Shown: positions 1 through 64,000 of the stretch, piece after piece
Layout of the letters: every line of letters starts with the position of its first letter
Position numbering within the stretch: position 1 is the first letter of the stretch
DNA from: Alphaproteobacteria bacterium
GTDB lineage: Bacteria > Pseudomonadota > Alphaproteobacteria > Rs-D84
Assembly (NCBI GenBank): GCA_024402765.1
Contig: JAKSTC010000001.1
Span: 3,170-67,169 of the forward strand
Reading direction: 5' to 3'
Length of the DNA stretch: 64,000 nucleotides
Notes under the pieces: model-generated
The model's database searches: none
What the model was told of the DNA's origin: nothing
Seen by the model: only the letters and a program-made list of their open reading frames with translations
Position numbers and translations under genes: made by a program

Positions 1-676
1 TAATATACACACTCGCCACGATTGGCATCTCTTTGACTTTCGGTGTTTCTTTTTGAACAATAGATGCGAGTGTTAAAACATCGTTCCAATTTTTTAATGG
101 CGATGGCAAATGTTTGACCGAAACTTTTTCCTGTATACCAATCATTTTTTTTCGCGCCAAATCTAAAACTGCCAAACGCGAAGTTCCACGTGCGACACGA
201 TATGTATCAGGGAAAATATCACCATCATGCAAATTACAAACTGGTGCAGTGTTTGTTTTTTCACATTCTATATTTCCTGACAATTCTGGCATTTGTTGTA
301 ATAATTTTTTTGTTTGTATTATTGTCATACCCTCTGGTATTAAAACTGTTGTTGTTGCGATATCACCGGTTGCCAACATTTTAGCAATGCGCCATGGGCT
401 TGCCCTGTGTGGAATATCATATGCACCCGCCTGAACACGATTACCATTTAACCACACAGCCATTTTAAACGAAGAGACGGAATCGAAAACACCTGCATCA
501 TGTAGGTCGTTTGCGACACTGCCCACCGACGCACCTGGTAATACATTATACGAAAAAGTCCGATGCGATGAAAAGATATACCCCCCACCCCACACCAAGA
601 AAACCAATACAATCAGTGCCAACAAAATCAGCGCTTTGAAATATTTTTTTACTAATCTTTTTAATCTTCGCGACAT
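1..676 (-). CDS. mltG: Endolytic murein transglycosylase MltG/YceG family, N-terminal part (C-terminus lies beyond the window start)
   Basis: Minus-strand ATG at 674-676. Own translation MSRRLKRLVKKYFKALILLALIVLVFLVW... shows an N-terminal TM segment followed by YceG-like motifs (FPDTYR, LASIVQKET, VASV). Not in the ORF track because it runs off the window edge. Confidence 0.75.
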   Translation of the reverse strand, partial: MSRRLKRLVKKYFKALILLALIVLVFLVWGGGYIFSSHRTFSYNVLPGASVGSVANDLHDAGVFDSVSSFKMAVWLNGNRVQAGAYDIPHRASPWRIAKMLATGDIATTTVLIPEGMTIIQTKKLLQQMPELSGNIECEKTNTAPVCNLHDGDIFPDTYRVARGTSRLAVLDLARKKMIGIQEKVSVKHLPSPLKNWNDVLTLASIVQKETPKVKEMPIVASVYI

Positions 677-773
677 AGCGCAAATTATTACAGATAATTT
701 TTACGATTGCAAATAGTTACATTATATATTAATCTTTTTCTAAGAGAGAGTGTTATAAACAAAGGTATTCAGT

Positions 774-1559
774 ATGTCGCACACAATAACACTTAATGGA
801 AAAATTATACAAGACATCCGTCACAACATAGGATATCCATCACATGAAAAATCAAAATACGAACGCGAAAGAGTAAGGTTTTCACACTGTCTATTTTTAA
901 CCCAGGATAAAAATATTTTGACTTATCAAACTGCAACCCCTTATACAATTGTGCGTATTTCTGAACCGACAGATATAAAAATTCCATATCCTTTGGCAAT
1001 AAATCTGGAACCTGTTCTTATTGAAAACTCTCCATCTATAAATTTAGAAATTCCTGATTGCACCTTTGCAACACTGCAAACATTTAATAACACCGACCGC
1101 CCAGAATACATAAAAACAAATGACTTGAAAACAAATGTTGTTATGTTGGGAAATTACAAAACAAATCTGGAATATCTGAACGATATGCAAGAGAAAACAA
1201 ATTACATGAATTATTTAATGAATTGCAAAATTGACTATGATACAAAAGACAACGCAAAACAATACGATTGGGACAAAGTACACCTATGCAATTTAGCCGA
1301 CACATTGCACCTGGATTATACAAAACCATATTATATTAAATACCCTCTTTCACAACAAACAGAACTTGATAAATATGCTATGTCCAAAATATTACAACAG
1401 GTTTCTAAATTCGGATATTTGTATCGCACTGTGCACGATGAAGATTACGCAGAAAAAACATTAAAGATTCCCGTTGCTATATTTGCAAAAAACATTTGTT
1501 TGCGACAAATGACAGCATTAATAATTGGTCGCATAAAACAAAACGAACATACAAAATAA
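774..1559 (+). CDS. Hypothetical protein (261 aa), no recognisable domain
   Basis: Long ORF with no signal peptide, followed by a hairpin terminator. No family recognised. Confidence 0.4.
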   Translation: MSHTITLNGKIIQDIRHNIGYPSHEKSKYERERVRFSHCLFLTQDKNILTYQTATPYTIVRISEPTDIKIPYPLAINLEPVLIENSPSINLEIPDCTFATLQTFNNTDRPEYIKTNDLKTNVVMLGNYKTNLEYLNDMQEKTNYMNYLMNCKIDYDTKDNAKQYDWDKVHLCNLADTLHLDYTKPYYIKYPLSQQTELDKYAMSKILQQVSKFGYLYRTVHDEDYAEKTLKIPVAIFAKNICLRQMTALIIGRIKQNEHTK

Positions 1560-1561
1560 AA

Positions 1562-1588
1562 AAACGCCATAACGGCGTTTTTTTAATA
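1562..1588. terminator. Bidirectional rho-independent terminator (aacgcc-ataac-ggcgtt plus T-run)
   Basis: GC stem-loop flanked by an A-run and a T-run, lying between convergent genes. Confidence 0.6.
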
Positions 1589-2038
1589 TCTTTTTTTATT
1601 TTTAGATTTATACCACTTTTGCATTACATCAACCGCAGATGGCATTTCAATATGTGTCATCTTTATTGGGCATTTGCCATTAAACATTCGTGCATCACGA
1701 AAGCCAATTTTATCTGCATCATATTGATCGGCGGCAAAGAAAACCTTTTTTATATTTGACCATTTTATCGCCGCATTACACATTGGACATGGTTCACACG
1801 ATGTATATAAAACACAACCCGATAAATCAAAGGTTCCTAACTTTTTACACGCGCGCCGAATCGCATTTACCTCTGCATGTGCGGTTGAATCATTTGACGA
1901 AACAACCGTATTATATGCGCGCGCAATTACAATTCCATCCTTTACAACGACCGCACCAAATGGTGACGACCCCTGCGCCACAGATTTCGCACTTTCATTC
2001 ACCGCCATTTGCAAAAATTTTATATCATCTTGTTTCAT
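1583..2038 (-). CDS. CMP/dCMP-type zinc deaminase (TadA / guanine deaminase family)
   Basis: HAEVNAI...CEPCPMC zinc-binding motifs. Start taken at the internal MKQDDIKFLQ, because the N-terminal 29 aa of the listed ORF overlap a hairpin repeat and look spurious. Confidence 0.65.
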   Translation of the reverse strand: MKQDDIKFLQMAVNESAKSVAQGSSPFGAVVVKDGIVIARAYNTVVSSNDSTAHAEVNAIRRACKKLGTFDLSGCVLYTSCEPCPMCNAAIKWSNIKKVFFAADQYDADKIGFRDARMFNGKCPIKMTHIEMPSAVDVMQKWYKSKNKKRY

Positions 2039-2085
2039 TTTTTCCCTCACACTTTTCAGGACAATTATATCATAAAAAAGACAAA

Positions 2086-2125
2086 AATAAAACCGGCATA
2101 AATGCCGGCTTAATTTTTTTTCCAA
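2086..2125. repeat. Hairpin repeat copy 1: caaaaataaaaccggcataaaTgccggc plus T-run
   Basis: Near-identical ~30-nt copy at 2283-2317. Stem ccggcat/atgccgg. Confidence 0.5.
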
Positions 2126-2130
2126 TCACA

Positions 2131-2240
2131 AAGGAACAAAAACAAGATTCCCTCGGCACTATGTGCCTGCGGGGCAACCGTAACGATTTTGCTTCATTTT
2201 ATTCGCAAAATCTACTTGTTGTCGAACCATGTCATTGTTT
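2131..2240. repeat. Dispersed structured element (attccctcggcac...cctgcggggcaaccgtaacgattt...gttgtcgaacc) fused to a 10-nt tRNA-Pro 3' fragment (aacaagattc)
   Basis: About 80% identical over the ccctcgg...gtcgaacc core to the units at 61161-61491. In both places the element begins right after a copy of the adjacent tRNA's T-loop 'gattc'. Confidence 0.55.
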
Positions 2241-2282
2241 CACAATGAACATATGTATCAAATCTGAATGCTACATCCGACC

Positions 2283-2317
2283 AAAAATAAAACCGGCATA
2301 AAAGCCGGTTTGATTTT
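2283..2317 (-). terminator. Rho-independent terminator downstream of tRNA-Pro (hairpin repeat copy 2)
   Basis: aaccggc-tttta-gccggtt followed by a T-run on the minus strand, immediately 3' of the tRNA. Confidence 0.55.
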
Positions 2318-2394
<77 letters not shown>

Positions 2395-2440
2395 CTAACT
2401 TATGCCCTATTCTAACAACATAATATAAAAACACAAATAT

Positions 2441-3703
2441 TTATTTTTCGCGGTTAAATACACGTTTAAATATAATAGATGCGTTAGTTCCACCAAAACC
2501 AAATGAATTACTTAACACAACATCAACCTTACGTTTTTTTGCCTTGTGTGGAACCAAATCAAAATTACCAACTTCATCAATTGGGTCATCCAAATTGATT
2601 GTTGGTGGAACAATGTTATCACATATTGCCAATATACTAAATATTGCTTCTATCGCACCGGCAGCCCCCAACAAATGTCCCGTCATAGATTTTGTTGATG
2701 ACATACATGCGCCTGTTTTTCCAAACATTTTTTTGACTGCAACCATTTCACCAACGTCACCCAAACCTGTGGACGTTCCATGTGCATTTATATAATCAAC
2801 ATCCGCTGGTTTCAACTTTGCGCTTTTTAATGCGGCCGCCATCGCACGCGCACCACCAACACCATTTGGTGCCGGTGCGGTTATATGATACGCATCCGCG
2901 GACAGGCCGTAACCTGCAACCTCTGCATATATTTTTGCACCACGTTTAACAGCATGTTCATATTCTTCAAGGACCAAGATACCCGCCCCCTCACTCAACA
3001 CAAACCCATCCCTGTTTTTATCCCATGGGCGCGAAGCATGCACCGGGTCATCATTACGCGTTGATAATGCACGCATCGCAGCAAAGCCCGCAAGTCCAAC
3101 CGGGACAACCGCCCCCTCTGTTCCGCCACAAACCATAATATCGGCTTCACGATTCTTGATAAATTGTGCTGCTTCTGCAATAGAATGACTACCCGTTGCA
3201 CACGCTGTCGCCACAGAAATATTTGGACCCTGCAAACCATATTTAATAGATGTATAACCTGCTGTCATATTCACAATCGCCTTGGTTACAAAAAATGGGC
3301 TCACAAAACGTGGACCATTTTTATCCAATTCCAGTGCAATATCACTTATAGAGCCCAATCCGCCAACCCCACTGCCGATTGAAACACCAATACGCCGTTT
3401 ATCACCATCATAATCAATTAAGTTTGCATCACGCATTGCTTCATCAACCGCAACCAAACCATAGATTATTGACTTATCCATTTTTCTTTGTTCACGCGGG
3501 TCAATCACCAAATCCGGATTAAAATCACCATCCTTGTCGCCACGCACAGGCACACCTGCAATTTGTGAAGCAAAGTTAGATGCGTCAAACAAATCAATTT
3601 TACGAATTCCAGATTTACCAGAAATAATATTTTTCCATGCATATTCAACACCCGTTCCCACAGGCGAAACAATTCCCATACCGGTTACTACAACCCTTCT
3701 CAT
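2441..3703 (-). CDS. fabF: 3-oxoacyl-ACP synthase II
   Basis: 420 aa with a typical KAS-II N-terminus (MRRVVVTGMGIVSPVG), an active-site Cys region, and C-terminal GHLLGAAGAIEA / SNSFGFGGTNA. Confidence 0.9.
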   Translation of the reverse strand: MRRVVVTGMGIVSPVGTGVEYAWKNIISGKSGIRKIDLFDASNFASQIAGVPVRGDKDGDFNPDLVIDPREQRKMDKSIIYGLVAVDEAMRDANLIDYDGDKRRIGVSIGSGVGGLGSISDIALELDKNGPRFVSPFFVTKAIVNMTAGYTSIKYGLQGPNISVATACATGSHSIAEAAQFIKNREADIMVCGGTEGAVVPVGLAGFAAMRALSTRNDDPVHASRPWDKNRDGFVLSEGAGILVLEEYEHAVKRGAKIYAEVAGYGLSADAYHITAPAPNGVGGARAMAAALKSAKLKPADVDYINAHGTSTGLGDVGEMVAVKKMFGKTGACMSSTKSMTGHLLGAAGAIEAIFSILAICDNIVPPTINLDDPIDEVGNFDLVPHKAKKRKVDVVLSNSFGFGGTNASIIFKRVFNREK

Positions 3704-3815
3704 AATAAATCCTTTTTATTAATATTCTGGGTCTATAATACCTTGTTTTACAGAAAAAATACAGAAAAAAATCCGTTGTCAGGTGACAACGGATAAAAAC
3801 TTATACAGAACAAAA

Positions 3816-4049
3816 TTATTTTGTGTGTTCATCAATATATTTAACAGCATCGCCAACAGTTTCTAATTTTGCTGCTTCTTCATCAGGAATCGTAATATTG
3901 AATTGCTTTTCAACTTCCATAACGAATTCAACAACATCCAAAGAATCTGCCCCTAAATCATTTACAAATGCAGCACTTTCAACAATCTTTTCATCTGCAA
4001 CACCCAATTTGTCCGCTACAATTTTCTTTACTTTTTCTAAAGTTGTCAT
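3816..4049 (-). CDS. acpP: Acyl carrier protein
   Basis: 77 aa with the DLGADSLD phosphopantetheine-attachment motif. Confidence 0.92.
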   Translation of the reverse strand: MTTLEKVKKIVADKLGVADEKIVESAAFVNDLGADSLDVVEFVMEVEKQFNITIPDEEAAKLETVGDAVKYIDEHTK

Positions 4050-4188
4050 TTTCTATCCTTTGTTTTGGTTAAACTTTTGCCCCATGATACCAACGGGAGT
4101 CAATATACAACAAAATATCATTTTATAACTATGGTGTCAAGGATTTATAACAAATTATAACAAAAACACACTAAAAACAATATATTAA

Positions 4189-5199
4189 CTAAGCCAGCAA
4201 ACTATCCAATAAATCGTTCATATTGTCCCTAATATCTTCACGATCCGCCGCCCAAACCAACCTACGCATAACAAACTTATGCACATCATCCATTGTTAAA
4301 TTTGGAATATGCGCACGTTTTACAACGCGTGCCCACGCAACACGCGGATCTGCCAAATGATTTTTACAACGACTCACAAAAATCCAATCACTATTTTCCT
4401 GGGGCAAATCTTGCAATAATACAGCAGTTCTATCAGACAACGGCCAATCTTTCCACATATAATGATTAAAATCTAAATCAGCCCAACACATAGAAAAAAT
4501 TTTTGATTTAGGTAAAAAGCTATACACCAACATTAAAAACGCGGCACGCACGATGAGATTTTCCTCCATATTAATTGCGTCAACCAGCGCACGCAAACCA
4601 TATTCTGTCAAAGGAGATGTCCGATATTTTTTTTCAATGCGTTTTAATTGTATCGCAGGATTTTTTTTGACGTATCCCATTTCAACGGCATATTTAAAAA
4701 TACTATTTAATAATTCCTGCATACGACCAGCGATTGTTTGTCCTTCTATATTTGCAATAACACTTTCTAAATCATCAACTTTAATTTCATCAACAAATTT
4801 ATCAAACAAATCTTTCAAATGCAGCTCTATAGAACGAACCAATTTAACTTCTGAATCTTCACTGCGACGAACACAGTTTTTAATATACAGGCCAACAAAT
4901 TCTTTAAATTTAATTTTCTTACGCCGCACAGGAACTTTTTTCAATGCGTTTTCCAATAACGCTGGCACCGCAGCACGCGCCATTTCAATATCAACCGTTG
5001 GATAGTTTCCTATGATAATTCGTTTATCATTACCATGCACCCTTTTACGAACAAAGAATGTTTTGACCCCACGTGATGTAACATACATACGCAGACGCGG
5101 TTCTGATAAATCTTGGACAACATCAAACCCCTTTGCTGGTGTGGGCAAATTATCTAAAATATACGAATTAAAGAAAAATTGATGTGCCATTTTATTCAC
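4189..5199 (-). CDS. P4-type integrase-like protein (Arm/DUF4102-like N-terminal domain), catalytic region apparently degenerate
   Basis: N-terminus [43 protein letters not shown] resembles the P4-integrase Arm domain. The C-terminal half has a tyrosine-recombinase-like layout, but no obvious HxxR box II and no terminal catalytic Tyr. The start overlaps the lepA stop by 8 nt. Confidence 0.5.
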
Positions 5200-7033
5200 C
5201 TACTTTTAATGCGTTAATAAATGCGCTTTGTGGAATTTCGACATTACCGAATGTGCGCATACGTTTTTTTCCTTCTTTTTGTTTTTCCAACAGTTTGCGT
5301 TTACGTGTGATATCACCACCATAACATTTTGCAGTAACATCCTTACGATACGCAGCAATCGTTTCACGCGCGATAATTTTTCCACCAATCGCCGCCTGGA
5401 GTGGAATTTTAAACTGGTGCCGTGGAATTAAGTCTTTCAATCTTTCAACAATTTGACGACCGCGCGATTCTGCAACAGATCGATGACAAATAAAAGACAA
5501 CGGTTCAACATTTTCTTCATTAACCAGAATCGAAACCTTTACCAAATCAGACACTTCGTATCCACATACCGAATAATCAAATGATGCATAACCCGAAGAT
5601 ATAGATTTCACCCTGTCGTAAAAATCAAACACAACCTCTGCCAACGGCAGGCGATATGTCAACACTGCGCGATTTCCAACATAGGAAATATTTTCCTGGA
5701 CCCCGCGCCGTTGTGAACACAATTCCATCAAGCCGCCCATATATTTATCAGGCATCATAATTGTTGCGCGCACCCATGGTTCTTCGATTGATTCTATTTT
5801 TGTGGGGTCTGGCATATCTGCAGGATTTTCCAAATCCATCATATCGCCCCCGCGCAGATGAATTTTATACAGCACACTCGGCACCGTATTAATCAGGTTC
5901 AAATTAAATTCGCGGGTCAGGCGTTCGCTAATAATCTCCATATGCAACAAACCCAAAAATCCACAACGCAAACCAAACCCCAATGCCGAAGATTTTTCAG
6001 TTACAAACATAAAAGACGCATCATTCAACGCCAACTTTTCTGCACTTTCGCGCAGGTTTGGATAATCGTCCGCAGACACTGGGAAAAACGAAGAAAACAC
6101 GACCGGCACAGACGGCTTAAAACCCGGTAACGCCGCGCCACCGGATTTAGAATCAACGATTGTGTCCCCAACCTTGCAATCGTGAATTGTTTTCATACCC
6201 GTAATAATAAATCCGATTTCGCCTGTTTCCAAACTATCGACATTAACCATTTTCGGTGTAAAATAGCCAATTTTTTCAACCGTATATTCTGCGCCTGTCG
6301 CAACAAATTTTATTTTTTGTCCGCGCGACAATTTACCATCAACGACACGCACCAAAACAACAACACCCAAATAAGAATCATACCATGAATCAACCAGCAA
6401 CGCGCGTGTTGGCGCATTTTCATCACCATTTGGCGCCGGCAATTTATGAACGATTTCTTCCAACAATTCTGGGACACCTGCGCCGGTTTTTCCCGACACA
6501 GTTAATGCATCGTTTGCATCCAGTCCGATAACATCTGCTATTTGTTCGCGGGTGGCGGCGACATCACTGGACGGCAAATCAATTTTATTCAATACCGGCA
6601 ACATTTCCAAATTATTATCCAACGCCAAATAAGCATTCGCCAGCGTCTGCGCCTGGACCCCCTGGGTTGCATCGACCAAAACAATCGCGCCCTCGCACGC
6701 CGCCAAACTGCGCGACACTTCGTATGAAAAGTCTACATGCCCCGGTGTATCCATCAAATTAAGTTGATATTCTTGCCCATCTTTGGCGCGATAGTTTAAA
6801 CGCACCGTTTGTGCCTTTATCGTAATTCCGCGTTCGCGTTCAATATCCATTGAATCAAGCACCTGGGCCTTCATTTCCCGCGCCTGCAGTCCACCCGTAA
6901 ATTCAATCAACCGGTCTGACAGGGTTGATTTACCATGATCGATATGCGCAACAATAGAAAAATTTCGGATATTTTTTTGATTCACCTTTATACCTTTTGC
7001 GGCAATGATACACCCGTATAAGGCATCACGCAA
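5192..7033 (-). CDS. lepA: Elongation factor 4 (LepA)
   Basis: [18 protein letters not shown]1 motif and full EF4 architecture. The true start may be the GTG 16 codons downstream (VNQKNIRNF). Confidence 0.9.
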
Positions 7034-7041
7034 CCAAAAAA

Positions 7042-7623
7042 TTAAACCATCGCAACGATTCCAATACCGACCAGCGCGGCAAGAATTGCACCAATCGTTA
7101 TTGGCCAGAAATATTTTTTAACAATGTTATTTGCACGTTCTTGAAAAAAATAAAGCAATGTCCCGACAATTGCAAAACGGCCGGTTCTGAAAATAGCAGA
7201 CACAGCAACAAACAAAATTATAGGATAATTCAAAAACCCCAAACAAATGCCGAGCAATTTATAAGGAATTGGTGTAAATGCAGTTGCAACGATAATAAGC
7301 ACACCCCATTTATCAACCAATGCGCGTACCTGTTCCAAATAAGTGATGGCATCCATAGATGCAAATTGTTGAATCAACCACGCGCCCACAGAATCAAACA
7401 ACCACACACCGATTGCGTATGCAATTATACCCCCAACGATTGAACCCAACGCCGCTGCGAGTGTGATAGGCACCGCACGTTTTTTATTTGCGACAATTGC
7501 GGGTGTCATAAACACTTCGGGTGGAATGAACAAGAATACAGATTCAAACACAGTCATCACAAAGACGACCCACCAATACCACCGCGCTTCGGCTTTGGAC
7601 AACAAGTATTCAGACAATTTCAT
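7042..7623 (-). CDS. DedA/YqaA family membrane protein
   Basis: 193 aa, multi-TM, with a DedA-like loop ([11 protein letters not shown]). Confidence 0.6.
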
Positions 7624-7700
7624 TAAATTCCTTTTATAATTTTCTTGATTGTAAAGTAATATCTATTAAATTACAATACAGAAAAACCAAAGGGTAAAAA

Positions 7701-8048
7701 ATGCCAACAAAACCAAGAAATACGAATCGTGGCGAACGCATCGCGTCCAAGGTGCAAACGATAGTATCAGAAATTTTACGGGAAAAATATAGCGAAGATA
7801 AAATCTTATCGGGTGTATCACTGTCAGGTTCCGATTCGCGCGGCGGCTTGCAATTTGTGCGCCTGTATTATTATACGCATACGGGAAAGTCTGACACGAT
7901 TCAGAAAAGGCTTGATGAAGTTACGAAAACGATTCGTTTTGAATTGGCATCGCGTATGGATCAGAAATATGTTCCAGAAATCAAGTTCACATACGATGAC
8001 ACATTGGACCGCGCGAATCGTATTGATGAATTATTGAAAAATTTGTAA
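7701..8048 (+). CDS. rbfA: Ribosome-binding factor A
   Basis: 115 aa with an RbfA-like profile (RIASKVQTIVSEIL...VSLSGSDSRGGLQFVRLYY). Confidence 0.7.
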   Translation: MPTKPRNTNRGERIASKVQTIVSEILREKYSEDKILSGVSLSGSDSRGGLQFVRLYYYTHTGKSDTIQKRLDEVTKTIRFELASRMDQKYVPEIKFTYDDTLDRANRIDELLKNL

Positions 8049-8054
8049 TTTACT

Positions 8055-8200
8055 TTTTGTCATTGCGTGTTATTTCGCACTTAGTCCCCCTTTGTCATTG
8101 CGAGGGAGTGTAACGACCGTGGCAATCCAGTCAATATGTCATAATCATTATTACTGGATTGCTTCGCTATGCTCGCAATGACAAAAGAGAGTAAGTTCAC
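8055..8200. repeat. MITE-like palindromic element(s) with inverted repeats tttgtcattgcgag / ctcgcaatgacaaa
   Basis: Inverted repeats at 8088-8101 and 8173-8186. Related sequence (actggattgcttcgct..gctcgcaatgacaaa) recurs at 59045-59085. Confidence 0.6.
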
Positions 8201-8262
8201 AATGATAAAACTATAAAAACAAAAGGTGCCGATTGGCACCTGTGGTAATACATTGATATGTT

Positions 8263-8991
8263 TTAGAAATTATACCGCAAACCGAAAGACAACGAATTAG
8301 ACAGCATAAAACCATTTTCAACTTTTGATGTGACAACCGTTCCATCACCAGGGCGCCAAACGCGCTCATGCGACGTTCCTGTAATTCCAGCCAAACGATA
8401 GCGAATATCAAAAGTCATATTATCATTTAACTGTGTGCTATACCCAAACATTACACCGCCCATAAATCCGAAACCAAACTTATTCCTGTTGCTTTCAACA
8501 AAATCAGTCCCCGCAGCATCTATTGTAATAATTGGCATTGCGGCACCGACACCAGCCCCAACATACAGACCGTTAATAAAATTGTAATAACCATTCACAG
8601 TTGCGTATGGGATTTGCACAGCATATTCGCCACCGCTATCTTTATCTGTCATACGGCCGAGATATCCCGCCTCAACATCTGCGCGCCAATTTGAATCAAA
8701 CCATTTACCAACAGATAAATTGCCACCAAACACAGGTTTAAAAGAATAATTTTCTGTTGTTTCATCTCCATATGGATAGCCATCTAAACTCGCAGAAGCA
8801 GTAGCCTTAAAATTCCAAAATGCCAATTCTGCGCGTAATGTCATATACCAATCACTGACTGGTTTATCTGCGTAATCATAAGTAACGACATAACCGCCAT
8901 CATTTGCATTTGATTTAACCATAGTTGGTGCGGCGATTGCCCCAGACGATAAAACCACAGCACCCGCGATAACAGAAACTAATTTTTTCAT
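8263..8991 (-). CDS. Outer-membrane beta-barrel protein (OmpA-like / Omp25 family)
   Basis: Signal peptide, alternating amphipathic strands, C-terminal ...GLRYNF ending in Phe. Confidence 0.6.
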   Translation of the reverse strand: MKKLVSVIAGAVVLSSGAIAAPTMVKSNANDGGYVVTYDYADKPVSDWYMTLRAELAFWNFKATASASLDGYPYGDETTENYSFKPVFGGNLSVGKWFDSNWRADVEAGYLGRMTDKDSGGEYAVQIPYATVNGYYNFINGLYVGAGVGAAMPIITIDAAGTDFVESNRNKFGFGFMGGVMFGYSTQLNDNMTFDIRYRLAGITGTSHERVWRPGDGTVVTSKVENGFMLSNSLSFGLRYNF

Positions 8992-9057
8992 TTTTTCCCC
9001 TTTATTTTGCTGTGAATATTATACCACTTTTCAGATATAAAAACAAATACTAAAGAC

Positions 9058-9092
9058 AAAAAAATCGTGCAGGTCATAGCACGATTTTCAGA
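9058..9092 (-). terminator. Rho-independent terminator
   Basis: aaatcgtgc-n8-gcacgattt followed by a T-run on the minus strand, downstream of the 9107 gene. Confidence 0.5.
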
Positions 9093-9106
9093 AACTTTTT
9101 TTAATA

Positions 9107-9625
9107 TTACTCAAGCCATATATTGGCAAGAGTTGACGAACTGGAACCACCACTGCGAACTTGCGAAATAGCAGTATTAGTTATCGTTGTTCCACTAATC
9201 GATATCCCCGTTCCTGCTGTATAGGTTGTATTGGTATCGGTATCAATATCATTTGCCCAAGCAACGGAACCATCAGATTGTTTTTTCAAAACCTGACCGG
9301 CACTACCGCCACTTGGATCTGTAATCTTTGTCCTAATTGCACTGGCAACCGCCTTACCACTCATACCACTGGAACTGGTTGCATCATAAGCATCAGTAAC
9401 CGTTGGTATTGTCAATGTAACATTTCCATTAAGTGGGGCAACATCATTAACTTTCGTTACTGTACCAGCATTTTTTGTAAAACCCCAACCACTTACAGTC
9501 TGTTCTGTAACAGCCGCGGGTATATTCAAAGAATTAACAACATCATCCACATATTTTGTCGACGCGATATCCGCAAAAGCGAAACCAGGAATAAATACCA
9601 AAGGCAAGATAAATATTTTTTTCAT
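9107..9625 (-). CDS. Secreted protein, phage-tail-fibre-like family (N-terminal IASTKYVDD motif)
   Basis: Start taken at MKKIFILPLVFIPGFAFA (signal peptide). T/S/G-rich. Shares its N-terminal motif with six other ORFs in the window. Confidence 0.55.
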   Translation of the reverse strand: MKKIFILPLVFIPGFAFADIASTKYVDDVVNSLNIPAAVTEQTVSGWGFTKNAGTVTKVNDVAPLNGNVTLTIPTVTDAYDATSSSGMSGKAVASAIRTKITDPSGGSAGQVLKKQSDGSVAWANDIDTDTNTTYTAGTGISISGTTITNTAISQVRSGGSSSSTLANIWLE

Positions 9626-9642
9626 ATTTATAATCCACTTAT

Positions 9643-9990
9643 TTAATTTGCAGTTGTACGCGTAATAAGTTCCCACTTTAATGTTATTTGATTATTATCA
9701 TCCTTGGTCGCGGTCAAAACATATGTTCCATCAGTGCCATCTGCCACCGCAGACAAATCCAAATTAGCCGTAGTTATCCCAGTTGTTGAATCTTTAACAA
9801 TCTTTATATTACTACTATTGGATAACTTATCCTGTTTTTTATTATCCAACGAATCGTATGCCAATTCGACATAGGTCCCCGTTGCCAATGTTGGCAAAGA
9901 CGCAGTTGGTGCCGGATCCGCCGCACGCGCAGAACCCACGAACATAGCCGCCGCCAAACATAAAACAGAAAAACCAGTTATATGTTTCAT
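9643..9990 (-). CDS. Small secreted protein of the same family (ATGTYVELAYDSLDNKKQDKL)
   Basis: Start at MKHITGFSVLCLAAAMFVGSARA (signal peptide), followed by the shared xYV...K.DK motif. Confidence 0.5.
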   Translation of the reverse strand: MKHITGFSVLCLAAAMFVGSARAADPAPTASLPTLATGTYVELAYDSLDNKKQDKLSNSSNIKIVKDSTTGITTANLDLSAVADGTDGTYVLTATKDDNNQITLKWELITRTTAN

Positions 9991-10066
9991 AAAACCCTTC
10001 CCATCGTGTCCACTATAATATGATAATAAATTTATCAATCACAGTGCAAGTGAAAATTTTATTTTT

Positions 10067-10100
10067 CCGACATCCGTGGGTGGGAACCCCCACCCACGGA
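10067..10100. terminator. Perfect 12-bp palindrome (tccgtgggtggg-aaccc-ccacccacgga), likely terminator of the 10113 gene
   Basis: Hairpin immediately 3' of the minus-strand gene. Confidence 0.5.
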
Positions 10101-10112
10101 TATCTGTTTTAG

Positions 10113-11243
10113 TTAAATACTAGATGGTACGTCCAAAGTACCGGAATTAAATGCGTTAATTATGCTAATTTTAACAGCTTTACCATCATAACCAACATAA
10201 CACAAATCACCCTCAGCTTCACCACATTCTAAATCTTCAGCATTTGCCTTTGCATCCAATGCAGCTGTCAAGCCAGCAATCTTGCTCTGTTCGATTGCTG
10301 CAGAACCTGATATATCTGCATTTACGATTGCACCACTTGTAATATCACCGGCTTCAACCTTATTTTTTGCTGCCAAATCACCTAAATCCGCTGAATCTGC
10401 TTTCTTTGCCAATTCTGTATTCATGTCAGTTGTGGTTGTGTAATTTGTCAAATCAGCAACATTTTTGTTGATATAACCAGCATCATTAGTAAAGGTGCTA
10501 ACATTAGTTGGTTTACCACTCAAATCACTATACGCACCACTTGTTGCGACAGCTGCTAAACCACTAACATAATCAGCAGACAATTTGTGTGTACTATCAA
10601 TCGTAGCCTGTTTACCTTCCAATGCTGTATCAACTTCAAGCGCTGAATATGTTTCTGCCTTTAAATATGTATCTGTCTTATCTGCTTTGCCAGATTCCAA
10701 CGCATCAATGTCAGCTTCTGCAGCAGTCAAACGAGTATTCAAACCACTTTCTACGCCTGTTGCACGTGTTACTTCAGCATCAATAGCTTCGGTATTATCT
10801 TCAACAGTTGCTGCCAAAGTTGTCAAAGAACCTGTTGCGCCACTAATCTCGTCAATAGCACTCTCGATTGCACTAGCAACCTCTTCTTGAGTATAAGTTT
10901 CTTCTTTTGTATAAACATCAGCACTATCCGCCTTTTCAGCAATAGTTTCAGCATAACCATCATAAGTGCTAACCTTATCCGATGTGATGCCGGAATTTAC
11001 TGCCGCCAGTTGGGCTGTGTTCAAAGCAGCCTGTTTTGCATCCCATGCGTCTTGTTTTGCCTTTGTAACGTGCAAATCTGTGTTGCTTGCGTGAGTTGTG
11101 ATAGCCTGAGCATTTGTGTTATACGCAGTATCGACGTATGTTTTTGTGGTCAAAGAACCCGCATCTGCAGTTGCAGCGTATGCGCCACCAGCCATTAATA
11201 TAGAAGCCATAAAGCCACTAAATACAATATTTCTTATTTTCAT
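10113..11243 (-). CDS. Secreted phage-tail-fibre-repeat protein
   Basis: Start at MKIRNIVFSGFMASILMAGGAYA (signal peptide, aaggaaaa SD). Repeats of the form DVYTKEETYTQEEV / KTDTYLKAETYSALEVD and ...SGAYSDLSGKPT resemble phage tail-fibre repeats. The K-rich N-terminal extension of the listed ORF is an A-rich intergenic artefact. Confidence 0.6.
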   Translation of the reverse strand: MKIRNIVFSGFMASILMAGGAYAATADAGSLTTKTYVDTAYNTNAQAITTHASNTDLHVTKAKQDAWDAKQAALNTAQLAAVNSGITSDKVSTYDGYAETIAEKADSADVYTKEETYTQEEVASAIESAIDEISGATGSLTTLAATVEDNTEAIDAEVTRATGVESGLNTRLTAAEADIDALESGKADKTDTYLKAETYSALEVDTALEGKQATIDSTHKLSADYVSGLAAVATSGAYSDLSGKPTNVSTFTNDAGYINKNVADLTNYTTTTDMNTELAKKADSADLGDLAAKNKVEAGDITSGAIVNADISGSAAIEQSKIAGLTAALDAKANAEDLECGEAEGDLCYVGYDGKAVKISIINAFNSGTLDVPSSI

Positions 11244-11358
11244 TTTTTTTCCTTTCTTTCGTTTGTTTGTTTTTTTGTTTATTTTTTTGTTTTTTCTTCG
11301 GTTTTTATTTACTTTCTTTTCTTCACTCTTTTTTTCAGTTTTTTTCAATTAAATCTTT

Positions 11359-12882
11359 TTACCAATTTTTATTGGTTATCGCCAAATCATACGGTACCGC
11401 TGTATTACCAACAATCAGACAATACTTATTATCGTCGCATGTCAAAGCATCCAATTCTGTCTTGGTCGCATAGGTGTCTGTAATAACATTACCAGATGCA
11501 TCCTGTGTTGCCTTGGTTGCGTTTGTTGCATTCGTGGCGTTTGTTGCATTTGTGGCGTTTGTTGCATTTGTGGCACTATCTGCACTTGTTGCTTTTGCAA
11601 CTTTTGTAGTTCCATCAACAATGTCTTCAATTGCTGCTGCATTGGTCGCAATTTGTGTTTTTTCTGATGCTGTAACAAACTTGTTCGTAGCAGATGTATC
11701 ATCAACCAAATCAGCACCCAACTTGCTATCAGTTGTAATTGCGTTCTGTTTGTTTGTCCATGCAGTTTTCTGAGACGATGTCACATGGATATCATTATTT
11801 GCAACGTGTGCATCATATCCATCAATCTTTGTCTTGGTCGCACCAGAATTCGCCGCCGCCAGTTGGGCTTCGGACAAATTAGCCTGTTTTGTGTTGCTTA
11901 AGCCTTGAATATCTTCTGTATGCTGATTTAAAGTCGTATTATACGCATCATATTTGCCAACTTTTTCTTCTGTGATACCAGAATTAGCTGCTGCCAATTG
12001 TTCGGTTGTCAAATTAGCCTGTTTACCATCCTCTAACGCCGCAATAGCGCTTGCGTTTGATGCAATTGCAGCCGTATTCGATGCAATAGCACTAACGTCG
12101 TCTTCTGTGATACCAGAATTCACCGCAGCCAGTTGATCTGTGTTCAAAGCAGCCTGTTTGTTATCCAACAATCCATCAACTTCTGTTTTTGTATAAACAT
12201 CGGTTGCATTAGCTTTGTTATTATTTAAGTTTGTGATATTTGTTTCGGCTGCGGTCATTCTTGCCTTCAAACCAGTATTCGCAGCATTAATGTCAGTATT
12301 TAAGCCTTCAATATCTTCCTCTAATGCGTCAGCAACAGCCTGTAAACCAGATATAGCCCCTCTAATATCCGCGTGAGCCTCTGGTGCCATATCATGATCA
12401 GAGATTTCAAGTGTAATAGCAGCTGTAACATCATCAGCACTTTGGAAATCAGCAACCGTAGTTTCCAATGTGTCCAACCTATCATCCAAATCCCCTATCG
12501 CAGCCTCAGCAGCAGAAGACTCGCCCTCTATATATGCCACAACATTCGCCTTACCCGATGGCAAAGTACCAACCAAGCCAGCCGCCGTACCTTTTGTTTC
12601 GTATGTATCCGCAGCATCCGCAGATTTCAAATATGTAGTGTTAATTGCATTACCATCGGCATCACCTGTTGCCTTGGCTGCAATCGTTGTTCCATTTGTG
12701 ATATTTGTAACCGCGGTACCAACCTTTGATGCCGCATCCGCAGCTGCCTGGCTAATCGCATAGTTAACACCCTGAATCACATACTGATCTGTTGCCAATG
12801 TTGGAGTGTCCGCAGCATATGCCGCACCAGCCATCAAAATGGATGCCATAAATCCACTAAATGCAATGTTTTTTACTTTCAT
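11359..12882 (-). CDS. Secreted phage-tail-fibre-repeat protein (paralog), with an (ATN)n tract
   Basis: Signal MKVKNIAFSGFMASILMAGAAYA. Repeated LAAVNSGITEDDV / LAAANSGITEEKV modules shared with the 10113 gene. C-terminal Cys pair. Confidence 0.6.
   Translation of the reverse strand: MKVKNIAFSGFMASILMAGAAYAADTPTLATDQYVIQGVNYAISQAAADAASKVGTAVTNITNGTTIAAKATGDADGNAINTTYLKSADAADTYETKGTAAGLVGTLPSGKANVVAYIEGESSAAEAAIGDLDDRLDTLETTVADFQSADDVTAAITLEISDHDMAPEAHADIRGAISGLQAVADALEEDIEGLNTDINAANTGLKARMTAAETNITNLNNNKANATDVYTKTEVDGLLDNKQAALNTDQLAAVNSGITEDDVSAIASNTAAIASNASAIAALEDGKQANLTTEQLAAANSGITEEKVGKYDAYNTTLNQHTEDIQGLSNTKQANLSEAQLAAANSGATKTKIDGYDAHVANNDIHVTSSQKTAWTNKQNAITTDSKLGADLVDDTSATNKFVTASEKTQIATNAAAIEDIVDGTTKVAKATSADSATNATNATNATNATNATNATKATQDASGNVITDTYATKTELDALTCDDNKYCLIVGNTAVPYDLAITNKNW
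11506..11590. repeat. Tandem 9/18-nt coding repeat (gcgtttgttgcattYgtg)n encoding ATNATNATN...
   Basis: Four to five near-perfect 18-nt copies. The unit is a multiple of 3, so length changes stay in frame. Confidence 0.7.
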
Positions 12883-12927
12883 TTTTTCCTTCCTTTCGTT
12901 TGTGCAGCTATCTGCTGTTTATTGTTA

Positions 12928-13863
12928 TTATTCTACATCCAGTTTATCTGGGTCAAATGCCCCATCATATACTGAAAAATCTGCAACATCTGTAATTTTG
13001 GTGTTCAGCTCATCAATTTTGCCACTAATCTCATCAATGGTATCATTAATAACCGTAACCCCAGATGATTTATTAAAGGCATCAGTAAACTTTGAATCAA
13101 ACTCTGACGATTTTAAATAACCACCCAAATCTGTTGTTTTCGCATAACCACTAAGTTCAATTTCACCTAATTCGACCGCCCCAGCAATTATATCCGCAAT
13201 ATTATCCGAAGTTACAAAATCACTCATGTCTGGAATATCAGACGACAACGCATAACCCGCCAATGGTGTTGTTGCCAAAGATTTATCTAATTCTTCACGC
13301 AATTTATCTTTTCTAAGATATATCTCATCTATTTCATCTTCTGTAATATAATCATCTATGAGCTGTTGTTTAGTAGCCCAATCGTCAATATCCGCCAATA
13401 AAGATTCTAAAGATTCTAATGCTTCCGCTGTCGTCTCGTCTGATAATTTAAGGTCAGCGATATCTTGCTTTAACAATTCAAACTTTTCTTCAACCTTTGC
13501 TTCAAATTCAGGAAGATTTATCGCCCCAGCCGTTGATGTCGATGTCGAAACCTTGTTGGAAACAACACCAGAACCAGATAAATACTTACCAATTGACATA
13601 CGTGTCCCAGTCCCAGCATTCCCAGATACAGTTCCCGTTGATCCAGATGTCGATGGGGATGTTGTCGCAGATGTTGTTGTCTTGGATACCTTTACCGCAG
13701 GAACGGCACGAACAGATCCCGCACGCGTCGCAGTACCCGACCCAACCGATGTTACACCATTATATGTCCCCGCACCACCCAATGTGCGAACAGACGATGC
13801 AGCAAAACCCAATGTTGGTAATGCCAATATTCCAGACATAATAATAGGTAAAAACTTATTCAA
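12928..13863 (-). CDS. Secreted Ser/Thr-rich acidic protein
   Basis: Signal peptide MNKFLPIIMSGILALPTLGFAASS, then a long S/T/G-rich low-complexity region and an acidic C-terminal half. Confidence 0.5.
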   Translation of the reverse strand: MNKFLPIIMSGILALPTLGFAASSVRTLGGAGTYNGVTSVGSGTATRAGSVRAVPAVKVSKTTTSATTSPSTSGSTGTVSGNAGTGTRMSIGKYLSGSGVVSNKVSTSTSTAGAINLPEFEAKVEEKFELLKQDIADLKLSDETTAEALESLESLLADIDDWATKQQLIDDYITEDEIDEIYLRKDKLREELDKSLATTPLAGYALSSDIPDMSDFVTSDNIADIIAGAVELGEIELSGYAKTTDLGGYLKSSEFDSKFTDAFNKSSGVTVINDTIDEISGKIDELNTKITDVADFSVYDGAFDPDKLDVE

Positions 13864-14084
13864 GTGAAACTCCTATTCTCTCGCGTAATAGTGTATCATA
13901 TTTTGACCATTAAACCAAACGGAAAAAATATTTTTCAATTTTTTTTGTTTTTCGCGCAAGCCTATAAAATCCTAAGGTCCACAAACTTTATAAAAAAAAT
14001 CAAATGTTTTTTTCGAATCGAAAATGGTATTTTTTTTCATACTTTTTTCGACACTAAAAAAGAAAAAAGGACACATTTTTATCA

Positions 14085-14200
14085 CCCTTTGTCATTACGC
14101 GTTATTGCTCTCTTTTGTCATTGCGGTCCCGATTTTCATCGGGATGACAAACAAGGTCCGCAATAAAAGAAAACGCCACAGCATAACACTTTAACTTTTT
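14085..14200. repeat. Palindromic repeat cluster (ttgtcattgcggtcccgat-tttc-atcgggatgacaa)
   Basis: Nested inverted repeats sharing the gtcattgcg / cgcaatgac theme. Confidence 0.5.
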
Positions 14201-14386
14201 GTCATTCCGGCGCAGGCTAAGTAATTCATAGACATTTTTATTTTACAAAATTTATTGCAAATAAATTTTGTCATTGCGGACTTGGTCCGCAATAGGGTCT
14301 AGGAAATTAATACCGAATACTCGTAATAAAAACGAATACTGCACCCCAGGTCTTAAAGACCCTGTTCCGGCCTGCGCCGGAATGAC
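14201..14386. mobile_element. MITE with perfect 17-bp terminal inverted repeats (gtcattccggcgcaggc ... gcctgcgccggaatgac)
   Basis: TIRs at 14201-14217 and 14370-14386. Internal hairpins (attgcggac-ttg-gtccgcaat, aggtcttaaagacct). A near-identical interior recurs at 58866-58965. Confidence 0.7.
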
Positions 14387-14471
14387 AAAAAATGAAAAAC
14401 AATACACACAACAACAAAAAATGCCTTTACGATTACTTGACCCATTTATTTTTTTTTACTATGCTGAGGGT

Positions 14472-15254
14472 ATGGAAGAAAAGACCGCAATCTCTTTTGC
14501 AAACGTTGCCGCAGGATACGATGATGTTAACGAAGTATTAACCGATGTTTCGTTTAATATTCGCTCGGGTGCTTTCTATTTTTTGTCTGGCCCATCGGGC
14601 GCGGGGAAAACAACATTGTTGCGCCTGATATACCAACTGCACCGTCCAATGCGCGGACAAATAAAATTGTTTGGGGTTTCAACGGGCGCACTAACCCGAA
14701 ACAAAATCGCAGAATTGCGCCATAAAATGGCGATTGTGTTCCAGGAATATTCCCTGATATCGCACTTTTCGGTGTTTGACAATATCGCCCTGCCCCTGCG
14801 CGTGCGCGGCATGGACGAAGATAAAATTACAAAATTGGTATCCAAGGTACTTGATTGGGTGGGACTTTCTAAATATGCTGACGCGAATCCAAAATCACTG
14901 TCGGGCGGTCAACAACAACGTGTTTCTGTGGCACGTGCCATTATTGTTCAGCCGTCTATATTATTAGCAGACGAACCAACGGGAAATTTGGACGATGAAA
15001 ACGCTTCACGTTTGATGGAACTGTTTATTCAAATGAATAAAATGTTTGGGACCACTATTGTTCTGGCCACACATAGTAAAAAATTAATGGAAACTTATAA
15101 ATTTCCTGTGATTCAGATTGATAATCATCATGTCAGTTTTAGCGAAAGCAAACAAGAGGCAGAACCCGCAAAGAAAATATGGAAGGGTCCAAAACCACAA
15201 AACTATTTTTCTGAATTATCTAAACAATTTGACGATATTGGAAATATAAAATGA
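14472..15254 (+). CDS. ftsE: Cell-division ABC transporter ATP-binding protein FtsE
   Basis: Walker A GPSGAGKTT, ABC signature LSGGQQQR, Walker B LLADEPT. Start taken at MEEKTAISF with a gaggg SD. The upstream 68 codons of the listed ORF are read through the MITE. Confidence 0.8.
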   Translation: MEEKTAISFANVAAGYDDVNEVLTDVSFNIRSGAFYFLSGPSGAGKTTLLRLIYQLHRPMRGQIKLFGVSTGALTRNKIAELRHKMAIVFQEYSLISHFSVFDNIALPLRVRGMDEDKITKLVSKVLDWVGLSKYADANPKSLSGGQQQRVSVARAIIVQPSILLADEPTGNLDDENASRLMELFIQMNKMFGTTIVLATHSKKLMETYKFPVIQIDNHHVSFSESKQEAEPAKKIWKGPKPQNYFSELSKQFDDIGNIK

Positions 15255-16090
15255 AAAAAAGACCTGTTGTTTTTTCACTGGTGCGCGAACAGTCATTATT
15301 TATGACGACAATTATGGCGGTGCTGACTTTCTTGGCAACTGTGGCTTTGGGAATCGCACTCGCCATCGGAACGGGCGCAATTCGTTGGAACAATCAATGG
15401 GATTTGTATGCGACGGTCCAGGTGTCTGATAGCACAAAAATCAATTCGGTTGAAAAAATACTGAACGAAAATAAAAGCAAATTGGAATCTGTGCGTAAAA
15501 TATCTGAATCTGAAATGATAGAACTGATGAAATCTTGGGTTGATGATGAAAGCGCATTAAAAAATTACCTGCCGACTATGTGGGAAATCAAATTCAAAAA
15601 CGATTCGGATTTAAAATCTATCCAACAACAAATCGATAAAAACGGACAATTCCTTACACATGCCAGCGCACTTAAAAAACCAATATCAACGGGTTGGCGT
15701 CTGGTTGCCGTATGCGGACTAATGCTTATCATAATGATATCTGCAATCGGAACATGCATATTATATATTACAAAAAATACCGCTATGTTGCACCGGCGCG
15801 AACTTGAAATACTTAATCAAATCGGCGCAAACGATTCGTTTGTATCACGCCAAATGCAAATCATTGTTGGGAAAATATCCACAATTGCGGCATCTATTGG
15901 TTTTGTTTGTGCGTTGCCGATTTTATGGTTGATTTTATCTGTGGCACGCGCATCCAGAACGGGTTTAATGGCAATGATTACACTTAACTGCTTTGATTGG
16001 GGATTATTGATTTTGCTTCCTATCGCTATCATTATTTTCGCAATCATGGTTACAAAAAAAACAACTATACATATTCTTGAAAATCAATAA
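15251..16090 (+). CDS. ftsX: Cell-division permease FtsX
   Basis: Overlaps the ftsE stop. Four predicted TM segments with a periplasmic loop after TM1. Confidence 0.65.
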   Translation: MKKRPVVFSLVREQSLFMTTIMAVLTFLATVALGIALAIGTGAIRWNNQWDLYATVQVSDSTKINSVEKILNENKSKLESVRKISESEMIELMKSWVDDESALKNYLPTMWEIKFKNDSDLKSIQQQIDKNGQFLTHASALKKPISTGWRLVAVCGLMLIIMISAIGTCILYITKNTAMLHRRELEILNQIGANDSFVSRQMQIIVGKISTIAASIGFVCALPILWLILSVARASRTGLMAMITLNCFDWGLLILLPIAIIIFAIMVTKKTTIHILENQ

Positions 16091-16593
16091 TGAAATTATT
16101 AACACCGTCTTTATTATTGTTGGGTATATTCGTGTTTGGCGGATTAGTATTCAAACTATCTGCACCAACGCAATGCGATGAAATTCGCCCCCACGATTCT
16201 GTATTCGTCCTAACAGGCGACATTCGCAGAATTCCGTTTGCTATGCGCAAAACACGCGAATACCCAAATACAAACCTGTATATTATTGGTGTTGGCACAA
16301 CATATTATACCGCACCAAATATAACAATAGAATCCAAATCAAAATCAACATACCAAAATGCATTGGCAATAAAAAATATTACGACCGAACAAAACCTTAA
16401 TAGGATCGTCATTATTACAACCGAAGAACACATGAACCGGGCGCAATACCTGTTAAAGCACGAAATGCCAAATATTCAGATAATAACATGTCCTGCACCA
16501 CTACATGGTATGCCAGTTGCAAAACGTGTTAAACGTTGGACAATTGAATATATTAAGTATATTGTTACATTATTCGGAATCAAAGAGGGGTAA
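16090..16593 (+). CDS. DUF218 (YdcF/SanA/ElyC) family protein
   Basis: N-terminal TM segment. Motifs SVFVLTGD, IIGVG, VIITTEEHMNRAQ. Confidence 0.5.
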   Translation: MKLLTPSLLLLGIFVFGGLVFKLSAPTQCDEIRPHDSVFVLTGDIRRIPFAMRKTREYPNTNLYIIGVGTTYYTAPNITIESKSKSTYQNALAIKNITTEQNLNRIVIITTEEHMNRAQYLLKHEMPNIQIITCPAPLHGMPVAKRVKRWTIEYIKYIVTLFGIKEG

Positions 16594-16594
16594 A

Positions 16595-17302
16595 ATGTTA
16601 AGAACTTTTATTTTTAAGTTGTGCTTTTATTTAATATTTATTTTGTGGGCACCAATTATTACATTGGCATTGATATCAAAAAAACTAACAAGGATAATCG
16701 CTGTAAGTATGGCGACCCAGATTTTATTCTTTGCGCGTATTACTGTTGGGGTGAATTATAGGGTACACTATCCTGCAACAGAAGAAAACGGTATTTCTAT
16801 TTTACCAAATGGGAACATCCGCAGTGATGGCAAATCTATCATCGCCGCTAAACATATGTCTGTAATGGAGGTAATTATACTCACCAAAATAGTTCGCAAC
16901 TTTACATTTATTATAAAACGCGAATTGATGTGGATACCAATTTATGGTTGGGTATTTGGACGGTTAGGTTTAATACCTGTAAACCGTTCCCGCGGCAAAA
17001 CAAATATGAATAAATTACTGACCGTAACAGCGAAAAAGATAATGGATGGTTATACTTTAATTGTATTTCCCGAAGGAACCAGAACCAAACCAGGCAGTCA
17101 TCCTGTATTAAAACGCGGTCTGTTATTTATCGCGCACGAACTTAAATTACCTATTCAGCCTGTTGGCACAGATACGGGAATATATTGGCCTCGACGTGGT
17201 AAAATGCGTTCTGGAACAGCGAACGTGTATTTTGAACCGTTATTACCCTCAACTGCAACATTGGAAGAAATTGGAGAAGCAATCAATCGCCACGGTGCAT
17301 AA
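16595..17302 (+). CDS. plsC: 1-acyl-sn-glycerol-3-phosphate acyltransferase
   Basis: Start at MLRTF (agagggg SD). Acyltransferase motifs AAKHMSVME (HxxxxD-like) and FPEGTR. Confidence 0.7.
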   Translation: MLRTFIFKLCFYLIFILWAPIITLALISKKLTRIIAVSMATQILFFARITVGVNYRVHYPATEENGISILPNGNIRSDGKSIIAAKHMSVMEVIILTKIVRNFTFIIKRELMWIPIYGWVFGRLGLIPVNRSRGKTNMNKLLTVTAKKIMDGYTLIVFPEGTRTKPGSHPVLKRGLLFIAHELKLPIQPVGTDTGIYWPRRGKMRSGTANVYFEPLLPSTATLEEIGEAINRHGA

Positions 17303-17308
17303 TAAATA

Positions 17309-17725
17309 TCACTTTTTATTACACCAGCTCTGACGTTTGCCACCATTATATTTCCGTCCTACTCGTTCTGAAATCAAAACGTTACCAACATTACGCCCTG
17401 CTGTATCATAAACATTGGCGTCAATACGTCCCAGATATTTATCGTCTTTGATATCAGACAATTCTACAATAGTGCCCACAGGGATAATTTCACCCAGGCG
17501 CTGTTTTGCATATTGTGCCTGACGCACTTCTGATTCACACTCGCCATGAATCTCTGGTGTATCAACATTACGTAAACGCACACGCACAGAAATCTCAGTA
17601 TCCGAGTCCGCCAACATAACCTGGGCTGCAAAGGTATCCCCATCAACAATATATCCAACACGCGCTGGCACCGCAAACGCAGGCACCGAAATGAACAAAC
17701 ATGATACAAACGCATATCTTTTCAT
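17309..17725 (-). CDS. Secreted thermonuclease (SNase-like) family protein
   Basis: Signal peptide. DGDTF...VRLRNVDTPE motif characteristic of staphylococcal-nuclease homologues. Confidence 0.65.
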   Translation of the reverse strand: MKRYAFVSCLFISVPAFAVPARVGYIVDGDTFAAQVMLADSDTEISVRVRLRNVDTPEIHGECESEVRQAQYAKQRLGEIIPVGTIVELSDIKDDKYLGRIDANVYDTAGRNVGNVLISERVGRKYNGGKRQSWCNKK

Positions 17726-17727
17726 AT

Positions 17728-19047
17728 TTACTGTAATCGTGGCGACCAGGTTGGATCAACACCATTTATATCGTCTGGTAATTCAATTTCGTAAATATTC
17801 TGACCGGTAATATCCACGCTGCGAATATGGCTAATGCGTTCAATATCATCTTCGGCTTTTTCTGTCTCATAATACACTAATCTGCGCGAGCCCGGCGCCC
17901 AAGACGGAGCTTCCATATACCAACCGCCCGCCAAGATTTTTTCATTACGGCCATTTGGCGACATAATTCCGATGTAAAAAGTATCGTCTGCAATCTTGGT
18001 AAAGGCAATAAATTGACCATCAGGCGACCACGCCGGCGTTGCATACCGCCCCGCCCCATAAGTAATTCTGTTTTCAACACCTGTTTCCAAATCCAGAACG
18101 TGAATTTGTTGACGCCCCGATCTATCAGAATTAAATGCCATTTTTTTGCCGTCTGGGGAATAAGACGGACTGGTATTAATAGAATCACCAAATGTCAACT
18201 GACGCAATTCTTTGCTATTAATATTGTATTCATATATATGTGTAATTCCATCTTTGACCAAAGACAACGCAATCTTTGACCCGTCGGGTGAAAAACGTGG
18301 TGCAAAACTCATTCCACCAAATTGCCCCAAGCGTCTTTGCTCACCGGTATCTAAATCAAGTGTCCACACCATTGGGTCGTCATTATAATAAGACAAAAAC
18401 ACAATAGTATCCATATTTGGTGAAAAATGTGGCGACATAACAAATGTTTTTTCATCAGACAAATACCGCATTCCATAACCATCTTGGTCCATAATCGCCA
18501 TACGTTTGATGCGTTTTGTAATGGGACCTGTTTCAGCAATAAATACTATCTGGGTATCAAAATAGCCAACTTCGCCAGTCAGACGTTCATAAATAGCATC
18601 CGACATAATATGCCCCAACCTGCGCACAGATTTTTTTGAGGCAACCAAACTTTGTGCTTCTATCTGTTCTTTGCCGTCAACATCCCAAACATAAAAATCA
18701 ACCTTGTACTGTTTATCATTTGTTAAGTCCATCTTTGCCTGAACCAAGACCTGAGTTTTTATTGCGTTCCACAATTTAAAGTTAGGCATTTCATTCATTT
18801 TTACATGTTCTGGCAACGCATTATGCGAAACAATGTGAAACAAACCTGTTGTTTTTAAATCGTTTTCAACAACCGCCCGCACTGTATCTGCGTCTTTGGC
18901 CACGACCCCGGGTCCCATTTCAAACTTTTGAACGGCAATCGATATTGGCTTTACCCCACCAGCAACGATATCAACCTTTAATTCTGCATTAGCAGAAAAC
19001 ACAGCACATACAACCAATGTGCAAAACACGATAATTTTTTTCAACAT
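17728..19047 (-). CDS. tolB: Tol-Pal system beta-propeller protein TolB
   Basis: 439 aa with signal peptide, a TolB N-domain and repeated beta-propeller blades (SPDG..IAF). Confidence 0.85.
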   Translation of the reverse strand: MLKKIIVFCTLVVCAVFSANAELKVDIVAGGVKPISIAVQKFEMGPGVVAKDADTVRAVVENDLKTTGLFHIVSHNALPEHVKMNEMPNFKLWNAIKTQVLVQAKMDLTNDKQYKVDFYVWDVDGKEQIEAQSLVASKKSVRRLGHIMSDAIYERLTGEVGYFDTQIVFIAETGPITKRIKRMAIMDQDGYGMRYLSDEKTFVMSPHFSPNMDTIVFLSYYNDDPMVWTLDLDTGEQRRLGQFGGMSFAPRFSPDGSKIALSLVKDGITHIYEYNINSKELRQLTFGDSINTSPSYSPDGKKMAFNSDRSGRQQIHVLDLETGVENRITYGAGRYATPAWSPDGQFIAFTKIADDTFYIGIMSPNGRNEKILAGGWYMEAPSWAPGSRRLVYYETEKAEDDIERISHIRSVDITGQNIYEIELPDDINGVDPTWSPRLQ

Positions 19048-19168
19048 ATAAAAATCCTTTCCCTTTACCCACTATATTATATACACAAAATAAAAAAAGC
19101 AAGCCCCCTATACACACCACAACACAACCGCCCACACACCAAACAACACAAGGTTATACACAAATGTA

Positions 19169-19196
19169 TTGACAAGTGTAAATACAATGATATAGT
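19169..19196 (+). promoter_or_regulatory. Near-consensus sigma70-type promoter (TTGACA-16 nt-TATAGT)
   Basis: -35 at 19169-19174 and -10 at 19191-19196, about 45 nt upstream of the RHH gene start. Confidence 0.5.
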
Positions 19197-19242
19197 CACT
19201 AGTAAACACAGTTGTGTTGAACAAAGTATAGAGGTTTGTATT

Positions 19243-19464
19243 ATGCCAAATGTAATGCAACAACTGTTCGTTATGAACATAGAATCTCTGTTAAAAGAGT
19301 ATGCGGCCTATCGCGCCTTTAATAAATCTGACTGTGTTATAAATATGCGTATTCCACATCAAATTCTGGACAAAATAAAGGAACTAGCCGAGACACAGCA
19401 TGTTCCATATCAATCTTTAATATCATCTGTGTTATATTCACTTGCTAATACTGAAAATCAATAA
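19243..19464 (+). CDS. Ribbon-helix-helix (CopG/BrnA-like) antitoxin-like DNA-binding protein
   Basis: 73 aa. VINMRIPHQILDKIKELAETQHVPYQSLISSVL fits a beta-alpha-alpha RHH fold. Confidence 0.45.
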   Translation: MPNVMQQLFVMNIESLLKEYAAYRAFNKSDCVINMRIPHQILDKIKELAETQHVPYQSLISSVLYSLANTENQ

Positions 19465-19484
19465 ACAAAAAAGGACTGACAATT

Positions 19485-20288
19485 ATGGACACAAAACAAT
19501 CCCAATTTATAAATAACCAGTTAGAAAGATATAACCTGTTACAATCAACAAAACAGTATCCAGAACTCTCTTTATTTGACGAATTTCCAACCGAACCAAC
19601 CTATTTTTGGTCAATTCCTAAATTGTCAGCACATTATACAACATTTAAAAAAATCGCACAGAGACAAACATCCGAAATCAACAAGGTTATAAAAAAACCA
19701 AACCACACACATATCAGCGATGGCAAAATCAGCCCATACGGTTGTTTTCGTGTTTTTGAACAAATACCAAAAACATTTCTGGAACAATCTTACTTTATAA
19801 CGCCAAACAATACCGATTTTGATGCCGTTTTACAAAATGCTTTTAAATTATCCAGACTAGATTTACGTGAACAAATAAAGCACACAAATAATGTTATTAA
19901 TGGATTAACCAAGACTTTTAAAACCAACCATCGTTTATTGTGGTCTACAATTCAAAAGGCACTATATGCGACAACCGAATTAGACTATATAAAACAACTA
20001 TCCAATGTTAATACCAAAAAGTCTAGTTTTAATTATATGGGATACACATCTTTATTTTACCTAAATAAAGAATTGGAAAACCTTATTGCAACCGCAGACA
20101 CACTCAAACGATTTGATTTGTTAACACTTGCAACTGCGGCGGGGGCAAACACACGCGCCAAAATAATTGAATTTGGCACAAGCCCTGGGCGCGACATTCA
20201 AAAAAAATCCATTGGCGAAACCAGTGCCGAAATAAATAAGTTAAAACGCGAATTTAAGAAAAATTTTGGTCAACAATATATAAAATAA
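19485..20288 (+). CDS. Hypothetical protein (267 aa), possibly co-transcribed with the RHH gene
   Basis: Starts 20 nt after the RHH gene and is followed by a strong terminator. No recognisable domain. Confidence 0.4.
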   Translation: MDTKQSQFINNQLERYNLLQSTKQYPELSLFDEFPTEPTYFWSIPKLSAHYTTFKKIAQRQTSEINKVIKKPNHTHISDGKISPYGCFRVFEQIPKTFLEQSYFITPNNTDFDAVLQNAFKLSRLDLREQIKHTNNVINGLTKTFKTNHRLLWSTIQKALYATTELDYIKQLSNVNTKKSSFNYMGYTSLFYLNKELENLIATADTLKRFDLLTLATAAGANTRAKIIEFGTSPGRDIQKKSIGETSAEINKLKREFKKNFGQQYIK

Positions 20289-20315
20289 AAAACGCCCATT
20301 TGGGCGTTTTTTATA
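20289..20315. terminator. Rho-independent terminator (aacgcccatttgggcgtt plus T-run)
   Basis: Perfect 7-bp GC stem with T-run. The identical hairpin recurs at 29985 and 39268. Confidence 0.7.
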
Positions 20316-20327
20316 ATTTGTTTTTGA

Positions 20328-20699
20328 TTACCAACCTGTTGTCAATTGTTCTGCAGCACAACCAAACGCACCACCTTCACCAGCCATGCTCATCACCGCA
20401 GACAAAATTACACCAATCATAAACAACAACAAGAAACCAACCAACATGCTTGTTCCTTTGCTTTTAATATCACCAATCAAAGAAGCACTATCCTTTTGTG
20501 GTTTTGATATATATTCCCATGCCCATGTCGCAATAAAGAAACCCGCACCAACAAATGCCAATATCCGCAAGATTTTAAATATGCCCTGCAATTTTGCAAT
20601 CAAATCACACAAACCCTGCATATCACCTGCAGCGAACGCAGGGACCGCAATCAACATAGCAACAAATGCAAAACCAAATTTATTAAATACTTTTTTCAT
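20328..20699 (-). CDS. TrbC/VirB2-like pilin-family small membrane protein (tentative)
   Basis: Start at MKKVFNKF (aaggag SD). Signal peptide plus two hydrophobic helices in about 100 aa, which is the VirB2 layout. Confidence 0.4.
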   Translation of the reverse strand: MKKVFNKFGFAFVAMLIAVPAFAAGDMQGLCDLIAKLQGIFKILRILAFVGAGFFIATWAWEYISKPQKDSASLIGDIKSKGTSMLVGFLLLFMIGVILSAVMSMAGEGGAFGCAAEQLTTGW

Positions 20700-20821
20700 T
20701 AAAAACTCCTTTTCTTTTCTATTAATCTTATCATATTTCCAAAGATTATTCAAATACATTTTTTCCATATCATAATTATACATAAATATGATATAATATT
20801 GACCTGAGAGAGAGTTTATCC

Positions 20822-21769
20822 ATGAATTACACAGATTTGGGTTTGGTCAATACACAAAAAATGTTTGATAACGCCATTAAGCATGGCTATGCAATTCCTG
20901 CATTTAATGTTTACAATATGGAAACCATTTCTGCGGTTATGACTGCGGCAAATTATTGCCACAGCCCATTAATTATTGCCATATCTGAATCTGCCCTGAA
21001 ATACATGGGGGGCGATATGTTAATTGGTATGATAAAATCATACAAACTAAACCCTGGACAAAATATCGCCCTGCACCTGGATCATGGTTCATCTGTGGAT
21101 GCTTGTATTCATGCAATCAAACTTGGCTTTTCTTCCGTAATGATAGATTGCAGTAAATTACCATTTGATGAAAATGTAGAAAACACAAAACGCGTCTTGG
21201 ACTTTGCAAAAAAATACGATGTATCCACCGAATCAGAAATCGGCATTTTATTCGGCACCGAAGATGAAAATACAAATTCTGTTCTGTCTGAATTTACAGA
21301 CCCAGAAATCGCACAACAATTCGTTAATGCCACAAATACAGATTCGCTGGCAATCGCAATCGGGACCAGTCATGGTGTTTATAAACCACAAACCGAAAAT
21401 GGCAAATTGCGTTTTGATATTTTAGCAGATATCCAAGGTCGCCTGCCCGACACCCCGCTTGTTTTACATGGTGCATCAACTGTCCCACAACACTTGGTTA
21501 AAGCCATAAACAAATTTGGTGGTGATATTACACAATCAAATGGTATTGATGCAAAACAGTTATCAATCGCTGCGACTCAAACAAATATTTGTAAAATAAA
21601 TATGGATACAGATTTGCGTTTGTCTTTTACCGCGGGCGTGCGACAATATTTATCCGAACACCCAGCGGATATGAATCCACGCACCTATTTATCAACGGGA
21701 CGCGATGCAGTTTGCAACAATTGCCTGTATGCGATTCGGGAAATTATGCATTCAGACGACAAAATATAA
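20822..21769 (+). CDS. fba: Class II fructose-bisphosphate aldolase
   Basis: 315 aa with LHLDHG and HGASTVPQ motifs. Confidence 0.8.
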   Translation: MNYTDLGLVNTQKMFDNAIKHGYAIPAFNVYNMETISAVMTAANYCHSPLIIAISESALKYMGGDMLIGMIKSYKLNPGQNIALHLDHGSSVDACIHAIKLGFSSVMIDCSKLPFDENVENTKRVLDFAKKYDVSTESEIGILFGTEDENTNSVLSEFTDPEIAQQFVNATNTDSLAIAIGTSHGVYKPQTENGKLRFDILADIQGRLPDTPLVLHGASTVPQHLVKAINKFGGDITQSNGIDAKQLSIAATQTNICKINMDTDLRLSFTAGVRQYLSEHPADMNPRTYLSTGRDAVCNNCLYAIREIMHSDDKI

Positions 21770-21868
21770 AATAAATTAGAATGCCACAAATACGCGGGAT
21801 AGAAATGGCGAAGTGTACATATAGATACATTAGTCCATTGCTATCCCGCGCAGATGGGGTATTATAAT

Positions 21869-22438
21869 TTATTTTGCGCGTTCTACATATTCTAATGTTT
21901 CCGTATTAACAACAATCTTTTCGCCCTGTTCAACGAATACAGGAACCTGAACACGAACACCATTATCCAAAATAGCAGGTTTACCGCCACTGCCCGTTGC
22001 GGTTTGACCCTTTAACGCTGGTTCTGTTTCTTCGACAGTTGCGATTACAGTTTTTGGCAAAGTGATTGATACTGGGTGCCCCTCTACAAAATTCGCCTTG
22101 ACCCCCATTTCAGGTGCCAAGAATTTCATTTGTTCGCCCAACGAATCAACAGGCATTGTAAATTGTTCATAATCAGATAAGTTCATAAAGAACGCATCTG
22201 TGCCATCAGAATACAAATATTGACAATCAAAATCTTCAACCATCAATTTTTCAACGCGGTCTTCGGCACGCCAACGGTCGCCACCCTTGTTCCCGGAATC
22301 AATATCACGCAAATCAGCCTGAACAAAAGCACCACCCTTACCCGGCTTAACCTTGGTAATAGATGTTACAGAATAACGTTTTCCATTGTGGGAAATAACC
22401 CAACCCACGCGCATATCATTTGCAATATAAGATGCCAT
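21869..22438 (-). CDS. efp: Elongation factor P
   Basis: 189 aa with the KPGKGGAFV loop motif. Confidence 0.9.
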   Translation of the reverse strand: MASYIANDMRVGWVISHNGKRYSVTSITKVKPGKGGAFVQADLRDIDSGNKGGDRWRAEDRVEKLMVEDFDCQYLYSDGTDAFFMNLSDYEQFTMPVDSLGEQMKFLAPEMGVKANFVEGHPVSITLPKTVIATVEETEPALKGQTATGSGGKPAILDNGVRVQVPVFVEQGEKIVVNTETLEYVERAK

Positions 22439-22506
22439 AATAATACCCCTTGGTTTTTAATTTGACTTTGTTAAGAATATAATAAAGTTCGCGCCAACGC
22501 AACCTT

Positions 22507-23049
22507 TTATTGCACATTCTTTTGATATTCTTTATAACGTTCAATAGATTCCAATATACATTTATCAGCCGCAGCCCTATCACCCCAACCCATAACTTGG
22601 GACCAAGAATTTGGTTGTAAATCTTTATAATGCAAAAAGAAATATTCTATTTTAGAACGCAAAATTTCCGGCAATTCTTCTATAAACGATATATTTGTGT
22701 AATAAGGATCAATTTTGTCACGCGGCACACAAATAATTTTTTCATCGCCCCCCGCCTGATCTTTCATAAACAACAACCCAATTGGACGCACCTCTATTAA
22801 AACACCTGGACGCAAAGGCGCATTACACACAACGATGCAATCCAGCGGATCGCCATCATCCCCCAATGTTCCAGGGAAATAACCATAATTTGCAGGATAC
22901 TCCATTGGCGTATGCAAAATTCTATCCACCCTTAATAATCCTGTTTCTTTATCTATTTCGTATTTAACAACACCTTTTTCTGGTATTTCTATAATAGCAT
23001 TCATTTTCTTTGGCGGTTCTATACCCGGTTTTATATCAGCAATTGACAT
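22507..23049 (-). CDS. ppa: Inorganic pyrophosphatase
   Basis: 180 aa with DGDPLD and family I PPase motifs. Confidence 0.85.
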   Translation of the reverse strand: MSIADIKPGIEPPKKMNAIIEIPEKGVVKYEIDKETGLLRVDRILHTPMEYPANYGYFPGTLGDDGDPLDCIVVCNAPLRPGVLIEVRPIGLLFMKDQAGGDEKIICVPRDKIDPYYTNISFIEELPEILRSKIEYFFLHYKDLQPNSWSQVMGWGDRAAADKCILESIERYKEYQKNVQ

Positions 23050-23117
23050 TTTATTTCCCTTTTTATTATTATAAGAGGCTTACTTTATAACATAAAAAAA
23101 AGTTTTCAACCACTGTT

Positions 23118-23150
23118 TATAAAAAAAACCGCCATTTGGCGGTTTTTTAT
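23118..23150. terminator. Rho-independent terminator (aaccgccatttggcggtt plus T-run)
   Basis: Hairpin with T-run between ppa and dnaN. Confidence 0.6.
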
Positions 23151-23152
23151 TT

Positions 23153-24271
23153 TTACATACGCATCGGCATTAATACAAACAAAGAATCAGTATTTTTATC
23201 CGTTGATTGTATTGTTGTTGGCGATAATGGATCCTGCATTTCCATCTGGAACTTATCACCTTCTACCTGGCCTGCGACATCCAACAAGAATTTTACATTA
23301 AACACAACAGTAAACGTGTTATCGCCATTGTATTCAATATCCAGTTCCTGGGTTGCGGTTCCGGCATCTGGGCTGGACGCGTTAATAACCAACTTATTCA
23401 TTGAAAATGTTAATTGAACAGATTTTGTTTTATCAATACTCGCAACAGAAACCAAATCGACTGCATCAATAAACTGTTTTCTATCTAATATAGCAATTTT
23501 GTCATTGCCCTTTGGAATAACAACACGATAATTTGGATATTGTGCATCAACCAATTTACCAGTCAAAGTGGCGCCACCAATAACAAAACGTGCCTTGGTA
23601 TCAGACAATTCAATTGCAACATCATCAACATTTGCATCTTCCAACAATTTTGACAATTCACCAATCACCCGACGTGGTAATATAACAGATGGCATTTCAG
23701 TACTATCATTTGGCGCAACCATAGAACACAACGCCAAACGTTGTGCATCAGTTGCAACCGCAGTTAACATTTTTTGTTTTCCTTCATCCGCAATATGGAA
23801 ATAAATACCACCCAAATGATAACGCACATCATCAGTTGGAATCGCAAATTTTGTTTGATTAATCAGGTGTGCCAAATCGCCGGTTGTCATTTGAAATTTT
23901 GTTGTTAAATTACTACCCGCCATTGCTGGGAAATTTTCCGCTGGCAAAGTTGGCAAACGAAAAACCGCACGACCACTGGATACAATTAATTGGTCACCAG
24001 ATTGTTTAAAGGTAATTTCCACATCTTCTGGCAATTTACGAACTATATCGTATAACATCTGCACCGGCACAGTTGTCTTACCACCCAATGTAATATCAGC
24101 TGCGACATGTTCCACCAATTCCAAATCAACGTTTGTAGCAGACAGAACCAAATCTTCTGCCACTTCCAGTTTTACATTCATCAAAATCGGCAACGTTGCA
24201 CGTTTTTCCACGATAGATTGCATATGTCCCAGCGCACGAATTAACACCTGACGAAATACCGAAAATTCCAT
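23153..24271 (-). CDS. dnaN: DNA polymerase III beta sliding clamp
   Basis: 372 aa with a three-domain clamp profile (MEFSVFRQVL...). Confidence 0.8.
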   Translation of the reverse strand: MEFSVFRQVLIRALGHMQSIVEKRATLPILMNVKLEVAEDLVLSATNVDLELVEHVAADITLGGKTTVPVQMLYDIVRKLPEDVEITFKQSGDQLIVSSGRAVFRLPTLPAENFPAMAGSNLTTKFQMTTGDLAHLINQTKFAIPTDDVRYHLGGIYFHIADEGKQKMLTAVATDAQRLALCSMVAPNDSTEMPSVILPRRVIGELSKLLEDANVDDVAIELSDTKARFVIGGATLTGKLVDAQYPNYRVVIPKGNDKIAILDRKQFIDAVDLVSVASIDKTKSVQLTFSMNKLVINASSPDAGTATQELDIEYNGDNTFTVVFNVKFLLDVAGQVEGDKFQMEMQDPLSPTTIQSTDKNTDSLFVLMPMRM

Positions 24272-24330
24272 TTTTTTACTCCTATTTTGTGTATTTCCTA
24301 TAACCTTGTCATGCCTAGTCTATCAAAAAA

Positions 24331-24343
24331 CACCGATTCGGTG
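24331..24343. promoter_or_regulatory. Perfect 13-bp palindrome caccga-t-tcggtg upstream of dnaN
   Basis: Lies 60 nt upstream of the dnaN start. A related gaatcggtgcaagac occurs at 41761-41775. Confidence 0.3.
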
Positions 24344-24380
24344 CAAGACCAAAAGCAAAAAACAATAAAAAATATCTTAA

Positions 24381-26429
24381 CTACCTTATAACAACAGAAT
24401 TTACAAGTTCTTCCAATGGCATTTCCAACCATTCTGGGTCATCTTTGAGTATAGATGTGCCATCTTTCAGCGCTGTTTCCGCAGGATTATTATCCGTCAG
24501 CCAATTTCCAATAAAATCACTCGCCAACCAACCGCCTAAAATACTTAATCCACCAGTAAATGGTGCCATCAATAATCCGAAACCTGTTGCTGTTGCAACA
24601 CGACCTGCAATTGCAGTTCCACTAATAGAAATGTCAGGTTCCGCCAAATTGCCAGAAATTCTTACAGCATTTGTTATTGCACCCGTCAAAGATATTTTCA
24701 ACCCACTAACCGGTGTTGTCACCAATGTCAAATCTATTGTTTCCCTACCTAAATCAACATTACCAGCCATACGTAAATTAATAATTTCTGTTTCTATGGC
24801 GACACCACGTTCTGTTTCAATTAAGCCATTACGTAATTTTAAATTTATTCCGACATTATTTATAGTCATTGTGTTATATTTTTTTTCTTTGGTCAGCATA
24901 TCACTTACGCCATGATGTAAAGTCGTAAGCACGTCTGCCCCATACATATATTCAACCAAAGATTCATGCGCATAACCTTCTGTTATAGAATATGCCTTGA
25001 CCGCACCTGTTATGGTCTGCATAACCTCTGACATATTTGCACCACTTGCATCAAAATAACCTAACAAGTTCAAATCTAAATCAGATACCATATCCTTATA
25101 ACGCAACTCTGTCATTAGTTGTCCTAAATCTATACTTTGACCATCTATTCCAGCACGAATGAACATCTTACCATCGTTATCTATATTTACATCTGCACCA
25201 ATATTAATATCACCATTTGCAAATTTTACTTTTGTATCCACACGTCCATTTCCTGCATTTAATGTTATTTTCGTATTTATATTTTGAATATCGATGTCAC
25301 GATAAACTACCAAATGTTTTATATTTGCAGTTACATTTATATTATATTGCCTTACTTCTTTTCCAAATAAATACATATCTTGGAAAACATTTAATTCGCG
25401 TCCAACTATTTCTTGGCTACCATACAAATCCGGATATAATGCTAATAAATTAAGTTTATTTGATTTAATATTTAATTTTATACCATTTGTTTTCCAATCA
25501 TATACACCTGAAATACTTATATCATTGTGCAAAGCGTTAATGTTTAATTTATCAAAACTAATTTTAGTATTGTCTAATTTACCAGTAACATCTAAATTAA
25601 TTTTTGGCAAATTAATTTTATTATTACCCGATATAAATTTTAATATTTCGTTATCTGGGACATCGCCTTTTATTGTAAAATCTACAAGATTTTTTGTATT
25701 TCCATCCAAGTTAAAGTTGCCAATCAGTGCTCGACCTTGTGTAGAAATTGCAAGCTGTACTGGATATAAATTATATTCTTTATCATATGCACCAAAAGAC
25801 AAAACAAAAGGAGTTATTTTATTTGTTAACTTTATCCAGCCCTCATACTCTGGTCCTGTATTTTTATTATAATATTTAAACCCAACACCTTTTAATTTGA
25901 AATGCGTATCAACAAAATTAACATTTACATTGTATAATTCTACTCCACCCAATCCTAAATCTTTAAATACATACTTTTCTTGTTTTTTTACAACGGTTGT
26001 ATCAGTCGTTGTTTGTTCTTTTGGGTTCAAGACGGGTAAAGAATATTCGCCTTTATTATTTTTTTCTATATAAACCACAGGTGTGTTAACAACAAGCTTT
26101 TCAATTATTAAATTTTTATTAAACACAGATAACAAATTTAAAGTAACTGTTATATTGTCTGCTTCAAATGCATATTTATGTTTTGCCCAATCTGAATTAT
26201 GAACACGAACTTTGTTTATAGCAATTTTTGGTCGCAGTGATAGTCGCAAATTAACATCACCACCAATTTCCACAGGCGCACCCATCACATTTTCAATCGC
26301 ATTTACAACAGTGTTTTTTACAGAATCAATATTTAATTTCGAAATTGCCACAACAGATGCAATAACCGCACACAAAAACAAAATCACAAAAATACGAATC
26401 ACAATAAAAAATTTTTTTCGTCTTCTCAT
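24381..26429 (-). CDS. AsmA-family protein
   Basis: 682 aa with an N-terminal TM anchor and long beta-rich repetitive periplasmic region typical of AsmA/TamB-like proteins. Confidence 0.5.
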   Translation of the reverse strand: MRRRKKFFIVIRIFVILFLCAVIASVVAISKLNIDSVKNTVVNAIENVMGAPVEIGGDVNLRLSLRPKIAINKVRVHNSDWAKHKYAFEADNITVTLNLLSVFNKNLIIEKLVVNTPVVYIEKNNKGEYSLPVLNPKEQTTTDTTVVKKQEKYVFKDLGLGGVELYNVNVNFVDTHFKLKGVGFKYYNKNTGPEYEGWIKLTNKITPFVLSFGAYDKEYNLYPVQLAISTQGRALIGNFNLDGNTKNLVDFTIKGDVPDNEILKFISGNNKINLPKINLDVTGKLDNTKISFDKLNINALHNDISISGVYDWKTNGIKLNIKSNKLNLLALYPDLYGSQEIVGRELNVFQDMYLFGKEVRQYNINVTANIKHLVVYRDIDIQNINTKITLNAGNGRVDTKVKFANGDINIGADVNIDNDGKMFIRAGIDGQSIDLGQLMTELRYKDMVSDLDLNLLGYFDASGANMSEVMQTITGAVKAYSITEGYAHESLVEYMYGADVLTTLHHGVSDMLTKEKKYNTMTINNVGINLKLRNGLIETERGVAIETEIINLRMAGNVDLGRETIDLTLVTTPVSGLKISLTGAITNAVRISGNLAEPDISISGTAIAGRVATATGFGLLMAPFTGGLSILGGWLASDFIGNWLTDNNPAETALKDGTSILKDDPEWLEMPLEELVNSVVIR

Positions 26430-26441
26430 AAAATCGCTTCT

Positions 26442-27416
26442 TTATTCTGGCAAATTAAATTCAAGGAATTTCATAACAGGTCGCATAAATTCTGGAACCT
26501 GGGCACGCAGGGTTATTATTTTTCCTGTCTTTGGGTGTTGCAAAGTTATTTTATACGCAAACAAAAATAAATTATTAGTCATCAACACAGAATCCAACCC
26601 GCATGCAATAGGTTTATCATAACCATACAAATCATCACCAACAATTGGTGCATTTAAACTATACGCACTATGCAAACGCAATTGATGTGTGCGACCCGTA
26701 TGTGGTGAAAATAAAACCCACGACAAACAACCACCCGCTTCATTTAAAACTTTATATTCTGTAATTGCACGTTGCGGTCGCTGACCAACACCATCATTAA
26801 CACGTTCAGGTGTATCAAAAACCTTTCCTTTTATCATGTAATTGTCAATGATTCCATGTGATGGTGTAACATTACCATTTAACAAAGCCACATATTCTTT
26901 GCGTGCAGTTTTATTTTGAAATTGTGCAGATAACGATTGTGCAGCACGCTGATTTTTTGCAACGACCAATACGCCACTTGTTTCCTTATCCAAACGATGA
27001 ACCAGTGCAATTTTTGCGTATGGAAATAATGCAGCCGCCATTTTATCAATTGACTTTCTGATACCTGTTCCACCCTGAACCGCCAAACCTGCCGGTTTAT
27101 TAAAAACAACAATATCATCATCATCATGAATTATACATTTGCGCAAAACCTCTAAATCAGATAGCGAAAACCTTTCACCACTTTCCGTCTTACGCGAAAC
27201 CGTCGCCGTATAGCCTGATATGGTTGGTGGAATACGAACAACATCACCAGTATGTAAAATTTTATCCGCCTGAACCCGACCAGAATTCACACGAATTTGT
27301 CCACCCCGACACAAACGATATAAATCTTTATTTGGCATTGATGGGAAATGCCGTGCGAACCAGCGCATCAAGCGAATACCGTCTTCTATTTCGCAAACTT
27401 TTAGCATTTCAGCCAT
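26442..27416 (-). CDS. rluD: RluA-family 23S rRNA pseudouridine synthase (RluD/RluC-like) with S4 domain
   Basis: N-terminal S4 domain. Catalytic HRLDKETSGVLVVAKN motif. Confidence 0.75.
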   Translation of the reverse strand: MAEMLKVCEIEDGIRLMRWFARHFPSMPNKDLYRLCRGGQIRVNSGRVQADKILHTGDVVRIPPTISGYTATVSRKTESGERFSLSDLEVLRKCIIHDDDDIVVFNKPAGLAVQGGTGIRKSIDKMAAALFPYAKIALVHRLDKETSGVLVVAKNQRAAQSLSAQFQNKTARKEYVALLNGNVTPSHGIIDNYMIKGKVFDTPERVNDGVGQRPQRAITEYKVLNEAGGCLSWVLFSPHTGRTHQLRLHSAYSLNAPIVGDDLYGYDKPIACGLDSVLMTNNLFLFAYKITLQHPKTGKIITLRAQVPEFMRPVMKFLEFNLPE

Positions 27417-27428
27417 ATTACAAAAACC

Positions 27429-27866
27429 TTATTCGCCATACACAATACTGACCGTATTGGTATTCCCGGGCATATTGCAATCACCCTTGGCACCATCAAT
27501 CGATTCTGTCCAGGCTTTGGTTGTTAATGTTTTACAGTCTGATTCTGATAATCCATCAATTGTAACAACGAATTGACGCGAATTGGATGGATTTACAGAC
27601 AAAGTATAATTCCCACCATATGGGTTTTTATTTTTTATACCCAATGCGGTAAAGATTGTGGCATTATCAATATTGGAAAAATCATCGTATTCACCCAATA
27701 ATTGGCGCACGCCAACAACCATCTGTAAAACATCATCGTTTACAGTACTTTGTTTTTGCATACGCATTGCAGATGAAATCATACCGATTGCCCCAACGGT
27801 AATAACACCCATAATTGCGAGTACACCCAACATTTCAATCATAGAACGACCTGATTCTTGTTTCAT
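27429..27866 (-). CDS. Type IV pilin / pseudopilin (prepilin-type N-terminal methylation domain)
   Basis: G|RSMIEMLGVLAIMGVI class III signal with Glu at +5. 145 aa. Confidence 0.6.
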   Translation of the reverse strand: MKQESGRSMIEMLGVLAIMGVITVGAIGMISSAMRMQKQSTVNDDVLQMVVGVRQLLGEYDDFSNIDNATIFTALGIKNKNPYGGNYTLSVNPSNSRQFVVTIDGLSESDCKTLTTKAWTESIDGAKGDCNMPGNTNTVSIVYGE

Positions 27867-27916
27867 TTTTTCACCTCTATTTGCTATTTTATAATTTATA
27901 TTATATCATATTTATT

Positions 27917-29344
27917 ATGAATATTCAATTTTCTGATTTGATTTCTAATGCCCCACAATCCCCCGGTGTCTATAAAATGTTCGGGGTGGACGACACATTG
28001 TTATATGTAGGCAAGGCAAAAAACCTGTCAAACCGCCTGAAACAGTATGTTGACATTTCAAAACTTGAATTACACAAACAGGTTATGCGCACATTGGTTG
28101 CGCGTATAGAATGGGAAATCGTTCCCACAGAATCAGACGCATTGGTTCGCGAACAAGAATTAATCAAAACACAAAAACCAAAATATAACATTATGCTGAC
28201 TGATGGAAAAATGTATCCAATGTTGGCACTAACGAATTCTGAATTTCCACGTCTATTAAAATTTCGTGGTAAAATTTCACAACGGCGCGATGTCTTTGGA
28301 CCATATCCATCTGTATCTGCATTGAATGAAACGATTAAGACAATTCAACGCGTTTGCGGTCTGCGGACTTGTACCGATACATTTATGAAAAATCGTTCAC
28401 GACCATGCCTGCTGTATCAAATTGGTCGTTGCAGTGCGCCATGTTGCATTGAACAAAAAAACTATTCTGAAAATGTTCAACTGGCCCGACGGATTTTAAC
28501 CGGCGACAGTGAACCAATAATCTCAGATTTATCAAAACAGATGCAGGTGTTTTCTGATGCGATGGATTTTGAAAATGCTGCAATTTGCCGTGACAAAATA
28601 TCTGCACTAACACAAACCGCAACACGTGGTCGCACAAACAACGCACCAACACACACGGCAAATATAGATTGGAATAAATATGTAACCGAACTGGAACAAT
28701 GGGCGGGCGTTAAAATTGAACGCGTGGGCGTTTTTGATAATTCGCACCTATTTGGTCAAAACTCTGTTGGGGCGATGATTGTATTTGGACACGACGGTTT
28801 TATAAAGTCAGACTATCGACATTTCAAATTAAAAAATCGTTCTGTCGCTGGGAATGATATTGGTATGATGGCTGAATTTGTATCACGCGCAACACAGCGC
28901 GGTCCAAAACTTAGTTTGATTATTGTTGATGGCGGACCCGCCCAATGGAATATCGCACACAAAACCGCACCAAATATTCCAATACTTGGCGTGGCTAAGG
29001 GTGTTGTCCGAAATGGTGATGAACATTTTATAATGCCTGATGGATCTGAAAACTTTGATTTACCCAAGGATTCAGGATTATTTTTACTGTTGCGTACCGT
29101 CCGTGACGAAGCACACAGGTTCGTAATTACATATCACCGCACAACGCGCGCAAAACAAATGACTGCATCTGTTTTGGACGAAATAGACGGAATTGGTGCA
29201 AAAAGAAAACAGGCATTACTGCAACACTTTGGTTCGGTATATAAAATTTCTGATGCGACATTGGACGCATTATTACACGTCCCCGGTTTGGGAAAATCTG
29301 CCGCAAAAAAAATATATGCATATTTCCATTCAGAAATGATATAA
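27917..29344 (+). CDS. uvrC: Excinuclease ABC subunit C (compact form)
   Basis: GIY-YIG (PGVYKMFG...LLYVGKAKNL), Cys-rich region, UVR motif, RNaseH-like endonuclease domain and C-terminal HhH. Start taken at MNIQFSDL. Confidence 0.75.
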   Translation: MNIQFSDLISNAPQSPGVYKMFGVDDTLLYVGKAKNLSNRLKQYVDISKLELHKQVMRTLVARIEWEIVPTESDALVREQELIKTQKPKYNIMLTDGKMYPMLALTNSEFPRLLKFRGKISQRRDVFGPYPSVSALNETIKTIQRVCGLRTCTDTFMKNRSRPCLLYQIGRCSAPCCIEQKNYSENVQLARRILTGDSEPIISDLSKQMQVFSDAMDFENAAICRDKISALTQTATRGRTNNAPTHTANIDWNKYVTELEQWAGVKIERVGVFDNSHLFGQNSVGAMIVFGHDGFIKSDYRHFKLKNRSVAGNDIGMMAEFVSRATQRGPKLSLIIVDGGPAQWNIAHKTAPNIPILGVAKGVVRNGDEHFIMPDGSENFDLPKDSGLFLLLRTVRDEAHRFVITYHRTTRAKQMTASVLDEIDGIGAKRKQALLQHFGSVYKISDATLDALLHVPGLGKSAAKKIYAYFHSEMI

Positions 29345-29379
29345 TCAGATTATTCATAAATAAAAAAAGGAGTTTTATT

Positions 29380-29979
29380 ATGAAATTTTTTGTAAACTTT
29401 TTATCAGCATTTCGTATCGCTGCATCTTTTGCAATTATACCAACATTAATGTTTCAATGGTATTGGGTATCTTTCTTTTTGTTTTTACTGGGTGCCCTAT
29501 CCGATTGGTTTGACGGTTTTCTGGCGCGCAAATATAATGTCTGCACAAAATTGGGCGGTGTAATGGATCACATTGGCGACAAATTAATTGTTGTAAATAC
29601 TTTGATTATGTTAACCGTAATGATGCCAGTATGGTTTGTAATTGTTCCTGTGATAATAATGATTGCGCGCGAATTGTATATCAGTGGTCTGCGTGAATTC
29701 TTAGGAACACAAAAAATCGAAATGCCTGTTCCAAAGTATCGCTTTTCAATGGGTAAAATCAAAACGACATTTCAAATGATAACAATTACTGCATTTTTAT
29801 TGATGTTTGCTTTGGCACATGCAATCACGCCAGACACAATATCAAAAACATCTTTAATAGCGATGAATGTATTGTCCCAAATGGGTATATTCGGCATATG
29901 GTTTTCTTTGGTTGCGTCCCTGTGGTCGGCCAGCCAATATACAGTTACATTCATAGAAAAATTGAAAAAGATAAAATAA
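29380..29979 (+). CDS. pgsA: CDP-diacylglycerol--glycerol-3-phosphate 3-phosphatidyltransferase
   Basis: CDP-alcohol phosphatidyltransferase motif DWFDGFLAR...G...D..GD. Confidence 0.75.
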   Translation: MKFFVNFLSAFRIAASFAIIPTLMFQWYWVSFFLFLLGALSDWFDGFLARKYNVCTKLGGVMDHIGDKLIVVNTLIMLTVMMPVWFVIVPVIIMIARELYISGLREFLGTQKIEMPVPKYRFSMGKIKTTFQMITITAFLLMFALAHAITPDTISKTSLIAMNVLSQMGIFGIWFSLVASLWSASQYTVTFIEKLKKIK

Positions 29980-29982
29980 AAA

Positions 29983-30005
29983 GAACGCCCATTTGGGCGT
30001 TTTTT
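29983..30005. terminator. Bidirectional terminator (aacgcccatttgggcgtt), copy 2
   Basis: Identical hairpin to the one at 20290, lying between pgsA and dnaJ. Confidence 0.6.
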
Positions 30006-31154
30006 TTAAAACCAACCCTTCTTTGCAGGTTTTGTATCGGCAAATTCAGATAGTATTTTTTTCTGTTTATCGGTCAGTTTTGTTGGCACCCGCATGGCGA
30101 CTTCGATATATAAATCACCATATGAACCAACCCTACGCGCATTTGGCATACCATGAGAGCGCACACGCAGACGGTCGCCAACCTGGGTCCCGGACGATAC
30201 ATTTACAGATAATTTTTTGGAATCTATCGTTTCAATTTCTATTTCGCCCCCCAGCGCAAGTGTTGTAAACGGCACATCCACGCGCATAATCAAATCATTA
30301 CCGTCGCGTTCAAAACGTTTATTTGGGCGAACACGCACATCGATATAGAAATCGCCTGACGGCGCCCCGTTTTGTCCGGCCTCACCCTGACCCGACAGGC
30401 GCAGACGCGTTCCATCTTCGACACCTGCTGGAATCTTTACTTCCAATGTGCGTTGTTTATTAATCGTGCCCGACCCATCACATTTTGAACACTTTTTATC
30501 AATTTTATGTCCCAACCCATTACATTCTGGGCATGGCATTTCAACCGCGAAAAATCCCTGGCGTCCTTGGACAACACCCGCGCCATGACAACGCGGACAA
30601 ACAGGGGCCTCTTTACCATCGCTTGTTCCAAAACCATGGCATTTATCACACTCTACATTACTGGAAAAATTAACAGTATGGATTGTGCCAAAGTAAGCAT
30701 CTTTTAAATCAATCGTTACAGAATCAAGCAAATCGCGACCGCGTTGCTGGCGCGCGCGTCCGCCGCCCATATCAGCACCAAAGCCACCAAAACCGAAACC
30801 GCGCATTGCCTCACGCAAAATATCTTCCATGCCGGCACCGCCACCCATATCAAAATGGAAACCACCCGCCCCACCAAATGGATTGCCGCCGCCAAAGCCC
30901 GCACTTGCACCATTGCCGGCACCAAACGCAGCATCACCAAAACGGTCGTATGCCGCACGTTTTTGTGGGTCTTTTAGTATATCAAAGGCGTTATTGACTT
31001 CCTTGAACTTTTCTTCGGCATCTTTATCACCCGGATTTCTGTCGGGATGATATTTCATAACCAATTTATGATAGGCCTTTTTAATTTCGTCATCATTCGC
31101 GTTTTTTGCCACACCTAAAACTTCATAGGGATTTTTATTCATATCCATATCCAT
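30006..31154 (-). CDS. dnaJ: Chaperone DnaJ
   Basis: J domain with HPD, Gly-rich linker, four CxxCxGxG zinc-finger repeats. Confidence 0.9.
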   Translation of the reverse strand: MDMDMNKNPYEVLGVAKNANDDEIKKAYHKLVMKYHPDRNPGDKDAEEKFKEVNNAFDILKDPQKRAAYDRFGDAAFGAGNGASAGFGGGNPFGGAGGFHFDMGGGAGMEDILREAMRGFGFGGFGADMGGGRARQQRGRDLLDSVTIDLKDAYFGTIHTVNFSSNVECDKCHGFGTSDGKEAPVCPRCHGAGVVQGRQGFFAVEMPCPECNGLGHKIDKKCSKCDGSGTINKQRTLEVKIPAGVEDGTRLRLSGQGEAGQNGAPSGDFYIDVRVRPNKRFERDGNDLIMRVDVPFTTLALGGEIEIETIDSKKLSVNVSSGTQVGDRLRVRSHGMPNARRVGSYGDLYIEVAMRVPTKLTDKQKKILSEFADTKPAKKGWF

Positions 31155-31248
31155 TTAATTTCGTTGGTATATATATAAGACTATTATAACAAAAATCAAG
31201 GGCGACAATAAATCAGACTTGCAAAAAATTTCAGAATGTTCTAAAAAT

Positions 31249-33237
31249 ATGGATACTATGACAGAAAAAAACACAAATTCTTATGACGCGTCCGATATCC
31301 AGGTGCTTGAGGGGCTTGAACCCGTTCGTCTGCGTCCGGGTATGTATATTGGCGGAACTGACGAAAAGGCGTGGCACCACCTGCCTGTGGAAATTTTGGA
31401 TAATTCTATTGATGAAGCGGTTGCTGGTTTTGCCAAAAAGATAGATGTTAATTTAATCGACGCCAAAACAATTGAAATTACCGATGATGGTCGTGGTATT
31501 CCTGTTGATGAACATCCGAAATACCCGGGTAAGTCCGCGTTAGAGGTTATTTTGACAACCCTGCATTCTGGCGGAAAATTTAATAACAATGTTTATAAAA
31601 CCAGTGGTGGTCTGCATGGCGTGGGCAGTGCGGTTGTGAACGCCCTATCAAGTGAAATGATTGTTACCATTTCGCGCGATGGTTATGAATGGCACCAAAC
31701 TTTTTCGCGGGGCTTAACAACCAGTCCGATAACGCGCGGCAACCCAACCAAGAATCATGGAACGAAAATTCGTTTTACCCTGGATGATGAAATTTTTGGT
31801 GCATCTGCGGTATTTAAACCGATAAAGATTTATCGTATGGCGCGTGCCAAATCATTTTTGTCACGCGGAATCCGGGTTGAATGGACATGTAATCCAGAAT
31901 TATTAACCGAAGACATGAACATCCCTGCACAAAAAACATTTTATTATCCAAATGGTGTTGCAGATTTCTTGTCTGAAAAAACCGATTCAAAACCGCGTAT
32001 TTTTCCACGTATTTTCAGTGGGTCTGTTGATTTTCCTGATGACACTGGTCGCGTTGAATGGGCATTGACATTTTTAACCGATGAAAACGGTGCGGCATCT
32101 GATGATGGATTTTTCTCGTCATACTGTAACACGATTTCAACAATTGACGGCGGCACACACGAAAGTGGTTTTAAGTCCGCAATTACCAAGGGGATAAAGG
32201 CATACGGTGAAAAAACGAACAACAAATCTGCGGCAAACATAATTTCCGAAGATGTATTTGATTCTGCGGCGGCTATTGTTTCTGTATTTTATAAAACGCC
32301 ACAATTCTTGGGCCAGACCAAGGAAAAGTTATCAAATCCCGAAATTGCCCGCTATACTGAAAATGCCCTGCGTGATCCATGGGAAATGTTTTTGGCGTCT
32401 GACCCAAAAACCGCAAATGCATTGTTGGAATTTGTAAGCAACCTGGCAAATGCGCGTATTAAAACCAAACAGGTCAAAGATATTGCACGCAAAACCCCAA
32501 CAAAACGAATTCGTATGCCATCAAAATTGGCAGATTGTTCTAAACACGGTATAGAAGGAACAGAGTTGTTTATTGTTGAGGGGGAATCAGCAGGTGGAAC
32601 CGCAAAACAGGCACGCGACCGCGCGACTCAGGCGATTATGCCCCTGCGTGGTAAGGTGTTAAATGTTCTGTCAAATTCTGACGAACGCTTTAGTGAGAAT
32701 CGCGAATTAAATGATTTGATTGATATTATTGGTGCCGGCACAGCCAAAGATTGGGACGACAGCAAATTGCGTTATGAAAAAATTATCGTTATGACTGATG
32801 CTGATGTTGACGGTTCGCATATTGCATCATTGCTGATGGCATTTTTCTATCAGTATATGCCCCAGTTAATTTATGGTGGCCACCTGTATTTATCATGCCC
32901 GCCGTTGTATAAATTAACATGTGGGACCGAATCAATTTATGTTGATACCGATGAAGAACTGGAAGAATTAACCAATGGAAAATACAAAAATAAAAAGGTA
33001 GAAATTTCACGGTTTAAGGGTTTGGGTGAAATGATGCCGAATCAGTTAAAGGAAACAACCATGTCGCCCAAGACGCGCCGGCTGATTCGTGTTGATTTAC
33101 CCCCACGCACCGACGATGGATTTGAAGACACTGAAAAAACACGTACTATCGTAAATGAATTGATGGGTAAAAAACCAGAGTTTAGATTTAAGTTCATCAC
33201 TGAACACGCCCAATTTGTGAAAGATTTGTTTGTATAA
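31249..33237 (+). CDS. parE: Type IIA topoisomerase B subunit, most likely topoisomerase IV ParE (about 660 aa)
   Basis: GHKL ATPase and TOPRIM motifs (EGESAGG, PLRGKVLN). Its length is short for GyrB. Confidence 0.65.
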   Translation: MDTMTEKNTNSYDASDIQVLEGLEPVRLRPGMYIGGTDEKAWHHLPVEILDNSIDEAVAGFAKKIDVNLIDAKTIEITDDGRGIPVDEHPKYPGKSALEVILTTLHSGGKFNNNVYKTSGGLHGVGSAVVNALSSEMIVTISRDGYEWHQTFSRGLTTSPITRGNPTKNHGTKIRFTLDDEIFGASAVFKPIKIYRMARAKSFLSRGIRVEWTCNPELLTEDMNIPAQKTFYYPNGVADFLSEKTDSKPRIFPRIFSGSVDFPDDTGRVEWALTFLTDENGAASDDGFFSSYCNTISTIDGGTHESGFKSAITKGIKAYGEKTNNKSAANIISEDVFDSAAAIVSVFYKTPQFLGQTKEKLSNPEIARYTENALRDPWEMFLASDPKTANALLEFVSNLANARIKTKQVKDIARKTPTKRIRMPSKLADCSKHGIEGTELFIVEGESAGGTAKQARDRATQAIMPLRGKVLNVLSNSDERFSENRELNDLIDIIGAGTAKDWDDSKLRYEKIIVMTDADVDGSHIASLLMAFFYQYMPQLIYGGHLYLSCPPLYKLTCGTESIYVDTDEELEELTNGKYKNKKVEISRFKGLGEMMPNQLKETTMSPKTRRLIRVDLPPRTDDGFEDTEKTRTIVNELMGKKPEFRFKFITEHAQFVKDLFV

Positions 33238-33239
33238 AA

Positions 33240-33265
33240 AAATGCCCGAACGGGCATTTTTTATA
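33240..33265. terminator. Bidirectional terminator (atgcccgaacgggcat plus T-run)
   Basis: Hairpin between the convergent parE and 33266 genes. Confidence 0.6.
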
Positions 33266-34645
33266 TTATTGTAATCCGACCTGGAACTCATCGCCCCATG
33301 TTGCGACACTTTGACCACCAATCGAACATTTCAAATCTTCAAATCCATCTTCGACTTGATTCTTTTTGATAACGGTACTAGTTACAACACCACCAACGGT
33401 TCCCAACACTACACCTGCAATAGAATCAGATGCCAAACGCGCAGTATTAAACTTACCCTCTTCATCTTTCCATTCTGATGCCTTTTTTGCATATTTAGAT
33501 TCTAAAACTTTGATATCCTCATAAACTTTATCAATTTCTGCATTTTCGTATTGTGTGGAATCAATCTCAGGGTCAACGACAGGTGCAGTACCACCGTCTT
33601 TCTCAGGTTCAACGCCAGGTGCAGTACCACCGTCTTTTTCTTTACAATACGGCGTGTCTACACCACTATAAACAAACTCACCACCATTGTTACATACACA
33701 TTTGTTACTTTGCCATTTTGCAACACTTGACGGCACATCACAACATGCCTTACCCTCTGAGGTTGAACGTGACGCTTTACAAGTTGCCACAGGCACAGGA
33801 TCTGGAGTAACATTCCCATCTTTCTTACTACACGTCCCTGCACTGCCATCATACTTATAATCACTTTCACAAGCTTGCGCTTTACATACTAATTTTTGTC
33901 CATCTTCACATATAGCTTTGTAAGAAGTCCCATGTTCATCAGTTACTTTAACACTTTTGTTCTTACAATCTTCTTTAGAATAAGAGCCGTTCCCCATGTT
34001 ACCGACAGGTATATTTTCTCCCCACGGTGACTTACACACCTTAGGTTCAGTGGTAACACCACACTCGCTTAATTCAACCTCTTCCCATCTATCGTCATAA
34101 AACCCTGCCTTAGCAATACACTTATAACACTTTTGTTTATTAATTGTTTGACCCTTAAACACATGACCTGCCGGCATAAGTTGTTTTGTATTATCTGAAC
34201 AATATTGATTATCGCATTCCCATACTTCACCCCGTAAATCCTTATAAACCCTATCAGAAAATAAATTTATACCCCTATTAATATCTTCCCACGCTTCTAC
34301 TGAATACAAAAATTCATTATCTTTTGGTCCCTGAGCCGCTGTACGAGTATAGCTAACTGCGTGAATTCCACACCCTGTTCCAACATAATCATCAATGGCT
34401 TTTTCAACAACCGCAACAGGGGCCCATAATGGAGCAGTAGCATCAACTGCCACATAACCCGCCCCTTTTGCCACCACACCAGCAGCAACAACACCAGCCC
34501 CAGCCACAGTACCAACTGCAGTACCAACCCCAGAACCAATTGTAGAACCAACATTCTGCGCACCTTGAATAATTTTTTTAGATTCTATCCCCAGCGCATT
34601 TCCTGCAACAATCAATCCAATTAATACAAATAAAAATTTTTTCAT
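33266..34645 (-). CDS. Secreted cysteine-rich protein with internal tandem repeat (EKDGGTAPGVEP x2)
   Basis: Signal peptide, about 30 Cys residues, and two 36-nt direct repeats at 33565-33640. Confidence 0.5.
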   Translation of the reverse strand: MKKFLFVLIGLIVAGNALGIESKKIIQGAQNVGSTIGSGVGTAVGTVAGAGVVAAGVVAKGAGYVAVDATAPLWAPVAVVEKAIDDYVGTGCGIHAVSYTRTAAQGPKDNEFLYSVEAWEDINRGINLFSDRVYKDLRGEVWECDNQYCSDNTKQLMPAGHVFKGQTINKQKCYKCIAKAGFYDDRWEEVELSECGVTTEPKVCKSPWGENIPVGNMGNGSYSKEDCKNKSVKVTDEHGTSYKAICEDGQKLVCKAQACESDYKYDGSAGTCSKKDGNVTPDPVPVATCKASRSTSEGKACCDVPSSVAKWQSNKCVCNNGGEFVYSGVDTPYCKEKDGGTAPGVEPEKDGGTAPVVDPEIDSTQYENAEIDKVYEDIKVLESKYAKKASEWKDEEGKFNTARLASDSIAGVVLGTVGGVVTSTVIKKNQVEDGFEDLKCSIGGQSVATWGDEFQVGLQ

Positions 34646-34726
34646 AAAAAATCTCCTACATTATTTCTATGATATTTTATCACAAAAAACACTTTCTTCC
34701 AACAGTAAAAAACATTTATGAAAAAT

Positions 34727-35992
34727 TTATTTGCATTCAGATATCAATTGGCTTATTTGGGCATTTAAAACCAAATCAGACATTTTCTGTTTTTCAATCT
34801 GGCGAATTGCATACAAAACCGATGCATGATCACGACCACCAACATATTGACCAATTTCCGCCAACGATAATTGCGTAACATTTTTCAAAACAACCATCAT
34901 TATCTGGCGTGCGAATACCAATGCACGTGAACGACCGTTTCCACAAATTGCATCGTATGAAACACCCAACTTTTCACACATAGATTTAATCATAGAAATT
35001 GGTGTTTTGCTTTTCTGTAACATATCTGATAATAAACGTTGTGCAACATTTAAATCAACATCACAACCCATTAATTCAGAATATGTTTTGATTTTATTAA
35101 CCACCCCAGAAATCATATGACCATCGCCCGCGATATGATTCGCAATTTCATCAGCAACCGCATTTGACACACCACCACGAACCAACATTGTGCGTTTAAC
35201 AAATGCGTTTGGTGCAACAACATCCGCAACCAGGCCCGATGCCAATAATGATTGTGCGCGTCTGTCAAAGCCTGACAAATTGTTTGGTGCACAATTCGCA
35301 GTCAAAACGATATTTTTACCCGCACTGCGCAAATCCATAACCAACTGTAAAAATTCTTCGGTGGATGCGCGTTTACCGGACAAACCCTGAACATCGTCCA
35401 AAATAAACGTATCACAGTTGCGACAGAAATCTTTGAACGCAAAGATTGTATGATTTTGCAAACTGCGTGTGAATTCTGCAACAAATTGCGCGCCCGTCAT
35501 CATAACAACGCGTGACACAGATGAACGGATGCATTCCGCCAACAATGTTTTACCACATCCAGATGCACCATAAATAAACAGCGGGGAAAAAGTTACAGAC
35601 CCCGCCGCTATCTTTTTACATGCCGAAACGACAAACGCATTCTCGTCACATGTTACGAACGAATCGAACGCAACAGAATTTTCAAGCGTTGGCACCGGCG
35701 CATACGATTGAACATTATTATCATTTGCAATTGGGGTCGCTTTAACACCATGAACAACAACATTTAATTTCAAACCATATTCTGCACAAATATTTTTTAT
35801 CATTGCACCATATACAGAATTTATATAGTCCGCAGAAAACTGATTTTGTGCAACCAATGTCAAAACATTTTCAGAAATATTAAAATCCAAAGAAGAAATC
35901 CAAGAAGTATATTCAGCAGAACTAATTTTAGCGGCAATGGCCCCCTTGATTGTTTGAACGTCAATCGTTTGTGTTTTTGCCATCGCTTGCAT
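34727..35992 (-). CDS. dnaA: Chromosomal replication initiator DnaA
   Basis: AAA+ Walker A GASGCGKTLL, box FILDDVQ, and C-terminal DNA-binding RDHASVLYA. Confidence 0.8.
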   Translation of the reverse strand: MQAMAKTQTIDVQTIKGAIAAKISSAEYTSWISSLDFNISENVLTLVAQNQFSADYINSVYGAMIKNICAEYGLKLNVVVHGVKATPIANDNNVQSYAPVPTLENSVAFDSFVTCDENAFVVSACKKIAAGSVTFSPLFIYGASGCGKTLLAECIRSSVSRVVMMTGAQFVAEFTRSLQNHTIFAFKDFCRNCDTFILDDVQGLSGKRASTEEFLQLVMDLRSAGKNIVLTANCAPNNLSGFDRRAQSLLASGLVADVVAPNAFVKRTMLVRGGVSNAVADEIANHIAGDGHMISGVVNKIKTYSELMGCDVDLNVAQRLLSDMLQKSKTPISMIKSMCEKLGVSYDAICGNGRSRALVFARQIMMVVLKNVTQLSLAEIGQYVGGRDHASVLYAIRQIEKQKMSDLVLNAQISQLISECK

Positions 35993-36293
35993 TTCTTTTC
36001 TCCTTTCCTTCCTGTGTAAAGAGTTAGCCTGTGCAAGAGTATAAAAACCACCCTTACATAAACGCTAAATTTTACCTATCGATAAAATTAAGTGTTTATG
36101 TTGTTTTTCTACATTCACTCTCGCTGTTTGTGTATCACTTAATTACTGTTCCGATACGACAAATAATTTAGAAAATTTATTCACGTTTGCAACTAAATCT
36201 TAATCAAAATTTAAACATTTATTTTTTGACAAGATTTCATTTTTTGCCTTATTTTTCGCGGTTTGTATATACATTGTATTGACAACACATTAA

Positions 36294-37316
36294 CTATACA
36301 CGAACATATCCACCATTGTCTTTTCGCACCAAACCGCGTAATTCCAAGACTATTAAAATTTGTTTAATTTCCGAAACAGTTTTTTTGACAATTTGTGCCA
36401 ATACAGATTCGGACACCGGAATCATTCCTAATGCATCTAAAATTGCATTTTCCGATTCGTTTCCTTGCACTTTTTTTCTTATATTATTTTTTGTATTCGG
36501 TGCTTCAAAAAAGTCTGATAGCCCACAACATATTTTTGCATCACCCGATGCAATCAATGAATTTGGTCCAATACTGCGCGCATCCGACGGATGTGATGGT
36601 ATTGCATATACTGGACGATCATAGTTAAGCGCGAATCGCGCCGTTGCCATACTGCCTGATTTCATATCAGCCTCACCCAATATTAATGATTCGCAGATTC
36701 CTGCAACCCAATGATTGCGTTGAATAAAATTCGTTGTTTTTGGAATGTATCCAACGGGCATCTCACTAATAACCACACCACGTTCCAAAATTTCATAATA
36801 TAACTTTTCATTTTCCAACGGCCAAACATAGTCAACACCGCCCGCCAATACTGCAATCGTATTCGCATTTCCATCTGAACGCAACGCCCCCATATGCGCC
36901 GCAGTATCTGTTCCGATCGCCATGCCGGACGCAACTGCAAAACCATTATCAACAAAACCATTTGCCATATCCGCAACAAAGCCCATACCCGCCGCCGTTG
37001 CGTGCCGTGTTCCCACCATCGAAACGATTCGTTTTTTCAGTGTTTCTATATTTCCACGCGCACTTATTACCGGTGGATGATTTTTTATCAGCCGCAAATT
37101 TACCGGATACAATTCATCATCATCACATACATAATGTATATTTAATTCATTTGCCCTATCCATTTCACGCTTAATACTGTCGCGCAATTCGTCCGATGGA
37201 TTTAACGCATCAACCGCCGATTCTAACCCATTAAACTTTTTAATCAGCTCATTAAATTTAACAGGTCCAATTCCTGGGCTTCGCAACAACAATAATTTAT
37301 TAAGCAAATCATTCAT
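36294..37316 (-). CDS. dprA: DNA processing protein DprA (Smf)
   Basis: Rossmann-like DprA core (MVGTRHATAAG...TIAVLAGGVD) and C-terminal winged-helix region. Confidence 0.8.
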   Translation of the reverse strand: MNDLLNKLLLLRSPGIGPVKFNELIKKFNGLESAVDALNPSDELRDSIKREMDRANELNIHYVCDDDELYPVNLRLIKNHPPVISARGNIETLKKRIVSMVGTRHATAAGMGFVADMANGFVDNGFAVASGMAIGTDTAAHMGALRSDGNANTIAVLAGGVDYVWPLENEKLYYEILERGVVISEMPVGYIPKTTNFIQRNHWVAGICESLILGEADMKSGSMATARFALNYDRPVYAIPSHPSDARSIGPNSLIASGDAKICCGLSDFFEAPNTKNNIRKKVQGNESENAILDALGMIPVSESVLAQIVKKTVSEIKQILIVLELRGLVRKDNGGYVRV

Positions 37317-37396
37317 AATTCACAGTATAGAAATTATTCTTTTGGGTTTTCCATAAAAAAATCGCCCAACGGGCGATTTCTAACTAGGAACGAAAC

Positions 37397-38233
37397 TTAC
37401 TCTGCAGTTGCAAATTTTTCTGCGAGTTTATAATAATCACTCGTACACGGTGCCGGTTTTTCGCCAGTCATACTGTCACAACCTTTCTTTAACTGTTGTA
37501 GTTTATTTATAATAGTTTGATACTCCTCATTAGATTTTATACCCAATGCTTTAACCTGGGAATACAATAAATCAACACCATCTAAATTTTTCTGTCCCTC
37601 TAAACCAGACAACTTTTCATTTTTTGCCAATAACCTATTACCGAACAATTCCATCGCACCAACACCAATACCGGCACCACCAACCGCGCCACCAATTGTT
37701 CCCCATACGCGCGCCGACTTTTTGGCATCTAATATACGCGCCCGCATGGTATCTGCATTTGCCCACGAACCACATGTTATTGTTTTACCCCATTCAAAAT
37801 ACTTTGATGGAACATCCGACACAGAAATACGCGAATCGTCAGATTTCAAATCAACCTTTACAAAACAAACATTGTTTTCAGGATTATCTGTATCCTCTAC
37901 CATTGTTGCATAATTTGATGTATCGCTATACTTTGATGCCCAAACAAACGTGTTACCAACACCAATATTGTTATTAAGACATGCTGTGCGTTCTTTTTCA
38001 CGCATATCTTTTGGAACCGGCATTACAGATTCCGCCTGGGTAATTGGATTAATACCTGTAACAGATGGATTCATGGGTACAGCGCTACTGGCACTCATAA
38101 TAGAAGTACCCTGCATACGCACAGACCCCGTCATTTGACGTGCCGCATTTTGCACCGCACGACCACGATATTCTGCCCCAAATGCAGGCAACGCAACCAA
38201 ACAACCAATTAATAGATATACAATCTTTTTCAT
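37397..38233 (-). CDS. Secreted hypothetical protein
   Basis: Signal peptide MKKIVYLLIGCLVALPAFGA. No recognisable domain. Confidence 0.4.
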   Translation of the reverse strand: MKKIVYLLIGCLVALPAFGAEYRGRAVQNAARQMTGSVRMQGTSIMSASSAVPMNPSVTGINPITQAESVMPVPKDMREKERTACLNNNIGVGNTFVWASKYSDTSNYATMVEDTDNPENNVCFVKVDLKSDDSRISVSDVPSKYFEWGKTITCGSWANADTMRARILDAKKSARVWGTIGGAVGGAGIGVGAMELFGNRLLAKNEKLSGLEGQKNLDGVDLLYSQVKALGIKSNEEYQTIINKLQQLKKGCDSMTGEKPAPCTSDYYKLAEKFATAE

Positions 38234-38323
38234 TTATCCCCCCATTAACTTTGTTGTATATTATACCACAAATTGCATTAAAAACCAAGCAAATAAAAAA
38301 TGCACCGTTTGGTGCACCTTTAT

Positions 38324-38911
38324 TTATTTTTTCCAACGCCAGTCTATTTTGGACTCCGTTCCATTAATTAAACGCTTTATATTTTGATAATGACGCCACA
38401 GACATAACAAAGATATCGCCAAAAACGCAAAACCAATGGATGCCCCCAGCATAAATCCCAAAAGTGGTAAAATACAAAACACAACAACCGCACCCAGAGA
38501 AGAAAAACCAGAGAATAAGGCAACCAACAACCATTCAATACCACATATTATAAATGCCAATGGGCTAACCGCCAATACCGCACCAAACAAAGATGAAATA
38601 CCCTTGCCCCCCTTAAAACCCAACCACACAGGGTAACAATGACCAATAACCGCAACAAAACCACACCACGCAGCAAAACCATCACCACCGATTGTGCGCC
38701 CAATCCACACAGCAACAATCGCTTTTAACATATCCAACAACCATGTTAACCCGGCCAAACGCAATCCACCAACACGCATAACATTTGTTGCACCAATATT
38801 CCCAGAGCCAACTTTTCGAATATCACCCTTGCCTGCCAATCTTGTTAACAACAATCCCATCGGTACAGAGCCCAAGAGATACGCAGCAATTAAGCCTAAA
38901 ATATACATCAT
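38324..38911 (-). CDS. plsY: Glycerol-3-phosphate acyltransferase PlsY
   Basis: GSGNIGATN motif in a multi-TM protein. Confidence 0.85.
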   Translation of the reverse strand: MMYILGLIAAYLLGSVPMGLLLTRLAGKGDIRKVGSGNIGATNVMRVGGLRLAGLTWLLDMLKAIVAVWIGRTIGGDGFAAWCGFVAVIGHCYPVWLGFKGGKGISSLFGAVLAVSPLAFIICGIEWLLVALFSGFSSLGAVVVFCILPLLGFMLGASIGFAFLAISLLCLWRHYQNIKRLINGTESKIDWRWKK

Positions 38912-38984
38912 ATTATTTTTCCTTGATTTTATGTTTCTTTGCTATAGAATACCAGAAAGCAATAAAAAATAAAAGGAAAATAAA

Positions 38985-39245
38985 TTGGCAAATCATAAGT
39001 CATCTGACAAAAGAATTTTGGTCACAATCAAAAAGAATGCTATCAACACAGCGCGTCGCAGTGTTGTTAAAACAGAAACCAAAAAGGCATTAAATGCTAT
39101 CGCTTCTGGCGATAAAGCGGCTGCAACTGTTGCAGTTCGTAATGCAGAAAGCAAGATTATGAAATCTGCTGGTAAAATTATGCCAAAAAAACGTGCATCT
39201 CGCAAGGTTTCTCGTTTGGCAAAGCAAGCAGCAAAGATTGCTTAA
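38985..39245 (+). CDS. rpsT: 30S ribosomal protein S20
   Basis: 86 aa, basic, with the MANHKSSDKR N-terminus typical of S20. Confidence 0.85.
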   Translation: MANHKSSDKRILVTIKKNAINTARRSVVKTETKKALNAIASGDKAAATVAVRNAESKIMKSAGKIMPKKRASRKVSRLAKQAAKIA

Positions 39246-39261
39246 ATAAAAATTTTCTTTC

Positions 39262-39292
39262 GTTTGTAAAAACCGCCCATTTGGGCGGTTCT
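39262..39292. terminator. Rho-independent terminator (aaccgcccatttgggcggtt)
   Basis: Hairpin with T-rich tail after rpsT. Confidence 0.6.
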
Positions 39293-39316
39293 TGTTTGTA
39301 ACTAAAATTCAGCACA

Positions 39317-40867
39317 TTAATTTAATGGTGCACCCCAGTGTTGCTGAATCGAACGTTCTGAATCCATCGGGCTTATCAAAACCTGTGGTGTCAAGATAAC
39401 AACCAACACATCACGTTCCGATTCGGATTCACGCGAACCACCCAATGCCATAAAGTCTGCATCACCTAAACCATACCGTGTATCGTTATTCTTTTGTTTT
39501 TCAAACCCAGACACAACCAACATCTGGCCAGATTCCATAATAACTTCTTGCATAAAACTACGTTCTTCAACTTCTGGTAATTGCAACTGAACCGCACCAA
39601 TTGTTTGTGTTGACATCTTTATCAATTCACGAACAGACATTCTGAATAACAATAAAATCTTACCATTTTCCAAAACATTCGGTAACAACTGCATTGAAAA
39701 ACCGGTTTCCAAATCTGCCTGGTCAACGGTTGACGACTCGACCGTTGTAAAGTTACGCGATTCGAAACGTTTAATATAACCCGTAGTCGTTGTGTTATTA
39801 ACAGGCGCAACACGATTGTTACGTGTTGTAACACCAACATTTGTAACCAATGACACCTTGCCCTGCTTTGCCAATGCCTTAATTAATGCAGAACTGCCCG
39901 CGACATGTTCCAGCGACCCCGTTGCATCCTCTAACACTGCAACATTTAATGATGTGGCACCCGCAGACGCCATATTGTTACCCGGTGTCGAAGCAATAGA
40001 TAATCCAGATGCGGCATTAATAGCAGCCGTCAAATTCAAACCAAACCCAGAATTATTAGCAATAGAAACCTGTAACACCTTTACATCAATTGTCACAAGT
40101 TGTGACAAACGTTTGTTTTGTTTTTCAATATATTCACCAATACGTGCCAATATAGATGGCGATGCCGTAACGGTAATTGTTCCTAAACTGCGCGACACAG
40201 TAAAGTTAGCATTATCAGAACGGCCAATTATTGCAGAAATCGCATTTTCTATCTCTGTCCATTCCTTTAATGTAGATTCCAACGACACTTGATTATTGTC
40301 GTCTGTTTGAACTGCTGTTTGATATGAAATATCTGTACCCAACGCATACAGGGTAAATGTCCGCGTTTCTGTTTCATAAAAAACAATCGTATTCTTATCA
40401 TAATACCACAATAAATCTAAATCTGTGGCAACCTGAGACAACAGACCAGACAATTTACCAGTATATGCAATATTCATCGTCTTTTTTAATTTTTCTGTAT
40501 TAACCTGACTATCAATCTTAACCGGTATTCCTGTTACACTATTGATATTATTCGCCAACACCTGAATTGTTACCGGACTATCCATCAATATGGTAACACC
40601 AGTGTCCGTTTCAAATTGAGATGGCAGACTATTACGATGTTCCAAAACCGTAGATTTGTTTCCCAACCAAACCCCTTCGGACATAGAAACCGTATCACCA
40701 CTGGCAACCTTAGCACGTGGATTTTTTGCCATTTCGAACGCATCGTATGCATTAACAAAATCTTGATCTACGGTTGATGCCACCCGCGCAGAATTACGCG
40801 TAGCACAACCATTAAGTCCGCCACATACCGCCAAACATACAACAAATAATTTTAAGACATTTCTCAT
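39317..40867 (-). CDS. Secretin-family outer-membrane lipoprotein (type IVb pilus PilN/TcpC/BfpB-like)
   Basis: Lipobox LNGC. C-terminal secretin domain motifs (VTIDVKVLQVS..., ETGFSMQLLPNVLENGKILLLFRMSVRE). Confidence 0.55.
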   Translation of the reverse strand: MRNVLKLFVVCLAVCGGLNGCATRNSARVASTVDQDFVNAYDAFEMAKNPRAKVASGDTVSMSEGVWLGNKSTVLEHRNSLPSQFETDTGVTILMDSPVTIQVLANNINSVTGIPVKIDSQVNTEKLKKTMNIAYTGKLSGLLSQVATDLDLLWYYDKNTIVFYETETRTFTLYALGTDISYQTAVQTDDNNQVSLESTLKEWTEIENAISAIIGRSDNANFTVSRSLGTITVTASPSILARIGEYIEKQNKRLSQLVTIDVKVLQVSIANNSGFGLNLTAAINAASGLSIASTPGNNMASAGATSLNVAVLEDATGSLEHVAGSSALIKALAKQGKVSLVTNVGVTTRNNRVAPVNNTTTTGYIKRFESRNFTTVESSTVDQADLETGFSMQLLPNVLENGKILLLFRMSVRELIKMSTQTIGAVQLQLPEVEERSFMQEVIMESGQMLVVSGFEKQKNNDTRYGLGDADFMALGGSRESESERDVLVVILTPQVLISPMDSERSIQQHWGAPLN

Positions 40868-40893
40868 TTTAATCTCCTACTGGGGTTAAAAGA

Positions 40894-41718
40894 TTATTCT
40901 TCTGATGTTGAAATAACCAGAACACGATTACCCTTATAAAACTTTGCATACGGAATTGGTGTCGCACGACCAAAATTACGAACCAAAGCAGATGCAACAT
41001 CCACAAAGCGTCCCTTAAACACTGCGCTTGCCTCTATCGGATATTCACGGGCGGTTGTCCAAACCAAATCCCAACCTTCCTTGTCGCACCACGCCTGCAA
41101 TACTTCGCGTAATGTTTGTCCATTTGCAACAACCCATGAACGAACCTGGTCACCCAAAAGCATACCATCCTGGGGTTCAGATGATGCATTAACACCTATC
41201 TCGTTTTCACTAGGAACCTCTTCGGAAATACCAGCCTGTGCCAAATAAGAACCCCTATTACAATTTTTACGACCACTGCGTGACATTGCCAAAACCGCAC
41301 CACCATCATCTTCTAAAACCTCACGCTTTAACAAAGGCATTTCATATCCAAACGCACATTCATCATCAAAGCCAACCGGAATCTGATTTCCGTGCAACAT
41401 ATTTGCCCCCCCAGACCAACCAGCAAAATCACCATGCATTGGAATATCAAAACTATTTTCGACGATTAAATCTGCGCCATCTTTGGACACAATACGAATA
41501 TTATCACTGTTCGTACAACCCTTGTCCCCACACATGACATCAACGTCCGCGTCTGATCCCGCAATTGGCCAAGCCGGTACAAAAGCATTCGATTCTTGAA
41601 CCTGTTGTCCAGAATCAACAAAAACCTCAGACGTGACAACCTCTGGTAAATAGCCATCAGCAAAGCAATAACCCGCCGCTGTCAAAGACATTGCGATAAT
41701 AAATATTTTACGGAACAT
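40894..41718 (-). CDS. TcpQ/PilL-like pilus biogenesis protein
   Basis: Signal peptide. C-terminal GQTLREVLQAWCDKEGWDLVWTTAREYPIEASAVFKGRFVDVASALV...YKGNRVLVIS matches the TcpQ C-terminal domain pattern. Lies directly upstream of the secretin gene. Confidence 0.5.
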   Translation of the reverse strand: MFRKIFIIAMSLTAAGYCFADGYLPEVVTSEVFVDSGQQVQESNAFVPAWPIAGSDADVDVMCGDKGCTNSDNIRIVSKDGADLIVENSFDIPMHGDFAGWSGGANMLHGNQIPVGFDDECAFGYEMPLLKREVLEDDGGAVLAMSRSGRKNCNRGSYLAQAGISEEVPSENEIGVNASSEPQDGMLLGDQVRSWVVANGQTLREVLQAWCDKEGWDLVWTTAREYPIEASAVFKGRFVDVASALVRNFGRATPIPYAKFYKGNRVLVISTSEE

Positions 41719-41863
41719 TTTTCTTCCTTTCTCATTTTTTTGTTATTATAACAATTTGCTCGAATCGGTGCAAGACTTAAAATTATTAAAAAGTAAATTA
41801 CGGCGAATCGGTATTTTTGTGTTATACTTAACCCATAAACAAATACAATTAAGGAAGCAAAAA

Positions 41864-42403
41864 ATGGAAAACATAATTATAATTGGTGGTTTGTCTTTTA
41901 TTATTTTGGCAATGATTGGAATATTTATACTAATATCTCAGAATAATCGTCGCATACAAAACATAAACAAAACCTTAGAGTTTCAATATAATCTTATTGT
42001 AAAGGTCCAATCCATATTGAAAACAAAATCTGCAACAAATGCTTTTGCAGAAAACGCCGAAATAATTTATCAAGATTTATTAAATAGTCTTATACCAATT
42101 ATGGCAGAATTAAATGTTATGCCCCGCCAAACAAATGAACATGCATTATGGCGTTCTTTGGGTGGAATAATTGACGAATATGCAAAAAATCCTTTTGTGT
42201 TGGAAAAACTAAGACGCGCTATAAAATTAAATCCTGAAATAGCACACTGTGTTGATAATTATATGACTCGTTCTGATAAATTATTAACATATTTAACTGC
42301 CACAGACCCGAACGGTATTTTAACAACGACATTTACAGACGGTTTGCTTGGACAATCATTAACATTTTTTGCGCAAGCAAAACAACTGGCGACCCAAGAG
42401 TAG
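41864..42403 (+). CDS. Hypothetical membrane-anchored protein (179 aa)
   Basis: Start at MENIIIIGGLSFIILAMIGIFILI (aaggaag SD), which forms a single N-terminal TM segment. Confidence 0.4.
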   Translation: MENIIIIGGLSFIILAMIGIFILISQNNRRIQNINKTLEFQYNLIVKVQSILKTKSATNAFAENAEIIYQDLLNSLIPIMAELNVMPRQTNEHALWRSLGGIIDEYAKNPFVLEKLRRAIKLNPEIAHCVDNYMTRSDKLLTYLTATDPNGILTTTFTDGLLGQSLTFFAQAKQLATQE

Positions 42404-42406
42404 TTA

Positions 42407-43738
42407 ATGAAAACATTACGCGACAATCTTATCAAAAAAATATCCAAAACTAGAAACGAACCAGATTGGTTGTTGCAATGGCGTCTTGACGCATTTCATC
42501 ATTGGGAAAAATTATCTGAACCACATTGGGCAGAAATAAAATATTCCCCAATAGATTATGACAAACTAAACTATTACAACGAACAGCCTAAAATTGACAA
42601 TTCGGAATTACTTGATACATATAAAAAGATGGGCTTGCCAGAAAGCGAGCAACACGCCCTGTTGGGAATGGCAACAGATACAGTCATAGACAGCTCATCT
42701 GTTCATACGTCTTATACCCAAGAACTAAAAAAGTTGGGAATTATATTTTTACCTTTTTCAGAAGCTGTCAAACAACATCCTGATTTGGTAAAAAAATATT
42801 TAGGAAGTGTCGTACCATACACCGACAACTTTTTTGCCGCATTAAATTCTGCGGTGTTTTCTGATGGAACATTCGTTTATATTCCGCCACACACCACCTG
42901 CCCTATTGATTTAGCGAGTTATTTCCGAATTGAAACCGCAAAGATTGGTCAATTTGAACGGACTTTGATAATTGCTGATACCGGCGCAACATTAACATAT
43001 ATGGAAGGATGCAGCGCCCCACGTCGCCCAAATCATCAATTACACAGTGGGGTTGTTGAAATAGTTGTATGTGATGATGCATATGTTAAATATTCAACCG
43101 TTCAAAATTGGTATGCTGGAAAATTAAACAACGATAAAGAACAAACAAACGGCATATTAAACTTTGTTACAAAACGTGGTAAATGTATGAATAACGCACG
43201 TCTTGATTGGACACAAATAGAAGTTGGATCTGCAATGACATGGAAATATCCATCTACGATTTTGCTTGGAAATCATGCGTATAGCGATTTTTATTCTCTG
43301 ACCATTACGCGCGATGGACAACAGTCTGATACCGGAACAAAAATGATTCACATTGGCGATAATACAACATCAAATATTTTATCATACGGTGTTGCACTTG
43401 ATTATTCACATCAGACATTTCGCAGTCTGGTCAGTTTTAATGGACACAACTGTACAAATGCATCAAAATGCGATTCTAAAATAATCGGCAGTAATGCAAA
43501 TATAAATACAATACCAACAATCGTTCATACCAATAATACAAATCATCAATCACACGAAGCCACCACAGGTGCTATTGATGTGGAAACATTACATTATCTT
43601 GAGCTATGTGGTATTGATACAGATACTGCCATAGCATTAATAATTGGTGCAAACGCTGAACCAATTATTTCAAGACTACCAATGGAATTTTTGGTTGAAT
43701 CAAAACAACTTATACAAATGGCAATATCAAAGGAATAA
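42407..43738 (+). CDS. sufB: Fe-S cluster assembly protein SufB
   Basis: Conserved SufB core (TLIIADTGATLTYMEGCSAP...). Confidence 0.7.
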   Translation: MKTLRDNLIKKISKTRNEPDWLLQWRLDAFHHWEKLSEPHWAEIKYSPIDYDKLNYYNEQPKIDNSELLDTYKKMGLPESEQHALLGMATDTVIDSSSVHTSYTQELKKLGIIFLPFSEAVKQHPDLVKKYLGSVVPYTDNFFAALNSAVFSDGTFVYIPPHTTCPIDLASYFRIETAKIGQFERTLIIADTGATLTYMEGCSAPRRPNHQLHSGVVEIVVCDDAYVKYSTVQNWYAGKLNNDKEQTNGILNFVTKRGKCMNNARLDWTQIEVGSAMTWKYPSTILLGNHAYSDFYSLTITRDGQQSDTGTKMIHIGDNTTSNILSYGVALDYSHQTFRSLVSFNGHNCTNASKCDSKIIGSNANINTIPTIVHTNNTNHQSHEATTGAIDVETLHYLELCGIDTDTAIALIIGANAEPIISRLPMEFLVESKQLIQMAISKE

Positions 43739-43741
43739 ATA

Positions 43742-44413
43742 ATGTTAGACATAACAAACTTATCTGTTAGATTCGGTAATAAAGAATTATTACACAATAT
43801 AACTTTGCATGTTGCAGATGGCGCACGCCATTTATTGGCGGGTCACAATGGATCGGGCAAATCAACTTTGGTTGCTACGATTTCTGGAACCCCAGATTAT
43901 ACAATCACATCTGGAAAAATAATGTTTAATGGCACCGACATAACAAACGAAAGTGCAACATTTCGCGCCCTAAACGGTTTATTTGTTGGCACGCAAAATG
44001 TGCCAGAAATCCCAGGCTTAACAATAATCAGTTTATTAAAACATTCTTGTTCTGCGATTGCCCACTTTACAACAGGTAAAGATTTATCTATGGCGGAATT
44101 TTTAGAAAAGCTTGAACAAGCAAGAACACAACTAAACATACCACGCGAATGGCTAAACCGATCTGTAAACGTTGGTTTTTCTGGTGGTGAAAGAAAACGC
44201 ATAATGTTATTACGTTTATTATTATCCAACCCAAAAATGGCTATCTTGGACGAACCCGATTCTGGTGCCGACATTAAAACCCAAAAACTGATTGCGGACA
44301 CAATACAACAAATGAAGGACACAACATTTTTATTTATTAGTCATCAACCAAACTTTACAGATATGATTGCACCTGATACAATAACAACAATATCAGAAGG
44401 CAAGATAATATAA
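43742..44413 (+). CDS. sufC: Fe-S cluster assembly ATPase SufC
   Basis: ABC ATPase with GHNGSGKSTL and FSGGERKR, directly following sufB. Confidence 0.7.
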   Translation: MLDITNLSVRFGNKELLHNITLHVADGARHLLAGHNGSGKSTLVATISGTPDYTITSGKIMFNGTDITNESATFRALNGLFVGTQNVPEIPGLTIISLLKHSCSAIAHFTTGKDLSMAEFLEKLEQARTQLNIPREWLNRSVNVGFSGGERKRIMLLRLLLSNPKMAILDEPDSGADIKTQKLIADTIQQMKDTTFLFISHQPNFTDMIAPDTITTISEGKII

Positions 44414-44436
44414 GCAACAACCAAAAGGACATAACT

Positions 44437-45477
44437 ATGAACAGTATTTTAGTATTTATATTATTGATTGGTATCTTATTGATTGGACGTCCAATATTGA
44501 TTCCATTTTTTATAGCTGTCTTTTTATGGTATTTAATAAATGCGATTGCATCATACTATCGTAAAATTCTCCCCTTTAAGAACCCAAACGATTGTAAGCA
44601 TTGTTGTCTATATTGTTCATTTAATGTTATTGCTACCGTACTATCCATTGCGACAATCGGTGCAATTTGTGTTTTATTTGTGACCCAGGTAAAACCAATG
44701 TTTTCAGAATTAACATCTATGTTGCCTGATATTCAAAATCGTTTAATTGGTTTTGGAGATTACCTTTCTAAATCTTTTGGAATAACATTTGATGCCAGTT
44801 TATTACCAAATATAACAGGGGCCGCAACCAAGATAGGTTCATCACTCGCAAACATTGCAACGTCTATCGGTATGATATTAATATACATGCTATTCTTATT
44901 TTTCGAACAAGGAACATTCAGAAACAAAATTTTCAACATGTTTTCTAATCCTGCGAAATCACGCAAATTAAATTTTATTTTAAATAGCATTGATAAAAAC
45001 ATGAAGAAATATTTATTTATGAAAACCCTAATATCTGCTGCCACGGGTATATGTGGTTATATATGGTTACGGGCACTGGGCCTGGAATTTGCAGGCATCT
45101 GGGCATTTATGTTGTTTATATTAAATTACATACCAACAATCGGCTCTATTATTGCATGTGGTATGCCAATCGTATACGCATTGATTGCTGGGGGTGGATT
45201 ACCGGTTGCTATACCTGTTGCGATTGGGTTAATCGGCATACAAATAATATTTGGAAATATTCTGGATCCGAAATTAACTGGAAAAACATTAAACCTATCG
45301 ACACTTGCAATTTTATTAAACCTGGTATTTTGGGGATTAATTTGGGGAATTGCTGGAATGTTTTTCAGTGTTCCTATTTTGGTTGCAATCTATATTACAG
45401 TCGCACAATTTGACTCAACACGTTGGATTGCAGTATTATTATCAGCAGATGGAAACATCCCAGATAAATCTGAATAA
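44437..45477 (+). CDS. AI-2E (PerM/YhhT) family transporter
   Basis: Eight predicted TM segments and a C-terminal FFSVPILVAIY motif region. Confidence 0.6.
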   Translation: MNSILVFILLIGILLIGRPILIPFFIAVFLWYLINAIASYYRKILPFKNPNDCKHCCLYCSFNVIATVLSIATIGAICVLFVTQVKPMFSELTSMLPDIQNRLIGFGDYLSKSFGITFDASLLPNITGAATKIGSSLANIATSIGMILIYMLFLFFEQGTFRNKIFNMFSNPAKSRKLNFILNSIDKNMKKYLFMKTLISAATGICGYIWLRALGLEFAGIWAFMLFILNYIPTIGSIIACGMPIVYALIAGGGLPVAIPVAIGLIGIQIIFGNILDPKLTGKTLNLSTLAILLNLVFWGLIWGIAGMFFSVPILVAIYITVAQFDSTRWIAVLLSADGNIPDKSE

Positions 45478-45484
45478 ATTTCTT

Positions 45485-45515
45485 CTATACGCATAAAAAC
45501 CGGCATTTGCCGGTT
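45485..45515. terminator. Bidirectional terminator (aaaccggcatttgccggttt)
   Basis: Hairpin between convergent genes. Confidence 0.6.
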
Positions 45516-45516
45516 T

Positions 45517-45957
45517 TTATAAAATTCTATTCATCAAGGAAATTGCATTTTCTAAAATAAGACGCGCAGATTCAGAATCTAATTTTTTCTTTATATCACT
45601 TTGACGAAGCCGTCCCATTGTTTCCTGGGCAGATATAGAAGACAATGTTTCATCAATAAAACAAATTGGTACATTTACAATTTGCGATAAACCTTGTGCA
45701 AAATCACGTACTGCTTTTGTTGTATCTGATTCAGAGCCATCCGTACGAAGTGGCAATCCTAAAATAATTCCAACAATTTTTTCATCTGATACAATTTTGA
45801 CAATTTCCTGTAAAGCATCATCGCAAGTAATCACTGGACGTGTAAATACCATTTGACGTGTTTCGTCAGAAACTGCCACACCTACGCGACGAGCCCCCCA
45901 ATCGATACCGATTATACGTCCTTGTTTTGGAAAAGCCTTGAAATCTGGCAAAATCAT
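45517..45957 (-). CDS. ruvX: Putative pre-16S rRNA nuclease / Holliday-junction resolvase-like RuvX (YqgF)
   Basis: IIGIDWGARRVGVAVSD N-terminus typical of YqgF. Confidence 0.8.
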   Translation of the reverse strand: MILPDFKAFPKQGRIIGIDWGARRVGVAVSDETRQMVFTRPVITCDDALQEIVKIVSDEKIVGIILGLPLRTDGSESDTTKAVRDFAQGLSQIVNVPICFIDETLSSISAQETMGRLRQSDIKKKLDSESARLILENAISLMNRIL

Positions 45958-45988
45958 AGTATAATTCCTTTACTCTTAAATAATAGGA

Positions 45989-46288
45989 TTGAAAATGGCA
46001 TTTAGCAAGCAACAATTACATAAATTCGCAGATCTTATCAAAATTGATATTTCGGACGAAAAACTGGACCAAATGAACATTGATTCTGTTATCGATTGGT
46101 TGGATAAATTGCAACAAATTGATACAACAGGTATTGAACCAATGTTAAGTCCCTCTGAACATAAACTGCCCCTGCGCGAAGATGTTGTAACCGAACCAAA
46201 CATGCGCACTGAAATTATGGCAAACGATCCGGATACCGCTGGTGTATCACGTGGATACTTTGCTGTTCCAAAGGTTATGGATGAATAA
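45989..46288 (+). CDS. gatC: Glu/Asp-tRNA amidotransferase subunit C
   Basis: 99 aa with GatC-like profile and a ...TEPNMRTE C-terminal motif. Confidence 0.7.
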   Translation: MKMAFSKQQLHKFADLIKIDISDEKLDQMNIDSVIDWLDKLQQIDTTGIEPMLSPSEHKLPLREDVVTEPNMRTEIMANDPDTAGVSRGYFAVPKVMDE

Positions 46289-46303
46289 TACAGGGGATAT
46301 GCT

Positions 46304-46696
46304 ATGACAACAGCAAAATATGATTTGTATTTATCAAACCCGACCTTTGACATCATTCATAATTGTGAGTTAATATCTGCAGCCAAAGCCCAAAGGTATC
46401 TCCAAGAACTTAGCAATTGGCACTCTATTCCGCATAATTCTTGTTTGTACAGTTTATCTGCACATCTTGTTTCTCACAATAGTAAAAAATTTTCTTTAAC
46501 TCATAATTCACGTTTAACCCCAGAAATTAGTGAAACAAACTACGGGGCGCTAGGATTAAGAATAAACCTAAAAACATGCAAAAAATGTCCAACGGAAAAA
46601 TGTTTCATAAATATTTGCTCTGGCGAATGCTCTGATGACTTTGTCCGTAAAATTATCGGAAAAAAATTATTCGCTGAAAAGTATCAAAAAAAATAG
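46304..46696 (+). CDS. Hypothetical Cys-containing protein (130 aa) inserted between gatC and gatA
   Basis: ORF filling the gatC-gatA gap. Contains CKKCPTEKC and CSGEC motifs. No family recognised. Confidence 0.4.
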   Translation: MTTAKYDLYLSNPTFDIIHNCELISAAKAQRYLQELSNWHSIPHNSCLYSLSAHLVSHNSKKFSLTHNSRLTPEISETNYGALGLRINLKTCKKCPTEKCFINICSGECSDDFVRKIIGKKLFAEKYQKK

Positions 46697-46706
46697 GAAA
46701 AACGAT

Positions 46707-48176
46707 ATGATTGATTTAACAATTACCGAAGCATTACAAAAATTAAAATCGCGTGAAATTTCCGCAACCGAATTAACGAGCGCATATTTGGACCGCATTG
46801 ACAAATATGGTGCTGATTTAAATTGCTATATCACAACAACACCTGAACGCGCATTATCTGACGCGATGGCGGCGGACGAACGTTACGCAAATGGAACGGC
46901 AAAATTATTAGACGGTATGCCGATCGCAATGAAGGATTTATTTGCGACACGTGGTATTCGCACAACGGCTGCATCCCGTATGCTTGAAAACTTTGTTCCA
47001 CAATATGAATCAACCGTATCACAAAAATTCATTGATGCAGGAACTGTTTTATTAGGCAAGGCGAATTTGGATGAATTTGCAATGGGCACATTTTCCAAAA
47101 CATCTTACTTTGGCGCACCTGTTAATCCATGGCAAATGGAAAAACGATTAACGGCTGGCGGTTCTTCGGGTGGCTCAACATCTGCGGTGGCAGCTGGCTT
47201 AGCTATTGCCGCAACTGGAACCGATACTGGGGGTTCCATTCGTTTTCCATCTGCGGTAACGGGTTTAGTCGGTCTAAAACCAACATACGGCCTATGTTCC
47301 CGTTGGGGTTGTGTTGCATTTGCGTCATCTTTAGATACCCCGGGACCAATTGCACGTACTGCCGATGATGTTGCATTAATGTTAACCGCGATGGCGGGAC
47401 ATGATGATAAGGATTCGACCAGCGCACCAAACGCACATTTTGAATCAGATGGTAATTTACAACCAATCTTGGGTGATGGCAAAACATTAAAGGTTGGTAT
47501 TATCAAAGAACTTGCAAATGTTGATGTATCCCCAGACATGAAACAATTATTTGAAAAACGAATTGCCGACCTTAAATCAATCGGTGCAGAAATTGTTGAG
47601 GTTTCAATTCCAAACATCCTGGATGCATTGGCGGCATATTATATAATTGCCCCAGCAGAGGCATCTTCGAACCTGGCACGTTATGACGGCATGCGTTATG
47701 GCCTGCGGGTTGATGGGGACGGTCCATACGATACATACAAAAAGACACGTGCTGCGGGTTTCGGGGATGAAGTGCAACGCCGTATGATTATTGGAACGGC
47801 GGTATTATCCAGCGAATCGTATGATGTCTATTTCATGCAGGCTGCACGTGTTCGCCGTATGATTGCGGATAGTTTTAATGCTGCATTTGAACAATGTGAT
47901 TTAATTGTATGTCCATCCAGTGCAGGCACCGCAATGCCACTTAGTTCTGATTTAACACCATTGGAATATTACGCATTGGATTTATTTACAGTTGCAATGA
48001 ATTTAGCGGGTATTCCTGCGGCAAGTGTTCCATGTGGTTTGGCATCAAACGGTCTGCCCCTGGGGATGCAGGTTGTTGGAAAACGTTTTGATGATATGCG
48101 TGTTCTGCAATTGGCAAAACATATTCAGCAATTCGCAAATGTTGATAACCGTCCGACAAAAATTATGGGAAAGTAA
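46707..48176 (+). CDS. gatA: Glu/Asp-tRNA amidotransferase subunit A
   Basis: Amidase signature (GGSSGGS...) with the Ser-cisSer-Lys triad region. Start at MIDLTITEAL (aggaaa SD). Confidence 0.85.
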   Translation: MIDLTITEALQKLKSREISATELTSAYLDRIDKYGADLNCYITTTPERALSDAMAADERYANGTAKLLDGMPIAMKDLFATRGIRTTAASRMLENFVPQYESTVSQKFIDAGTVLLGKANLDEFAMGTFSKTSYFGAPVNPWQMEKRLTAGGSSGGSTSAVAAGLAIAATGTDTGGSIRFPSAVTGLVGLKPTYGLCSRWGCVAFASSLDTPGPIARTADDVALMLTAMAGHDDKDSTSAPNAHFESDGNLQPILGDGKTLKVGIIKELANVDVSPDMKQLFEKRIADLKSIGAEIVEVSIPNILDALAAYYIIAPAEASSNLARYDGMRYGLRVDGDGPYDTYKKTRAAGFGDEVQRRMIIGTAVLSSESYDVYFMQAARVRRMIADSFNAAFEQCDLIVCPSSAGTAMPLSSDLTPLEYYALDLFTVAMNLAGIPAASVPCGLASNGLPLGMQVVGKRFDDMRVLQLAKHIQQFANVDNRPTKIMGK

Positions 48177-48224
48177 AATTTAAGGTGAATTGGAATAAAG
48201 GGAAAATGGTTATGGTAAAAAAAA

Positions 48225-48300
48225 TGGTGGCTAGGAGAGGAATCGAACCACTGACACAGGGATTTTCAGTCCCTTGCTCTACCAACTGAGCTACCTAGCC
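48225..48300 (-). tRNA. tRNA-Phe (anticodon GAA)
   Basis: Manual fold: GGCTAGG acceptor, anticodon loop CTGAAAA, T-loop TTCGATT, encoded CCA. Confidence 0.8.
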
Positions 48301-48356
48301 AACTGCGAAACGCATAATAAGGTATAAAAAACAAAAATGCAAGGAAAATCTATATT

Positions 48357-49052
48357 ATGAAAAAGTTGTTTAAATTTTATATAGATGAAAAAAACGAATA
48401 CAATGACTTATTCGGTATGATTACTGGCGATACAGATATTACAAATTCAGTTAATCGTGCGGCACAATATGCTATACCTTTAAATATCGCACAAGACAAA
48501 ACGGGCACATTATTAAAACAATTTCTACACGACAAATACAAAACATATAGCCAAGAATTAAAGCAAGCCTTATGTTTCCATAAGTCTTACATATCAAAAA
48601 ACAATAAACACATATACCAACAATTGAAACTCGCATTTAATCATGACATTCCTCAATATTCTGTCCGGCTAAACATGCAAATCGCAGGCATGTCCGACTG
48701 GTATGGCACAGACATTAGCATATATGCTTTTGATTATGTATCAAAATGGAAAGAAAACAATATGTTATTATCACTAATTTGGGAAACGGCTTTATCACAG
48801 ACGTTTATTGATATTCGTAAAAAATATACAAAGAAACAAATATGTGATAAAAAAGTGTGGGCAATATCTGAACTTACTGCAATCGCAATATGGAAAAAAT
48901 ATTTTTCAGAATATGATTGGAATTCTGTAAACGTTGGATACCCAGAGTTAATAAAACATCAAACTAAAATTTCTAAACTATATGAAACCGGTAATGGGTT
49001 TGATACATATTTAGATAATGCAGTAAAATTATTTAAACAAATAAAACTATAA
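48357..49052 (+). CDS. Hypothetical protein (231 aa) next to tRNA-Phe, within the gat cluster
   Basis: Clean ORF with no recognisable domain. Confidence 0.4.
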   Translation: MKKLFKFYIDEKNEYNDLFGMITGDTDITNSVNRAAQYAIPLNIAQDKTGTLLKQFLHDKYKTYSQELKQALCFHKSYISKNNKHIYQQLKLAFNHDIPQYSVRLNMQIAGMSDWYGTDISIYAFDYVSKWKENNMLLSLIWETALSQTFIDIRKKYTKKQICDKKVWAISELTAIAIWKKYFSEYDWNSVNVGYPELIKHQTKISKLYETGNGFDTYLDNAVKLFKQIKL

Positions 49053-49067
49053 ATAAAGGGCAAAGAA

Positions 49068-50591
49068 ATGTATACGATTAAGGGAAAAACATGTGATTGG
49101 GAAGTTGTTATCGGACTCGAAACACATATAGAGGTTTTATCAAAGTCAAAGATTTTCAGTGGTGCATCTGCTGACTATAACCCGACTATTGCCCCCAATA
49201 CCCAGGCATGTATGGTTGATGTCGCAATGCCGGGAATGTTGCCTGTATTAAATAAATATTGTGTTGAACAGGCGATTAAATTCGGTCTGGGTATAAACGC
49301 AAAAATTTCAAATCATTCTAAATTTGCCCGTAAACAGTATTTTTACCCTGACCTGCCCCAGGGATATCAGATTTCACAACCTGCCGAAGAACCACCTGTG
49401 GTTGGTCGTGGTTGGATTGAAATTATGGGCGATGATGGAAAACAAAAAAAGATATTAATTGAACGCGCACATTTGGAACAGGATGCCGGTAAATTAAAAC
49501 ACGACATGCATCCAACAAAATCTTTTGCCGATTATAATAGAACTGGCGTTGCATTATTGGAAATCGTTACATTTTTGGATGTCAAAAATCCTGAAAATAA
49601 TTCTTATATTACATCCCCCGATGAAGCAGAAAGATATCTGCGTGAAATTCGTGAAATTGCGCGTGCGCTTGGTGTATCCAAGGCGAATATGGAAGAAGGC
49701 TCCATGCGTGCAGACGTTAATGTTTCTGTTCGTCCTGTGGGTGATACAAAATTCCGCACCAGAACAGAAACAAAAAACATGGTGTCATTTAAATTTATTA
49801 AAACAGCTATTGAATACGAGGCACGCCGCCAAATAGAAATCTATGAAAATGGTGGCACAGTGTCCCAGGATACAATGCGTTATAGTCAAGAAGACGGCAC
49901 AACGTCCGTCTTACGTTCCAAAGAAGACGCATTGGATTATCGTTATTTCCCTGATCCTGATTTATTAGAATTAGAAATAAGTGACGACGAAATTGAACGT
50001 GTTCGTAAAACAATGCCGGAATTGCCATCTGCCACACGTGCTAGATACATAAATGACTTGGGACTCGCCGAATATGATGCGGCACGTTTAACCGAAACAA
50101 CTGATATTTCACATTGGTTTGATACGGCGGTTGGTGATAAAAAGCAACGCGCAAAACCAATTGCAAACTGGATGATAAGTGAATTATTTGCCCATCCTGA
50201 AAATTGGGATGTAACAAATACTATCCAGGTTGCCGAAGATGGCGCACCACGTATAATTACACCATCTGATTTAGCGCTCTTGGTTGATATGATTTCTGAA
50301 AATCAAATTAACGGGAAACAAGCCAAAGAAATATTTATAAAAATGTTGGATGGCGAATCGGGTACCCCCCAGGAAATTGCAGATAAATTTGGTATGAAAC
50401 AAATGACCGATACTGGTGCAATTGAAAAAATCGTTGATAATGTTATTGCTGCGAACCAACCTCAGGTTGAGCAATATAAATCTGGCAAAGTTGGCTTGCT
50501 CGGCTTCTTTGTGGGGAATGTAATGAAGTTAAGCGGTGGCACAGCAAACCCAGCGGTTGTAAACGAAATAATTAGAAAAAAATTAGCATAA
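49068..50591 (+). CDS. gatB: Glu/Asp-tRNA amidotransferase subunit B
   Basis: WEVVIGLETH N-terminal motif, GatB core and C-terminal YqeY-like domain. Confidence 0.85.
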   Translation: MYTIKGKTCDWEVVIGLETHIEVLSKSKIFSGASADYNPTIAPNTQACMVDVAMPGMLPVLNKYCVEQAIKFGLGINAKISNHSKFARKQYFYPDLPQGYQISQPAEEPPVVGRGWIEIMGDDGKQKKILIERAHLEQDAGKLKHDMHPTKSFADYNRTGVALLEIVTFLDVKNPENNSYITSPDEAERYLREIREIARALGVSKANMEEGSMRADVNVSVRPVGDTKFRTRTETKNMVSFKFIKTAIEYEARRQIEIYENGGTVSQDTMRYSQEDGTTSVLRSKEDALDYRYFPDPDLLELEISDDEIERVRKTMPELPSATRARYINDLGLAEYDAARLTETTDISHWFDTAVGDKKQRAKPIANWMISELFAHPENWDVTNTIQVAEDGAPRIITPSDLALLVDMISENQINGKQAKEIFIKMLDGESGTPQEIADKFGMKQMTDTGAIEKIVDNVIAANQPQVEQYKSGKVGLLGFFVGNVMKLSGGTANPAVVNEIIRKKLA

Positions 50592-50604
50592 AAAAGGACA
50601 GAAC

Positions 50605-50790
50605 ATGAAAATCATGACAATTATCAAAGACGACCACATAACCGGGGTAGAATATGGCATGGTCGAAATCAAAGAAGTCAATAAACAAGTATATTCGTAC
50701 CCAGCAAACCCAAAGGTAACATCAAAAAATCAAATTAAATCTACTACGAATCATTGCATTAGATCGGTTAAAAAAAGCAAAACACGATAA
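50605..50790 (+). CDS. Small hypothetical protein (61 aa)
   Basis: ORF only. Confidence 0.25.
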   Translation: MKIMTIIKDDHITGVEYGMVEIKEVNKQVYSYPANPKVTSKNQIKSTTNHCIRSVKKSKTR

Positions 50791-50796
50791 AAACAA

Positions 50797-51150
50797 ATGA
50801 CACACAAAATAATCGTTATTGGTCACAACATAGATCCAGATGAACAATTGCGTGTAATGCTAAAAACATTACATGCTTTAGGTTGTGATATAGAACATCC
50901 AACGATTGAATCTGCCGCACAAGTTTTGCGTGATGAGTATGACATAGAAGTATCTATAAAAAAGCCACTAACGATTCAAGAATTTTCGCTATCTAAAATG
51001 GACGAATTGGCAAAACATATAGCTTTGATATCCGCTGAAATTAAGCAGGCACAAAAACAAGAGCAAAAATGCTTTTCACATAATCAACAAAAATATTACA
51101 ATCGCATGCAAAACATTCGTATAAAAGCATTTAAATCAAGGCACAGATAA
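50797..51150 (+). CDS. Hypothetical protein (117 aa)
   Basis: ORF lying between gatB and miaB. Confidence 0.35.
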   Translation: MTHKIIVIGHNIDPDEQLRVMLKTLHALGCDIEHPTIESAAQVLRDEYDIEVSIKKPLTIQEFSLSKMDELAKHIALISAEIKQAQKQEQKCFSHNQQKYYNRMQNIRIKAFKSRHR

Positions 51151-51153
51151 TTA

Positions 51154-52461
51154 ATGACAAAGCCACAAAAATTCTTTATCCAAACTTTTGGATGTCAAAT
51201 GAATGTTTATGACGGTTGGCGAATCGCTGCTATGTTAAAACACCATGGTTTAACAGAAACAGCTTCTATACCTGATGCTGATATAATTATTCTTAATACC
51301 TGTGCGGTGCGTGAAAAGGCAACGAACAAGGTTTATTCTGCCCTGGGGCGCATACGTCAGGCAAAAAAGCCATCTGCCCTATTCGGTATTGTTGGTTGTG
51401 TTGCACGTGAATCAGGGGCAGATGCATTTAAGCGAATTCCCGAATTAAATTTTGTCCTTGGACCACAGAGTTATCATAAATTGCCCCAGATTTTATCTGA
51501 TCCGGACACTAAATTATTTAACATTGATTTGGGCGGTCTGGAAAAATTTGATAGCCTGCCCCAAATGGAAAAATCACCATTGGTATCATATATTCCAATT
51601 CAAGAAGGGTGTAATCATTGTTGCACATACTGCATTGTTCCATACACACGTGGTCGTGAAATTTCGCGCGATTTTAATCGCGTTATGGCCGACACAATTC
51701 ATGCCGCAAAAACTGGCGCGGTTGAAATATGCTTTTTGGGTCAAAATGTAAATGGATATAAATATACAGATGAAAATGGTAAAACATACCGTTTGTCTGA
51801 TTTAATACGCGAGACAGCAAAAATCCCAGAAATCATGCGTATACGCTTTACATCCAGTTATCCCACAGAAATGACAGATGACTTGATTGATATGTTTAGA
51901 ACAGAACAAAAATTACTACCATTTCTAAATATGCCAATTCAAAGTGGTTCACCAAATGTGTTAAAAAGGATGAACCGTCCGTATGATTTAGAACAATACT
52001 TAACTATTGTTAATAAATTACGTGCTGCGCGTCCAGACATTCAAATATCAAGTGATTTTATTGTTGGATTCCCTGGCGAATCTGATTCTGATTTTGAACA
52101 AACAATGCAAATTGCGAACACAATAAAATATATTAATTCATATTCTTTTAAGTATTCACCCCGCCCACATACCGCGGCAGCATTAATGCCAGACCAAGTT
52201 CCAGAAAACATTAAAAGTGAACGTCTATTAAAACTTGATTCCAACCTAAATGAAATCCAACGCGCATTTAATTTATCTTGTGTTGATAAAACATTAACTT
52301 GTTTATATGAAGGTATTGATAAGACAAGCAAACATCTGATATACCGCACACCATATATGCAACAATGTATTGTTGAATTCATCGAAAACGCGCCAACCAT
52401 GGCAAATATAAAAATCACATCCGCAAACAAGGCATGTCTGCGTGGTGAATTTGTTGATTAA
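51154..52461 (+). CDS. miaB: tRNA-i6A37 methylthiotransferase MiaB
   Basis: FGCQMNVYDG N-terminal MTTase motif and radical-SAM CxxxCxxC (EGCNHCCTYC). About 435 aa. Confidence 0.8.
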   Translation: MTKPQKFFIQTFGCQMNVYDGWRIAAMLKHHGLTETASIPDADIIILNTCAVREKATNKVYSALGRIRQAKKPSALFGIVGCVARESGADAFKRIPELNFVLGPQSYHKLPQILSDPDTKLFNIDLGGLEKFDSLPQMEKSPLVSYIPIQEGCNHCCTYCIVPYTRGREISRDFNRVMADTIHAAKTGAVEICFLGQNVNGYKYTDENGKTYRLSDLIRETAKIPEIMRIRFTSSYPTEMTDDLIDMFRTEQKLLPFLNMPIQSGSPNVLKRMNRPYDLEQYLTIVNKLRAARPDIQISSDFIVGFPGESDSDFEQTMQIANTIKYINSYSFKYSPRPHTAAALMPDQVPENIKSERLLKLDSNLNEIQRAFNLSCVDKTLTCLYEGIDKTSKHLIYRTPYMQQCIVEFIENAPTMANIKITSANKACLRGEFVD

Positions 52462-53996
52462 AAGACCATTTGTAAATTAATTGATGCCTTACCCGACAGG
52501 CCTAATTCCGTTTGTATTACCCCCAACGAAATATTACCACCTGCGCCATCTACCTCTGACCAGGCATCAAAATTAAACGCTGCATCAATATTTCCAAATG
52601 TATTTACACCTGCGCGCAAATTATAGCTATATTTCATACTATCCAAAACAAAAGAATAACCACCATCAAATGCACCACGTGCAAAGAAATCATTTTTATT
52701 ATTTTGTAATATGTGCAACCTTTCCATACCAACATTAACAAATGGCGCAACATACCAGCCGTCATTTCCAATATTAAAATGCTTTCCCAAATCAACAAAA
52801 CCATACAAACTATTTCCTGTTGGATTATGTGTAATCTCATTACCATTTAACAACGGTCCCGTATCAAAAGAATCAATATTACCACCCAAACCACCACGTA
52901 CAAAAACAATATCACCAACATAGTCTATACGCATGTTTCCGCCGTATACACCAGAATCATATTTATTTAATCCATCATCAAAATGTATTTTATAACCATA
53001 TCCAGATGCACCGACATATAAATTATCAGTAACACTATATTTTGCCGCCAGCCGGCCACCAATTGTATTACCGTGATTTGAAAAAATATATATTGGCTCA
53101 GCCGATATTCCAACCCCAATTCGATTTGCAGAACCAGATGTCATTTCAAGCATATTTATTTCATGCACAGACCGCATTAATAATTCTGGATTTAACCGAA
53201 CAGATTTATTTAATATATCCATAACACGATTCATATCATTTTCTGAATCTAACTTACTTATTAAATCATTATCAGAACCCGTTTCGCGCAAATAATTTAG
53301 AAACATACCACGGGAATCTCTAAACACATGTTTATAATTTATCGTCCGCGCACGCGTTAAATACACATTATTACCAACCAAACTAGCCGTAACCGCATAT
53401 AACGGATTATTCGTATCAGATTCAAAATGTAATTTATTATATTCTGCATTATTAACATTATATAATACAGGATTGCCATTTGTTTTAAAGTCACTTGATA
53501 CAACAATCCAAACATCGCCATTAACTTTAATAGATGTATTTTGCAATTTAGTTGCATTATAACCACCAGAAATTGTTAATTCTGTTGCCTGTCCGACACT
53601 AGCTAAGTTCAATTCTTTTACAGAATACATTTTATCTGCAATCTGATTCAGAGAAAACGCACCACCAATAAATGTTGCATCAAACAGCCCATTCCCACTA
53701 ACATTTAAATGTGTAATATCCGCAGGATTTTCAACAACCTGGGTTAACCCGCCACCAGCAGCAACATTTATTTCACCACTGATGGTTCCACTATTTTGGA
53801 TAGACGCAAATACCCCACTTACAACATCAAAGTAAGGAACATTTATAACACGAGTATTAACATAAGTATTTCCTTCTAAATTACAATTACCAGTTGCACA
53901 GTTGGTATTAATATAGGCAGTCAAATCTGTTGAAGCAAATACATCACAGGATATAAAAGTAACTATGCAATAAAAACAAATATTTTTAATCTTCAT
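52458..53996 (-). CDS. Autotransporter-like outer-membrane protein
   Basis: Start at MKIKNICFYCIVTFISCDVFA. N/G/S-rich passenger and a C-terminal beta-barrel ending ...NLQMVF. Confidence 0.5.
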   Translation of the reverse strand: MKIKNICFYCIVTFISCDVFASTDLTAYINTNCATGNCNLEGNTYVNTRVINVPYFDVVSGVFASIQNSGTISGEINVAAGGGLTQVVENPADITHLNVSGNGLFDATFIGGAFSLNQIADKMYSVKELNLASVGQATELTISGGYNATKLQNTSIKVNGDVWIVVSSDFKTNGNPVLYNVNNAEYNKLHFESDTNNPLYAVTASLVGNNVYLTRARTINYKHVFRDSRGMFLNYLRETGSDNDLISKLDSENDMNRVMDILNKSVRLNPELLMRSVHEINMLEMTSGSANRIGVGISAEPIYIFSNHGNTIGGRLAAKYSVTDNLYVGASGYGYKIHFDDGLNKYDSGVYGGNMRIDYVGDIVFVRGGLGGNIDSFDTGPLLNGNEITHNPTGNSLYGFVDLGKHFNIGNDGWYVAPFVNVGMERLHILQNNKNDFFARGAFDGGYSFVLDSMKYSYNLRAGVNTFGNIDAAFNFDAWSEVDGAGGNISLGVIQTELGLSGKASINLQMVF

Positions 53997-54152
53997 AGAA
54001 TCAACATTAGCACACAAGAAAATATTCTTAAAGCACAAAATGAATAAAATCATAGGCATCCATACCTGTATAAATTTCTAAAAACCTTTGATAAAATCAT
54101 CATTGTTGACATGAAAAACACACATAAACAACACAACAAAGGAGAAAAACAA

Positions 54153-54752
54153 ATGAAAAAACTTATTATTCCTACACTTGCAGCAATAATAGCCTGCCCT
54201 GCATTTGCAGATTATTCAAACAGCACCAGCACATGGCAACCATGGGGTTGGGATATGTATGTCGGTTTGCATGGTGGCTTAAGTTATACAAACTTAAACT
54301 ACTCTTTCAATAACAACAAAGAAAGTATTGGCGACCTGGCATGGCAGGGACACGCTGCATTAGGTTTGGAATTGTGCAAAACATTACGTACAGAACTTGA
54401 ATGGTCTATATTTAGCAAAACAAAAGACACCAAAGACTTTGGTGATGCTGGCAGTTACGAAGTTTCAACAAAATTACAAACATTGTTGATGAACTTTTAT
54501 ATGGAATTCGGCGATTGGAAAATCGTTCGTCCATTCGTTGGTGTCGGTGCCGGTGTAGGTTTTGCAAAAATAGATGCTAAAAACCCAGCACCATCATTTG
54601 ATAAAACAAAGTTTTCTGCAATGGGCACATTAGGTATAACATTTGATATGGAACGTTTTGCAATTGATATCGCTGGACGTTATAACTATGTAGATATTGC
54701 ATCAGGCTTGCATAACTTTGGTGGTGATATTGGTATCAGATTTATGTTCTAA
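54153..54752 (+). CDS. Outer-membrane beta-barrel protein (OmpA-like, paralog of the 8263 gene)
   Basis: Start at MKKLIIPTLAAIIACPAFA (aaggagaaa SD). Ends ...IGIRFMF. Confidence 0.55.
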   Translation: MKKLIIPTLAAIIACPAFADYSNSTSTWQPWGWDMYVGLHGGLSYTNLNYSFNNNKESIGDLAWQGHAALGLELCKTLRTELEWSIFSKTKDTKDFGDAGSYEVSTKLQTLLMNFYMEFGDWKIVRPFVGVGAGVGFAKIDAKNPAPSFDKTKFSAMGTLGITFDMERFAIDIAGRYNYVDIASGLHNFGGDIGIRFMF

Positions 54753-54805
54753 TAGCACGCATCTCATCAAAGCCCAAGATAAAATCTTGGGCTTTTTAAT
54801 AAGTA

Positions 54806-54836
54806 TAAAAAAACCGCTTTCGCGGTTTATTATTTT
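54806..54836. terminator. Bidirectional terminator (aaccgctttcgcggtt)
   Basis: Hairpin with flanking A and T runs. Confidence 0.55.
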
Positions 54837-55186
54837 AATCTTACCAAAGCCAATTTATTTAACAATCCTGATTCCATATCTGTCAATAAAGACACCAAAC
54901 CTTCATTTAGTTCTTGTGTTTCAAGTGCACGTTCAATATAAGAAATAATATCTTCACACATTTTTATCAAATCATCTTTTATATATTTTGGATTCAAAAT
55001 ATCAGACTTAAATATTCTTTTATTGTCTTCTGCCATAAAATATCTTTCTGCAATGGCATCAGCCCAATCATCAACCTGTTCCGTCAATCTGTCAAACAAC
55101 AAATGCATTGCATAGTTATTAGTAGACCAATGATGAATTTTACAAGAATATTTAAACGCTATTAAACGTTGCATTAATTCGTACAT
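54830..55186 (-). CDS. Short Dps/ferritin-like protein (tentative)
   Basis: KIHHWSTNNYAMHLLFDRLTEQVDDWADAIAERY resembles the Dps helix A-B signature (hHWnv.G..F..lH....e......D.iAER), but at 118 aa it is shorter than canonical Dps. Confidence 0.35.
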   Translation of the reverse strand: MYELMQRLIAFKYSCKIHHWSTNNYAMHLLFDRLTEQVDDWADAIAERYFMAEDNKRIFKSDILNPKYIKDDLIKMCEDIISYIERALETQELNEGLVSLLTDMESGLLNKLALVRLK

Positions 55187-55374
55187 ATTTTTCTCCTTTA
55201 TTTATGCAAAATATATTTTATCACCTAAGCCATATCAACATTATAGGACAGATTTCCAAAGAACTTGCTATATGCAGGATTTTATGCGTATACAGGAATT
55301 CAAACCTGCAGAATTTTAATAATGCATAATATATAATAGAATTTGTAACCTCAAACAACAAAAGGAGAAACAAA

Positions 55375-55893
55375 ATGAAAAAAACAACTATTAACTGCGT
55401 CAGCGCATTAAGTGCTGTGGCTTTATTATCTGGGTGCACAACTTTGTGCAGTAGCAAACCAAATGCCATAGAACATCATCATCATAAAAACAAAGCACCT
55501 GTAGTATTTTACCAAACATACGAAGGCGCAGACATTAACAAAGTATCTGCAAAAATGTACACACACAGTTCCCAAGGCGGAGAATCAAAAATGGGATACA
55601 TTAAATTCCACGAAACAGACAGTGGTTTGAAAATGGTCGTAAATTTACAAGACTTGCGTCCAAACAAAACATATAAAGTAAAGATTCATCAATGCCATTC
55701 TTGCAACGGTGCCAATCTGTGTTGTGATAAAGATGCTATGAATATTGACTTGCCACATTTGACACACTCACACGATGGTAAATTGGAAACATCTTATATT
55801 ATTCGTGGTCTAACTGCAACACAACTGAAAAACGCGAAAATCTGTCTTGAACGCGATGGCGGGTACAAGGCCGCATGGGGAACATTAAATTAA
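55375..55893 (+). CDS. Lipoprotein, possibly Cu/Zn-SOD-like fold (tentative)
   Basis: Lipobox LLSGC. His-rich (HHHHKNK). GYIKFHE...KVKIHQCHSCNG loosely recalls the SodC beta-sandwich region. Confidence 0.25.
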   Translation: MKKTTINCVSALSAVALLSGCTTLCSSKPNAIEHHHHKNKAPVVFYQTYEGADINKVSAKMYTHSSQGGESKMGYIKFHETDSGLKMVVNLQDLRPNKTYKVKIHQCHSCNGANLCCDKDAMNIDLPHLTHSHDGKLETSYIIRGLTATQLKNAKICLERDGGYKAAWGTLN

Positions 55894-55965
55894 TCCATCC
55901 CCTTTAAGTAAACACCCAGCCAATTGGCTGGGTATTGTTTATAAAAAACAAACAAAAAAAGAAAA

Positions 55966-56538
55966 TTATTCTTTATCTAAAATTTCATCTATCCAACGAT
56001 TAATTCCACGCTGGCGACCACCACCCCAACTGGACCAGCCATCTGTATACACGATACAACCGGCACAATATTTTGCGACATCATTAAAACTGTTTCCACT
56101 GCCACCACCGGCATGTGAAACAAAAGGATATACATGTTTACCAGACAAATTATTATTTTGCAAAAATGCCTGAACTGGCAGTGATAAACCATTTGCCCAC
56201 ACTGGCGAACCGATAAATATCACATCATAATTTTGTAAATTTTTGGGACCCGCATTAATCTTGGGCAGCCTACCCGCATCTATATCTGATTGAATAAGTT
56301 TTTTGCGTTCACCAGAATCTGTGGGGTATTCGGCAACAGTTTTGATTTCAAACACATCAGCACCCGTATAGGATACGATTGCGTCTGCAACCTCTGCCGT
56401 ATTGCCAGTCAAAGAATAATACACAACTAAAATTTGTTGTTGTGAATCAGTATCTGTTGACATAGCGTGTGCGGTTATTGCTATCGCCGAAGTCAAACAA
56501 AATGCAGAACATAAAATTTTTATAAAATTTCTTTTCAT
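55966..56538 (-). CDS. Secreted flavodoxin-like protein
   Basis: Signal peptide followed by ILVVYYSLTGNTAEVA flavodoxin FMN-binding start. Confidence 0.55.
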   Translation of the reverse strand: MKRNFIKILCSAFCLTSAIAITAHAMSTDTDSQQQILVVYYSLTGNTAEVADAIVSYTGADVFEIKTVAEYPTDSGERKKLIQSDIDAGRLPKINAGPKNLQNYDVIFIGSPVWANGLSLPVQAFLQNNNLSGKHVYPFVSHAGGGSGNSFNDVAKYCAGCIVYTDGWSSWGGGRQRGINRWIDEILDKE

Positions 56539-56601
56539 GCTTTTGCCCCCCACACAAGTATAATACCATGTAAGAGTCTTAATCACCATAGGGGGCTTTT
56601 C

Positions 56602-57876
56602 CTAGCGAAAATTATCATTCCACAATGCACGCATATCTTCATTTAATTCTGCGCCCTGGGTAATAATAGATATAGGCCCATTAAAATACCCGCGTGAGTT
56701 TTTCACAATATCATCGGGCGTAATACTGCGTCCCAATTTTATAAATCCGTAATAATCATACAATTCATTAAAGTCTATATAGAAACTTATCAACGTTCTG
56801 CTGCGACTATTTGCAGACTCTAACCAATCCGCATTAAACAAACGTTTTTCCGAACGCAGACGCAACAAATCATCATCTGTAAATGTTGGATTGTTATAGA
56901 ATTCAAAACTGTTTTTCGCGATCAATTCCATTGCTTTGGCAATATTATCTGTTGATGTTTCTGTGGCAAAACCACTCCACGCTTGTTTTTCATTACCTAT
57001 ATTTGTTCCACCGAAATCATAAACTAAACCATTTTCATATCTTAAAACACGATACAATTTTCTTACTAAAAACGCTTCGAAATAATTTATACACTTTTGT
57101 TCATACTTTTTTTCAAGTGATTGTTTATACAAATCAGGATAATAAATTCTTAACTTTACATTTTCCTTATCTGGCAACAAATTATGTGCGACATCTGGTG
57201 TATACACAATTTTGGAATTTTCAAACACATCAAAAGACGGCAATGCCCCAAGATTTTTTTCCAAACAATTTAACAAATCTTGTTCATCTATTATCTTACC
57301 AGAAATACCAACAATGCAGTTTTTTGCCGACAAACGACGACCTATCCAATCCAACATTTGATCACGCGTAAAGGACATTATATTTTCAACATTACCCAAT
57401 GTCCGATACGATGGTATCGCCCCACCGAATAATCTATGCGAAACGAAATATCCCAACTGTTCCTCTGGGTCATCCATTGCACGACGCAATTCATCAATGA
57501 TAACACTGCGTTCTGTATCTATTTTTTCAGGTAAAAACGAAGAGTGAAAAATCTGTTCACCAAAAACCTCTATCAATGAATTTACATTTTCAGGCAGGAT
57601 TTTTCCCCGCAAAACCAAAACGCTCGACCCTGTTCCGGCATTCATCATACCGCCGTTAATTTCCATAAAATCATCAATAGATTTTTTTGTTGGGAAACGT
57701 GCTGTCCCCCTGCACATCATATGTTCACAAAAATGGGTTAAGCCGTATTCGTTTGGTGCCTCATCCCGACCACCTGTTCTAAAACAGACTTTGACAGTTG
57801 TCGTTTCAATGTCCATCGGATCTAAAATAACAGTTACGCCATTACGCAGTTTATATATTTTCGGGTTATATTGCAT
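56602..57876 (-). CDS. M16-family zinc peptidase (insulinase-like)
   Basis: Inverted zinc motif HFCEH with the downstream Glu region. 424 aa. Confidence 0.7.
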   Translation of the reverse strand: MQYNPKIYKLRNGVTVILDPMDIETTTVKVCFRTGGRDEAPNEYGLTHFCEHMMCRGTARFPTKKSIDDFMEINGGMMNAGTGSSVLVLRGKILPENVNSLIEVFGEQIFHSSFLPEKIDTERSVIIDELRRAMDDPEEQLGYFVSHRLFGGAIPSYRTLGNVENIMSFTRDQMLDWIGRRLSAKNCIVGISGKIIDEQDLLNCLEKNLGALPSFDVFENSKIVYTPDVAHNLLPDKENVKLRIYYPDLYKQSLEKKYEQKCINYFEAFLVRKLYRVLRYENGLVYDFGGTNIGNEKQAWSGFATETSTDNIAKAMELIAKNSFEFYNNPTFTDDDLLRLRSEKRLFNADWLESANSRSRTLISFYIDFNELYDYYGFIKLGRSITPDDIVKNSRGYFNGPISIITQGAELNEDMRALWNDNFR

Positions 57877-57962
57877 ATTTATAATCTTTTCTTATCACAA
57901 TAATTTTTATGAAAAAAAGCCCAATTGTCAAACACAAACGATGTCTTAGGGGCAAGAAAAAA

Positions 57963-57997
57963 TTCCTAATTATAAAAAACCGGCACTTAAAAAGTAC
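57963..57997 (-). terminator. Rho-independent terminator after the 58025 gene
   Basis: aaccggtac-n7-gtgccggtt followed by a T-run on the minus strand. Confidence 0.5.
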
Positions 57998-58024
57998 CGG
58001 TTAAATGAGACAAATTTTTATATA

Positions 58025-58252
58025 TTAAAATTCAGCATATTTTGCGAATTCTGAAAAACTCGTATTCGTAGAATTCAAGATTTTAGAAATGCTATATGTT
58101 GTTGGCCATCTTTCCTGACCATATGTTGAAAATCGTTTTGATTTGTTAAATGTCGTTGCGTCCAAACCAGACATTCTGGCCAATCCAGAAACGGAATAGC
58201 CTTTTGCCTTGGCCAAAGAATCAATTGCGCCCCAAATTTGTGAATGGTTCAT
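58025..58252 (-). CDS. Small XRE-family HTH DNA-binding protein (copy 1 of tandem pair)
   Basis: 75 aa. ...SVSGLARMSGLDATTFNKSKR fits an HTH_3 pattern. About 75% identical to the 58447 ORF. Confidence 0.5.
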   Translation of the reverse strand: MNHSQIWGAIDSLAKAKGYSVSGLARMSGLDATTFNKSKRFSTYGQERWPTTYSISKILNSTNTSFSEFAKYAEF

Positions 58253-58384
58253 TTTACTTCTCCCTTGGTTGTATTGTTAAACCACGCCATGATTATGTTC
58301 CGAATCGCAGGATTAAATCACTAGGAAAAAAGGTAAAATAAGACAATAGTCTTAAAAAACACTAAGAAAATATTCATACAAAAA

Positions 58385-58415
58385 AACAGTGCCCTTATCT
58401 TAGGCACCGTTTTGA
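58385..58415 (-). terminator. Rho-independent terminator after the 58447 gene
   Basis: Hairpin gtgcc-n9-ggcac with a T7 run on the minus strand. Confidence 0.45.
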
Positions 58416-58446
58416 AACTTTTTTAGACTGCAACACAAAAACGAAC

Positions 58447-58674
58447 TTATTCTTGAATATACTTAGCGAACTCTGAAAATGTAGTATTAGTGGCATTCAG
58501 AATTTTTGACAAACTCTGTGTCGAAGGCCACCTTTCCTGACCGTATTCGGTCATTCTTTTTGATTTGTTAAATGTCGTAGGGTTTAATCCAGACATCTTA
58601 GCCAAACCAGAGGCAGTCGTTCCCTTTGCTTTCGCAAAAGAATCTATCGCCCCCCACATTTGAAGGTGATTCAT
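58447..58674 (-). CDS. Small XRE-family HTH DNA-binding protein (copy 2)
   Basis: Paralog of the 58025 gene, with its own terminator. Confidence 0.5.
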   Translation of the reverse strand: MNHLQMWGAIDSFAKAKGTTASGLAKMSGLNPTTFNKSKRMTEYGQERWPSTQSLSKILNATNTTFSEFAKYIQE

Positions 58675-58789
58675 GGCAACGCTCCTTTCTATTGGTTAGT
58701 CCATATAATAATTTTGATTGAAACGGGCAAAAATTTCAACAGAAAAATAATAAGAAAAAAAGCCTATTTTTTTACAACAAAAAACACCA

Positions 58790-59105
58790 CCCAACACAGT
58801 GTTTTTATGCTGAATTATGCGGTTTTTCATTTTTGTCATTACGCGTTTTATCGCTATTCCTCACTTTTGTCATTGCGGACTTGGTCCGCAATAGGGTCTA
58901 TGAAATTAATAACGAATATTCACAATAAAAAACAAACTCTGCGATACAGGTCTTAAAGACCCTGTTCTGGTTCCGATATACATCGGAATGACAAAAAACG
59001 CCAGAATGACAAAATTTATTTGAAATAAATTTTGTAAAAATTATAACTGGATTGCTTCGCTGCGCTCGCAATGACAAAGGGAAAAAACGAATCGAATGAC
59101 ACAAA
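58790..59105. repeat. Cluster of MITE-like palindromic repeats (copies of the 14.2-kb and 8.1-kb element families)
   Basis: 58866-58965 nearly identical to 14270-14365. 59045-59085 matches 8150-8186. Multiple aatgacaaa / ttgtcatt termini. Confidence 0.65.
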
Positions 59106-59118
59106 GGTGCAACAAAAT

Positions 59119-60084
59119 TTATTCAACCTCTGGGCCGGCAATAAATGAACCAGTGCCTGAATTCGTAAAGAATGTTTTCGTCACAGTATCATACATACCA
59201 ATTACACCATCACTATTGCGTTTCGCAGGGATAAGCGACATTGAATTATCTATTTTCAAATAAGCAATTCTTGTGCCATTTATAGATTGATAATCTGAAC
59301 TCTGCACAGCAAACACCCCAAAACTTGAGAAACTTGTTTCAGGCCCTCTTTTTATATCTTTTGTGGATACTCCATCACTTAAAGAAGTTCCATTTAGTGT
59401 TATTGTTCGCCAACCTGGTATAACACCATTAAAATACACAATACTACTACCAGTCCATAAACCATCATAAGAGCTCTGTGCATGAGCAAACAAAGAAAGC
59501 CTAGCACCACCTTGTTCTTGTCCATAATATGCTCCAAAAATAGCTTTAGAATTATCTATTTCACCAGGTATATAGTATTTAACTTCAAAATCACTTTCAG
59601 ATGATAGGACGTTAGCTAATCTAACAACAATTCTTGCTTTTCCATCCGTTTCAATATATTCTAACTGGGTATATTCTGCGGGCAGGATACTGGTCGCATA
59701 TCGCTCAAACACATATTCGTTCGTTGTGGCGTTCCATATCATCATATGTTTACCACTTGTCGGTAATGTCCCCAGGTTTAATTTCGTTATATCTATCATC
59801 CCTGCCAAATCTGCATTCGTTACCGCACCATCCGCCAAATGTATCGTTTCTATTGAATTATCCGCAAATAAATCTGTCCCAACCGTCGTTGCAACCACAT
59901 TCCCAGAATTATCCGTCTGTAATACCATATTTTGTGCATAATTGGCATTGTTTGCCTTTTTATCTATTTTTGCCTGAATATTATCACGCATTTCATTTAC
60001 ATATTCACTGGATGCAATATTCGCAACACAGGGTGATATAATTATAAATAAAAACGATATTACACTAAACAGATATCTAAACAT
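59119..60084 (-). CDS. Secreted phage-tail-fibre-like protein (N-terminal IASSEYVNE...KIDKK motif)
   Basis: Signal peptide. Shares its N-terminal motif and a ...ITKLNLGTLPTSGKHMMIWNATTNEYVFE block with the 60114 gene (...INKLNLPTKCASGSCMLIYNADTGNFVWE). Confidence 0.55.
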   Translation of the reverse strand: MFRYLFSVISFLFIIISPCVANIASSEYVNEMRDNIQAKIDKKANNANYAQNMVLQTDNSGNVVATTVGTDLFADNSIETIHLADGAVTNADLAGMIDITKLNLGTLPTSGKHMMIWNATTNEYVFERYATSILPAEYTQLEYIETDGKARIVVRLANVLSSESDFEVKYYIPGEIDNSKAIFGAYYGQEQGGARLSLFAHAQSSYDGLWTGSSIVYFNGVIPGWRTITLNGTSLSDGVSTKDIKRGPETSFSSFGVFAVQSSDYQSINGTRIAYLKIDNSMSLIPAKRNSDGVIGMYDTVTKTFFTNSGTGSFIAGPEVE

Positions 60085-60113
60085 ATTTTATCCCCCCAAA
60101 AAAATCACATAAC

Positions 60114-60548
60114 CTAATTACCACTAACGCCACCTGTTGGCGCAGAATCGCCATTACGACCAATATTTTCCCATACAAAATTGCCAGTATCCGCATTGTA
60201 TATCAGCATGCATGACCCGGATGCACATTTTGTTGGTAAATTCAATTTATTTATTCCAACGCCATTCGCTATTTTAGTGTTTGTGACATTTGCATCTTTT
60301 ATCTTATCAGAACTGACCGCGTTATTCGCAATCATCCCCGATGCAATTTGACCCGTCTGCACCGCACCATTTGTGCCGGTCGTCACCAGTGCCTTGTTTG
60401 TCCCAGATGTAAATTTATTATCCAATTTTCCAGAAATATTATCATTCAACCCCTGTTCAACCTGACCCACGTATGCTGTGGACGCAATACCCGCAAATGA
60501 TGGCGTTGCAATTAATGCCAACATAACAATAGTTATAATGCCCTTCAT
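60114..60548 (-). CDS. Secreted phage-tail-fibre-like protein (short paralog)
   Basis: Signal MKGIITIVMLALIATPSFAGIASTAYVGQVEQ. Same family. Confidence 0.55.
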   Translation of the reverse strand: MKGIITIVMLALIATPSFAGIASTAYVGQVEQGLNDNISGKLDNKFTSGTNKALVTTGTNGAVQTGQIASGMIANNAVSSDKIKDANVTNTKIANGVGINKLNLPTKCASGSCMLIYNADTGNFVWENIGRNGDSAPTGGVSGN

Positions 60549-60807
60549 ATTCCCCTTCCTTTTTTTATATAAAAAACCACCGATTTATGTCGAGTGGTTG
60601 GAGGTTAGTAACTATCATATCTAGAAAATAGTGCCGCTTATTCAATTTATTCGCGCGCCCTCCAACCCATTTGTTGGAGTTTTTTATACTAGATATACCG
60701 GGTTACTACACCCCATCATGACAATTCATCACGACAGAATTACTATAAAACATTTTGTAAATATATGTCCAGAATATTTTAATCGCGACAAGACGCGCAG
60801 GGATTCC

Positions 60808-61047
60808 CTAAAAATGCTTTTTTATAAATTCACGCCCACACTGTGATTTTAAATATATCTCAAACTTTTTTGCTTTTTGTTCATCATCAAAAGCAAAATA
60901 ATTTTTTATACGCCAAGGACGATATTTATCTGTATGCCCAACATGTTCATAATTATGCTGTTTTAACCGTCTTTTCAAATCATCGGTATAGCCGATATAA
61001 AACTTATCTGGAAAATTTACACTTTGTAAAATATAAACATAAAACAT
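60808..61047 (-). CDS. GIY-YIG nuclease family protein (79 aa)
   Basis: FYVYILQS...FYIGYTDDLKRRLKQHN is a canonical GIY-YIG motif. Confidence 0.75.
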   Translation of the reverse strand: MFYVYILQSVNFPDKFYIGYTDDLKRRLKQHNYEHVGHTDKYRPWRIKNYFAFDDEQKAKKFEIYLKSQCGREFIKKHF

Positions 61048-61160
61048 TTTTCGCCCGTCTGCGCTGCACTTCGTTTGCTCCGTCGCGGCATCCGTTTCGC
61101 GTGATTAAAATCACATCGCCCCGTCCCGATTAATCGCGACGGAGCGAAGCGAAGACGGAT

Positions 61161-61491
61161 GGTGGACGCGCAGGGATTCCCTCGGGCACTAATAGCCCTG
61201 CGGGGCAACCGTAACGATTTGATTGCACTACGTTTATCAAATCTACTCGTTGTCGAACCTTAGGGTTCTCATCCGCTTCGTCCGGCACAAATAAAAAATG
61301 CCACTCTCGTGACATTTTTTATTTGTGGTGGACGCGCAGGGATTCCCTCGGGCACTAATAGCCCTGCGGGGCAACCGTAACGATTTGATTGCACTACGTT
61401 TATCAAATCTACTCGTTGTCGAACCTTAGGGTTCTCATCCGCTTCGTCCGGCACAAATAAAAAATGCCACTCTCGTGACATTTTTTATTTG
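61161..61491. repeat. Two tandem ~165-bp units, each beginning with a 21-nt copy of the tRNA-Lys 3' end (tggtggacgcgcagggattc) followed by a structured element and a hairpin/T-run
   Basis: Units 61161-61326 and 61327-61491 are near-identical. A third partial copy (gacgcgcagggattccct) lies at 60792-60809. The listed ORFs 61130..61315 and 61269..61481 are repeat artefacts with identical translations. Confidence 0.8.
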
Positions 61492-61567
61492 TGGTGGACG
61501 CGCAGGGATTCGAACCCTGGACCCACTGATTAAGAGTCAGTTGCTCTACCAACTGAGCTACGCATCC
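61492..61567 (-). tRNA. tRNA-Lys (anticodon CTT)
   Basis: Manual fold: GGATGCG acceptor, anticodon loop CTCTTAA, T-arm CAGGG-TTCGAAT-CCCTG, encoded CCA. Confidence 0.8.
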
Positions 61568-61617
61568 AGAACTGTGTGCAGTATTATAAAATAATTTCCT
61601 ATAAAATCAAGTTTTTA

Positions 61618-62679
61618 CTATTTTTTAAGGTAAGACTGTGGGTTATAGGCCTTGGTTCCCTTGCGAACCTCAAAATGTAACTGGGGGCCATCAACCTTGC
61701 CCGTTGTTCCAACGGTACCAATTTGCTGACCAACCGTTACCTTTGCCCCACGTTTTACCAACATCTTATCCATATGGGCATAAACCGTCATCCAACCACC
61801 ACTATGTTGCAAGATTATCAGGTTCCCCATACCCTTTACTTCGTTCCCAGCATATGCGACAACACCATTTTCCGCGGCCGACACCGCCGTTCCCCGTTTT
61901 GCAGATATGTTTATACCATCATTAAACAAACCGTTTGATTTCGCACCATATTCAGAAACCACTTTGCCACGCACCGGCCATGAAAACTTTGACGAAGAAC
62001 GCGCACTAATTGTCGGCAATTTTTTTGTCGGATCCGAAGATATTTTTTCAGGCACCTTTTTAATCGCAGACGATGCAACGGTATTTTGTTGTGATACAGT
62101 TGCCTTTTCCGTCTGGGCCACCACCGATTCGTTTTTAATAGCCCCCGACGCATTATCAGGTACACGAATTTGCTGACCCACCGACAATGCAAATGGCGCA
62201 TCTAAATTATTCATTACCGCCAAATCATTTACTGGCACAGAATATTTACGCGACAAAGAATACAATGTATCACCCGCCCCAACCGTTACAATTTTTGTAG
62301 CAGTCCGATTCGATTTAGCACTTGTTGTTATATTGGTGTTTTCTTCAAACACACCACCATACATTGGCACAACCAAATAATCGTCTGTTTTGCTTTCTGA
62401 TCTTTGTTCCGGCATAACATAATCATCAACACTGCCATACATAACATTAGCATTCGTATCATATGAACCATAGATATTACTTGATTCATAAACACCATAA
62501 TCAGAAACCGCAGAATTATATATTTCCGGCTGGGCATCTGGATCCGCCAACAATGCAGGATACCGTTCAGAAATAAAATCACCCACCGAATCAGGCAATG
62601 ATATTATTTTAGGTTGCAAATCACACCCCGCGAGCAACGGTAAAATTCCCATTAAAAATATAGACGTTATTTTTTTCAC
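61618..62679 (-). CDS. nlpD: LysM-domain M23 peptidase lipoprotein (NlpD-like)
   Basis: Lipobox LLAGC, LysM (YTVGAGDTLYSLSRKY) and M23 motifs (HMDKMLV...GTTG...GPQLHFEVR). Confidence 0.75.
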   Translation of the reverse strand: MKKITSIFLMGILPLLAGCDLQPKIISLPDSVGDFISERYPALLADPDAQPEIYNSAVSDYGVYESSNIYGSYDTNANVMYGSVDDYVMPEQRSESKTDDYLVVPMYGGVFEENTNITTSAKSNRTATKIVTVGAGDTLYSLSRKYSVPVNDLAVMNNLDAPFALSVGQQIRVPDNASGAIKNESVVAQTEKATVSQQNTVASSAIKKVPEKISSDPTKKLPTISARSSSKFSWPVRGKVVSEYGAKSNGLFNDGINISAKRGTAVSAAENGVVAYAGNEVKGMGNLIILQHSGGWMTVYAHMDKMLVKRGAKVTVGQQIGTVGTTGKVDGPQLHFEVRKGTKAYNPQSYLKK

Positions 62680-62706
62680 GCGTCTATTATATCACAAAAA
62701 AAGACA

Positions 62707-63411
62707 TTAATCACGCATAAACAGTAAACTTAATTCAAACAATCCCCACATCGGCAACGCCAATAAAATTTGTGAAACAACATCAGGTGGTGTTAATACC
62801 GCCGCCGCAATAACAATGATAACGATTGCATAGCGTCTGAAACCAACAACACTTGCGCGCGGCAGGACACCAATTCGGTTAAGCAGAACCATAGCCAATG
62901 GTAACTGAAACGCAATTCCAAAAACCTTTAACATACCAATTGCAAAAGACAGATAATCACGCATTGCTGGTAAAAATAATACCGGCACAGATAAACCCTG
63001 ATTTAATTCAATAAAAAACTTAAACACAAACGGGAACAAAATATAGAAAGCAAACCCTGCCCCCAACACAAACAAAATTGGCGACAAAATTAATACAGGC
63101 CAAATAAAATGTTTTTCTTTTTCTTTTAAACCCGGCGCCACAAACGCCCAAATATGCCACAGCAACGCAGGAATTGTTACAACCAACGAAACAACAAATG
63201 CCAACGACAGACGAATCATTAAACCATCTGTGATTCCACTATACAGCAACACACCATCCGACCAAACCCGTAACAATGGTGCAACCATAACATCTTGCAA
63301 ATATGGCGCGACATACCACCCCACAACAAAGGCACAACAAAAAATCAACAGCGTCCACAAAAAACGGCGTCTAAGTTCTGAAAAATGTTGCATCAGTGTC
63401 ATCTTTTTCAT
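62707..63411 (-). CDS. tatC: Sec-independent protein translocase TatC
   Basis: Six TM segments with TatC signature regions (HFSELRRR, ...LTPPDVVSQ). Confidence 0.8.
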   Translation of the reverse strand: MKKMTLMQHFSELRRRFLWTLLIFCCAFVVGWYVAPYLQDVMVAPLLRVWSDGVLLYSGITDGLMIRLSLAFVVSLVVTIPALLWHIWAFVAPGLKEKEKHFIWPVLILSPILFVLGAGFAFYILFPFVFKFFIELNQGLSVPVLFLPAMRDYLSFAIGMLKVFGIAFQLPLAMVLLNRIGVLPRASVVGFRRYAIVIIVIAAAVLTPPDVVSQILLALPMWGLFELSLLFMRD

Positions 63412-63686
63412 TTTGATTTTTTCGCCCTTTTGCGTTTTGTTGCATTAACTGAAAAATCAGACAAAATATCATCTGTGGTTGTATGAATCAAATCGTCAAT
63501 TGGTTTTTGCAAATCAATCTGTTCCTGAATCTGTTCCGAAGCATCAGTTATTTTCCAAATCAAATTACGAATAAATTTTACGATACGCGCCAAGAATTTT
63601 GCGACATCAGGCCAATATCGCGCAGGTATAACAAATATCGCGACCAAGACAATTACAAAAAATTCATACCAACTTATACCAAACAT
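63408..63686 (-). CDS. tatB: TatA/TatB family translocase component (probably TatB)
   Basis: MFGISWYEFFVIVLVAIFVIPARYWP: N-terminal TM plus amphipathic helix. Overlaps the tatC start. Confidence 0.65.
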   Translation of the reverse strand: MFGISWYEFFVIVLVAIFVIPARYWPDVAKFLARIVKFIRNLIWKITDASEQIQEQIDLQKPIDDLIHTTTDDILSDFSVNATKRKRAKKSK

Positions 63687-63688
63687 TT

Positions 63689-64000
63689 TTAATCATAAAA
63701 GTCATCACCGCCACTGGTATTAACAACCTTGTGTCGTTGAATTTGAAAATAGTTTTTATCAAAATCTGTTTTTTTCTTTAGGTCGGAAAACACAACATCC
63801 GTTTTTGCCCCCGTTGCATCAACAACCGTCCAAGAATTTAATTTCACAGGATTTTTATTAAACACAACCGTCATATTCCCAAGTCCCATTTGATCACGCA
63901 AAAACATCTTTAATGAAAAAGTATTTTTTGCATCATTGGTTTCAGAAACAACAATATCTGCATTTTGCAAATCTATATTTTTACGAACCAAAATCCCGGC
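63689..64000 (-). CDS. Partial CDS (C-terminal part; N-terminus beyond window end), possibly LolA-like
   Basis: The frame stays open to the window edge and the listed start is a TTG. No confident family. Confidence 0.25.
   Translation of the reverse strand, partial: AGILVRKNIDLQNADIVVSETNDAKNTFSLKMFLRDQMGLGNMTVVFNKNPVKLNSWTVVDATGAKTDVVFSDLKKKTDFDKNYFQIQRHKVVNTSGGDDFYD

Follow-up and report, generated by a model that had tools for sequence, protein, structure and literature searches.

Why should a short structured sequence downstream of a tRNA gene carry a fragment of that same tRNA, and how did it come to lie there? The question is raised by a 64,000-nt stretch of an alphaproteobacterial genome (contig JAKSTC010000001.1; the whole stretch is called the window below), where an initial annotation had flagged an element behind tRNA-Pro(CGG), equated it with one repeated behind tRNA-Lys(CTT), and argued for a mobile or recombinogenic element that inserts into the T loop of tRNA genes. 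We find that this flagged sequence belongs, as one copy, to a family of small, non-coding fold-back elements of ~125-170 nt that are linked to tRNA genes. Window coordinates refer to the minus strand throughout, which is the tRNA strand.

Anatomy of the units in the window

The window contains the core three times, always on the minus strand: once behind tRNA-Pro(CGG) and twice behind tRNA-Lys(CTT). That they represent the same element, as the initial annotation had it, is borne out by a 22-mer (CCTGCGGGGCAACCGTAACGAT) that occurs exactly three times (2166-2187, 61197-61218 and 61363-61384; any match in 0 of 100 shuffles) and by a covariance model of the core, which matches the same three copies and nothing else in the window (2128-2232, 61157-61263 and 61323-61429, at 97-106 bits, with 105.6 bits for the first of these, the Pro copy).

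Each unit stands immediately 3' of a tRNA gene and the terminator hairpin of that tRNA. It opens with A*, an inverted copy of the last ~24 nt of the neighbouring tRNA, followed by a short turn, a stretch ..GGTTCGA that is a direct copy of the start of the T arm, the ~85-nt, three-helix core E, and a tail (ATCC...CCA) that supplies the remainder of the tRNA from T loop to CCA; usually the terminator is then repeated. The core therefore lies exactly in the T loop of a duplicated tRNA 3' third, downstream of the gene. The junction is constant across the family (TTCGA / core / ATCC plus tRNA 3' end), and at both Pro and Lys it falls in the T loop after TTCGA, so that two tRNAs do indeed share one element and one junction point. 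The proposed insertion into the tRNA gene itself does not hold, however: the tRNA is intact, and it is the second, downstream copy of its 3' third that houses the core. Two features had been overlooked altogether, namely the inverted copy of the tRNA end and the covarying three-helix core. A* has two possible pairing partners, the real tRNA end and the unit's own tail. When it pairs with the latter, the unit closes as a four-way junction with a stem resembling a tRNA minihelix and a 3' CCA, and complete units are indeed predicted to fold into closed four-way junctions with an ACCA end.

At the Pro locus, the last 24 nt of the tRNA (GTTCGAATCTTGTTACTCCGACCA) are the template for both the inverted and the direct copies 3' of the gene. 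In the predicted fold, A* pairs with the 3' end of the tRNA, in register with tRNA positions 53-76, to give a long hairpin that is capped by the terminator t1; the duplex energy is -29.1 kcal/mol with the cognate tRNA versus -15.8 kcal/mol with non-cognate tRNAs, none of which equals the cognate pairing. The core reads GG TTCGA / CAACAAGTAG, hairpin 1, AAATCGTTACGGTTGCC, CCGCAG, hairpin 2 and GAGGGA. Its tail has decayed, with 8 mismatches in 18 nt and only 8 nt kept; an orthologous Pro unit (locus L020) has a more complete one. The initial annotation had rested its case on a 10-mer, aacaagattc, and the repeat is real (2141-2150, again at 2328-2337 within tRNA-Pro). By itself, however, it is weak evidence, at roughly 1e-3, since GAATC is common to the end of the element (GAGGGAATC) and to the universal T loop, which leaves about five of the ten bases informative.

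The two Lys units both finish with the last 18 nt of tRNA-Lys (18/18 matches), beginning just after T-loop A58. The second lacks a terminator behind it and is followed by a cassette whose gene has a confirmed GIY-YIG domain. We found no promoter belonging to the units near tRNA-Lys; the only good promoter-like site there is upstream of the tRNA gene.

Table 1. Features of the tRNA-Pro and tRNA-Lys loci in the window
Feature	Position	Strand	Basis	Remarks
tRNA-Pro(CGG)	2318..2394	-	ARAGORN; Rfam tRNA, 65 bits	Intact
Terminator hairpin t1	2290..2311	-	Terminator scan, fold	Directly 3' of tRNA-Pro
A* of Pro unit	2255..2283	-	Fold, duplex energies	Inverted tRNA-Pro 3' end (TGGTCGGATGTAGCATTCAGATTTGATAC)
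Small turn hairpin	2232..2248	-	Sequence, folds	TCATTGTGAAACAATGA; separates inverted and direct copies
Core E, Pro copy	2149..2229	-	Covariance model, covariation	Structured; the element first flagged
Decayed Pro tail	2141..2148	-		Remaining part ATCTTGTT = tRNA-Pro positions 59-66; rest diverged
Second terminator hairpin	2090..2111	-	Terminator scan	End of Pro unit; diverged duplicate of t1
tRNA-Lys(CTT)	61492..61567	-	ARAGORN, Rfam	Intact; promoter-like site 61583-61610
Lys unit 1 (166 bp)	61326..61491	-	Sequence, covariance model, folds	Terminator hairpin 61454-61491; A* 61430-61453 (TGCCGGACGAAGCGGATGAGAACC); turn 61426-61429; core 61344-61425; tail 61326-61343 (ATCCCTGCGCGTCCACCA), tRNA-identical
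Lys unit 2 (166 bp)	61160..61325	-	Sequence, covariance model	Identical tandem copy; terminator 61288-61325; A* 61264-61287; core 61178-61259; tail 61160-61177
Partial core-end/tail junction	60792..60809	-	Sequence	Extra copy (AGGGAATCCCTGCGCGTC) on far side of GIY-YIG gene

Cognate matching across the family

Do these features extend beyond the window? A pattern scan of public genomes returned 55 stretches, of which 7 were set aside as chance matches and 48 kept. The kept relatives (about 47-48) are all Candidatus Enterousia-like Alphaproteobacteria of gut or rumen, and nearly all copies with enough flank have a tRNA gene upstream on the same strand, at a distance of about 60-121 nt. The core family serves tRNAs with 13 anticodons, so that the suggested tie to tRNA genes is upheld across many tRNA species, while tRNA-Phe, tRNA-Glu and tRNA-Met are without units. 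A search of viral contigs for the element yielded 0 copies.

To compare the tail with the tRNA, we took a 12-nt probe from the neighbouring tRNA (positions 62-73, excluding T loop and CCA) and looked for it in the 200 nt that follow the core on its 3' side, using 35 units drawn from the public genomes as well as the window. It was found with at most one mismatch in 28 of the 35, and the mean number of tail mismatches was 0.94 for the cognate tRNA as opposed to 4.69 for non-cognate tRNAs (Wilcoxon p = 1e-10). The inverted copy behaves in the same manner: A* folds in register with the tRNA 3' end at nearly every locus, and the family-wide duplex energy is -22.3 kcal/mol for cognate versus -16.6 kcal/mol for non-cognate pairing (p = 2e-8). 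This duplex-energy test replaces an earlier test of the closing helix in which the 5' window was too short (p = 0.01). The closing helix co-varies with tRNA type, and inverted and direct copies are cognate even among divergent subfamilies.

Could the likeness at the Pro locus nonetheless be a coincidence, a chance 10-nt match to tRNA-Pro beside ordinary dispersed repeats? Taken by itself the Pro copy, with its handful of informative bases, might be read in this way, but the family-wide statistics on tRNA linkage, A* and tail refute the idea, to which we assign a negligible probability.

Core structure and kinship with RtT

The element had been described as structured, and core E is a three-helix structure supported by covariation. 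In the core alignment, 96.9% of cells are paired versus 85.6% upon shuffling (0 of 500 shuffles reach the observed value), 12 of 21 pairs have changed on both sides, and sliding the partner strand lowers the paired fraction to 24-49%. The long arm contains 11 G.T wobbles versus one A.C, an excess that points to the tRNA-sense strand as the favoured one, and some unpaired nucleotides of the core are invariant. Compensatory changes together with conservation of unpaired positions would also be compatible with an RNA under selection in the host, or with a recombination site in single-stranded DNA.

When the window was scanned against Rfam 15, only three tRNAs reached their gathering score, and E-value scans gave nothing credible besides a weak match to RtT. 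Several other identities were considered and rejected. The R boxes of integron attC sites (RYYYAAC / GTTRRRY) are absent, CGACAAC and GTTGCCC misfitting the consensus when aligned. A tmRNA or permuted tmRNA piece is incompatible with an acceptor that lacks G3.U70, with blank ARAGORN and Rfam results and with the clade's permuted tmRNA lying elsewhere. GAUGAG...CGAC misfits the hammerhead catalytic core and has no Rfam match, and the likeness to group II intron domain V is limited to ACGGUU, with the wrong hairpin geometry. A split tRNA or one with a T-loop intron would need the tRNA's 5' half, whereas the 5' segment here is much too short and is reverse-complementary to the tRNA end. Finally, an IS200/IS605-type miniature or an omega-RNA-like scaffold plus guide is at odds with dissimilar hairpins, a 'guide' sequestered by A*, and the lack of any TnpA or TnpB in the window.

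To our knowledge, RtT has been known since 1991 from one E. coli tRNA operon, and its origin and function have never been explained. This known RNA by-product of tRNA operons corresponds to the 178-bp tyrT-operon repeats (Rfam RF00391), for which PMC3318445 and PMC4986893 cite Bösl & Kersten (1991), and RtT-family RNAs adjoining tRNA-Asn and tRNA-Lys genes are reported in PMC4986893 as detected by Northern blot in Actinobacillus. Both Lys units of the window score 16.0 bits with the Rfam RtT model, short of the gathering threshold of 45; the model (positions 1-130) aligns with the Lys unit end to end, via GGAUGAGAAC, AAGGUUCGA, CGAG..AAUCC and then the tail. No RtT match at E <= 1 was obtained for the Pro copy or for eight further loci. 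In E. coli K-12 we read the repeat as GCGGGGAAGGATGAGAAGC..AAGGTTCGAC, core and GAGTAATCCTTCCCCCACCACCA, three times over, with the annotated rtT RNA starting 7 nt past tyrV and ending with the first repeat's CCA.

The likeness resides in the frame. Units of both kinds come straight after a same-strand tRNA gene and are tandemly repeated; both open with an inverted, G-rich version of the tRNA end that contains GGATGAGAA(G/C)C, have AAGGTTCGAC before the core and GAG..AATCC after it, and end, three times in E. coli, in the last 19 nt of the tRNA including CCA, from the T loop onwards (AATCC...). The Rfam consensus structure likewise has a closing helix in which a 5' segment (..GGAUGAGAAC..) pairs with the tail, with AAGGUUCGA before the core, and RtT, too, has members beside further tRNAs, Asn and Lys, in Pasteurellaceae. 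In contrast, the central cores are unrelated: E. coli RtT and core E have no significant similarity (z = 0.3-3.3; 1.2 for the Lys unit, 3.3 for the Pro unit), with GTTGCC..GCAGGCA as the sole common stretch. Here, moreover, the host is an alphaproteobacterium, a terminator hairpin that A* extends in register lies between tRNA and unit, and at least 13 tRNA species per clade are served rather than one operon. Kinship with RtT thus amounts to frame and junction motifs, and could be partly convergent, since both derive from the universal T loop. The architecture is in any case one already known from E. coli RtT, and not a new kind of system.

We favour, with about an even chance of being right, a reading of the units as RtT-like, non-autonomous elements that are probably read through and processed in the manner of tRNAs. 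Since a unit has no promoter of its own, its transcription would require RNA polymerase to run on past the tRNA terminator; with a strong terminator hairpin ahead of every unit, such transcription may be rare. The closing stem and CCA would then probably allow the tRNA maturation machinery to trim the unit to a discrete, stable by-product RNA, as has been reported for E. coli RtT. Unequal crossing-over would be made possible by the direct repeats (the tRNA tail, alone or with the terminator), and hence tandem amplification and clean loss, and the T-loop/tail junction may also take in further modules and gene cassettes. The family as a whole would be non-autonomous and selfish or near-neutral rather than an essential gene. 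Unequal crossing-over accounts for amplification and loss; it does not account for matched units at 13 different tRNAs.

Gain, loss and the origin of the frame

How stable are the units at a given locus? We surveyed one syntenic tRNA-Lys(CTT) locus in 47 relatives and found core E in 14, a different module (module C) at the same junction in 5, truncated E in 2, divergent E in one, remnants in 3, and an empty site in 22, including the window's nearest relatives. The genomes in which filled and empty states were compared have flanking proteins that are 46-71% identical, at which distance insertion and loss are indistinguishable. For tRNA-Glu, the flanks of locus L039 were not alignable with those of L021 and L028. 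Elsewhere, tandem arrays of units occur, and module B or module C may be nested between core E and the tail. Patchiness, remnants, empty sites, tandem arrays and module swaps mean that the family behaves like a gain-and-loss element, and to this extent the initial annotation's mobile or recombinogenic element finds backing; no transposase or integrase is associated with it. Among bacterial repeats that are small, palindromic and non-autonomous, REP/BIME sequences, REPINs and Rickettsia palindromic elements are likewise short, structured, multi-copy, non-coding and intergenic near terminators, and a further common trait is occurrence in a reduced genome of the Alphaproteobacteria. Their termini are fixed and they do not depend on tRNA genes, whereas the units described here take their outer inverted repeat from the adjacent tRNA, so that it varies from copy to copy.

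Imagine instead that the matched tail and A* were functional requirements rather than by-products of origin, so that the units formed a host-selected family of structured small RNAs with a function tied to the cognate tRNA, for example as an acceptor/T-arm minihelix decoy or mimic that engages a toxin or tRNA-binding enzyme, or with A* as a caged antisense against the tRNA 3' end. This idea agrees with the core's strong covariation and its invariant unpaired nucleotides, and with a closing stem that co-varies with tRNA type. Units are also kept at the same tRNA across several species (five Tyr loci, at least seven Arg-ACG loci), and in small genomes. Further, the perfect T-loop complement (GATTCGAAC) is present in 0 of 34 spacers; in its stead there is often GAYGAGAAC, here and in E. 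coli RtT, which would yield tandem G.A pairs facing the T-loop GA. However, if the host depended on these RNAs, one would hardly expect a syntenic locus at which units are patchy, some copies are truncated or have lost the tail and about half of the relatives are empty, nor three tRNAs without units, a decayed tail in the window's Pro copy, unrelated cores in the same frame, or an upstream terminator and no own promoter. We consider a host function rather improbable.

What, then, of site-specific integration? A tyrosine or serine recombinase, encoded elsewhere or lost, might integrate circular DNA at the T loop/3' end, the units being footprints or miniature cis-mobilizable elements, with the core as conserved attachment-site arm, the tRNA tail as attR repeat and solo units as minimal elements or deletion leftovers. 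A direct repeat of a tRNA 3' end from the T loop is the classic integrase signature, exemplified by mycobacteriophage Ms6, whose attB in the T loop of tRNA-Ala is described in PMC1762012. PMC3146451 describes tandem and integrase-less 'cis-mobilizable' islands at the Dehalococcoides tmRNA gene, bounded by 3'-end repeats. The units resemble both in the direct tRNA or tmRNA 3'-end repeat from in or near the T loop that bounds the insert, and in their tandem arrays, members without integrase and repeat-bounded accessory cassettes. Gln-type units in particular bound such cassettes: a methyltransferase lies between tRNA-Gln and the unit in L018, the L012 contig has a unit at both its start and its end, and in L038 and L001 a small serine recombinase, a GIY-YIG gene and phage-like genes adjoin units. 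The window's own GIY-YIG cassette has junction copies on both sides.

Several observations argue against integration as a satisfactory explanation. A gene for an integrase or recombinase within or beside the element would be expected of the T-loop attB class. When we clustered all ORFs within 3 kb of the 48 loci, no recurrent protein family emerged, only synteny and spurious ORFs overlying the element, and no transposase or integrase was found to travel with these units; the small serine recombinase is near two Gln-type units only, and an exact-protein lookup of a flanking peptidase gave no record. The window has a single integrase-like ORF (4189-5199), which lies 5' of tRNA-Pro and has no catalytic-domain match, and the GIY-YIG gene and integrase recur only in L001 and L020. 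No recombinase recurs beside units and viral contigs gave no match. Some 40 units are cargo-free with uniform boundaries, unlike random deletion scars. Unlike the T-loop attB elements, moreover, the units are gene-free at 125-170 nt, contain an inverted tRNA-end copy, for which a standard att site has no role, and have an RNA-like core whose one-strand wobble and compensatory changes are unexpected for double-stranded protein-binding arms. One core family serves many tRNAs and would require 13 tRNA-specific attachment sites. We thus regard integration as unlikely, and retain the RtT-like element as the better account.

A further scenario takes the frame itself as its starting point. The units might be non-autonomous mobile elements that move as single-stranded DNA (or RNA), with A* as a long guide or as one half of a folded attachment site in which the A*/tail hairpin rebuilds the tRNA 3'-end duplex; in a variant, the inverted and direct copies would be made anew from the target, through snap-back template switching at the terminator and at TTCGAA, both natural palindromes. 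The models here are the folded attC sites of integrons and the attP hairpin of CTX phage, in which stem pairing is conserved though sequence is not and a large variable structured insert is tolerated. The units share this conservation of pairing over sequence, the variable structured insert and cassette-like arrays, but we found no IntI-type integrase and no sign of a single-stranded intermediate. The layout (tRNA end, terminator, A*, turn, direct copy), with both junctions at palindromes, fits the scenario, as do the always cognate A* and direct copies, divergent subfamilies included, the strand-specific structure, and at least three unrelated cores at the identical TTCGA/ATCC position. However, it is inferred from anatomy, and no HUH, Xer-type or other candidate enzyme was identified. 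An intermediate with inverted copy that never had a core was not found; the two 'inverted copy only' candidates resemble truncations. A 166-nt circle is also without a known route of replication or transfer. We consider movement of this kind quite improbable.

Cores unrelated to core E, namely modules C and B and that of E. coli RtT, occupy the same junction in the same frame. We tentatively entertain, as an idea that is probably wrong, that these three and core E are all passengers of one undescribed general process that sets a small structured module at TTCGA/ATCC while the tRNA 3' end is copied both inverted and direct. Candidates for such a process could be snap-back switching at the terminator and TTCGAA palindrome, or A* as target guide or half of a folded attachment site. 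If it were true, the origin of RtT repeats would be explained, and the passengers would constitute a new class of tRNA-directed, non-autonomous mobile elements common to Gamma- and Alphaproteobacteria; if a dedicated mechanism makes the frames, it would be a new way to target the most conserved sequence of tRNA genes with the gene spared. Irrespective of mechanism, the RtT frame recurs in distant gut Alphaproteobacteria at no fewer than 13 tRNAs and with unrelated cores, which turns a single-locus curiosity into a class with clear, searchable and testable rules, and annotators should not by default take tRNA 3' fragments for pseudogenes or island boundaries. As to core E itself, its variants cluster weakly, with identities of 0.685 when grouped by tRNA type and 0.72 when grouped by genome, versus 0.646.

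Anatomy of the units in the window

The covariance model of core E, the ~85-nt structured core that each unit carries, matches the window exactly three times (97-106 bits), always on the minus strand, which is opposite to the strand on which the initial annotation had read the flagged stretch; the 22-mer taken from the core in that annotation likewise occurs three times, and never in shuffled sequence. On the tRNA strand, the lysine locus consists of tRNA-Lys, a terminator hairpin and two identical 166-bp units, each of which ends in ATCCCTGCGCGTCCACCA, identical to the final 18 nt of tRNA-Lys from just after T-loop A58. The proline copy retains only ATCTTGTT of its tRNA, so that its 10-nt match is weak on its own.

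The 5' part of the unit, missed in the initial annotation, is the reverse complement of the last ~24 nt of the same tRNA. At almost every locus, the tRNA 3' end and the spacer co-fold into a single extended in-register hairpin capped by the terminator, and across 33 units the duplex between a tRNA 3' end and its own spacer (-22.3 kcal/mol) is more stable than that formed by other tRNAs (-16.6 kcal/mol; p = 2e-8). A recurrent GAYGAGAAC corresponds to the T-loop complement with GA in place of the central TC; the perfect complement, GATTCGAAC, is present in 0 of 34 spacers. From the reverse-complementary 5' part, the in-register hairpin and the cognate duplex, the full layout follows: the tRNA 3' third (A), a terminator, its inverted copy (A*), a short turn (in some units a small GCAAC/GTTGC hairpin), a direct copy (A') split by the core, and a terminator again. 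A' comprises the T-stem 5' strand plus TTCGA, then, beyond the core, ATCC...CCA. In the folds A* pairs with either A or A', and with A' as the partner the unit is predicted to close into a four-way junction that carries ACCA at its 3' end.

Features of the window
Feature	Position	Strand	Remark
tRNA-Pro(CGG)	2318-2394	-	
tRNA-Lys(CTT)	61492-61567	-	
tRNA-Phe	48225-48300		without a unit
Core copy, Pro locus	2128-2232	-	covariance model
Core copy, Lys locus	61157-61263	-	covariance model
Core copy, Lys locus	61323-61429	-	covariance model
Lys unit tail	61160-61177		near-side bracket of the GIY-YIG gene
GIY-YIG nuclease gene, 79 aa	60808-61047	-	Pfam E = 3e-13; directly after second Lys unit
Partial core-end/tail junction copy, AGGGAATCCCTGCGCGTC	60792-60809		far side of the GIY-YIG gene
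P4-type integrase-like ORF, 336 aa	4189-5199	-	Arm DNA-binding and central domain matches
Secreted protein	9107-9676	-	signal peptide, then IAS(T/S)xYV
Secreted protein	59119-60084	-	signal peptide, then IAS(T/S)xYV
Secreted protein	60114-60548	-	signal peptide, then IAS(T/S)xYV
Surface-protein gene run	8263-13863		

Linkage to tRNA genes and structure of the core

Scanning one genome per bacterial species with a two-anchor core pattern yielded 55 stretches, seven of which, from unrelated phyla, were set aside as chance matches. The other 48 all belong to Candidatus Enterousia or to unnamed Alphaproteobacteria of gut, rumen or faeces. The initial annotation had expected copies to lie beside tRNA genes, and nearly all stretches whose flank is long enough do have a same-strand tRNA gene 61-121 nt upstream of the core; these genes represent 13 tRNA species (Arg-ACG, Arg-CCG, Arg-TCT, Gln, Lys-CTT, Lys-TTT, Pro-CGG, Pro-TGG, Ser-CGA, Ser-GGA, Ser-TGA, Tyr and Val); the bystander tRNAs Glu, Met, Phe and Ser-GCT in the examined loci are without the element. 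The tail that follows the core is the 3' end of the neighbouring tRNA itself. Probing with 12 nt of tRNA, conserved T loop and CCA left out, we find the cognate sequence at no more than one mismatch in 28 of 35 units, with on average 0.94 mismatches to the cognate and 4.69 to non-cognate tRNAs (p = 1e-10, 35 units). Identity starts at T-loop G57/A58 irrespective of loop sequence (GACTCC in Arg-CCG, GAGTCT in Val), and more divergent copies, recovered with the covariance model at 32-56 bits, retain the whole frame. The observation of element copies joined to tRNA ends is thus borne out and extended; of the proposed insertion into the T loop of tRNA genes, the junction and the tRNA linkage stand and the gene itself as target does not.

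The core is a real structure, as the initial annotation had supposed. A structure drawn by hand on an alignment of 46 sequences has CAAC/GTTG, GTA/TAC, a hairpin of 8 bp, a helix of 3 bp and a further hairpin. Paired cells make up 96.9%, compared with 85.6% after shuffling (none of 500 shuffles as high), and 12 of the 21 pairs have changed on both sides. Shifting the 3' partners by one to three columns reduces pairing to 24-49%. The long arm contains 11 G.T wobbles and a single A.C, and the favoured folded strand is therefore the tRNA-sense one. Invariance of the two scan anchors reflects ascertainment and is not evidence of conservation.

Comparison with RtT

No Rfam family matched at threshold; the only recurrent weak match, at 16 bits and end-to-end on both Lys units, was to RtT (RF00391), an RNA from the repeat unit of the E. 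coli tyrT operon (PMC3318445). Release during tRNA processing and possible stringent-response effects are described for it, and in Actinobacillus expressed family members adjoin tRNA-Asn and tRNA-Lys genes (PMC4986893). The 178-bp tyrT repeat of E. coli K-12 reads GCGGGGAAGGATGAGAAGC, TTCGACCAAGGTTCGAC, core, GAGTAATCCTTCCCCCACCACCA. Like the alphaproteobacterial units, it has an inverted tRNA end, here of tRNA-Tyr, with the GGATGAGAA motif, GGTTCGAC ahead of the core and an AATCC junction; after the core come the last 19 nt of the tRNA, from T loop to CCA, and the annotated rtT RNA ends at exactly that CCA. A matching inverted copy, GGTTCGAC and T-loop-to-CCA tail thus give both the same frame, around cores that differ (alignment z = 0.3-3.3). 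In the literature searched, the tyrT repeats are not read as an inverted plus a direct copy of a tRNA 3' third, with the core placed in the T loop. In the K-12 tyrT region (1285800-1287700), the rtT repeats at local positions 900-1440 (-) show the inverted-copy motif GGATGAGAAGC.

The element falls below the curated threshold for RtT and has a core of its own; it is nevertheless best filed under the RtT kind, already known and poorly understood, as an RtT-like, tRNA-linked fold-back element. The units have no promoter of their own, the sole good promoter-like site near tRNA-Lys lying upstream of the tRNA. Transcription would then occur by terminator read-through, A* might fold onto the tail to give a minihelix-like stem with CCA, and tRNA maturation enzymes might trim the unit, as reported for RtT.

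Separately, a two-piece (permuted) tmRNA gene is present in the clade (locus L055, 3517-3858; alpha_tmRNA, 169 bits; tag ADKKMNANDNVPLAMAA). Kinship of the units with it was rejected, the GATTCGAC motif notwithstanding.

Gain, loss and links to mobile DNA

Starting from the gene for the M23 peptidase, which lies upstream of tRNA-Lys, we collected 80 related metagenomic loci (L-numbers denote loci from other genomes), 47 of which, window counted, had the syntenic tRNA-Lys(CTT) and enough downstream sequence. The distribution is patchy: core E follows the tRNA in 14 loci by covariance model, is truncated in two (L065, L098) and takes the form of a divergent E-like core in one (L067); five carry module C (complete copies in L056 and L078, truncated ones in L057, L060 and L076), three only a remnant, that is an inverted copy or A*-like start (L080, L103, L134), and 22 are empty, including two of the window's closest relatives (L075 and L081, 71% and 67% protein identity), in genomes too far apart to separate insertion from loss. 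Module C is an unrelated structured core set in the identical arrangement of A, terminator, A* and A', at the same TTCGA(A)|ATCC junction. In L042 it lies between core E and tail, as module B does in the Tyr loci, in L049, in L050 and in L004. Units are in tandem in the window, L031, L037, L026, L044 and L051. Gain, loss, decay and nesting fit a dispensable, selfish or near-neutral element rather than an essential RNA, and unequal crossing-over between direct repeats could yield both tandem amplification and clean loss.

Module C reads CCGCCGCAAAAAGGCAGACGG...GCCAGGTCGGCGCAGCCA (L078 4680-4750, also L056); it stands alone behind tRNA-Lys, after core E in L042, and as a remnant behind tRNA-Glu (L039 6230-6260). 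Module B, a second conserved ~85-nt structured insert between core E end and tRNA tail, runs AATACGAGAATAYACAATTA, terminator-like hairpin AAAATCTT..AAGATTTT, AATTATTGTGTATCRAGG (L015 4066-4145; also L011, L017, L032, L047, L049, L050 and L004, ~6370-6470). The T loop of the window's tRNA-Lys is TTCGAAT, as in L103; most relatives, including the nearest empty ones, have TTCGAGT (compared with L075, L081 and L061). Judged from sequence, the difference may be the relic of an exchange at the junction.

A core might reach a new tRNA, along with matching inverted and direct copies of that tRNA's end, by either of two speculative routes: snap-back template switching at two natural palindromes, the terminator and TTCGAA, or a folded single-stranded attachment site whose duplex target is rebuilt by A* and tail. 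Both routes are compatible with the unit's anatomy. The element is a putative, unproven mobile one. Within 3 kb of the units no protein family is recurrent, viral contigs hold no copies, and the window has the look of ordinary chromosome. Gln-type units do border accessory cassettes: a methyltransferase gene separates tRNA-Gln from the unit in L018, L012 is a 1.5-kb contig (1517 bp) with a unit at both start and end, and a small serine recombinase, a GIY-YIG gene and phage-like genes lie beside units in L038 and L001. Since units border cassettes and the window's GIY-YIG gene sits between junction copies, the tails mark a recombination-prone zone. They resemble T-loop attB sites (PMC1762012) as well as the islands at the Dehalococcoides tmRNA gene, which are tandem and in part integrase-less (PMC3146451); the analogy supports, without establishing, a rival explanation at the DNA level.

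Identical Gln-type units are assembly break points (L012, L001 start and L009 end, all MAG JAZLJO01; L002/L038, JAKSTF01 contig 21). Two units on a single contig enclose accessory genes, among them those for a TetR regulator, a flavodoxin, a nitroreductase, a kinase-like ORF, a small serine recombinase and a DUF5131-like phage protein. Each Gln-type cassette ends in a 'pseudo-tail' that has only GTTCG.. and ..CCAACCA in common with tRNA-Gln. By its sequence context, the window's GIY-YIG gene resembles a cassette inserted separately; GTCGCGATTAA recurs close to both its ends. A 53%-identical gene lies in an island adjoining a Gln-type unit (L001 3740-3985), and in L077 and L080 a different GIY-YIG-like ORF begins immediately behind tRNA-Lys. 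The integrase-like ORF, which lacks a catalytic-domain match, may be an inactivated or repurposed integrase; a 60%-identical orthologue (L020 4620-5615) lies near a tRNA-Pro unit, on the other side of the tRNA. The two IAS(T/S)xYV genes at 59-60.5 kb, just beyond the GIY-YIG cassette, may be cargo.

Follow-up and report, generated by a model that had tools for sequence, protein, structure and literature searches.

The window, which is the whole stretch of 64,000 nucleotides of DNA analysed here, carries on its minus strand the gene order lepA, an integrase-like gene, acpP, fabF and tRNA-Pro(CGG). The integrase-like gene (4189..5190, minus strand) is an integrase-derived, catalytically dead gene of 333 aa that begins with an ATG at 5190..5188 and ends with a TAG stop codon at 4191..4189. 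The open reading frame at this place (4189..5199, minus strand) begins with a GTG and encodes 336 aa, but the homologue N-termini, seen in 89 copies, all read MAHQF[FY]F, which places the functional start at the ATG. The upstream gene lepA (EF4; 5192..7033, minus strand), the most deeply conserved neighbour in the family, ends with a TAA stop codon at 5194..5192, so that 1 nt separates it from the ATG and the two genes do not overlap. The original prediction had the ATG overlapping the lepA stop codon by 8 nt, which does not hold, as that overlap is a property of the upstream in-frame GTG. A Shine–Dalgarno sequence, AGGTGA (5201..5196, minus strand), is read from the sequence inside the final lepA codons, 5 nt before the ATG, and translation of the integrase-like gene appears to be coupled to that of lepA. 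No terminator-like site was found between lepA and the integrase-like gene or just after the latter. Together with the 1-nt spacing, this makes the lepA transcript the most likely source of the protein.

Downstream, acpP (3816..4049, minus strand) and fabF (2441..3703, minus strand) follow on the same strand as originally described, with a terminator-like hairpin after acpP at 3771–3794. The acpP gene has a predicted promoter of its own (4140..4112, minus strand), composed of a −35 element TTGACA, a 17-nt spacer and an extended −10 element TGnTATTTT, which is conserved across 81 unique intergenic sequences as well as in distant lineages. The idea that the integrase-like gene is co-transcribed with the essential genes around it is thus well supported for lepA and less clear for acpP and fabF, where co-transcription would at best be read-through. 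The tRNA-Pro(CGG) gene (2318..2394, minus strand) is separated from the upstream fabF by 47 nt and from the integrase-like ORF by about 1.8 kb, and it recurs downstream of fabF in relatives at variable distance and orientation. No att-like repeats flanking the integrase-like gene were found, and the gene is flanked by lepA and acpP, not by the adjacent tRNA or att direct repeats of a mobile-element edge, in agreement with the early remark that neither adjoins it. The sole notable repeat near the gene is a duplicated terminator-like hairpin beside tRNA-Pro. An Rfam scan returned no RNA element except the tRNA, and a PADLOC scan for defence systems gave no match.

The protein shows the architecture of arm-type integrases, with an N-terminal Arm-DNA-bind_3 (DUF4102) domain followed by Phage_int_M. 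The arm-type DNA-binding domain (residues 1–83; 4942..5190, minus strand) is more strongly conserved than the rest of the protein, having 40 of 83 columns invariant among 83 unique family sequences, and matches Pfam Arm-DNA-bind_3 over residues 35–84 with 27.4 bits, just above the cut-off of 27. The core-binding domain (residues 95–185; 4636..4908, minus strand) is a central, SAM-like helical domain matched by Pfam Phage_int_M over residues 111–186, again just above the cut-off (29.1 bits against 27), and its sequence matches in the PDB are the integrase fragments 2kkv and 2kj9. The remaining part (residues 186–333; 4192..4635, minus strand), defined by alignment with intact integrases and column counts, is a remodelled catalytic-fold domain without an active site, in which 32 of 148 columns are invariant in the same 83 sequences. 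Pfam PF00589 (Phage_integrase) scores 15.3 bits, below its cut-off of 27.1, and aligns over profile positions 4–121 of 172. The PHROG_1 "integrase" profile covers residues 14–299 with E = 5.7e-28, which places integrase homology far above chance. An AlphaFold2 model based on 27 homologues has a mean pLDDT of 82.8, and its predicted fold is that of the core-binding and catalytic domains of tyrosine recombinases. The best Foldseek match of the whole model is full-length lambda Int (1z1b, E = 4e-8), with Tn1549 Int and XerA also found, while the arm domain matches the arm domains of P4-like HPI integrases (3jtz and 3rmp, TM 0.81–0.83). The Pfam, PHROG_1 and Foldseek matches mark the protein as a true homologue of the three-domain P4-type tyrosine integrases, and they uphold the first description of an ORF at 4189–5199 with an arm/DUF4102-like N-terminus and a tyrosine-recombinase-like C-terminal half.

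To define the catalytic columns, the family was aligned with the nearest intact integrases, and residues were counted in the 83 unique family sequences. These integrases carry the motifs TGARRSN, ETKNG, IHDLRRT and LGHxS..T.IYA and match PF00589 with 88–98 bits over positions 2–170. In the family, the Arg-I column (box I, TGxR) contains P in 72 sequences, S in nine and T in two, with P227 in the window protein; divergent members have N, K, S or Q there. The β2–β3 hairpin with the catalytic Lys (ETKNGxxxxV in the nearest integrases) is gone through a 12-column deletion. Box II, which is IHDLRRT in the integrases, reads MDDV(Y/H)KF in the family; the His-II column is D in 83/83 sequences (D301 in the window protein), and at the Arg-II column 52 of them have Y, 28 have H (H304 in the window protein) and three have N. 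Once divergent members are included, the substitutes in box II are D, G, N, S or T for His and H, Y or I for Arg. The segment with His-III and the Tyr nucleophile (LGHxSxxxTxxYA) is gone through a 24-column deletion and is replaced by an amphipathic helix, the new C-terminal helix at residues about 317–332 in the numbering from the ATG, and no conserved Tyr was found after residue 296 in the 83 unique sequences. The absence of the box II HxxR and of the C-terminal catalytic Tyr, both suspected earlier, is thereby established, and the loss of Arg-I and of the Lys hairpin goes beyond what had been claimed; the profile alignment proposed as a check reveals no intact hexad. Judged by sequence, catalysis is excluded by the loss of Arg-I, the Lys hairpin, His-II, Arg-II, His-III and Tyr, and a protein that has lost all its catalytic residues could neither cut DNA nor join it again. 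Members just 33–47% identical to the window protein carry these substitutions and deletions too, which points to one ancient inactivation event.

Searching 1.84 billion representative proteins (a 50%-identity library) with a profile delimited the family as approximately six full-length clusters at 50% identity, each of 327–353 aa and scoring 269–417 bits. The next full-length proteins were intact integrases of 380–450 aa that scored at most 178 bits and were matched by the profile only to about position 304, so that within this library the family is separated from intact integrases by a sharp break. All 89 copies examined, namely that of the window and those of 88 further loci, are intact ORFs of 332–346 aa. 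For the closest pairs (dS 0.16–0.9), Nei–Gojobori (NG86) dN/dS was 0.04–0.10, as compared with 0.03–0.07 for fabF on the same contigs. Pooled by domain, the ratio was 0.069 for the arm, 0.118 for the core-binding domain and 0.071 for the dead catalytic fold; the remodelled C-terminal domain is therefore constrained like the arm domain, and the family is under purifying selection in all three domains. The protein distances between pairs of members correlate with the corresponding fabF distances (Spearman 0.86, 2,775 pairs), which indicates vertical inheritance. The evolutionary case is based on more than 1,000 sequences, and all host genomes are metagenome-assembled.

When one genome per GTDB species was scanned, 253 genomes proved to encode a relative, and the best 80 of these 253 are metagenome-assembled genomes (MAGs) from rumen, gut and faeces that are named Candidatus Enterousia or "Alphaproteobacteria bacterium". 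The order lepA, a gap of 0–1.7 kb, integrase-like gene, acpP and fabF is present in every locus with flanks among the 88, often with rbfA upstream of lepA, and the same order is kept at 33–47% identity in P0121, P0123, P0125, P0280 and P0368; the synteny suggested as a check is accordingly retained in these divergent members as well. In the "Rickettsiales bacterium" clade, the lepA link alone is kept, and one distant member lies between an acyl-ACP thioesterase gene and recR, so linkage to acpP is not universal. Some relatives have small ORFs between lepA and the integrase-like gene; these belong to no Pfam family and are absent from the window, and hence are not required partners. No family member was found in IMG/VR, among INPHARED phages or among PLSDB plasmids, which contain only intact integrases at 21–28% identity. 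The synteny, the fabF-tracking distances and the absence from these mobile-element collections all speak against a patchy, horizontally transferred distribution. Enterousia, a member of the uncultured order Rs-D84, has genomes of about 0.75–1.0 Mb without the TCA cycle and respiration (PMC12306168). Retention in genomes of this size argues for a needed function, and the best reading of the comparative sequence data is that the integrase-like gene is a core gene of Rs-D84 (Candidatus Enterousia) and relatives.

Two explanations had been put forward at the outset, a domesticated, catalytically dead integrase and the decaying remnant of an island, and the evidence separates them clearly. A leftover or pseudogene from an integrative island formerly inserted between lepA and acpP would fit the truncated C-terminus, the lost catalytic residues and a tRNA-Pro gene about 1.8 kb away. 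It is contradicted by 89/89 intact copies of fixed length, by dN/dS values equal to those of fabF even in the dead domain, by deletions common to lineages 33–47% identical, by the absence of flanking att-like repeats and by the keeping of the gene in genomes below 1 Mb. The pseudogene or island remnant is refuted by intactness, dN/dS and synteny, along with vertical inheritance, and its probability is close to nil. The idea of an active recombinase, ordinary or non-canonical, with catalytic residues overlooked in the alignment could draw on the overall tyrosine-recombinase fold that the model retains and on the Tyr present at the Arg-II-equivalent column in 52/83 sequences. That Tyr, however, alternates with His and Asn, the His-III/Tyr nucleophile segment and the Lys hairpin are missing, and the PF00589 match ends at profile position 121 of 172. 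Moreover, the stop codon is followed by only about 139 nt of conserved promoter, leaving no space for a downstream exon. Missed catalytic residues were rejected through the alignment with the nearest intact integrases and the column counts, and an active enzyme is considered very improbable. The domesticated, catalytically dead integrase, by contrast, is strongly supported by the lost residues, the intact copies under fabF-like constraint and the vertical, syntenic inheritance.

P4-type integrases (HPI/CP4-like, IntS/IntB) are clear homologues with the same three-domain order, and intact members of 380–450 aa are the closest full-length relatives of the Enterousia protein. As compared with them, the Enterousia protein has lost all six catalytic residues and is about 55–60 aa shorter through the two deletions, while its gene is off-island, single-copy, vertically inherited and syntenic after lepA. 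XerC and XerD are likewise chromosomal, vertically inherited members of the tyrosine-recombinase family, but they are active and have no arm domain, whereas the Enterousia protein is dead and has one. The NCBIfam Xer models score far below their cut-offs (17.2 bits against 279 and 12.8 bits against 329.6).

Tyrosine-recombinase folds with a lost active site, which the model suggests for the Enterousia protein, are known from MrpR/YopR, SroF and TnsF. MrpR (YopR) has a tyrosine-recombinase fold, has lost recombinase activity and functions as a sequence-specific repressor (PMC10516654), and the same is true of SroF (preprint 10.1101/2025.11.27.690993); both are master repressors of SPbeta-like phages. 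These two are the best functional analogy to the Enterousia protein, although they are phage-encoded and lack an arm-type N-terminal domain, whereas the Enterousia protein is the product of a host core gene; MrpR also still has the Tyr and Lys that the Enterousia protein has lost. TnsF of Tn6022-like Tn7 transposons is an inactivated tyrosine-recombinase derivative that acts as a target selector (PMC10293859). It is encoded on a transposon, contains tandem core-binding-like domains in addition to zinc fingers, and acts together with TnsABC, with comM as the target, unlike the Enterousia family, at whose 88 loci no transposon genes were found. No MrpR or TnsF chain appeared among the PDB sequence matches (E up to 10) or the best 50 fold matches listed, and the resemblance to MrpR and TnsF is one of kind, that is, an analogy and not a family relationship.

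Directly upstream of the acpP −35 element lies a tandem direct repeat, TTTGTTAT-NN-TTTGTTAT, in a 10-bp phase (4147..4164, minus strand). Across the family loci, two or three TTTGTYA repeats in exact 10-bp phase occupy this position; those at offsets −24 and −14 are kept in 57/81 and 72/81 unique sequences, respectively. Lineages with protein identities of only 42–47% still have recognisable repeats, and some distant lineages have a single copy. The tandem has one exact match in the 64-kb window, at the acpP promoter, and TTTGTTAT alone is not enriched there, with 15 matches against 11.3 expected. In a sub-clade, the same tandem is also present on the opposite strand downstream of yceG, a placement seen in 12/43 loci. 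A search for a regulon motif by k-mer enrichment in the 33 intergenic segments of the window returned A/T runs only. Since TGTTATAAT is a perfect extended −10 element, a promoter or UP-element reading of the repeats is equally possible, and the tandem is a candidate operator with arm-type-like sites or else a promoter element of the UP or extended −10 type. A link between these repeats and the integrase-like protein is one that we infer.

The explanation we favour, and consider fairly probable, is an exapted, vertically inherited, non-catalytic descendant of a P4/arm-type integrase that is translated from the lepA transcript and serves as a DNA-binding architectural or regulatory protein. The conserved arm and core-binding domains and the basic character of the proteins (pI 9.3–10.4), with the analogy to MrpR/YopR and TnsF, suggest DNA binding and a non-enzymatic role, and make recruitment as a DNA-binding protein plausible. 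The arm and core-binding modules would have been retained for reading DNA, while the catalytic-fold domain would be constrained but non-enzymatic. As a transcriptional regulator or an architectural factor, such a protein might attach to specific sites and possibly bend them or form bridges between them, and the phased TTTGTTAT repeats before the acpP promoter are one candidate target. Points against this explanation are the near-neutral charge of the Enterousia catalytic-fold domain, the promoter-like reading of the repeats, the lack of a recurring motif in the intergenic DNA of the window and the acpP linkage that some members do not share. A narrower proposal, that the protein is a lineage-specific core factor whose arm domain reads the TTTGTTAT repeats and thereby controls the genes of acyl-carrier-protein and fatty-acid synthesis, is tentative and rather doubtful. 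If it were true, an arm-site/integrase pair would have turned into an operator/regulator pair in bacteria that shed most conventional regulators.

Two other roles were weighed for a dead but constrained protein. Tyrosine recombinases act as oligomers, and the Enterousia protein might be the non-catalytic partner of another recombinase or transposase, for which it could choose targets or serve as a loader or regulator, of XerC/D or of an element using tRNA-Pro. TnsF, an inactivated tyrosine-recombinase-like target selector, provides the model for such a subunit (PMC10293859), and the recurrent tRNA-Pro(CGG) downstream of fabF, with its variable distance and orientation, and an Xer-like gene near lepA in one clade (L089) could be taken in its favour. 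Nevertheless, transposase or recombinase genes are not consistently linked among the 88 loci, the Xer-like gene is absent from the window and from all loci other than L089, and the strict vertical inheritance and the absence of the family from mobile-element collections also make a partner subunit unlikely. A non-DNA role, as an RNA-, ribosome- or protein-binding scaffold of an rbfA-lepA translation-factor operon, would suit the deepest conserved link, which is to lepA with rbfA often upstream, and the apparent translational coupling to lepA. It would also suit the catalytic-fold domain of Enterousia, which is near neutral (net charge −1 to +1), unlike that of intact integrases, and in which protein contacts may have replaced DNA contacts. 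Against this role, the arm-type DNA-binding domain is the part of the protein that is conserved most, we know of no arm or core-binding domain that has been found to bind ribosomes, and genes in reduced genomes often share an operon by chance; a scaffold is thus regarded as improbable, and the DNA-binding factor remains the preferred reading.

Exapted dead folds of this kind are already known, and what appears to be new here is an inactivated tyrosine-recombinase fold as a core gene of a host chromosome. MrpR/SroF and TnsF still serve their mobile elements, while the single-copy Enterousia gene represents an apparent full exaptation by the host. Dispensable genes tend to be lost from genomes of approximately 0.75–1 Mb. 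The family also offers a natural experiment on what arm, core-binding and catalytic-fold domains do once catalysis is removed. Literature searches returned no description of the family, only mobile-element-encoded analogues, and NCBIfam has no model for it beyond the weak Xer matches. The existing names in the sources are "integrase family protein" or "hypothetical protein" only, and annotation pipelines tag more than 1,000 such proteins with the former, which leads to inflated mobile-element calls in these MAGs.

In relatives, the lepA and integrase-like genes lie 17 to 1,663 nt apart, and this gap holds zero to four tandem small Cys-rich ORFs on the same strand, each of approximately 105–170 aa (coordinates within each locus: L001, 7234-7988; L006, 7637-7981; L090, 6201-7040; and most of loci L009-L088). 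A single BLAST cluster takes in 84 of the 101 gap ORFs, and the consensus of this family contains ...CENFDDEKKCPNTECPYYKKN..., with K/E-rich helices on either side. The family matched no Pfam entry, and no homologue of these ORFs was found anywhere within the 64-kb window. Some lineages show an inversion, with respect to lepA, of the upstream pair formed by rbfA and the VTT-domain gene, as seen when window positions 7042-8048 were compared with loci L001, L004, and L009. In L009 and the window, the VTT gene points in the same direction as lepA, with rbfA divergent. In most loci, it is rbfA that shares the orientation of lepA.

Non-coding DNA is deeply conserved across the acpP upstream region and the 5' leader (window 4105-4190). 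The upstream region comprises phased TTTGTYA repeats, TTGACA, and TGnTAKTTT, and the leader follows the pattern ...GAC.CCCG...GGG.CA..TTTAAC..AAAGGA. The TGTTATAAT-TYGTTAT tandem found upstream of acpP occurs again near yceG in 12 of 43 loci, 64-230 nt downstream of that gene and on the strand opposite to it (L019, L031, L041, L052, L054, L056, L063, L064, L069, L077, L082, and L085). An Rfam scan of three of these yceG loci (L041, L063, and L069) matched no family. The window itself has a partial yceG at its left edge (2-550, minus strand), and between this gene and a cytidine/dCMP-deaminase-family gene (1583-2125, minus strand) lies a 261-aa ORF (774-1559, plus strand) without a Pfam match, contained in a low-GC patch of approximately 0.32 compared with 0.38 window-wide.

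The window also has two copies, 200 nt apart and 92% identical, of a 37-nt terminator-like hairpin (AAAACCGGC...GCCGGTTT) near tRNA-Pro(CGG) (2318-2394). One copy (2282-2318) abuts the 3' end of the tRNA gene, and the other (2082-2118) is located just upstream of the deaminase-family gene. The 3' end of the tRNA is not duplicated in the pair, which is therefore not a classic att repeat. In most relatives, tRNA-Pro(CGG) is found downstream of fabF, in both orientations and at distances that range from approximately 50 nt up to over 3 kb (L004, L006, L009, L011, L014, L015, L031, L036, L041, L045, and others). This variation in distance and orientation suggests that rearrangement or insertion has occurred here repeatedly.

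The most divergent member of the integrase-like family is P0128, a protein of 353 aa with 35% identity. Its gene, in the region L095, 2580-5033, is not adjacent to lepA and is flanked by an acyl-ACP thioesterase gene on one side and recR-ksgA on the other; this locus is a second, independent adjacency of the family to an acyl-ACP gene.

Follow-up and report, generated by a model that had tools for sequence, protein, structure and literature searches.

In the explanation that we regard as somewhat better than an even bet, the seven minus-strand genes B to H encode Sec-exported, trimeric fibre adhesins with exchangeable tips, and their family is specific to the Rs-D84/Ca. Enterousia lineage. The family is large and changes fast in a gut bacterium with a tiny genome, and its building blocks are those of phage tail fibres too. 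The genes occupy two clusters in the window (the whole stretch of 64,000 nucleotides analysed). Its source is a genome-reduced MAG of Rs-D84/Ca. Enterousia type from the gut, for which the intracellular life supposed in the sequence-only reading is conjectural. Rs-D84 genomes measure <1 Mb and lack biosynthetic pathways, and dependence on a partner has been proposed (PMC12306168). The bacterium is probably partner-dependent, and probably uses the fibres for attachment to the cells or surfaces on which it depends.

Seven proteins with predicted signal peptides in two clusters

The seven ORFs (B–F within 9107–13863, G/H within 59119–60548) and the outer membrane protein (OMP) gene that adjoins the first cluster are as follows.

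8263..8991, minus strand: gene A, small beta-barrel OMP, 242 aa, ending in ...LRYNF; backbone neighbour, outside the fibre family
9107..9625, minus strand: gene B, 172 aa; signal peptide, neck (DIASTKYVDDVV, 9548-9568), short phage-fibre-like mini-modules
9643..9990, minus strand: gene C, 115 aa; signal peptide, neck (LATGTYV, 9868-9888), KKQDKL, terminal hairpin-like motif without Cys
10113..11243, minus strand: gene D, 376 aa, start ATG at 11243; signal peptide, neck (LTTKTYV, 11133-11153), long stalk, Cys hairpin (C340/C348, 10188-10226)
11359..12882, minus strand: gene E, 507 aa; signal peptide, neck (LATDQYV, 12778-12798), helical stalk, repeats, Cys hairpin (C482/C488, 11407-11439)
12928..13863, minus strand: gene F, 311 aa; signal peptide, Ser/Thr-rich linker, acidic region with hexad-like YAKTTD/YLKSSE motifs
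59119..60084, minus strand: gene G, 321 aa; signal peptide, neck (IASSEYV, 59998-60018), short stalk of ~100 aa, LamG/ConA-like lectin tip
60114..60548, minus strand: gene H, 144 aa, minimal member; signal peptide, neck (IASTAYV, 60468-60488), I-x-dgaVt-x-aKI repeats, Cys hairpin (CASGSC, 60198-60227)

The proposal that seven minus-strand genes at these positions carry signal peptides was borne out: each chosen start is preceded, 5-10 nt upstream, by a Shine-Dalgarno-like sequence, and each N-terminus runs from a positive n-region through a hydrophobic h-region to an AxA-type cleavage site (MKKIFILPLVFIPGFAFA|DIAS and MKVKNIAFSGFMASILMAGAAYA|ADTP, for example), according to visual inspection and a crude heuristic. 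In six of the seven proteins a neck of the form (I/L/T)(A/T)(S/T)xxYV lies 2–18 residues from the predicted cleavage site. When all six frames of the window were scanned by regex for [ILVT][AT][STG]xx[YFW]V behind a hydrophobic stretch, exactly these six proteins emerged, together with one look-alike, the TcpQ-like gene at 41637. The neck part of the six-protein motif noted earlier stands; its K.DK part is plain in C and G alone (H has KLDNK), but is strongly conserved, as KQDKIP, in relatives. Similarly, the repeats quoted for the long members were located in D (DVYTKEETYTQEEV, residues 109-122; KTDTYLKAETYSALEVD, 189-205; SGAYSDLSGKPT, 235-246), but terminal Cys pairs are confined to D, E and H (3/7) and are absent, for instance, from B.

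Paralogy within the set is real but loose (D~E, E=1e-26; G~H, 3e-18; B~H, 4e-4; D~G, 2e-4; C~D, 2e-3). F, which opens the B–F cluster, lacks the neck and has no more than weak similarity to the other members; it is a probable member of the family. The family is indeed expanded, with further paralogs in the same MAG (MJ170_04425 and MJ170_04800) and up to 10 loci per genome in relatives.

Constant stalks and exchangeable tips

The relation to phage tail fibres holds at the level of modules and not through the Pfam models suggested for it: a Pfam search of the family gave no significant match to Phage_fiber, Phage_fiber_2, collar or any other model, and NCBIfam contains no model that matches. 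C, G and H have weak PHROG tail-fibre matches (C, phrog_4209, E=1.6e-4; H, phrog_28766, E=3.3e-6), H having also been compared by phmmer with 1.84e9 representative proteins. D shares a 30-aa match of 80% identity with annotated Synechococcus-phage tail fibres. Over residues 17-78, B shares 52% identity with a section of a 2276-aa protein on a viral contig (L089); that protein has no N-terminal signal peptide and adjoins tail-fibre genes.

The stalks are predicted to be alpha-helical coiled coils with beta-layer inserts, not beta-helices. In the AF2 monomer model of D (whole-model pTM 0.32) a long helix covers residues 119-197 with pLDDT >95, a helical stalk in place of the beta-helix that had been considered. 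Modelled helices begin directly after the neck, at residue 34 in D and at residue 26 in G, whose N-terminal stalk is of low confidence (pLDDT 40-60). In the range of 3.4-3.7 residues both long stalks show hydrophobic periodicity (D, 3.5 residues, p=0.0025 vs shuffles; E, p=0.008). D further contains a QLAAVNSGIT module (10914-11051), putative beta-layer hexads (DVYTKEETYTQEE, 10878-10919; DTYLKAETY, 10629-10679) and a Phage_fiber_2-like VATSGAYSDLSGKPT (10470-10559). E has three 45-aa KQxxLxxxQLAAxNSGxT repeats (11758-12165) and an in-frame NAT repeat of 9 bp x10 (11506-11597). The beta-layer assignment is suggested by short pattern matches and by one alignment of marginal significance, that of KADSADVYTKEETYTQEE in D with the NadA stalk (4cjd, E=0.027); the same segment aligns with GCN4 beta-layer fusion constructs (7oaa). 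A comparison of the stalk with PDB sequences found nothing.

Neither D nor E has a large tip domain, and no recognisable tip was found in B, C or F. The tip of G (residues 130-321, 59122-59697) matches ConA-like phage proteins and has a LamG/ConA-like fold. It shares 68% identity with the tip of P0139, a stalk-less paralog from another MAG, and viral contigs of IMG/VR contain 102 stretches with relatives of 27-34% identity over the whole domain; a comparison with 50,697 cultured-phage records gave no match. One of the viral relatives (L088) lies 3' of tape-measure, Dit and tail-protein genes, in a siphophage tail-tip locus.

Comparison of G with the orthologous locus of GCA_045627945.1 reveals the replacement of a cassette.

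59144..59662, minus strand: replaced cassette within G (core of the tip domain)

Nucleotide identity is 40-62% in the cassette and 96-100% in its flanks, in a strain whose housekeeping proteins are 98–99.6% identical to those of the window. The E ortholog of a near-identical strain is likewise a mosaic (N-terminus 100/92/92%, middle 12-25%, C-terminus 60-90% identity), and an F ortholog adjoining ftsE (L003) is 88.5% identical, as against 98-99.6% for its housekeeping neighbours.

Across Enterousia, a constant module of signal peptide, neck, stalk and Cys hairpin carries interchangeable tips. Among the 120 relatives that the stalk profile retrieved, 111 have the neck and all 120 the hairpin, and 98 of the 120 share a conserved tag at the extreme C-terminus. 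Tip relatives number 229 in GTDB species genomes; the best 78 of these loci are spread over 32 assemblies (29 bear the label Enterousia, Alphaproteobacteria or proteobacterium), with <=10 loci per genome of roughly 0.9 Mb. The tips are also present in phage tail loci, there without signal peptides, and such relatives fall in PHROG tail families or carry PF03406, PF11133 or PF07484. Signal peptides were called on 48/67 Enterousia tip ORFs but on 2/58 viral ones, and the stalk HMM matched 36/87 tip ORFs of genome loci as against 1/95 of viral loci. A stalk-pattern search of the 2.9 million viral contigs of IMG/VR did not find the common Enterousia stalk of ~100 aa.

One could envision the following course of events. 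After Sec export and cleavage of the signal peptide, a short-neck beta-layer motif ([aliphatic]-A/T-S/T-(K)-x-Y-V-D) would stand close to the start of the mature chain and nucleate a parallel alpha/beta coiled coil, most probably a trimer. In the long form (D, E), heptad/hendecad helices would be broken by YTKxE beta-layer hexads and NSGIT repeats; the short form would be that of G and H and of the common Enterousia stalk of about 100 aa. The stalk would usually end in a disulfide-clasped beta-hairpin and, in many members, bear at its C-terminus an exchangeable beta-sandwich tip, of which the lectin of G is an example. We infer that the fibres cross the outer membrane, are retained at the surface and act as adhesins or receptor-binding fibres, with which the bacterium would hold on to glycans or surface structures on other cells or in the gut. 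Swapping of tip cassettes related to phage tips, by recombination between paralogs and lineages, would diversify their specificity.

Chromosomal setting and alternative explanations

The fibre proteins have no membrane anchor, lipobox, beta-barrel domain or known surface-retention domain, and so could in principle be released or stay periplasmic. It is worth considering, albeit as an unlikely alternative, that they are secreted unanchored, as soluble trimeric lectin-like fibres or on outer-membrane vesicles, and possibly serve as agglutinins, scavenging or bridging factors, or decoys masking phage receptors. Besides the missing anchor, the kinship of the tips with phage receptor-binding domains and the mere 2-18 residues between the mature N-terminus and the coiled coil fit this idea. 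However, the conserved N-terminal stalk and C-terminal tag suggest a docking or sorting interaction, and MAT fibres and phage fibres, the known analogues that join a constant base to a variable tip, are anchored.

Slightly less likely still, a type IVb-pilus/T2SS-like machine might export the fibres, as its substrates or tip partners, through a lipoprotein secretin, the conserved mature N-terminus serving as the recognition signal. TcpF of Vibrio cholerae and CofJ of ETEC are precedents for export by this route via an N-terminal signal. The secretin with its TcpQ-like partner (39317-41718) is the only outer-membrane conduit seen within the window; a type IV pilin-like gene (27429-27866, prepilin motif G|RSMIE) is present, and in three relatives (L002, L044, L047) the next genes downstream of the secretin, on its strand, are fibre genes. 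Yet the window holds no pilus ATPase or platform genes, the site after its own secretin is occupied by rpsT only, fibre genes are found at many other loci, and adjacency near oriC may stem from a hot spot of recombination and not from an operon. Nor were type IV pili credited to Rs-D84 in a published survey (PMC12306168). This proposal bears on the export route only and is compatible with the adhesin explanation.

Gene A does adjoin the cluster, as noted earlier, but this neighbourhood is not peculiar to the fibres. A itself has a weak full-length match, below cutoff, to the Adr OMP family of Rickettsia. In four relatives (L008, L027, L049, L062) homologs of A immediately adjoin ftsE, and no fibre gene intervenes. 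From this arrangement, A is a conserved backbone neighbour of ftsE, beside which the fibre cluster was inserted. The same four relatives weigh against the improbable notion that D, E and F are periplasmic coiled-coil spacers or tethers of the Lpp or SlpA/OmpM-like kind, linking outer membrane to peptidoglycan and functionally tied to A. The lack of a large tip in D and E would suit such a role, and the connectors between outer membrane and cell wall described in PMC9388160 include trimeric coiled coils with beta-layers. But D and E share modules with phage tail fibres, have no peptidoglycan-binding or barrel domain and vary strongly between near-identical strains, unexpected for a structural tether; stalks of 300-480 residues would, moreover, probably exceed the width of the periplasm.

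Both clusters lie among core chromosomal genes (lepA, rbfA, ftsEX, tolB, M16 peptidase, nlpD, tatC), which upholds the cellular context first proposed. Their edges are marked by the following elements.

14241..14370, strand not assigned: intergenic repeat upstream of F, matching sequence downstream of G
58025-58252 and 58447-58674, minus strand: two tandem Cro/C1-type HTH genes of 75 aa each, 3' of G and on its strand

Copies of the first repeat occur at 58865-58970 (93% and 81%) and, inverted, at 59005-39 (97%); a second repeat, downstream of A (8142-8185), matches 59035-59078 (89%). Within the window, repeats of these two types are confined to the edges of the fibre clusters. The HTH genes, whose homologs immediately adjoin fibre genes at four other loci (L011, L023, L029, L171), are candidate regulators. 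That the genes belong to, or are left over from, a prophage, tailocin or gene-transfer-agent-like particle and make true tail fibres on a phage-derived structure is very improbable: shared tail-fibre modules, an integrase-like fragment (4189-5199), a tRNA-Lys in the vicinity of G and H, with duplicated 3'-end repeats, and a signal-peptide, stalk and tip gene beside capsid/terminase-like ORFs on a viral-labelled contig (L143) speak for it, but no capsid, tail, baseplate or terminase genes lie near either cluster, the integrase-like gene belongs to the backbone too, being conserved in L062, all seven proteins have the signal peptide rare among phage-borne relatives, and the common stalk is missing from IMG/VR.

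Comparison with known fibres

The adhesin explanation inspires analogies with several fibre systems. Phage receptor-binding proteins with LamG/ConA-like jelly-roll tips share the fold of the G tip, but have neither signal peptide nor Enterousia stalk. HylP1, a prophage tail-fibre hyaluronidase (PDB 2C3F), combines a short-neck beta-layer, AATKAYVDKAI, with KADKETVYTKAESKQE hexad beta-layers. In the classification of Hartmann et al. 2016 (PMC4786415), '...KADKETVYTKAESKQE' of HylP1 forms coiled-coil-to-coiled-coil beta-layers and 'AATKAYVDKAISELKKL' a beta-to-coiled-coil 'TAA short neck homolog'. The likeness is limited to these motifs: HylP1 is a trimeric fibre, as the Enterousia proteins would be, but it lacks a signal peptide, is assembled into the virion and has an enzymatic beta-helix.

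Type Vc proteins (NadA of Neisseria, YadA) resemble the family in their Sec signal peptide, coiled-coil stalk, neck and beta-layer motifs, YTKxE hexads and mosaic repeat architecture. Membership among the trimeric autotransporters was rejected, the C-terminal YadA-type beta-barrel anchor being missing, and the orientation is probably reversed, with the conserved end N-terminal and the variable binding end C-terminal.

The mosaic adhesive trimer (MAT) fibres of Bdellovibrio bacteriovorus (Caulton et al. 2024, PMC10769870) offer a further parallel, in proposed function and in architecture, no sequence relationship having been detected when membership was examined. MAT proteins have a conserved ~130-aa domain, rich in beta structure, after the signal peptide where the Enterousia family has its neck and alpha-helical coiled coil; they form beta-prism/beta-helix fibres of 600-1000+ aa, as against 115-560 aa, and often carry an S74 chaperone-protease domain, which the Enterousia family lacks. 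Their surface display has been demonstrated, whereas that of the fibres described here is putative. Both are nevertheless multigene, signal-peptide-bearing, phage-fibre-like families of a bacterium that depends (here probably) on other cells, and in both a conserved N-terminal end is joined to diversified, apparently swappable C-terminal tips of lectin type, which in MAT fibres include TNF-like, C-type lectin and beta-sandwich domains (PMC10769870).

Seven exported proteins in a cellular setting

The seven open reading frames that the sequence-only reading had grouped as a secreted family were all found, in two clusters (cluster 1, genes B to F; cluster 2, genes G and H):

9107-9625, minus strand: gene B
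9643-9990, minus strand: gene C
10113-11243, minus strand: gene D, starting at the ATG of the NCBI annotation and not at a TTG further upstream
11359-12882, minus strand: gene E
12928-13863, minus strand: gene F, without the N-terminal motif
59119-60084, minus strand: gene G
60114-60548, minus strand: gene H

NCBI annotates the fibre proteins of this 'Alphaproteobacteria bacterium' MAG as hypothetical (MJ170_00070-00095 and MJ170_00350/00355). A Shine-Dalgarno-like sequence precedes the chosen start of all seven genes, and the signal peptides claimed for all seven products hold up, with an n-h-c layout ending in AxA (by eye and with a crude heuristic). The shared N-terminal motif was likewise recovered: when all six frames of the 64 kb were scanned for [ILVT][AT][STG]xx[YFW]V following a hydrophobic stretch, exactly the six proteins to which it had been ascribed came up, plus one look-alike, the product of a TcpQ-like gene. 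The repeats quoted at the time are located in the gene D product; the Cys pairs said to end the proteins are confined to D, E and H, and the other four of the seven do not have them. Pairwise similarity is high for D/E (1e-26) and G/H (3e-18) and weak for the remaining pairs; F has no relatives among the ~500 proteins fetched. No common upstream promoter or operator motif was found across five transcription-unit leaders, and a promoter scan gave matches no better than shuffle level.

The window is core chromosome near dnaA, dnaN and gyrB. Cluster 1 is flanked by rbfA and ftsEX, and cluster 2 lies between an M16 peptidase gene with two small HTH genes and a group formed by a GIY-YIG gene, tRNA-Lys, nlpD and tatC. 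The window contains no phage structural genes; core-gene neighbours and the seven signal peptides bear out the earlier view of a cellular, Sec-exported context rather than a phage structural operon. The neighbouring outer membrane protein (OMP) gene, gene A, has no Pfam match; its product carries a C-terminal ...RYNF signature and aligns over its full length with NF052636 Rick_Adr (E=8.8e-6, 25.5 bits versus a cutoff of 210). In four relatives the OMP gene is the immediate neighbour of ftsE and fibre genes do not separate the two, and we therefore conclude that the B-F block was inserted into a conserved OMP-ftsE junction and that the OMP is backbone. A role for the OMP as a dedicated fibre partner is rejected on the basis of synteny. 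In three relatives' loci (L002, L044, L047) fibre genes directly follow the lipoprotein secretin and separate it from plsY, a site at which the window has only rpsT; in locus L062 fibre genes lie at a rearrangement breakpoint. Several other features bear on regulation or export:

58025-58252 and 58447-58674: two tandem 75-aa Cro/C1-type HTH paralogs, 73% nucleotide identity
39317-41718: lipoprotein secretin (LNGC lipobox) and TcpQ-like partner
27429-27866: type IV pilin-like gene, G|RSMIE prepilin motif, C-terminal Cys pair

Fibre genes in four relatives' loci (L011, L023, L029, L171) have homologs of the two HTH genes as immediate neighbours; the two HTH proteins are candidate regulators of fibre expression. 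Short MITE/REP-like repeats (8142-8185, 14241-14370, 58865-59078), 81-97% identical and partly inverted, are confined within the window to the borders of both fibre clusters and may act in recombination or regulation.

Other observations concern the surroundings. Beside tRNA-Lys (61492-61567, minus) a 166-nt unit occurs as two identical tandem copies (61160-61491), each of which opens with the same 20 nt as the tRNA-Lys 3' end; a degenerate copy of these 20 nt occurs at 60787-60806, and GCA_045627945.1, a close relative used for strain comparison, lacks most of one 166-nt copy. The duplication may be scarring left at att sites by an integrative element, or may be an artefact of assembly. An integrase-like ORF (4189-5199, minus), in which only arm-binding and central domains were detected, overlaps the lepA start; as it is 62% identical in L062, it probably belongs to the backbone or is degenerate, rather than marking a recent island. 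A 533-aa protein (52458-54059, minus) with a signal-peptide-like N-terminus, a C-terminal ...NLQMVF and no Pfam or NCBIfam match resembles an autotransporter or large OMP. The Cys-rich, secreted product (459 aa) of 33266-34645 (minus) has a predicted C-terminal membrane anchor and no Pfam match; its gene contains a 36-nt tandem repeat (33565-33636), and the syntenic gene in L002 encodes 603 aa. Also in L002, a 330-aa Gly-rich protein without signal peptide (11718-12710) is encoded directly downstream of fibre gene P0016; it was considered as a relative of F and rejected, showing no relatedness to it.

Constant stalks and variable tips

The attribution of phage tail-fibre repeats to these proteins was upheld in part: they contain sequence modules common to annotated phage tail fibres, and the curated Pfam models do not match them. 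Tail-fibre and collar searches did not bear the attribution out, Pfam PF03406 and PF07484 giving no match at E<=1 in eight proteins and no other Pfam family being found. PHROG tail-fibre matches are weak (H, 3.3e-6; G, 1.3e-4; C, 1.6e-4; none for gene D), and NCBIfam holds no family for the fibre proteins.

A beta-layer/coiled-coil grammar is common to phage fibres and trimeric autotransporters. In HylP1 (2C3F), a trimeric prophage tail fibre, '...KADKETVYTKAESKQE' corresponds to coiled-coil-to-coiled-coil beta-layers and 'DPTANDHAATKAYVDKAISELKKL' to a beta-to-coiled-coil 'TAA short neck homolog', the general beta-layer consensus being [aliphatic]-A-T-K-[polar]-[DE] (Hartmann et al. 2016, PMC4786415). 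The N-terminal motif of our family fits the neck pattern (DIASTKYVDDVV, NIASSEYVNEM and LTTKTYVDTAY; ATSKAFVDTAV in relatives), and hexads fitting the published consensus occur in gene D (VYTKEE, TYTQEE, TYLKAE) and in E (VYTKTE). The neck comes 2-18 residues past the cleavage site, and the helix predicted next begins, in AF2 monomer models, exactly past it (residue 26 in G, 34 in the gene D product). The latter is modelled as nearly all helix, with a pLDDT >95 for helix 119-197, and in it and in E a hydrophobic periodicity of 3.4-3.7 residues exceeds that of shuffles (gene D 119-197, p=0.0025; E 130-225, p=0.008). Motif matches, helices and periodicity therefore lead us to read the 'phage tail-fibre repeats' as putative beta-layer inserts in an alpha/beta coiled coil, an assignment drawn from short patterns; the trimer state is likewise predicted. 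One gene D segment, 'KADSADVYTKEETYTQEE', aligns with the NadA stalk (4cjd, E=0.027) and with GCN4 fusion constructs (7oaa/7oac). PDB sequence searches with the stalk profile A4 and a consensus neck peptide gave no match, and with E only chance coiled-coil matches.

Within the stalks, a 45-aa KQxxLxxxQLAAxNSGIT repeat, seen in the DNA too, is present three times in E and once in the gene D product; the latter also has a Phage_fiber_2-like 'VATSGAYSDLSGKPT', and an 'I-x-dgaVt-x-aKI' repeat is shared by H, G and the gene D product. The stalk end is closed by a C-x(4-12)-C beta-hairpin, after which only ~25-30 residues follow in the D and E products, modelled by AF2 as two very short strands. Immediately before the hairpin, E contains an in-frame 9-bp x10 (18-bp x3.8) tandem repeat encoding (NAT)n (11506-11597), which may be a site of length variation. 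A phmmer search with H against 1.84e9 representative proteins returned mostly one repeat motif in giant proteins and no new full-length members.

The tip of G, which starts LPxGYTxLEYIESTGTQYIDTG and finishes IPAKRNSDGxxGMYDTVxxTFFTNxGTGxF, has the concanavalin A-like lectin/LamG fold, a jelly-roll beta-sandwich superimposable on LamG/LNS/pentraxin domains. A protein search with G retrieved 252 proteins, and GTDB species genomes yielded 229 relatives of the tip. The 78 loci with the best matches are spread over 32 assemblies, of which 29 bear the label Enterousia, Alphaproteobacteria or proteobacterium; at least ten lie in one MAG. Such per-genome counts are lower bounds, and several MAG labels may stem from mis-binning. 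A short-stalk profile retrieved 202 proteins. The best 120 are mostly ~230-270 aa long and consist of a signal peptide, then 'AGEN(V/I)PTSKSYVD..KQDxIPAN..QVLTNTGTAGEYGTKGIYD...MNAGVQNAIDSEFQC...C(L/W)L', then a ~140-aa tip that is hypervariable; the Cys hairpin is present in all 120, the neck in 111. No Pfam family was matched by any of 50 short-stalk relatives scanned. A PDB search with the second tip type (A5) gave one non-significant CBM-like match (4d0q, E=0.35). One protein, in locus L054, unites neck, Phage_fiber_2-like motif, Cys hairpin and LamG tip, and thereby places the D/E-type and G-type proteins in one mosaic family.

Two further observations concern the relatives. A C-terminal tag, [NP]-[ILV]-Y-[LVIM]-P-x-G-[NE], ends 98 of the 120 short-stalk proteins (P0253-P0372) whatever their tip type, and 19/63 of G's relatives with a signal peptide versus 3/56 without; it occurs in relatives and not in the window's own proteins, and may be a sorting or docking signal. 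The same LamG tip is found in one or two copies in MAGs labelled Ca. Onthoplasma and Christensenella sp. UBA4626 (L069 5570-6874; L073 5767-7578), behind an N-terminus with an '...AWFTDSS' motif that we take to resemble the SipW/TasA-type export signals of Firmicutes. Onthoplasma is a member of UBA1242, another genome-reduced gut lineage proposed as partner-dependent.

Modules shared with phages and turnover between strains

On IMG/VR viral contigs, 102 relatives of the LamG tip were found, and eight such contigs carry the second tip type. On one viral contig (L088) the LamG-tip gene lies downstream of tape-measure, Dit and tail-protein genes; on another (L089 5577-12407), adjoining tail-fibre genes, a 2276-aa fibre-like protein without N-terminal signal peptide contains the tip as well as segments 39-52% identical to B, B's neck region included. 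Residues 229-258 of the gene D product share 80% identity over 30 aa with annotated Synechococcus-phage tail fibres, and its signal-peptide-less relatives belong to PHROG tail or tail-fibre families or match PF03406, PF11133 or PF07484. The distribution of the other parts differs: a signal peptide precedes 48/67 tip ORFs in Enterousia loci versus 2/58 in viral loci, and the stalk HMM matches 36/87 tip ORFs in genome loci versus 1/95 in viral loci. Stalk patterns searched against 2.9 million viral contigs gave no confirmed relative, and tblastn with the G tip against 50,697 cultured-phage records gave no match. The export signal and the stalk are cellular, unlike the tips. The sole viral-labelled contig with a complete signal-peptide, stalk and LamG gene (L143 91-1050, on a 13-kb IMG/VR contig) has that gene at its edge, beside capsid- and terminase-like ORFs, and may stem from the border of an Enterousia prophage or from a phage carrying an exported fibre.

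Between closely related strains the tips turn over. Housekeeping neighbours are 98-99.6% identical in protein sequence between GCA_045627945.1 and the window, and F is 88.5% identical. E is a mosaic (N-terminus 100-92%, middle 12-25%, C-terminus 60-90%), and in G the stalk (85-92%) and the last 40 alignment columns (85%) enclose a tip core of 22-32% identity; nucleotide identity is 40-62% across 59144-59662 versus 96-100% in the flanks. The G tip more closely resembles the tip of P0139 (68% identical), a paralog without stalk from another MAG, than its GCA_045627945.1 counterpart, and a paralog in the same MAG, MJ170_04425, is 92-95% identical to G over signal peptide and stalk and divergent beyond. 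These alignments show cassette replacement on a constant stalk.

Proposed function and known systems

The window's LepA, GyrB and DnaN are 86-92% identical to their counterparts in rumen and faecal MAGs labelled Ca. Enterousia or 'uncultured proteobacterium', and such MAGs are overwhelmingly the source of the fibre relatives too. Rs-D84/Enterousia genomes are below 1 Mb, are devoid of respiration and of amino-acid, nucleotide and lipid biosynthesis, and have been proposed to belong to obligate symbionts or parasites of other cells (PMC12306168). Since this is the lifestyle proposed, the intracellular habit assumed in the sequence-only reading is not established.

The reading that we consider probable is that of a Sec-exported fibre with a trimeric, neck-nucleated stalk and a variable lectin-like tip that binds a partner, a function suggested by architecture, evolutionary behaviour and analogy. 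The protein would be exported by Sec and its signal peptide cleaved; the N-terminal neck would nucleate trimerisation; the alpha/beta coiled-coil stalk would be shut by the disulfide hairpin, as would suit an oxidising extracytoplasmic location; and the tip would bind glycans or surface structures of the partner. Alternatively, the proteins could be released as soluble lectin-like fibres or decoys, which we regard as unlikely. That they are substrates or tip partners of a type IVb pilus seems quite unlikely as well; this concerns the export route and is compatible with partner-binding fibres. The TcpQ and lipoprotein-secretin pair, with the type IV pilin-like gene, is the window's only candidate outer-membrane conduit; the Rs-D84 lineage is not credited with type IV pili in a published survey (PMC12306168). 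Improbable is a role of D, E and F as periplasmic structural tethers. Were the fibres released or periplasmic, the finding would reduce to an uncharacterised family of variable secreted proteins. That they are components of a phage-derived particle is very improbable, and a prophage is rejected in view of genomic context and signal peptides.

Extending the partner-binding fibre, one could envision, although we think it rather unlikely as a whole, that Ca. Enterousia/Rs-D84 are cell-attached parasites or epibionts of other gut microbes and recognise their hosts through an arsenal of fibres. The constant stalk, specific to the lineage and lacking in phages, would present receptor-binding tips captured from phages that infect the same target organisms, or exchanged with them, and export and docking would follow an undescribed route that involves the neck, the lone lipoprotein secretin and, at the extreme C-terminus, the tag N-[ILV]-Y-[LVI]-P-x-G-[NE]. 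If so, the tip repertoire would predict the partner, and the LamG tip behind a different export signal in the unrelated Firmicutes lineage UBA1242 (L069, L073) would mean that 'ultrasmall' gut bacteria arrived at this strategy convergently.

Bacteria of the Rs-D84/Ca. Enterousia group are found widely in the gut, have not been cultured, have genomes below 1 Mb and are unable to make most building blocks. The fibre family takes up >1% of the genome, is exported, has the build of adhesin fibres, and its tips vary between otherwise 99% identical strains; it is the most obvious molecular handle on the Rs-D84 partnership, and tip specificities could reveal the partner and then guide co-culture. The newly defined stalk module is without Pfam, NCBIfam or PDB relative.

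The closest system in working mode is that of the mosaic adhesive trimer (MAT) fibres of Bdellovibrio (PMC10769870). In both, a constant presenting end carries diversified C-terminal tips in a multigene family, as seen here in the 120 relatives and the replaced tip cassette. MAT proteins are defined by a conserved ~130-aa beta-rich domain immediately past the signal peptide (PMC10769870); the Enterousia family lacks it and has helical stalks in place of the MAT beta-prism, and its homotrimeric state and surface display are putative. With trimeric autotransporters (type Vc) the family has a signal peptide in common and, from its putative beta-layers, probably the stalk grammar, but it has no C-terminal YadA-like beta-barrel anchor (PF03895; no Pfam match). 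It has modules in common with phage fibres, unlike which it has signal peptides and a chromosomal, non-phage setting. It would be a second case, with no sequence relation to MAT, of a cell-dependent bacterium carrying phage-type receptor-binding modules on exported fibres. Given these partial matches to all three systems, we class the proteins as a lineage-specific family of exported mosaic fibres of the Enterousia lineage, undescribed before.
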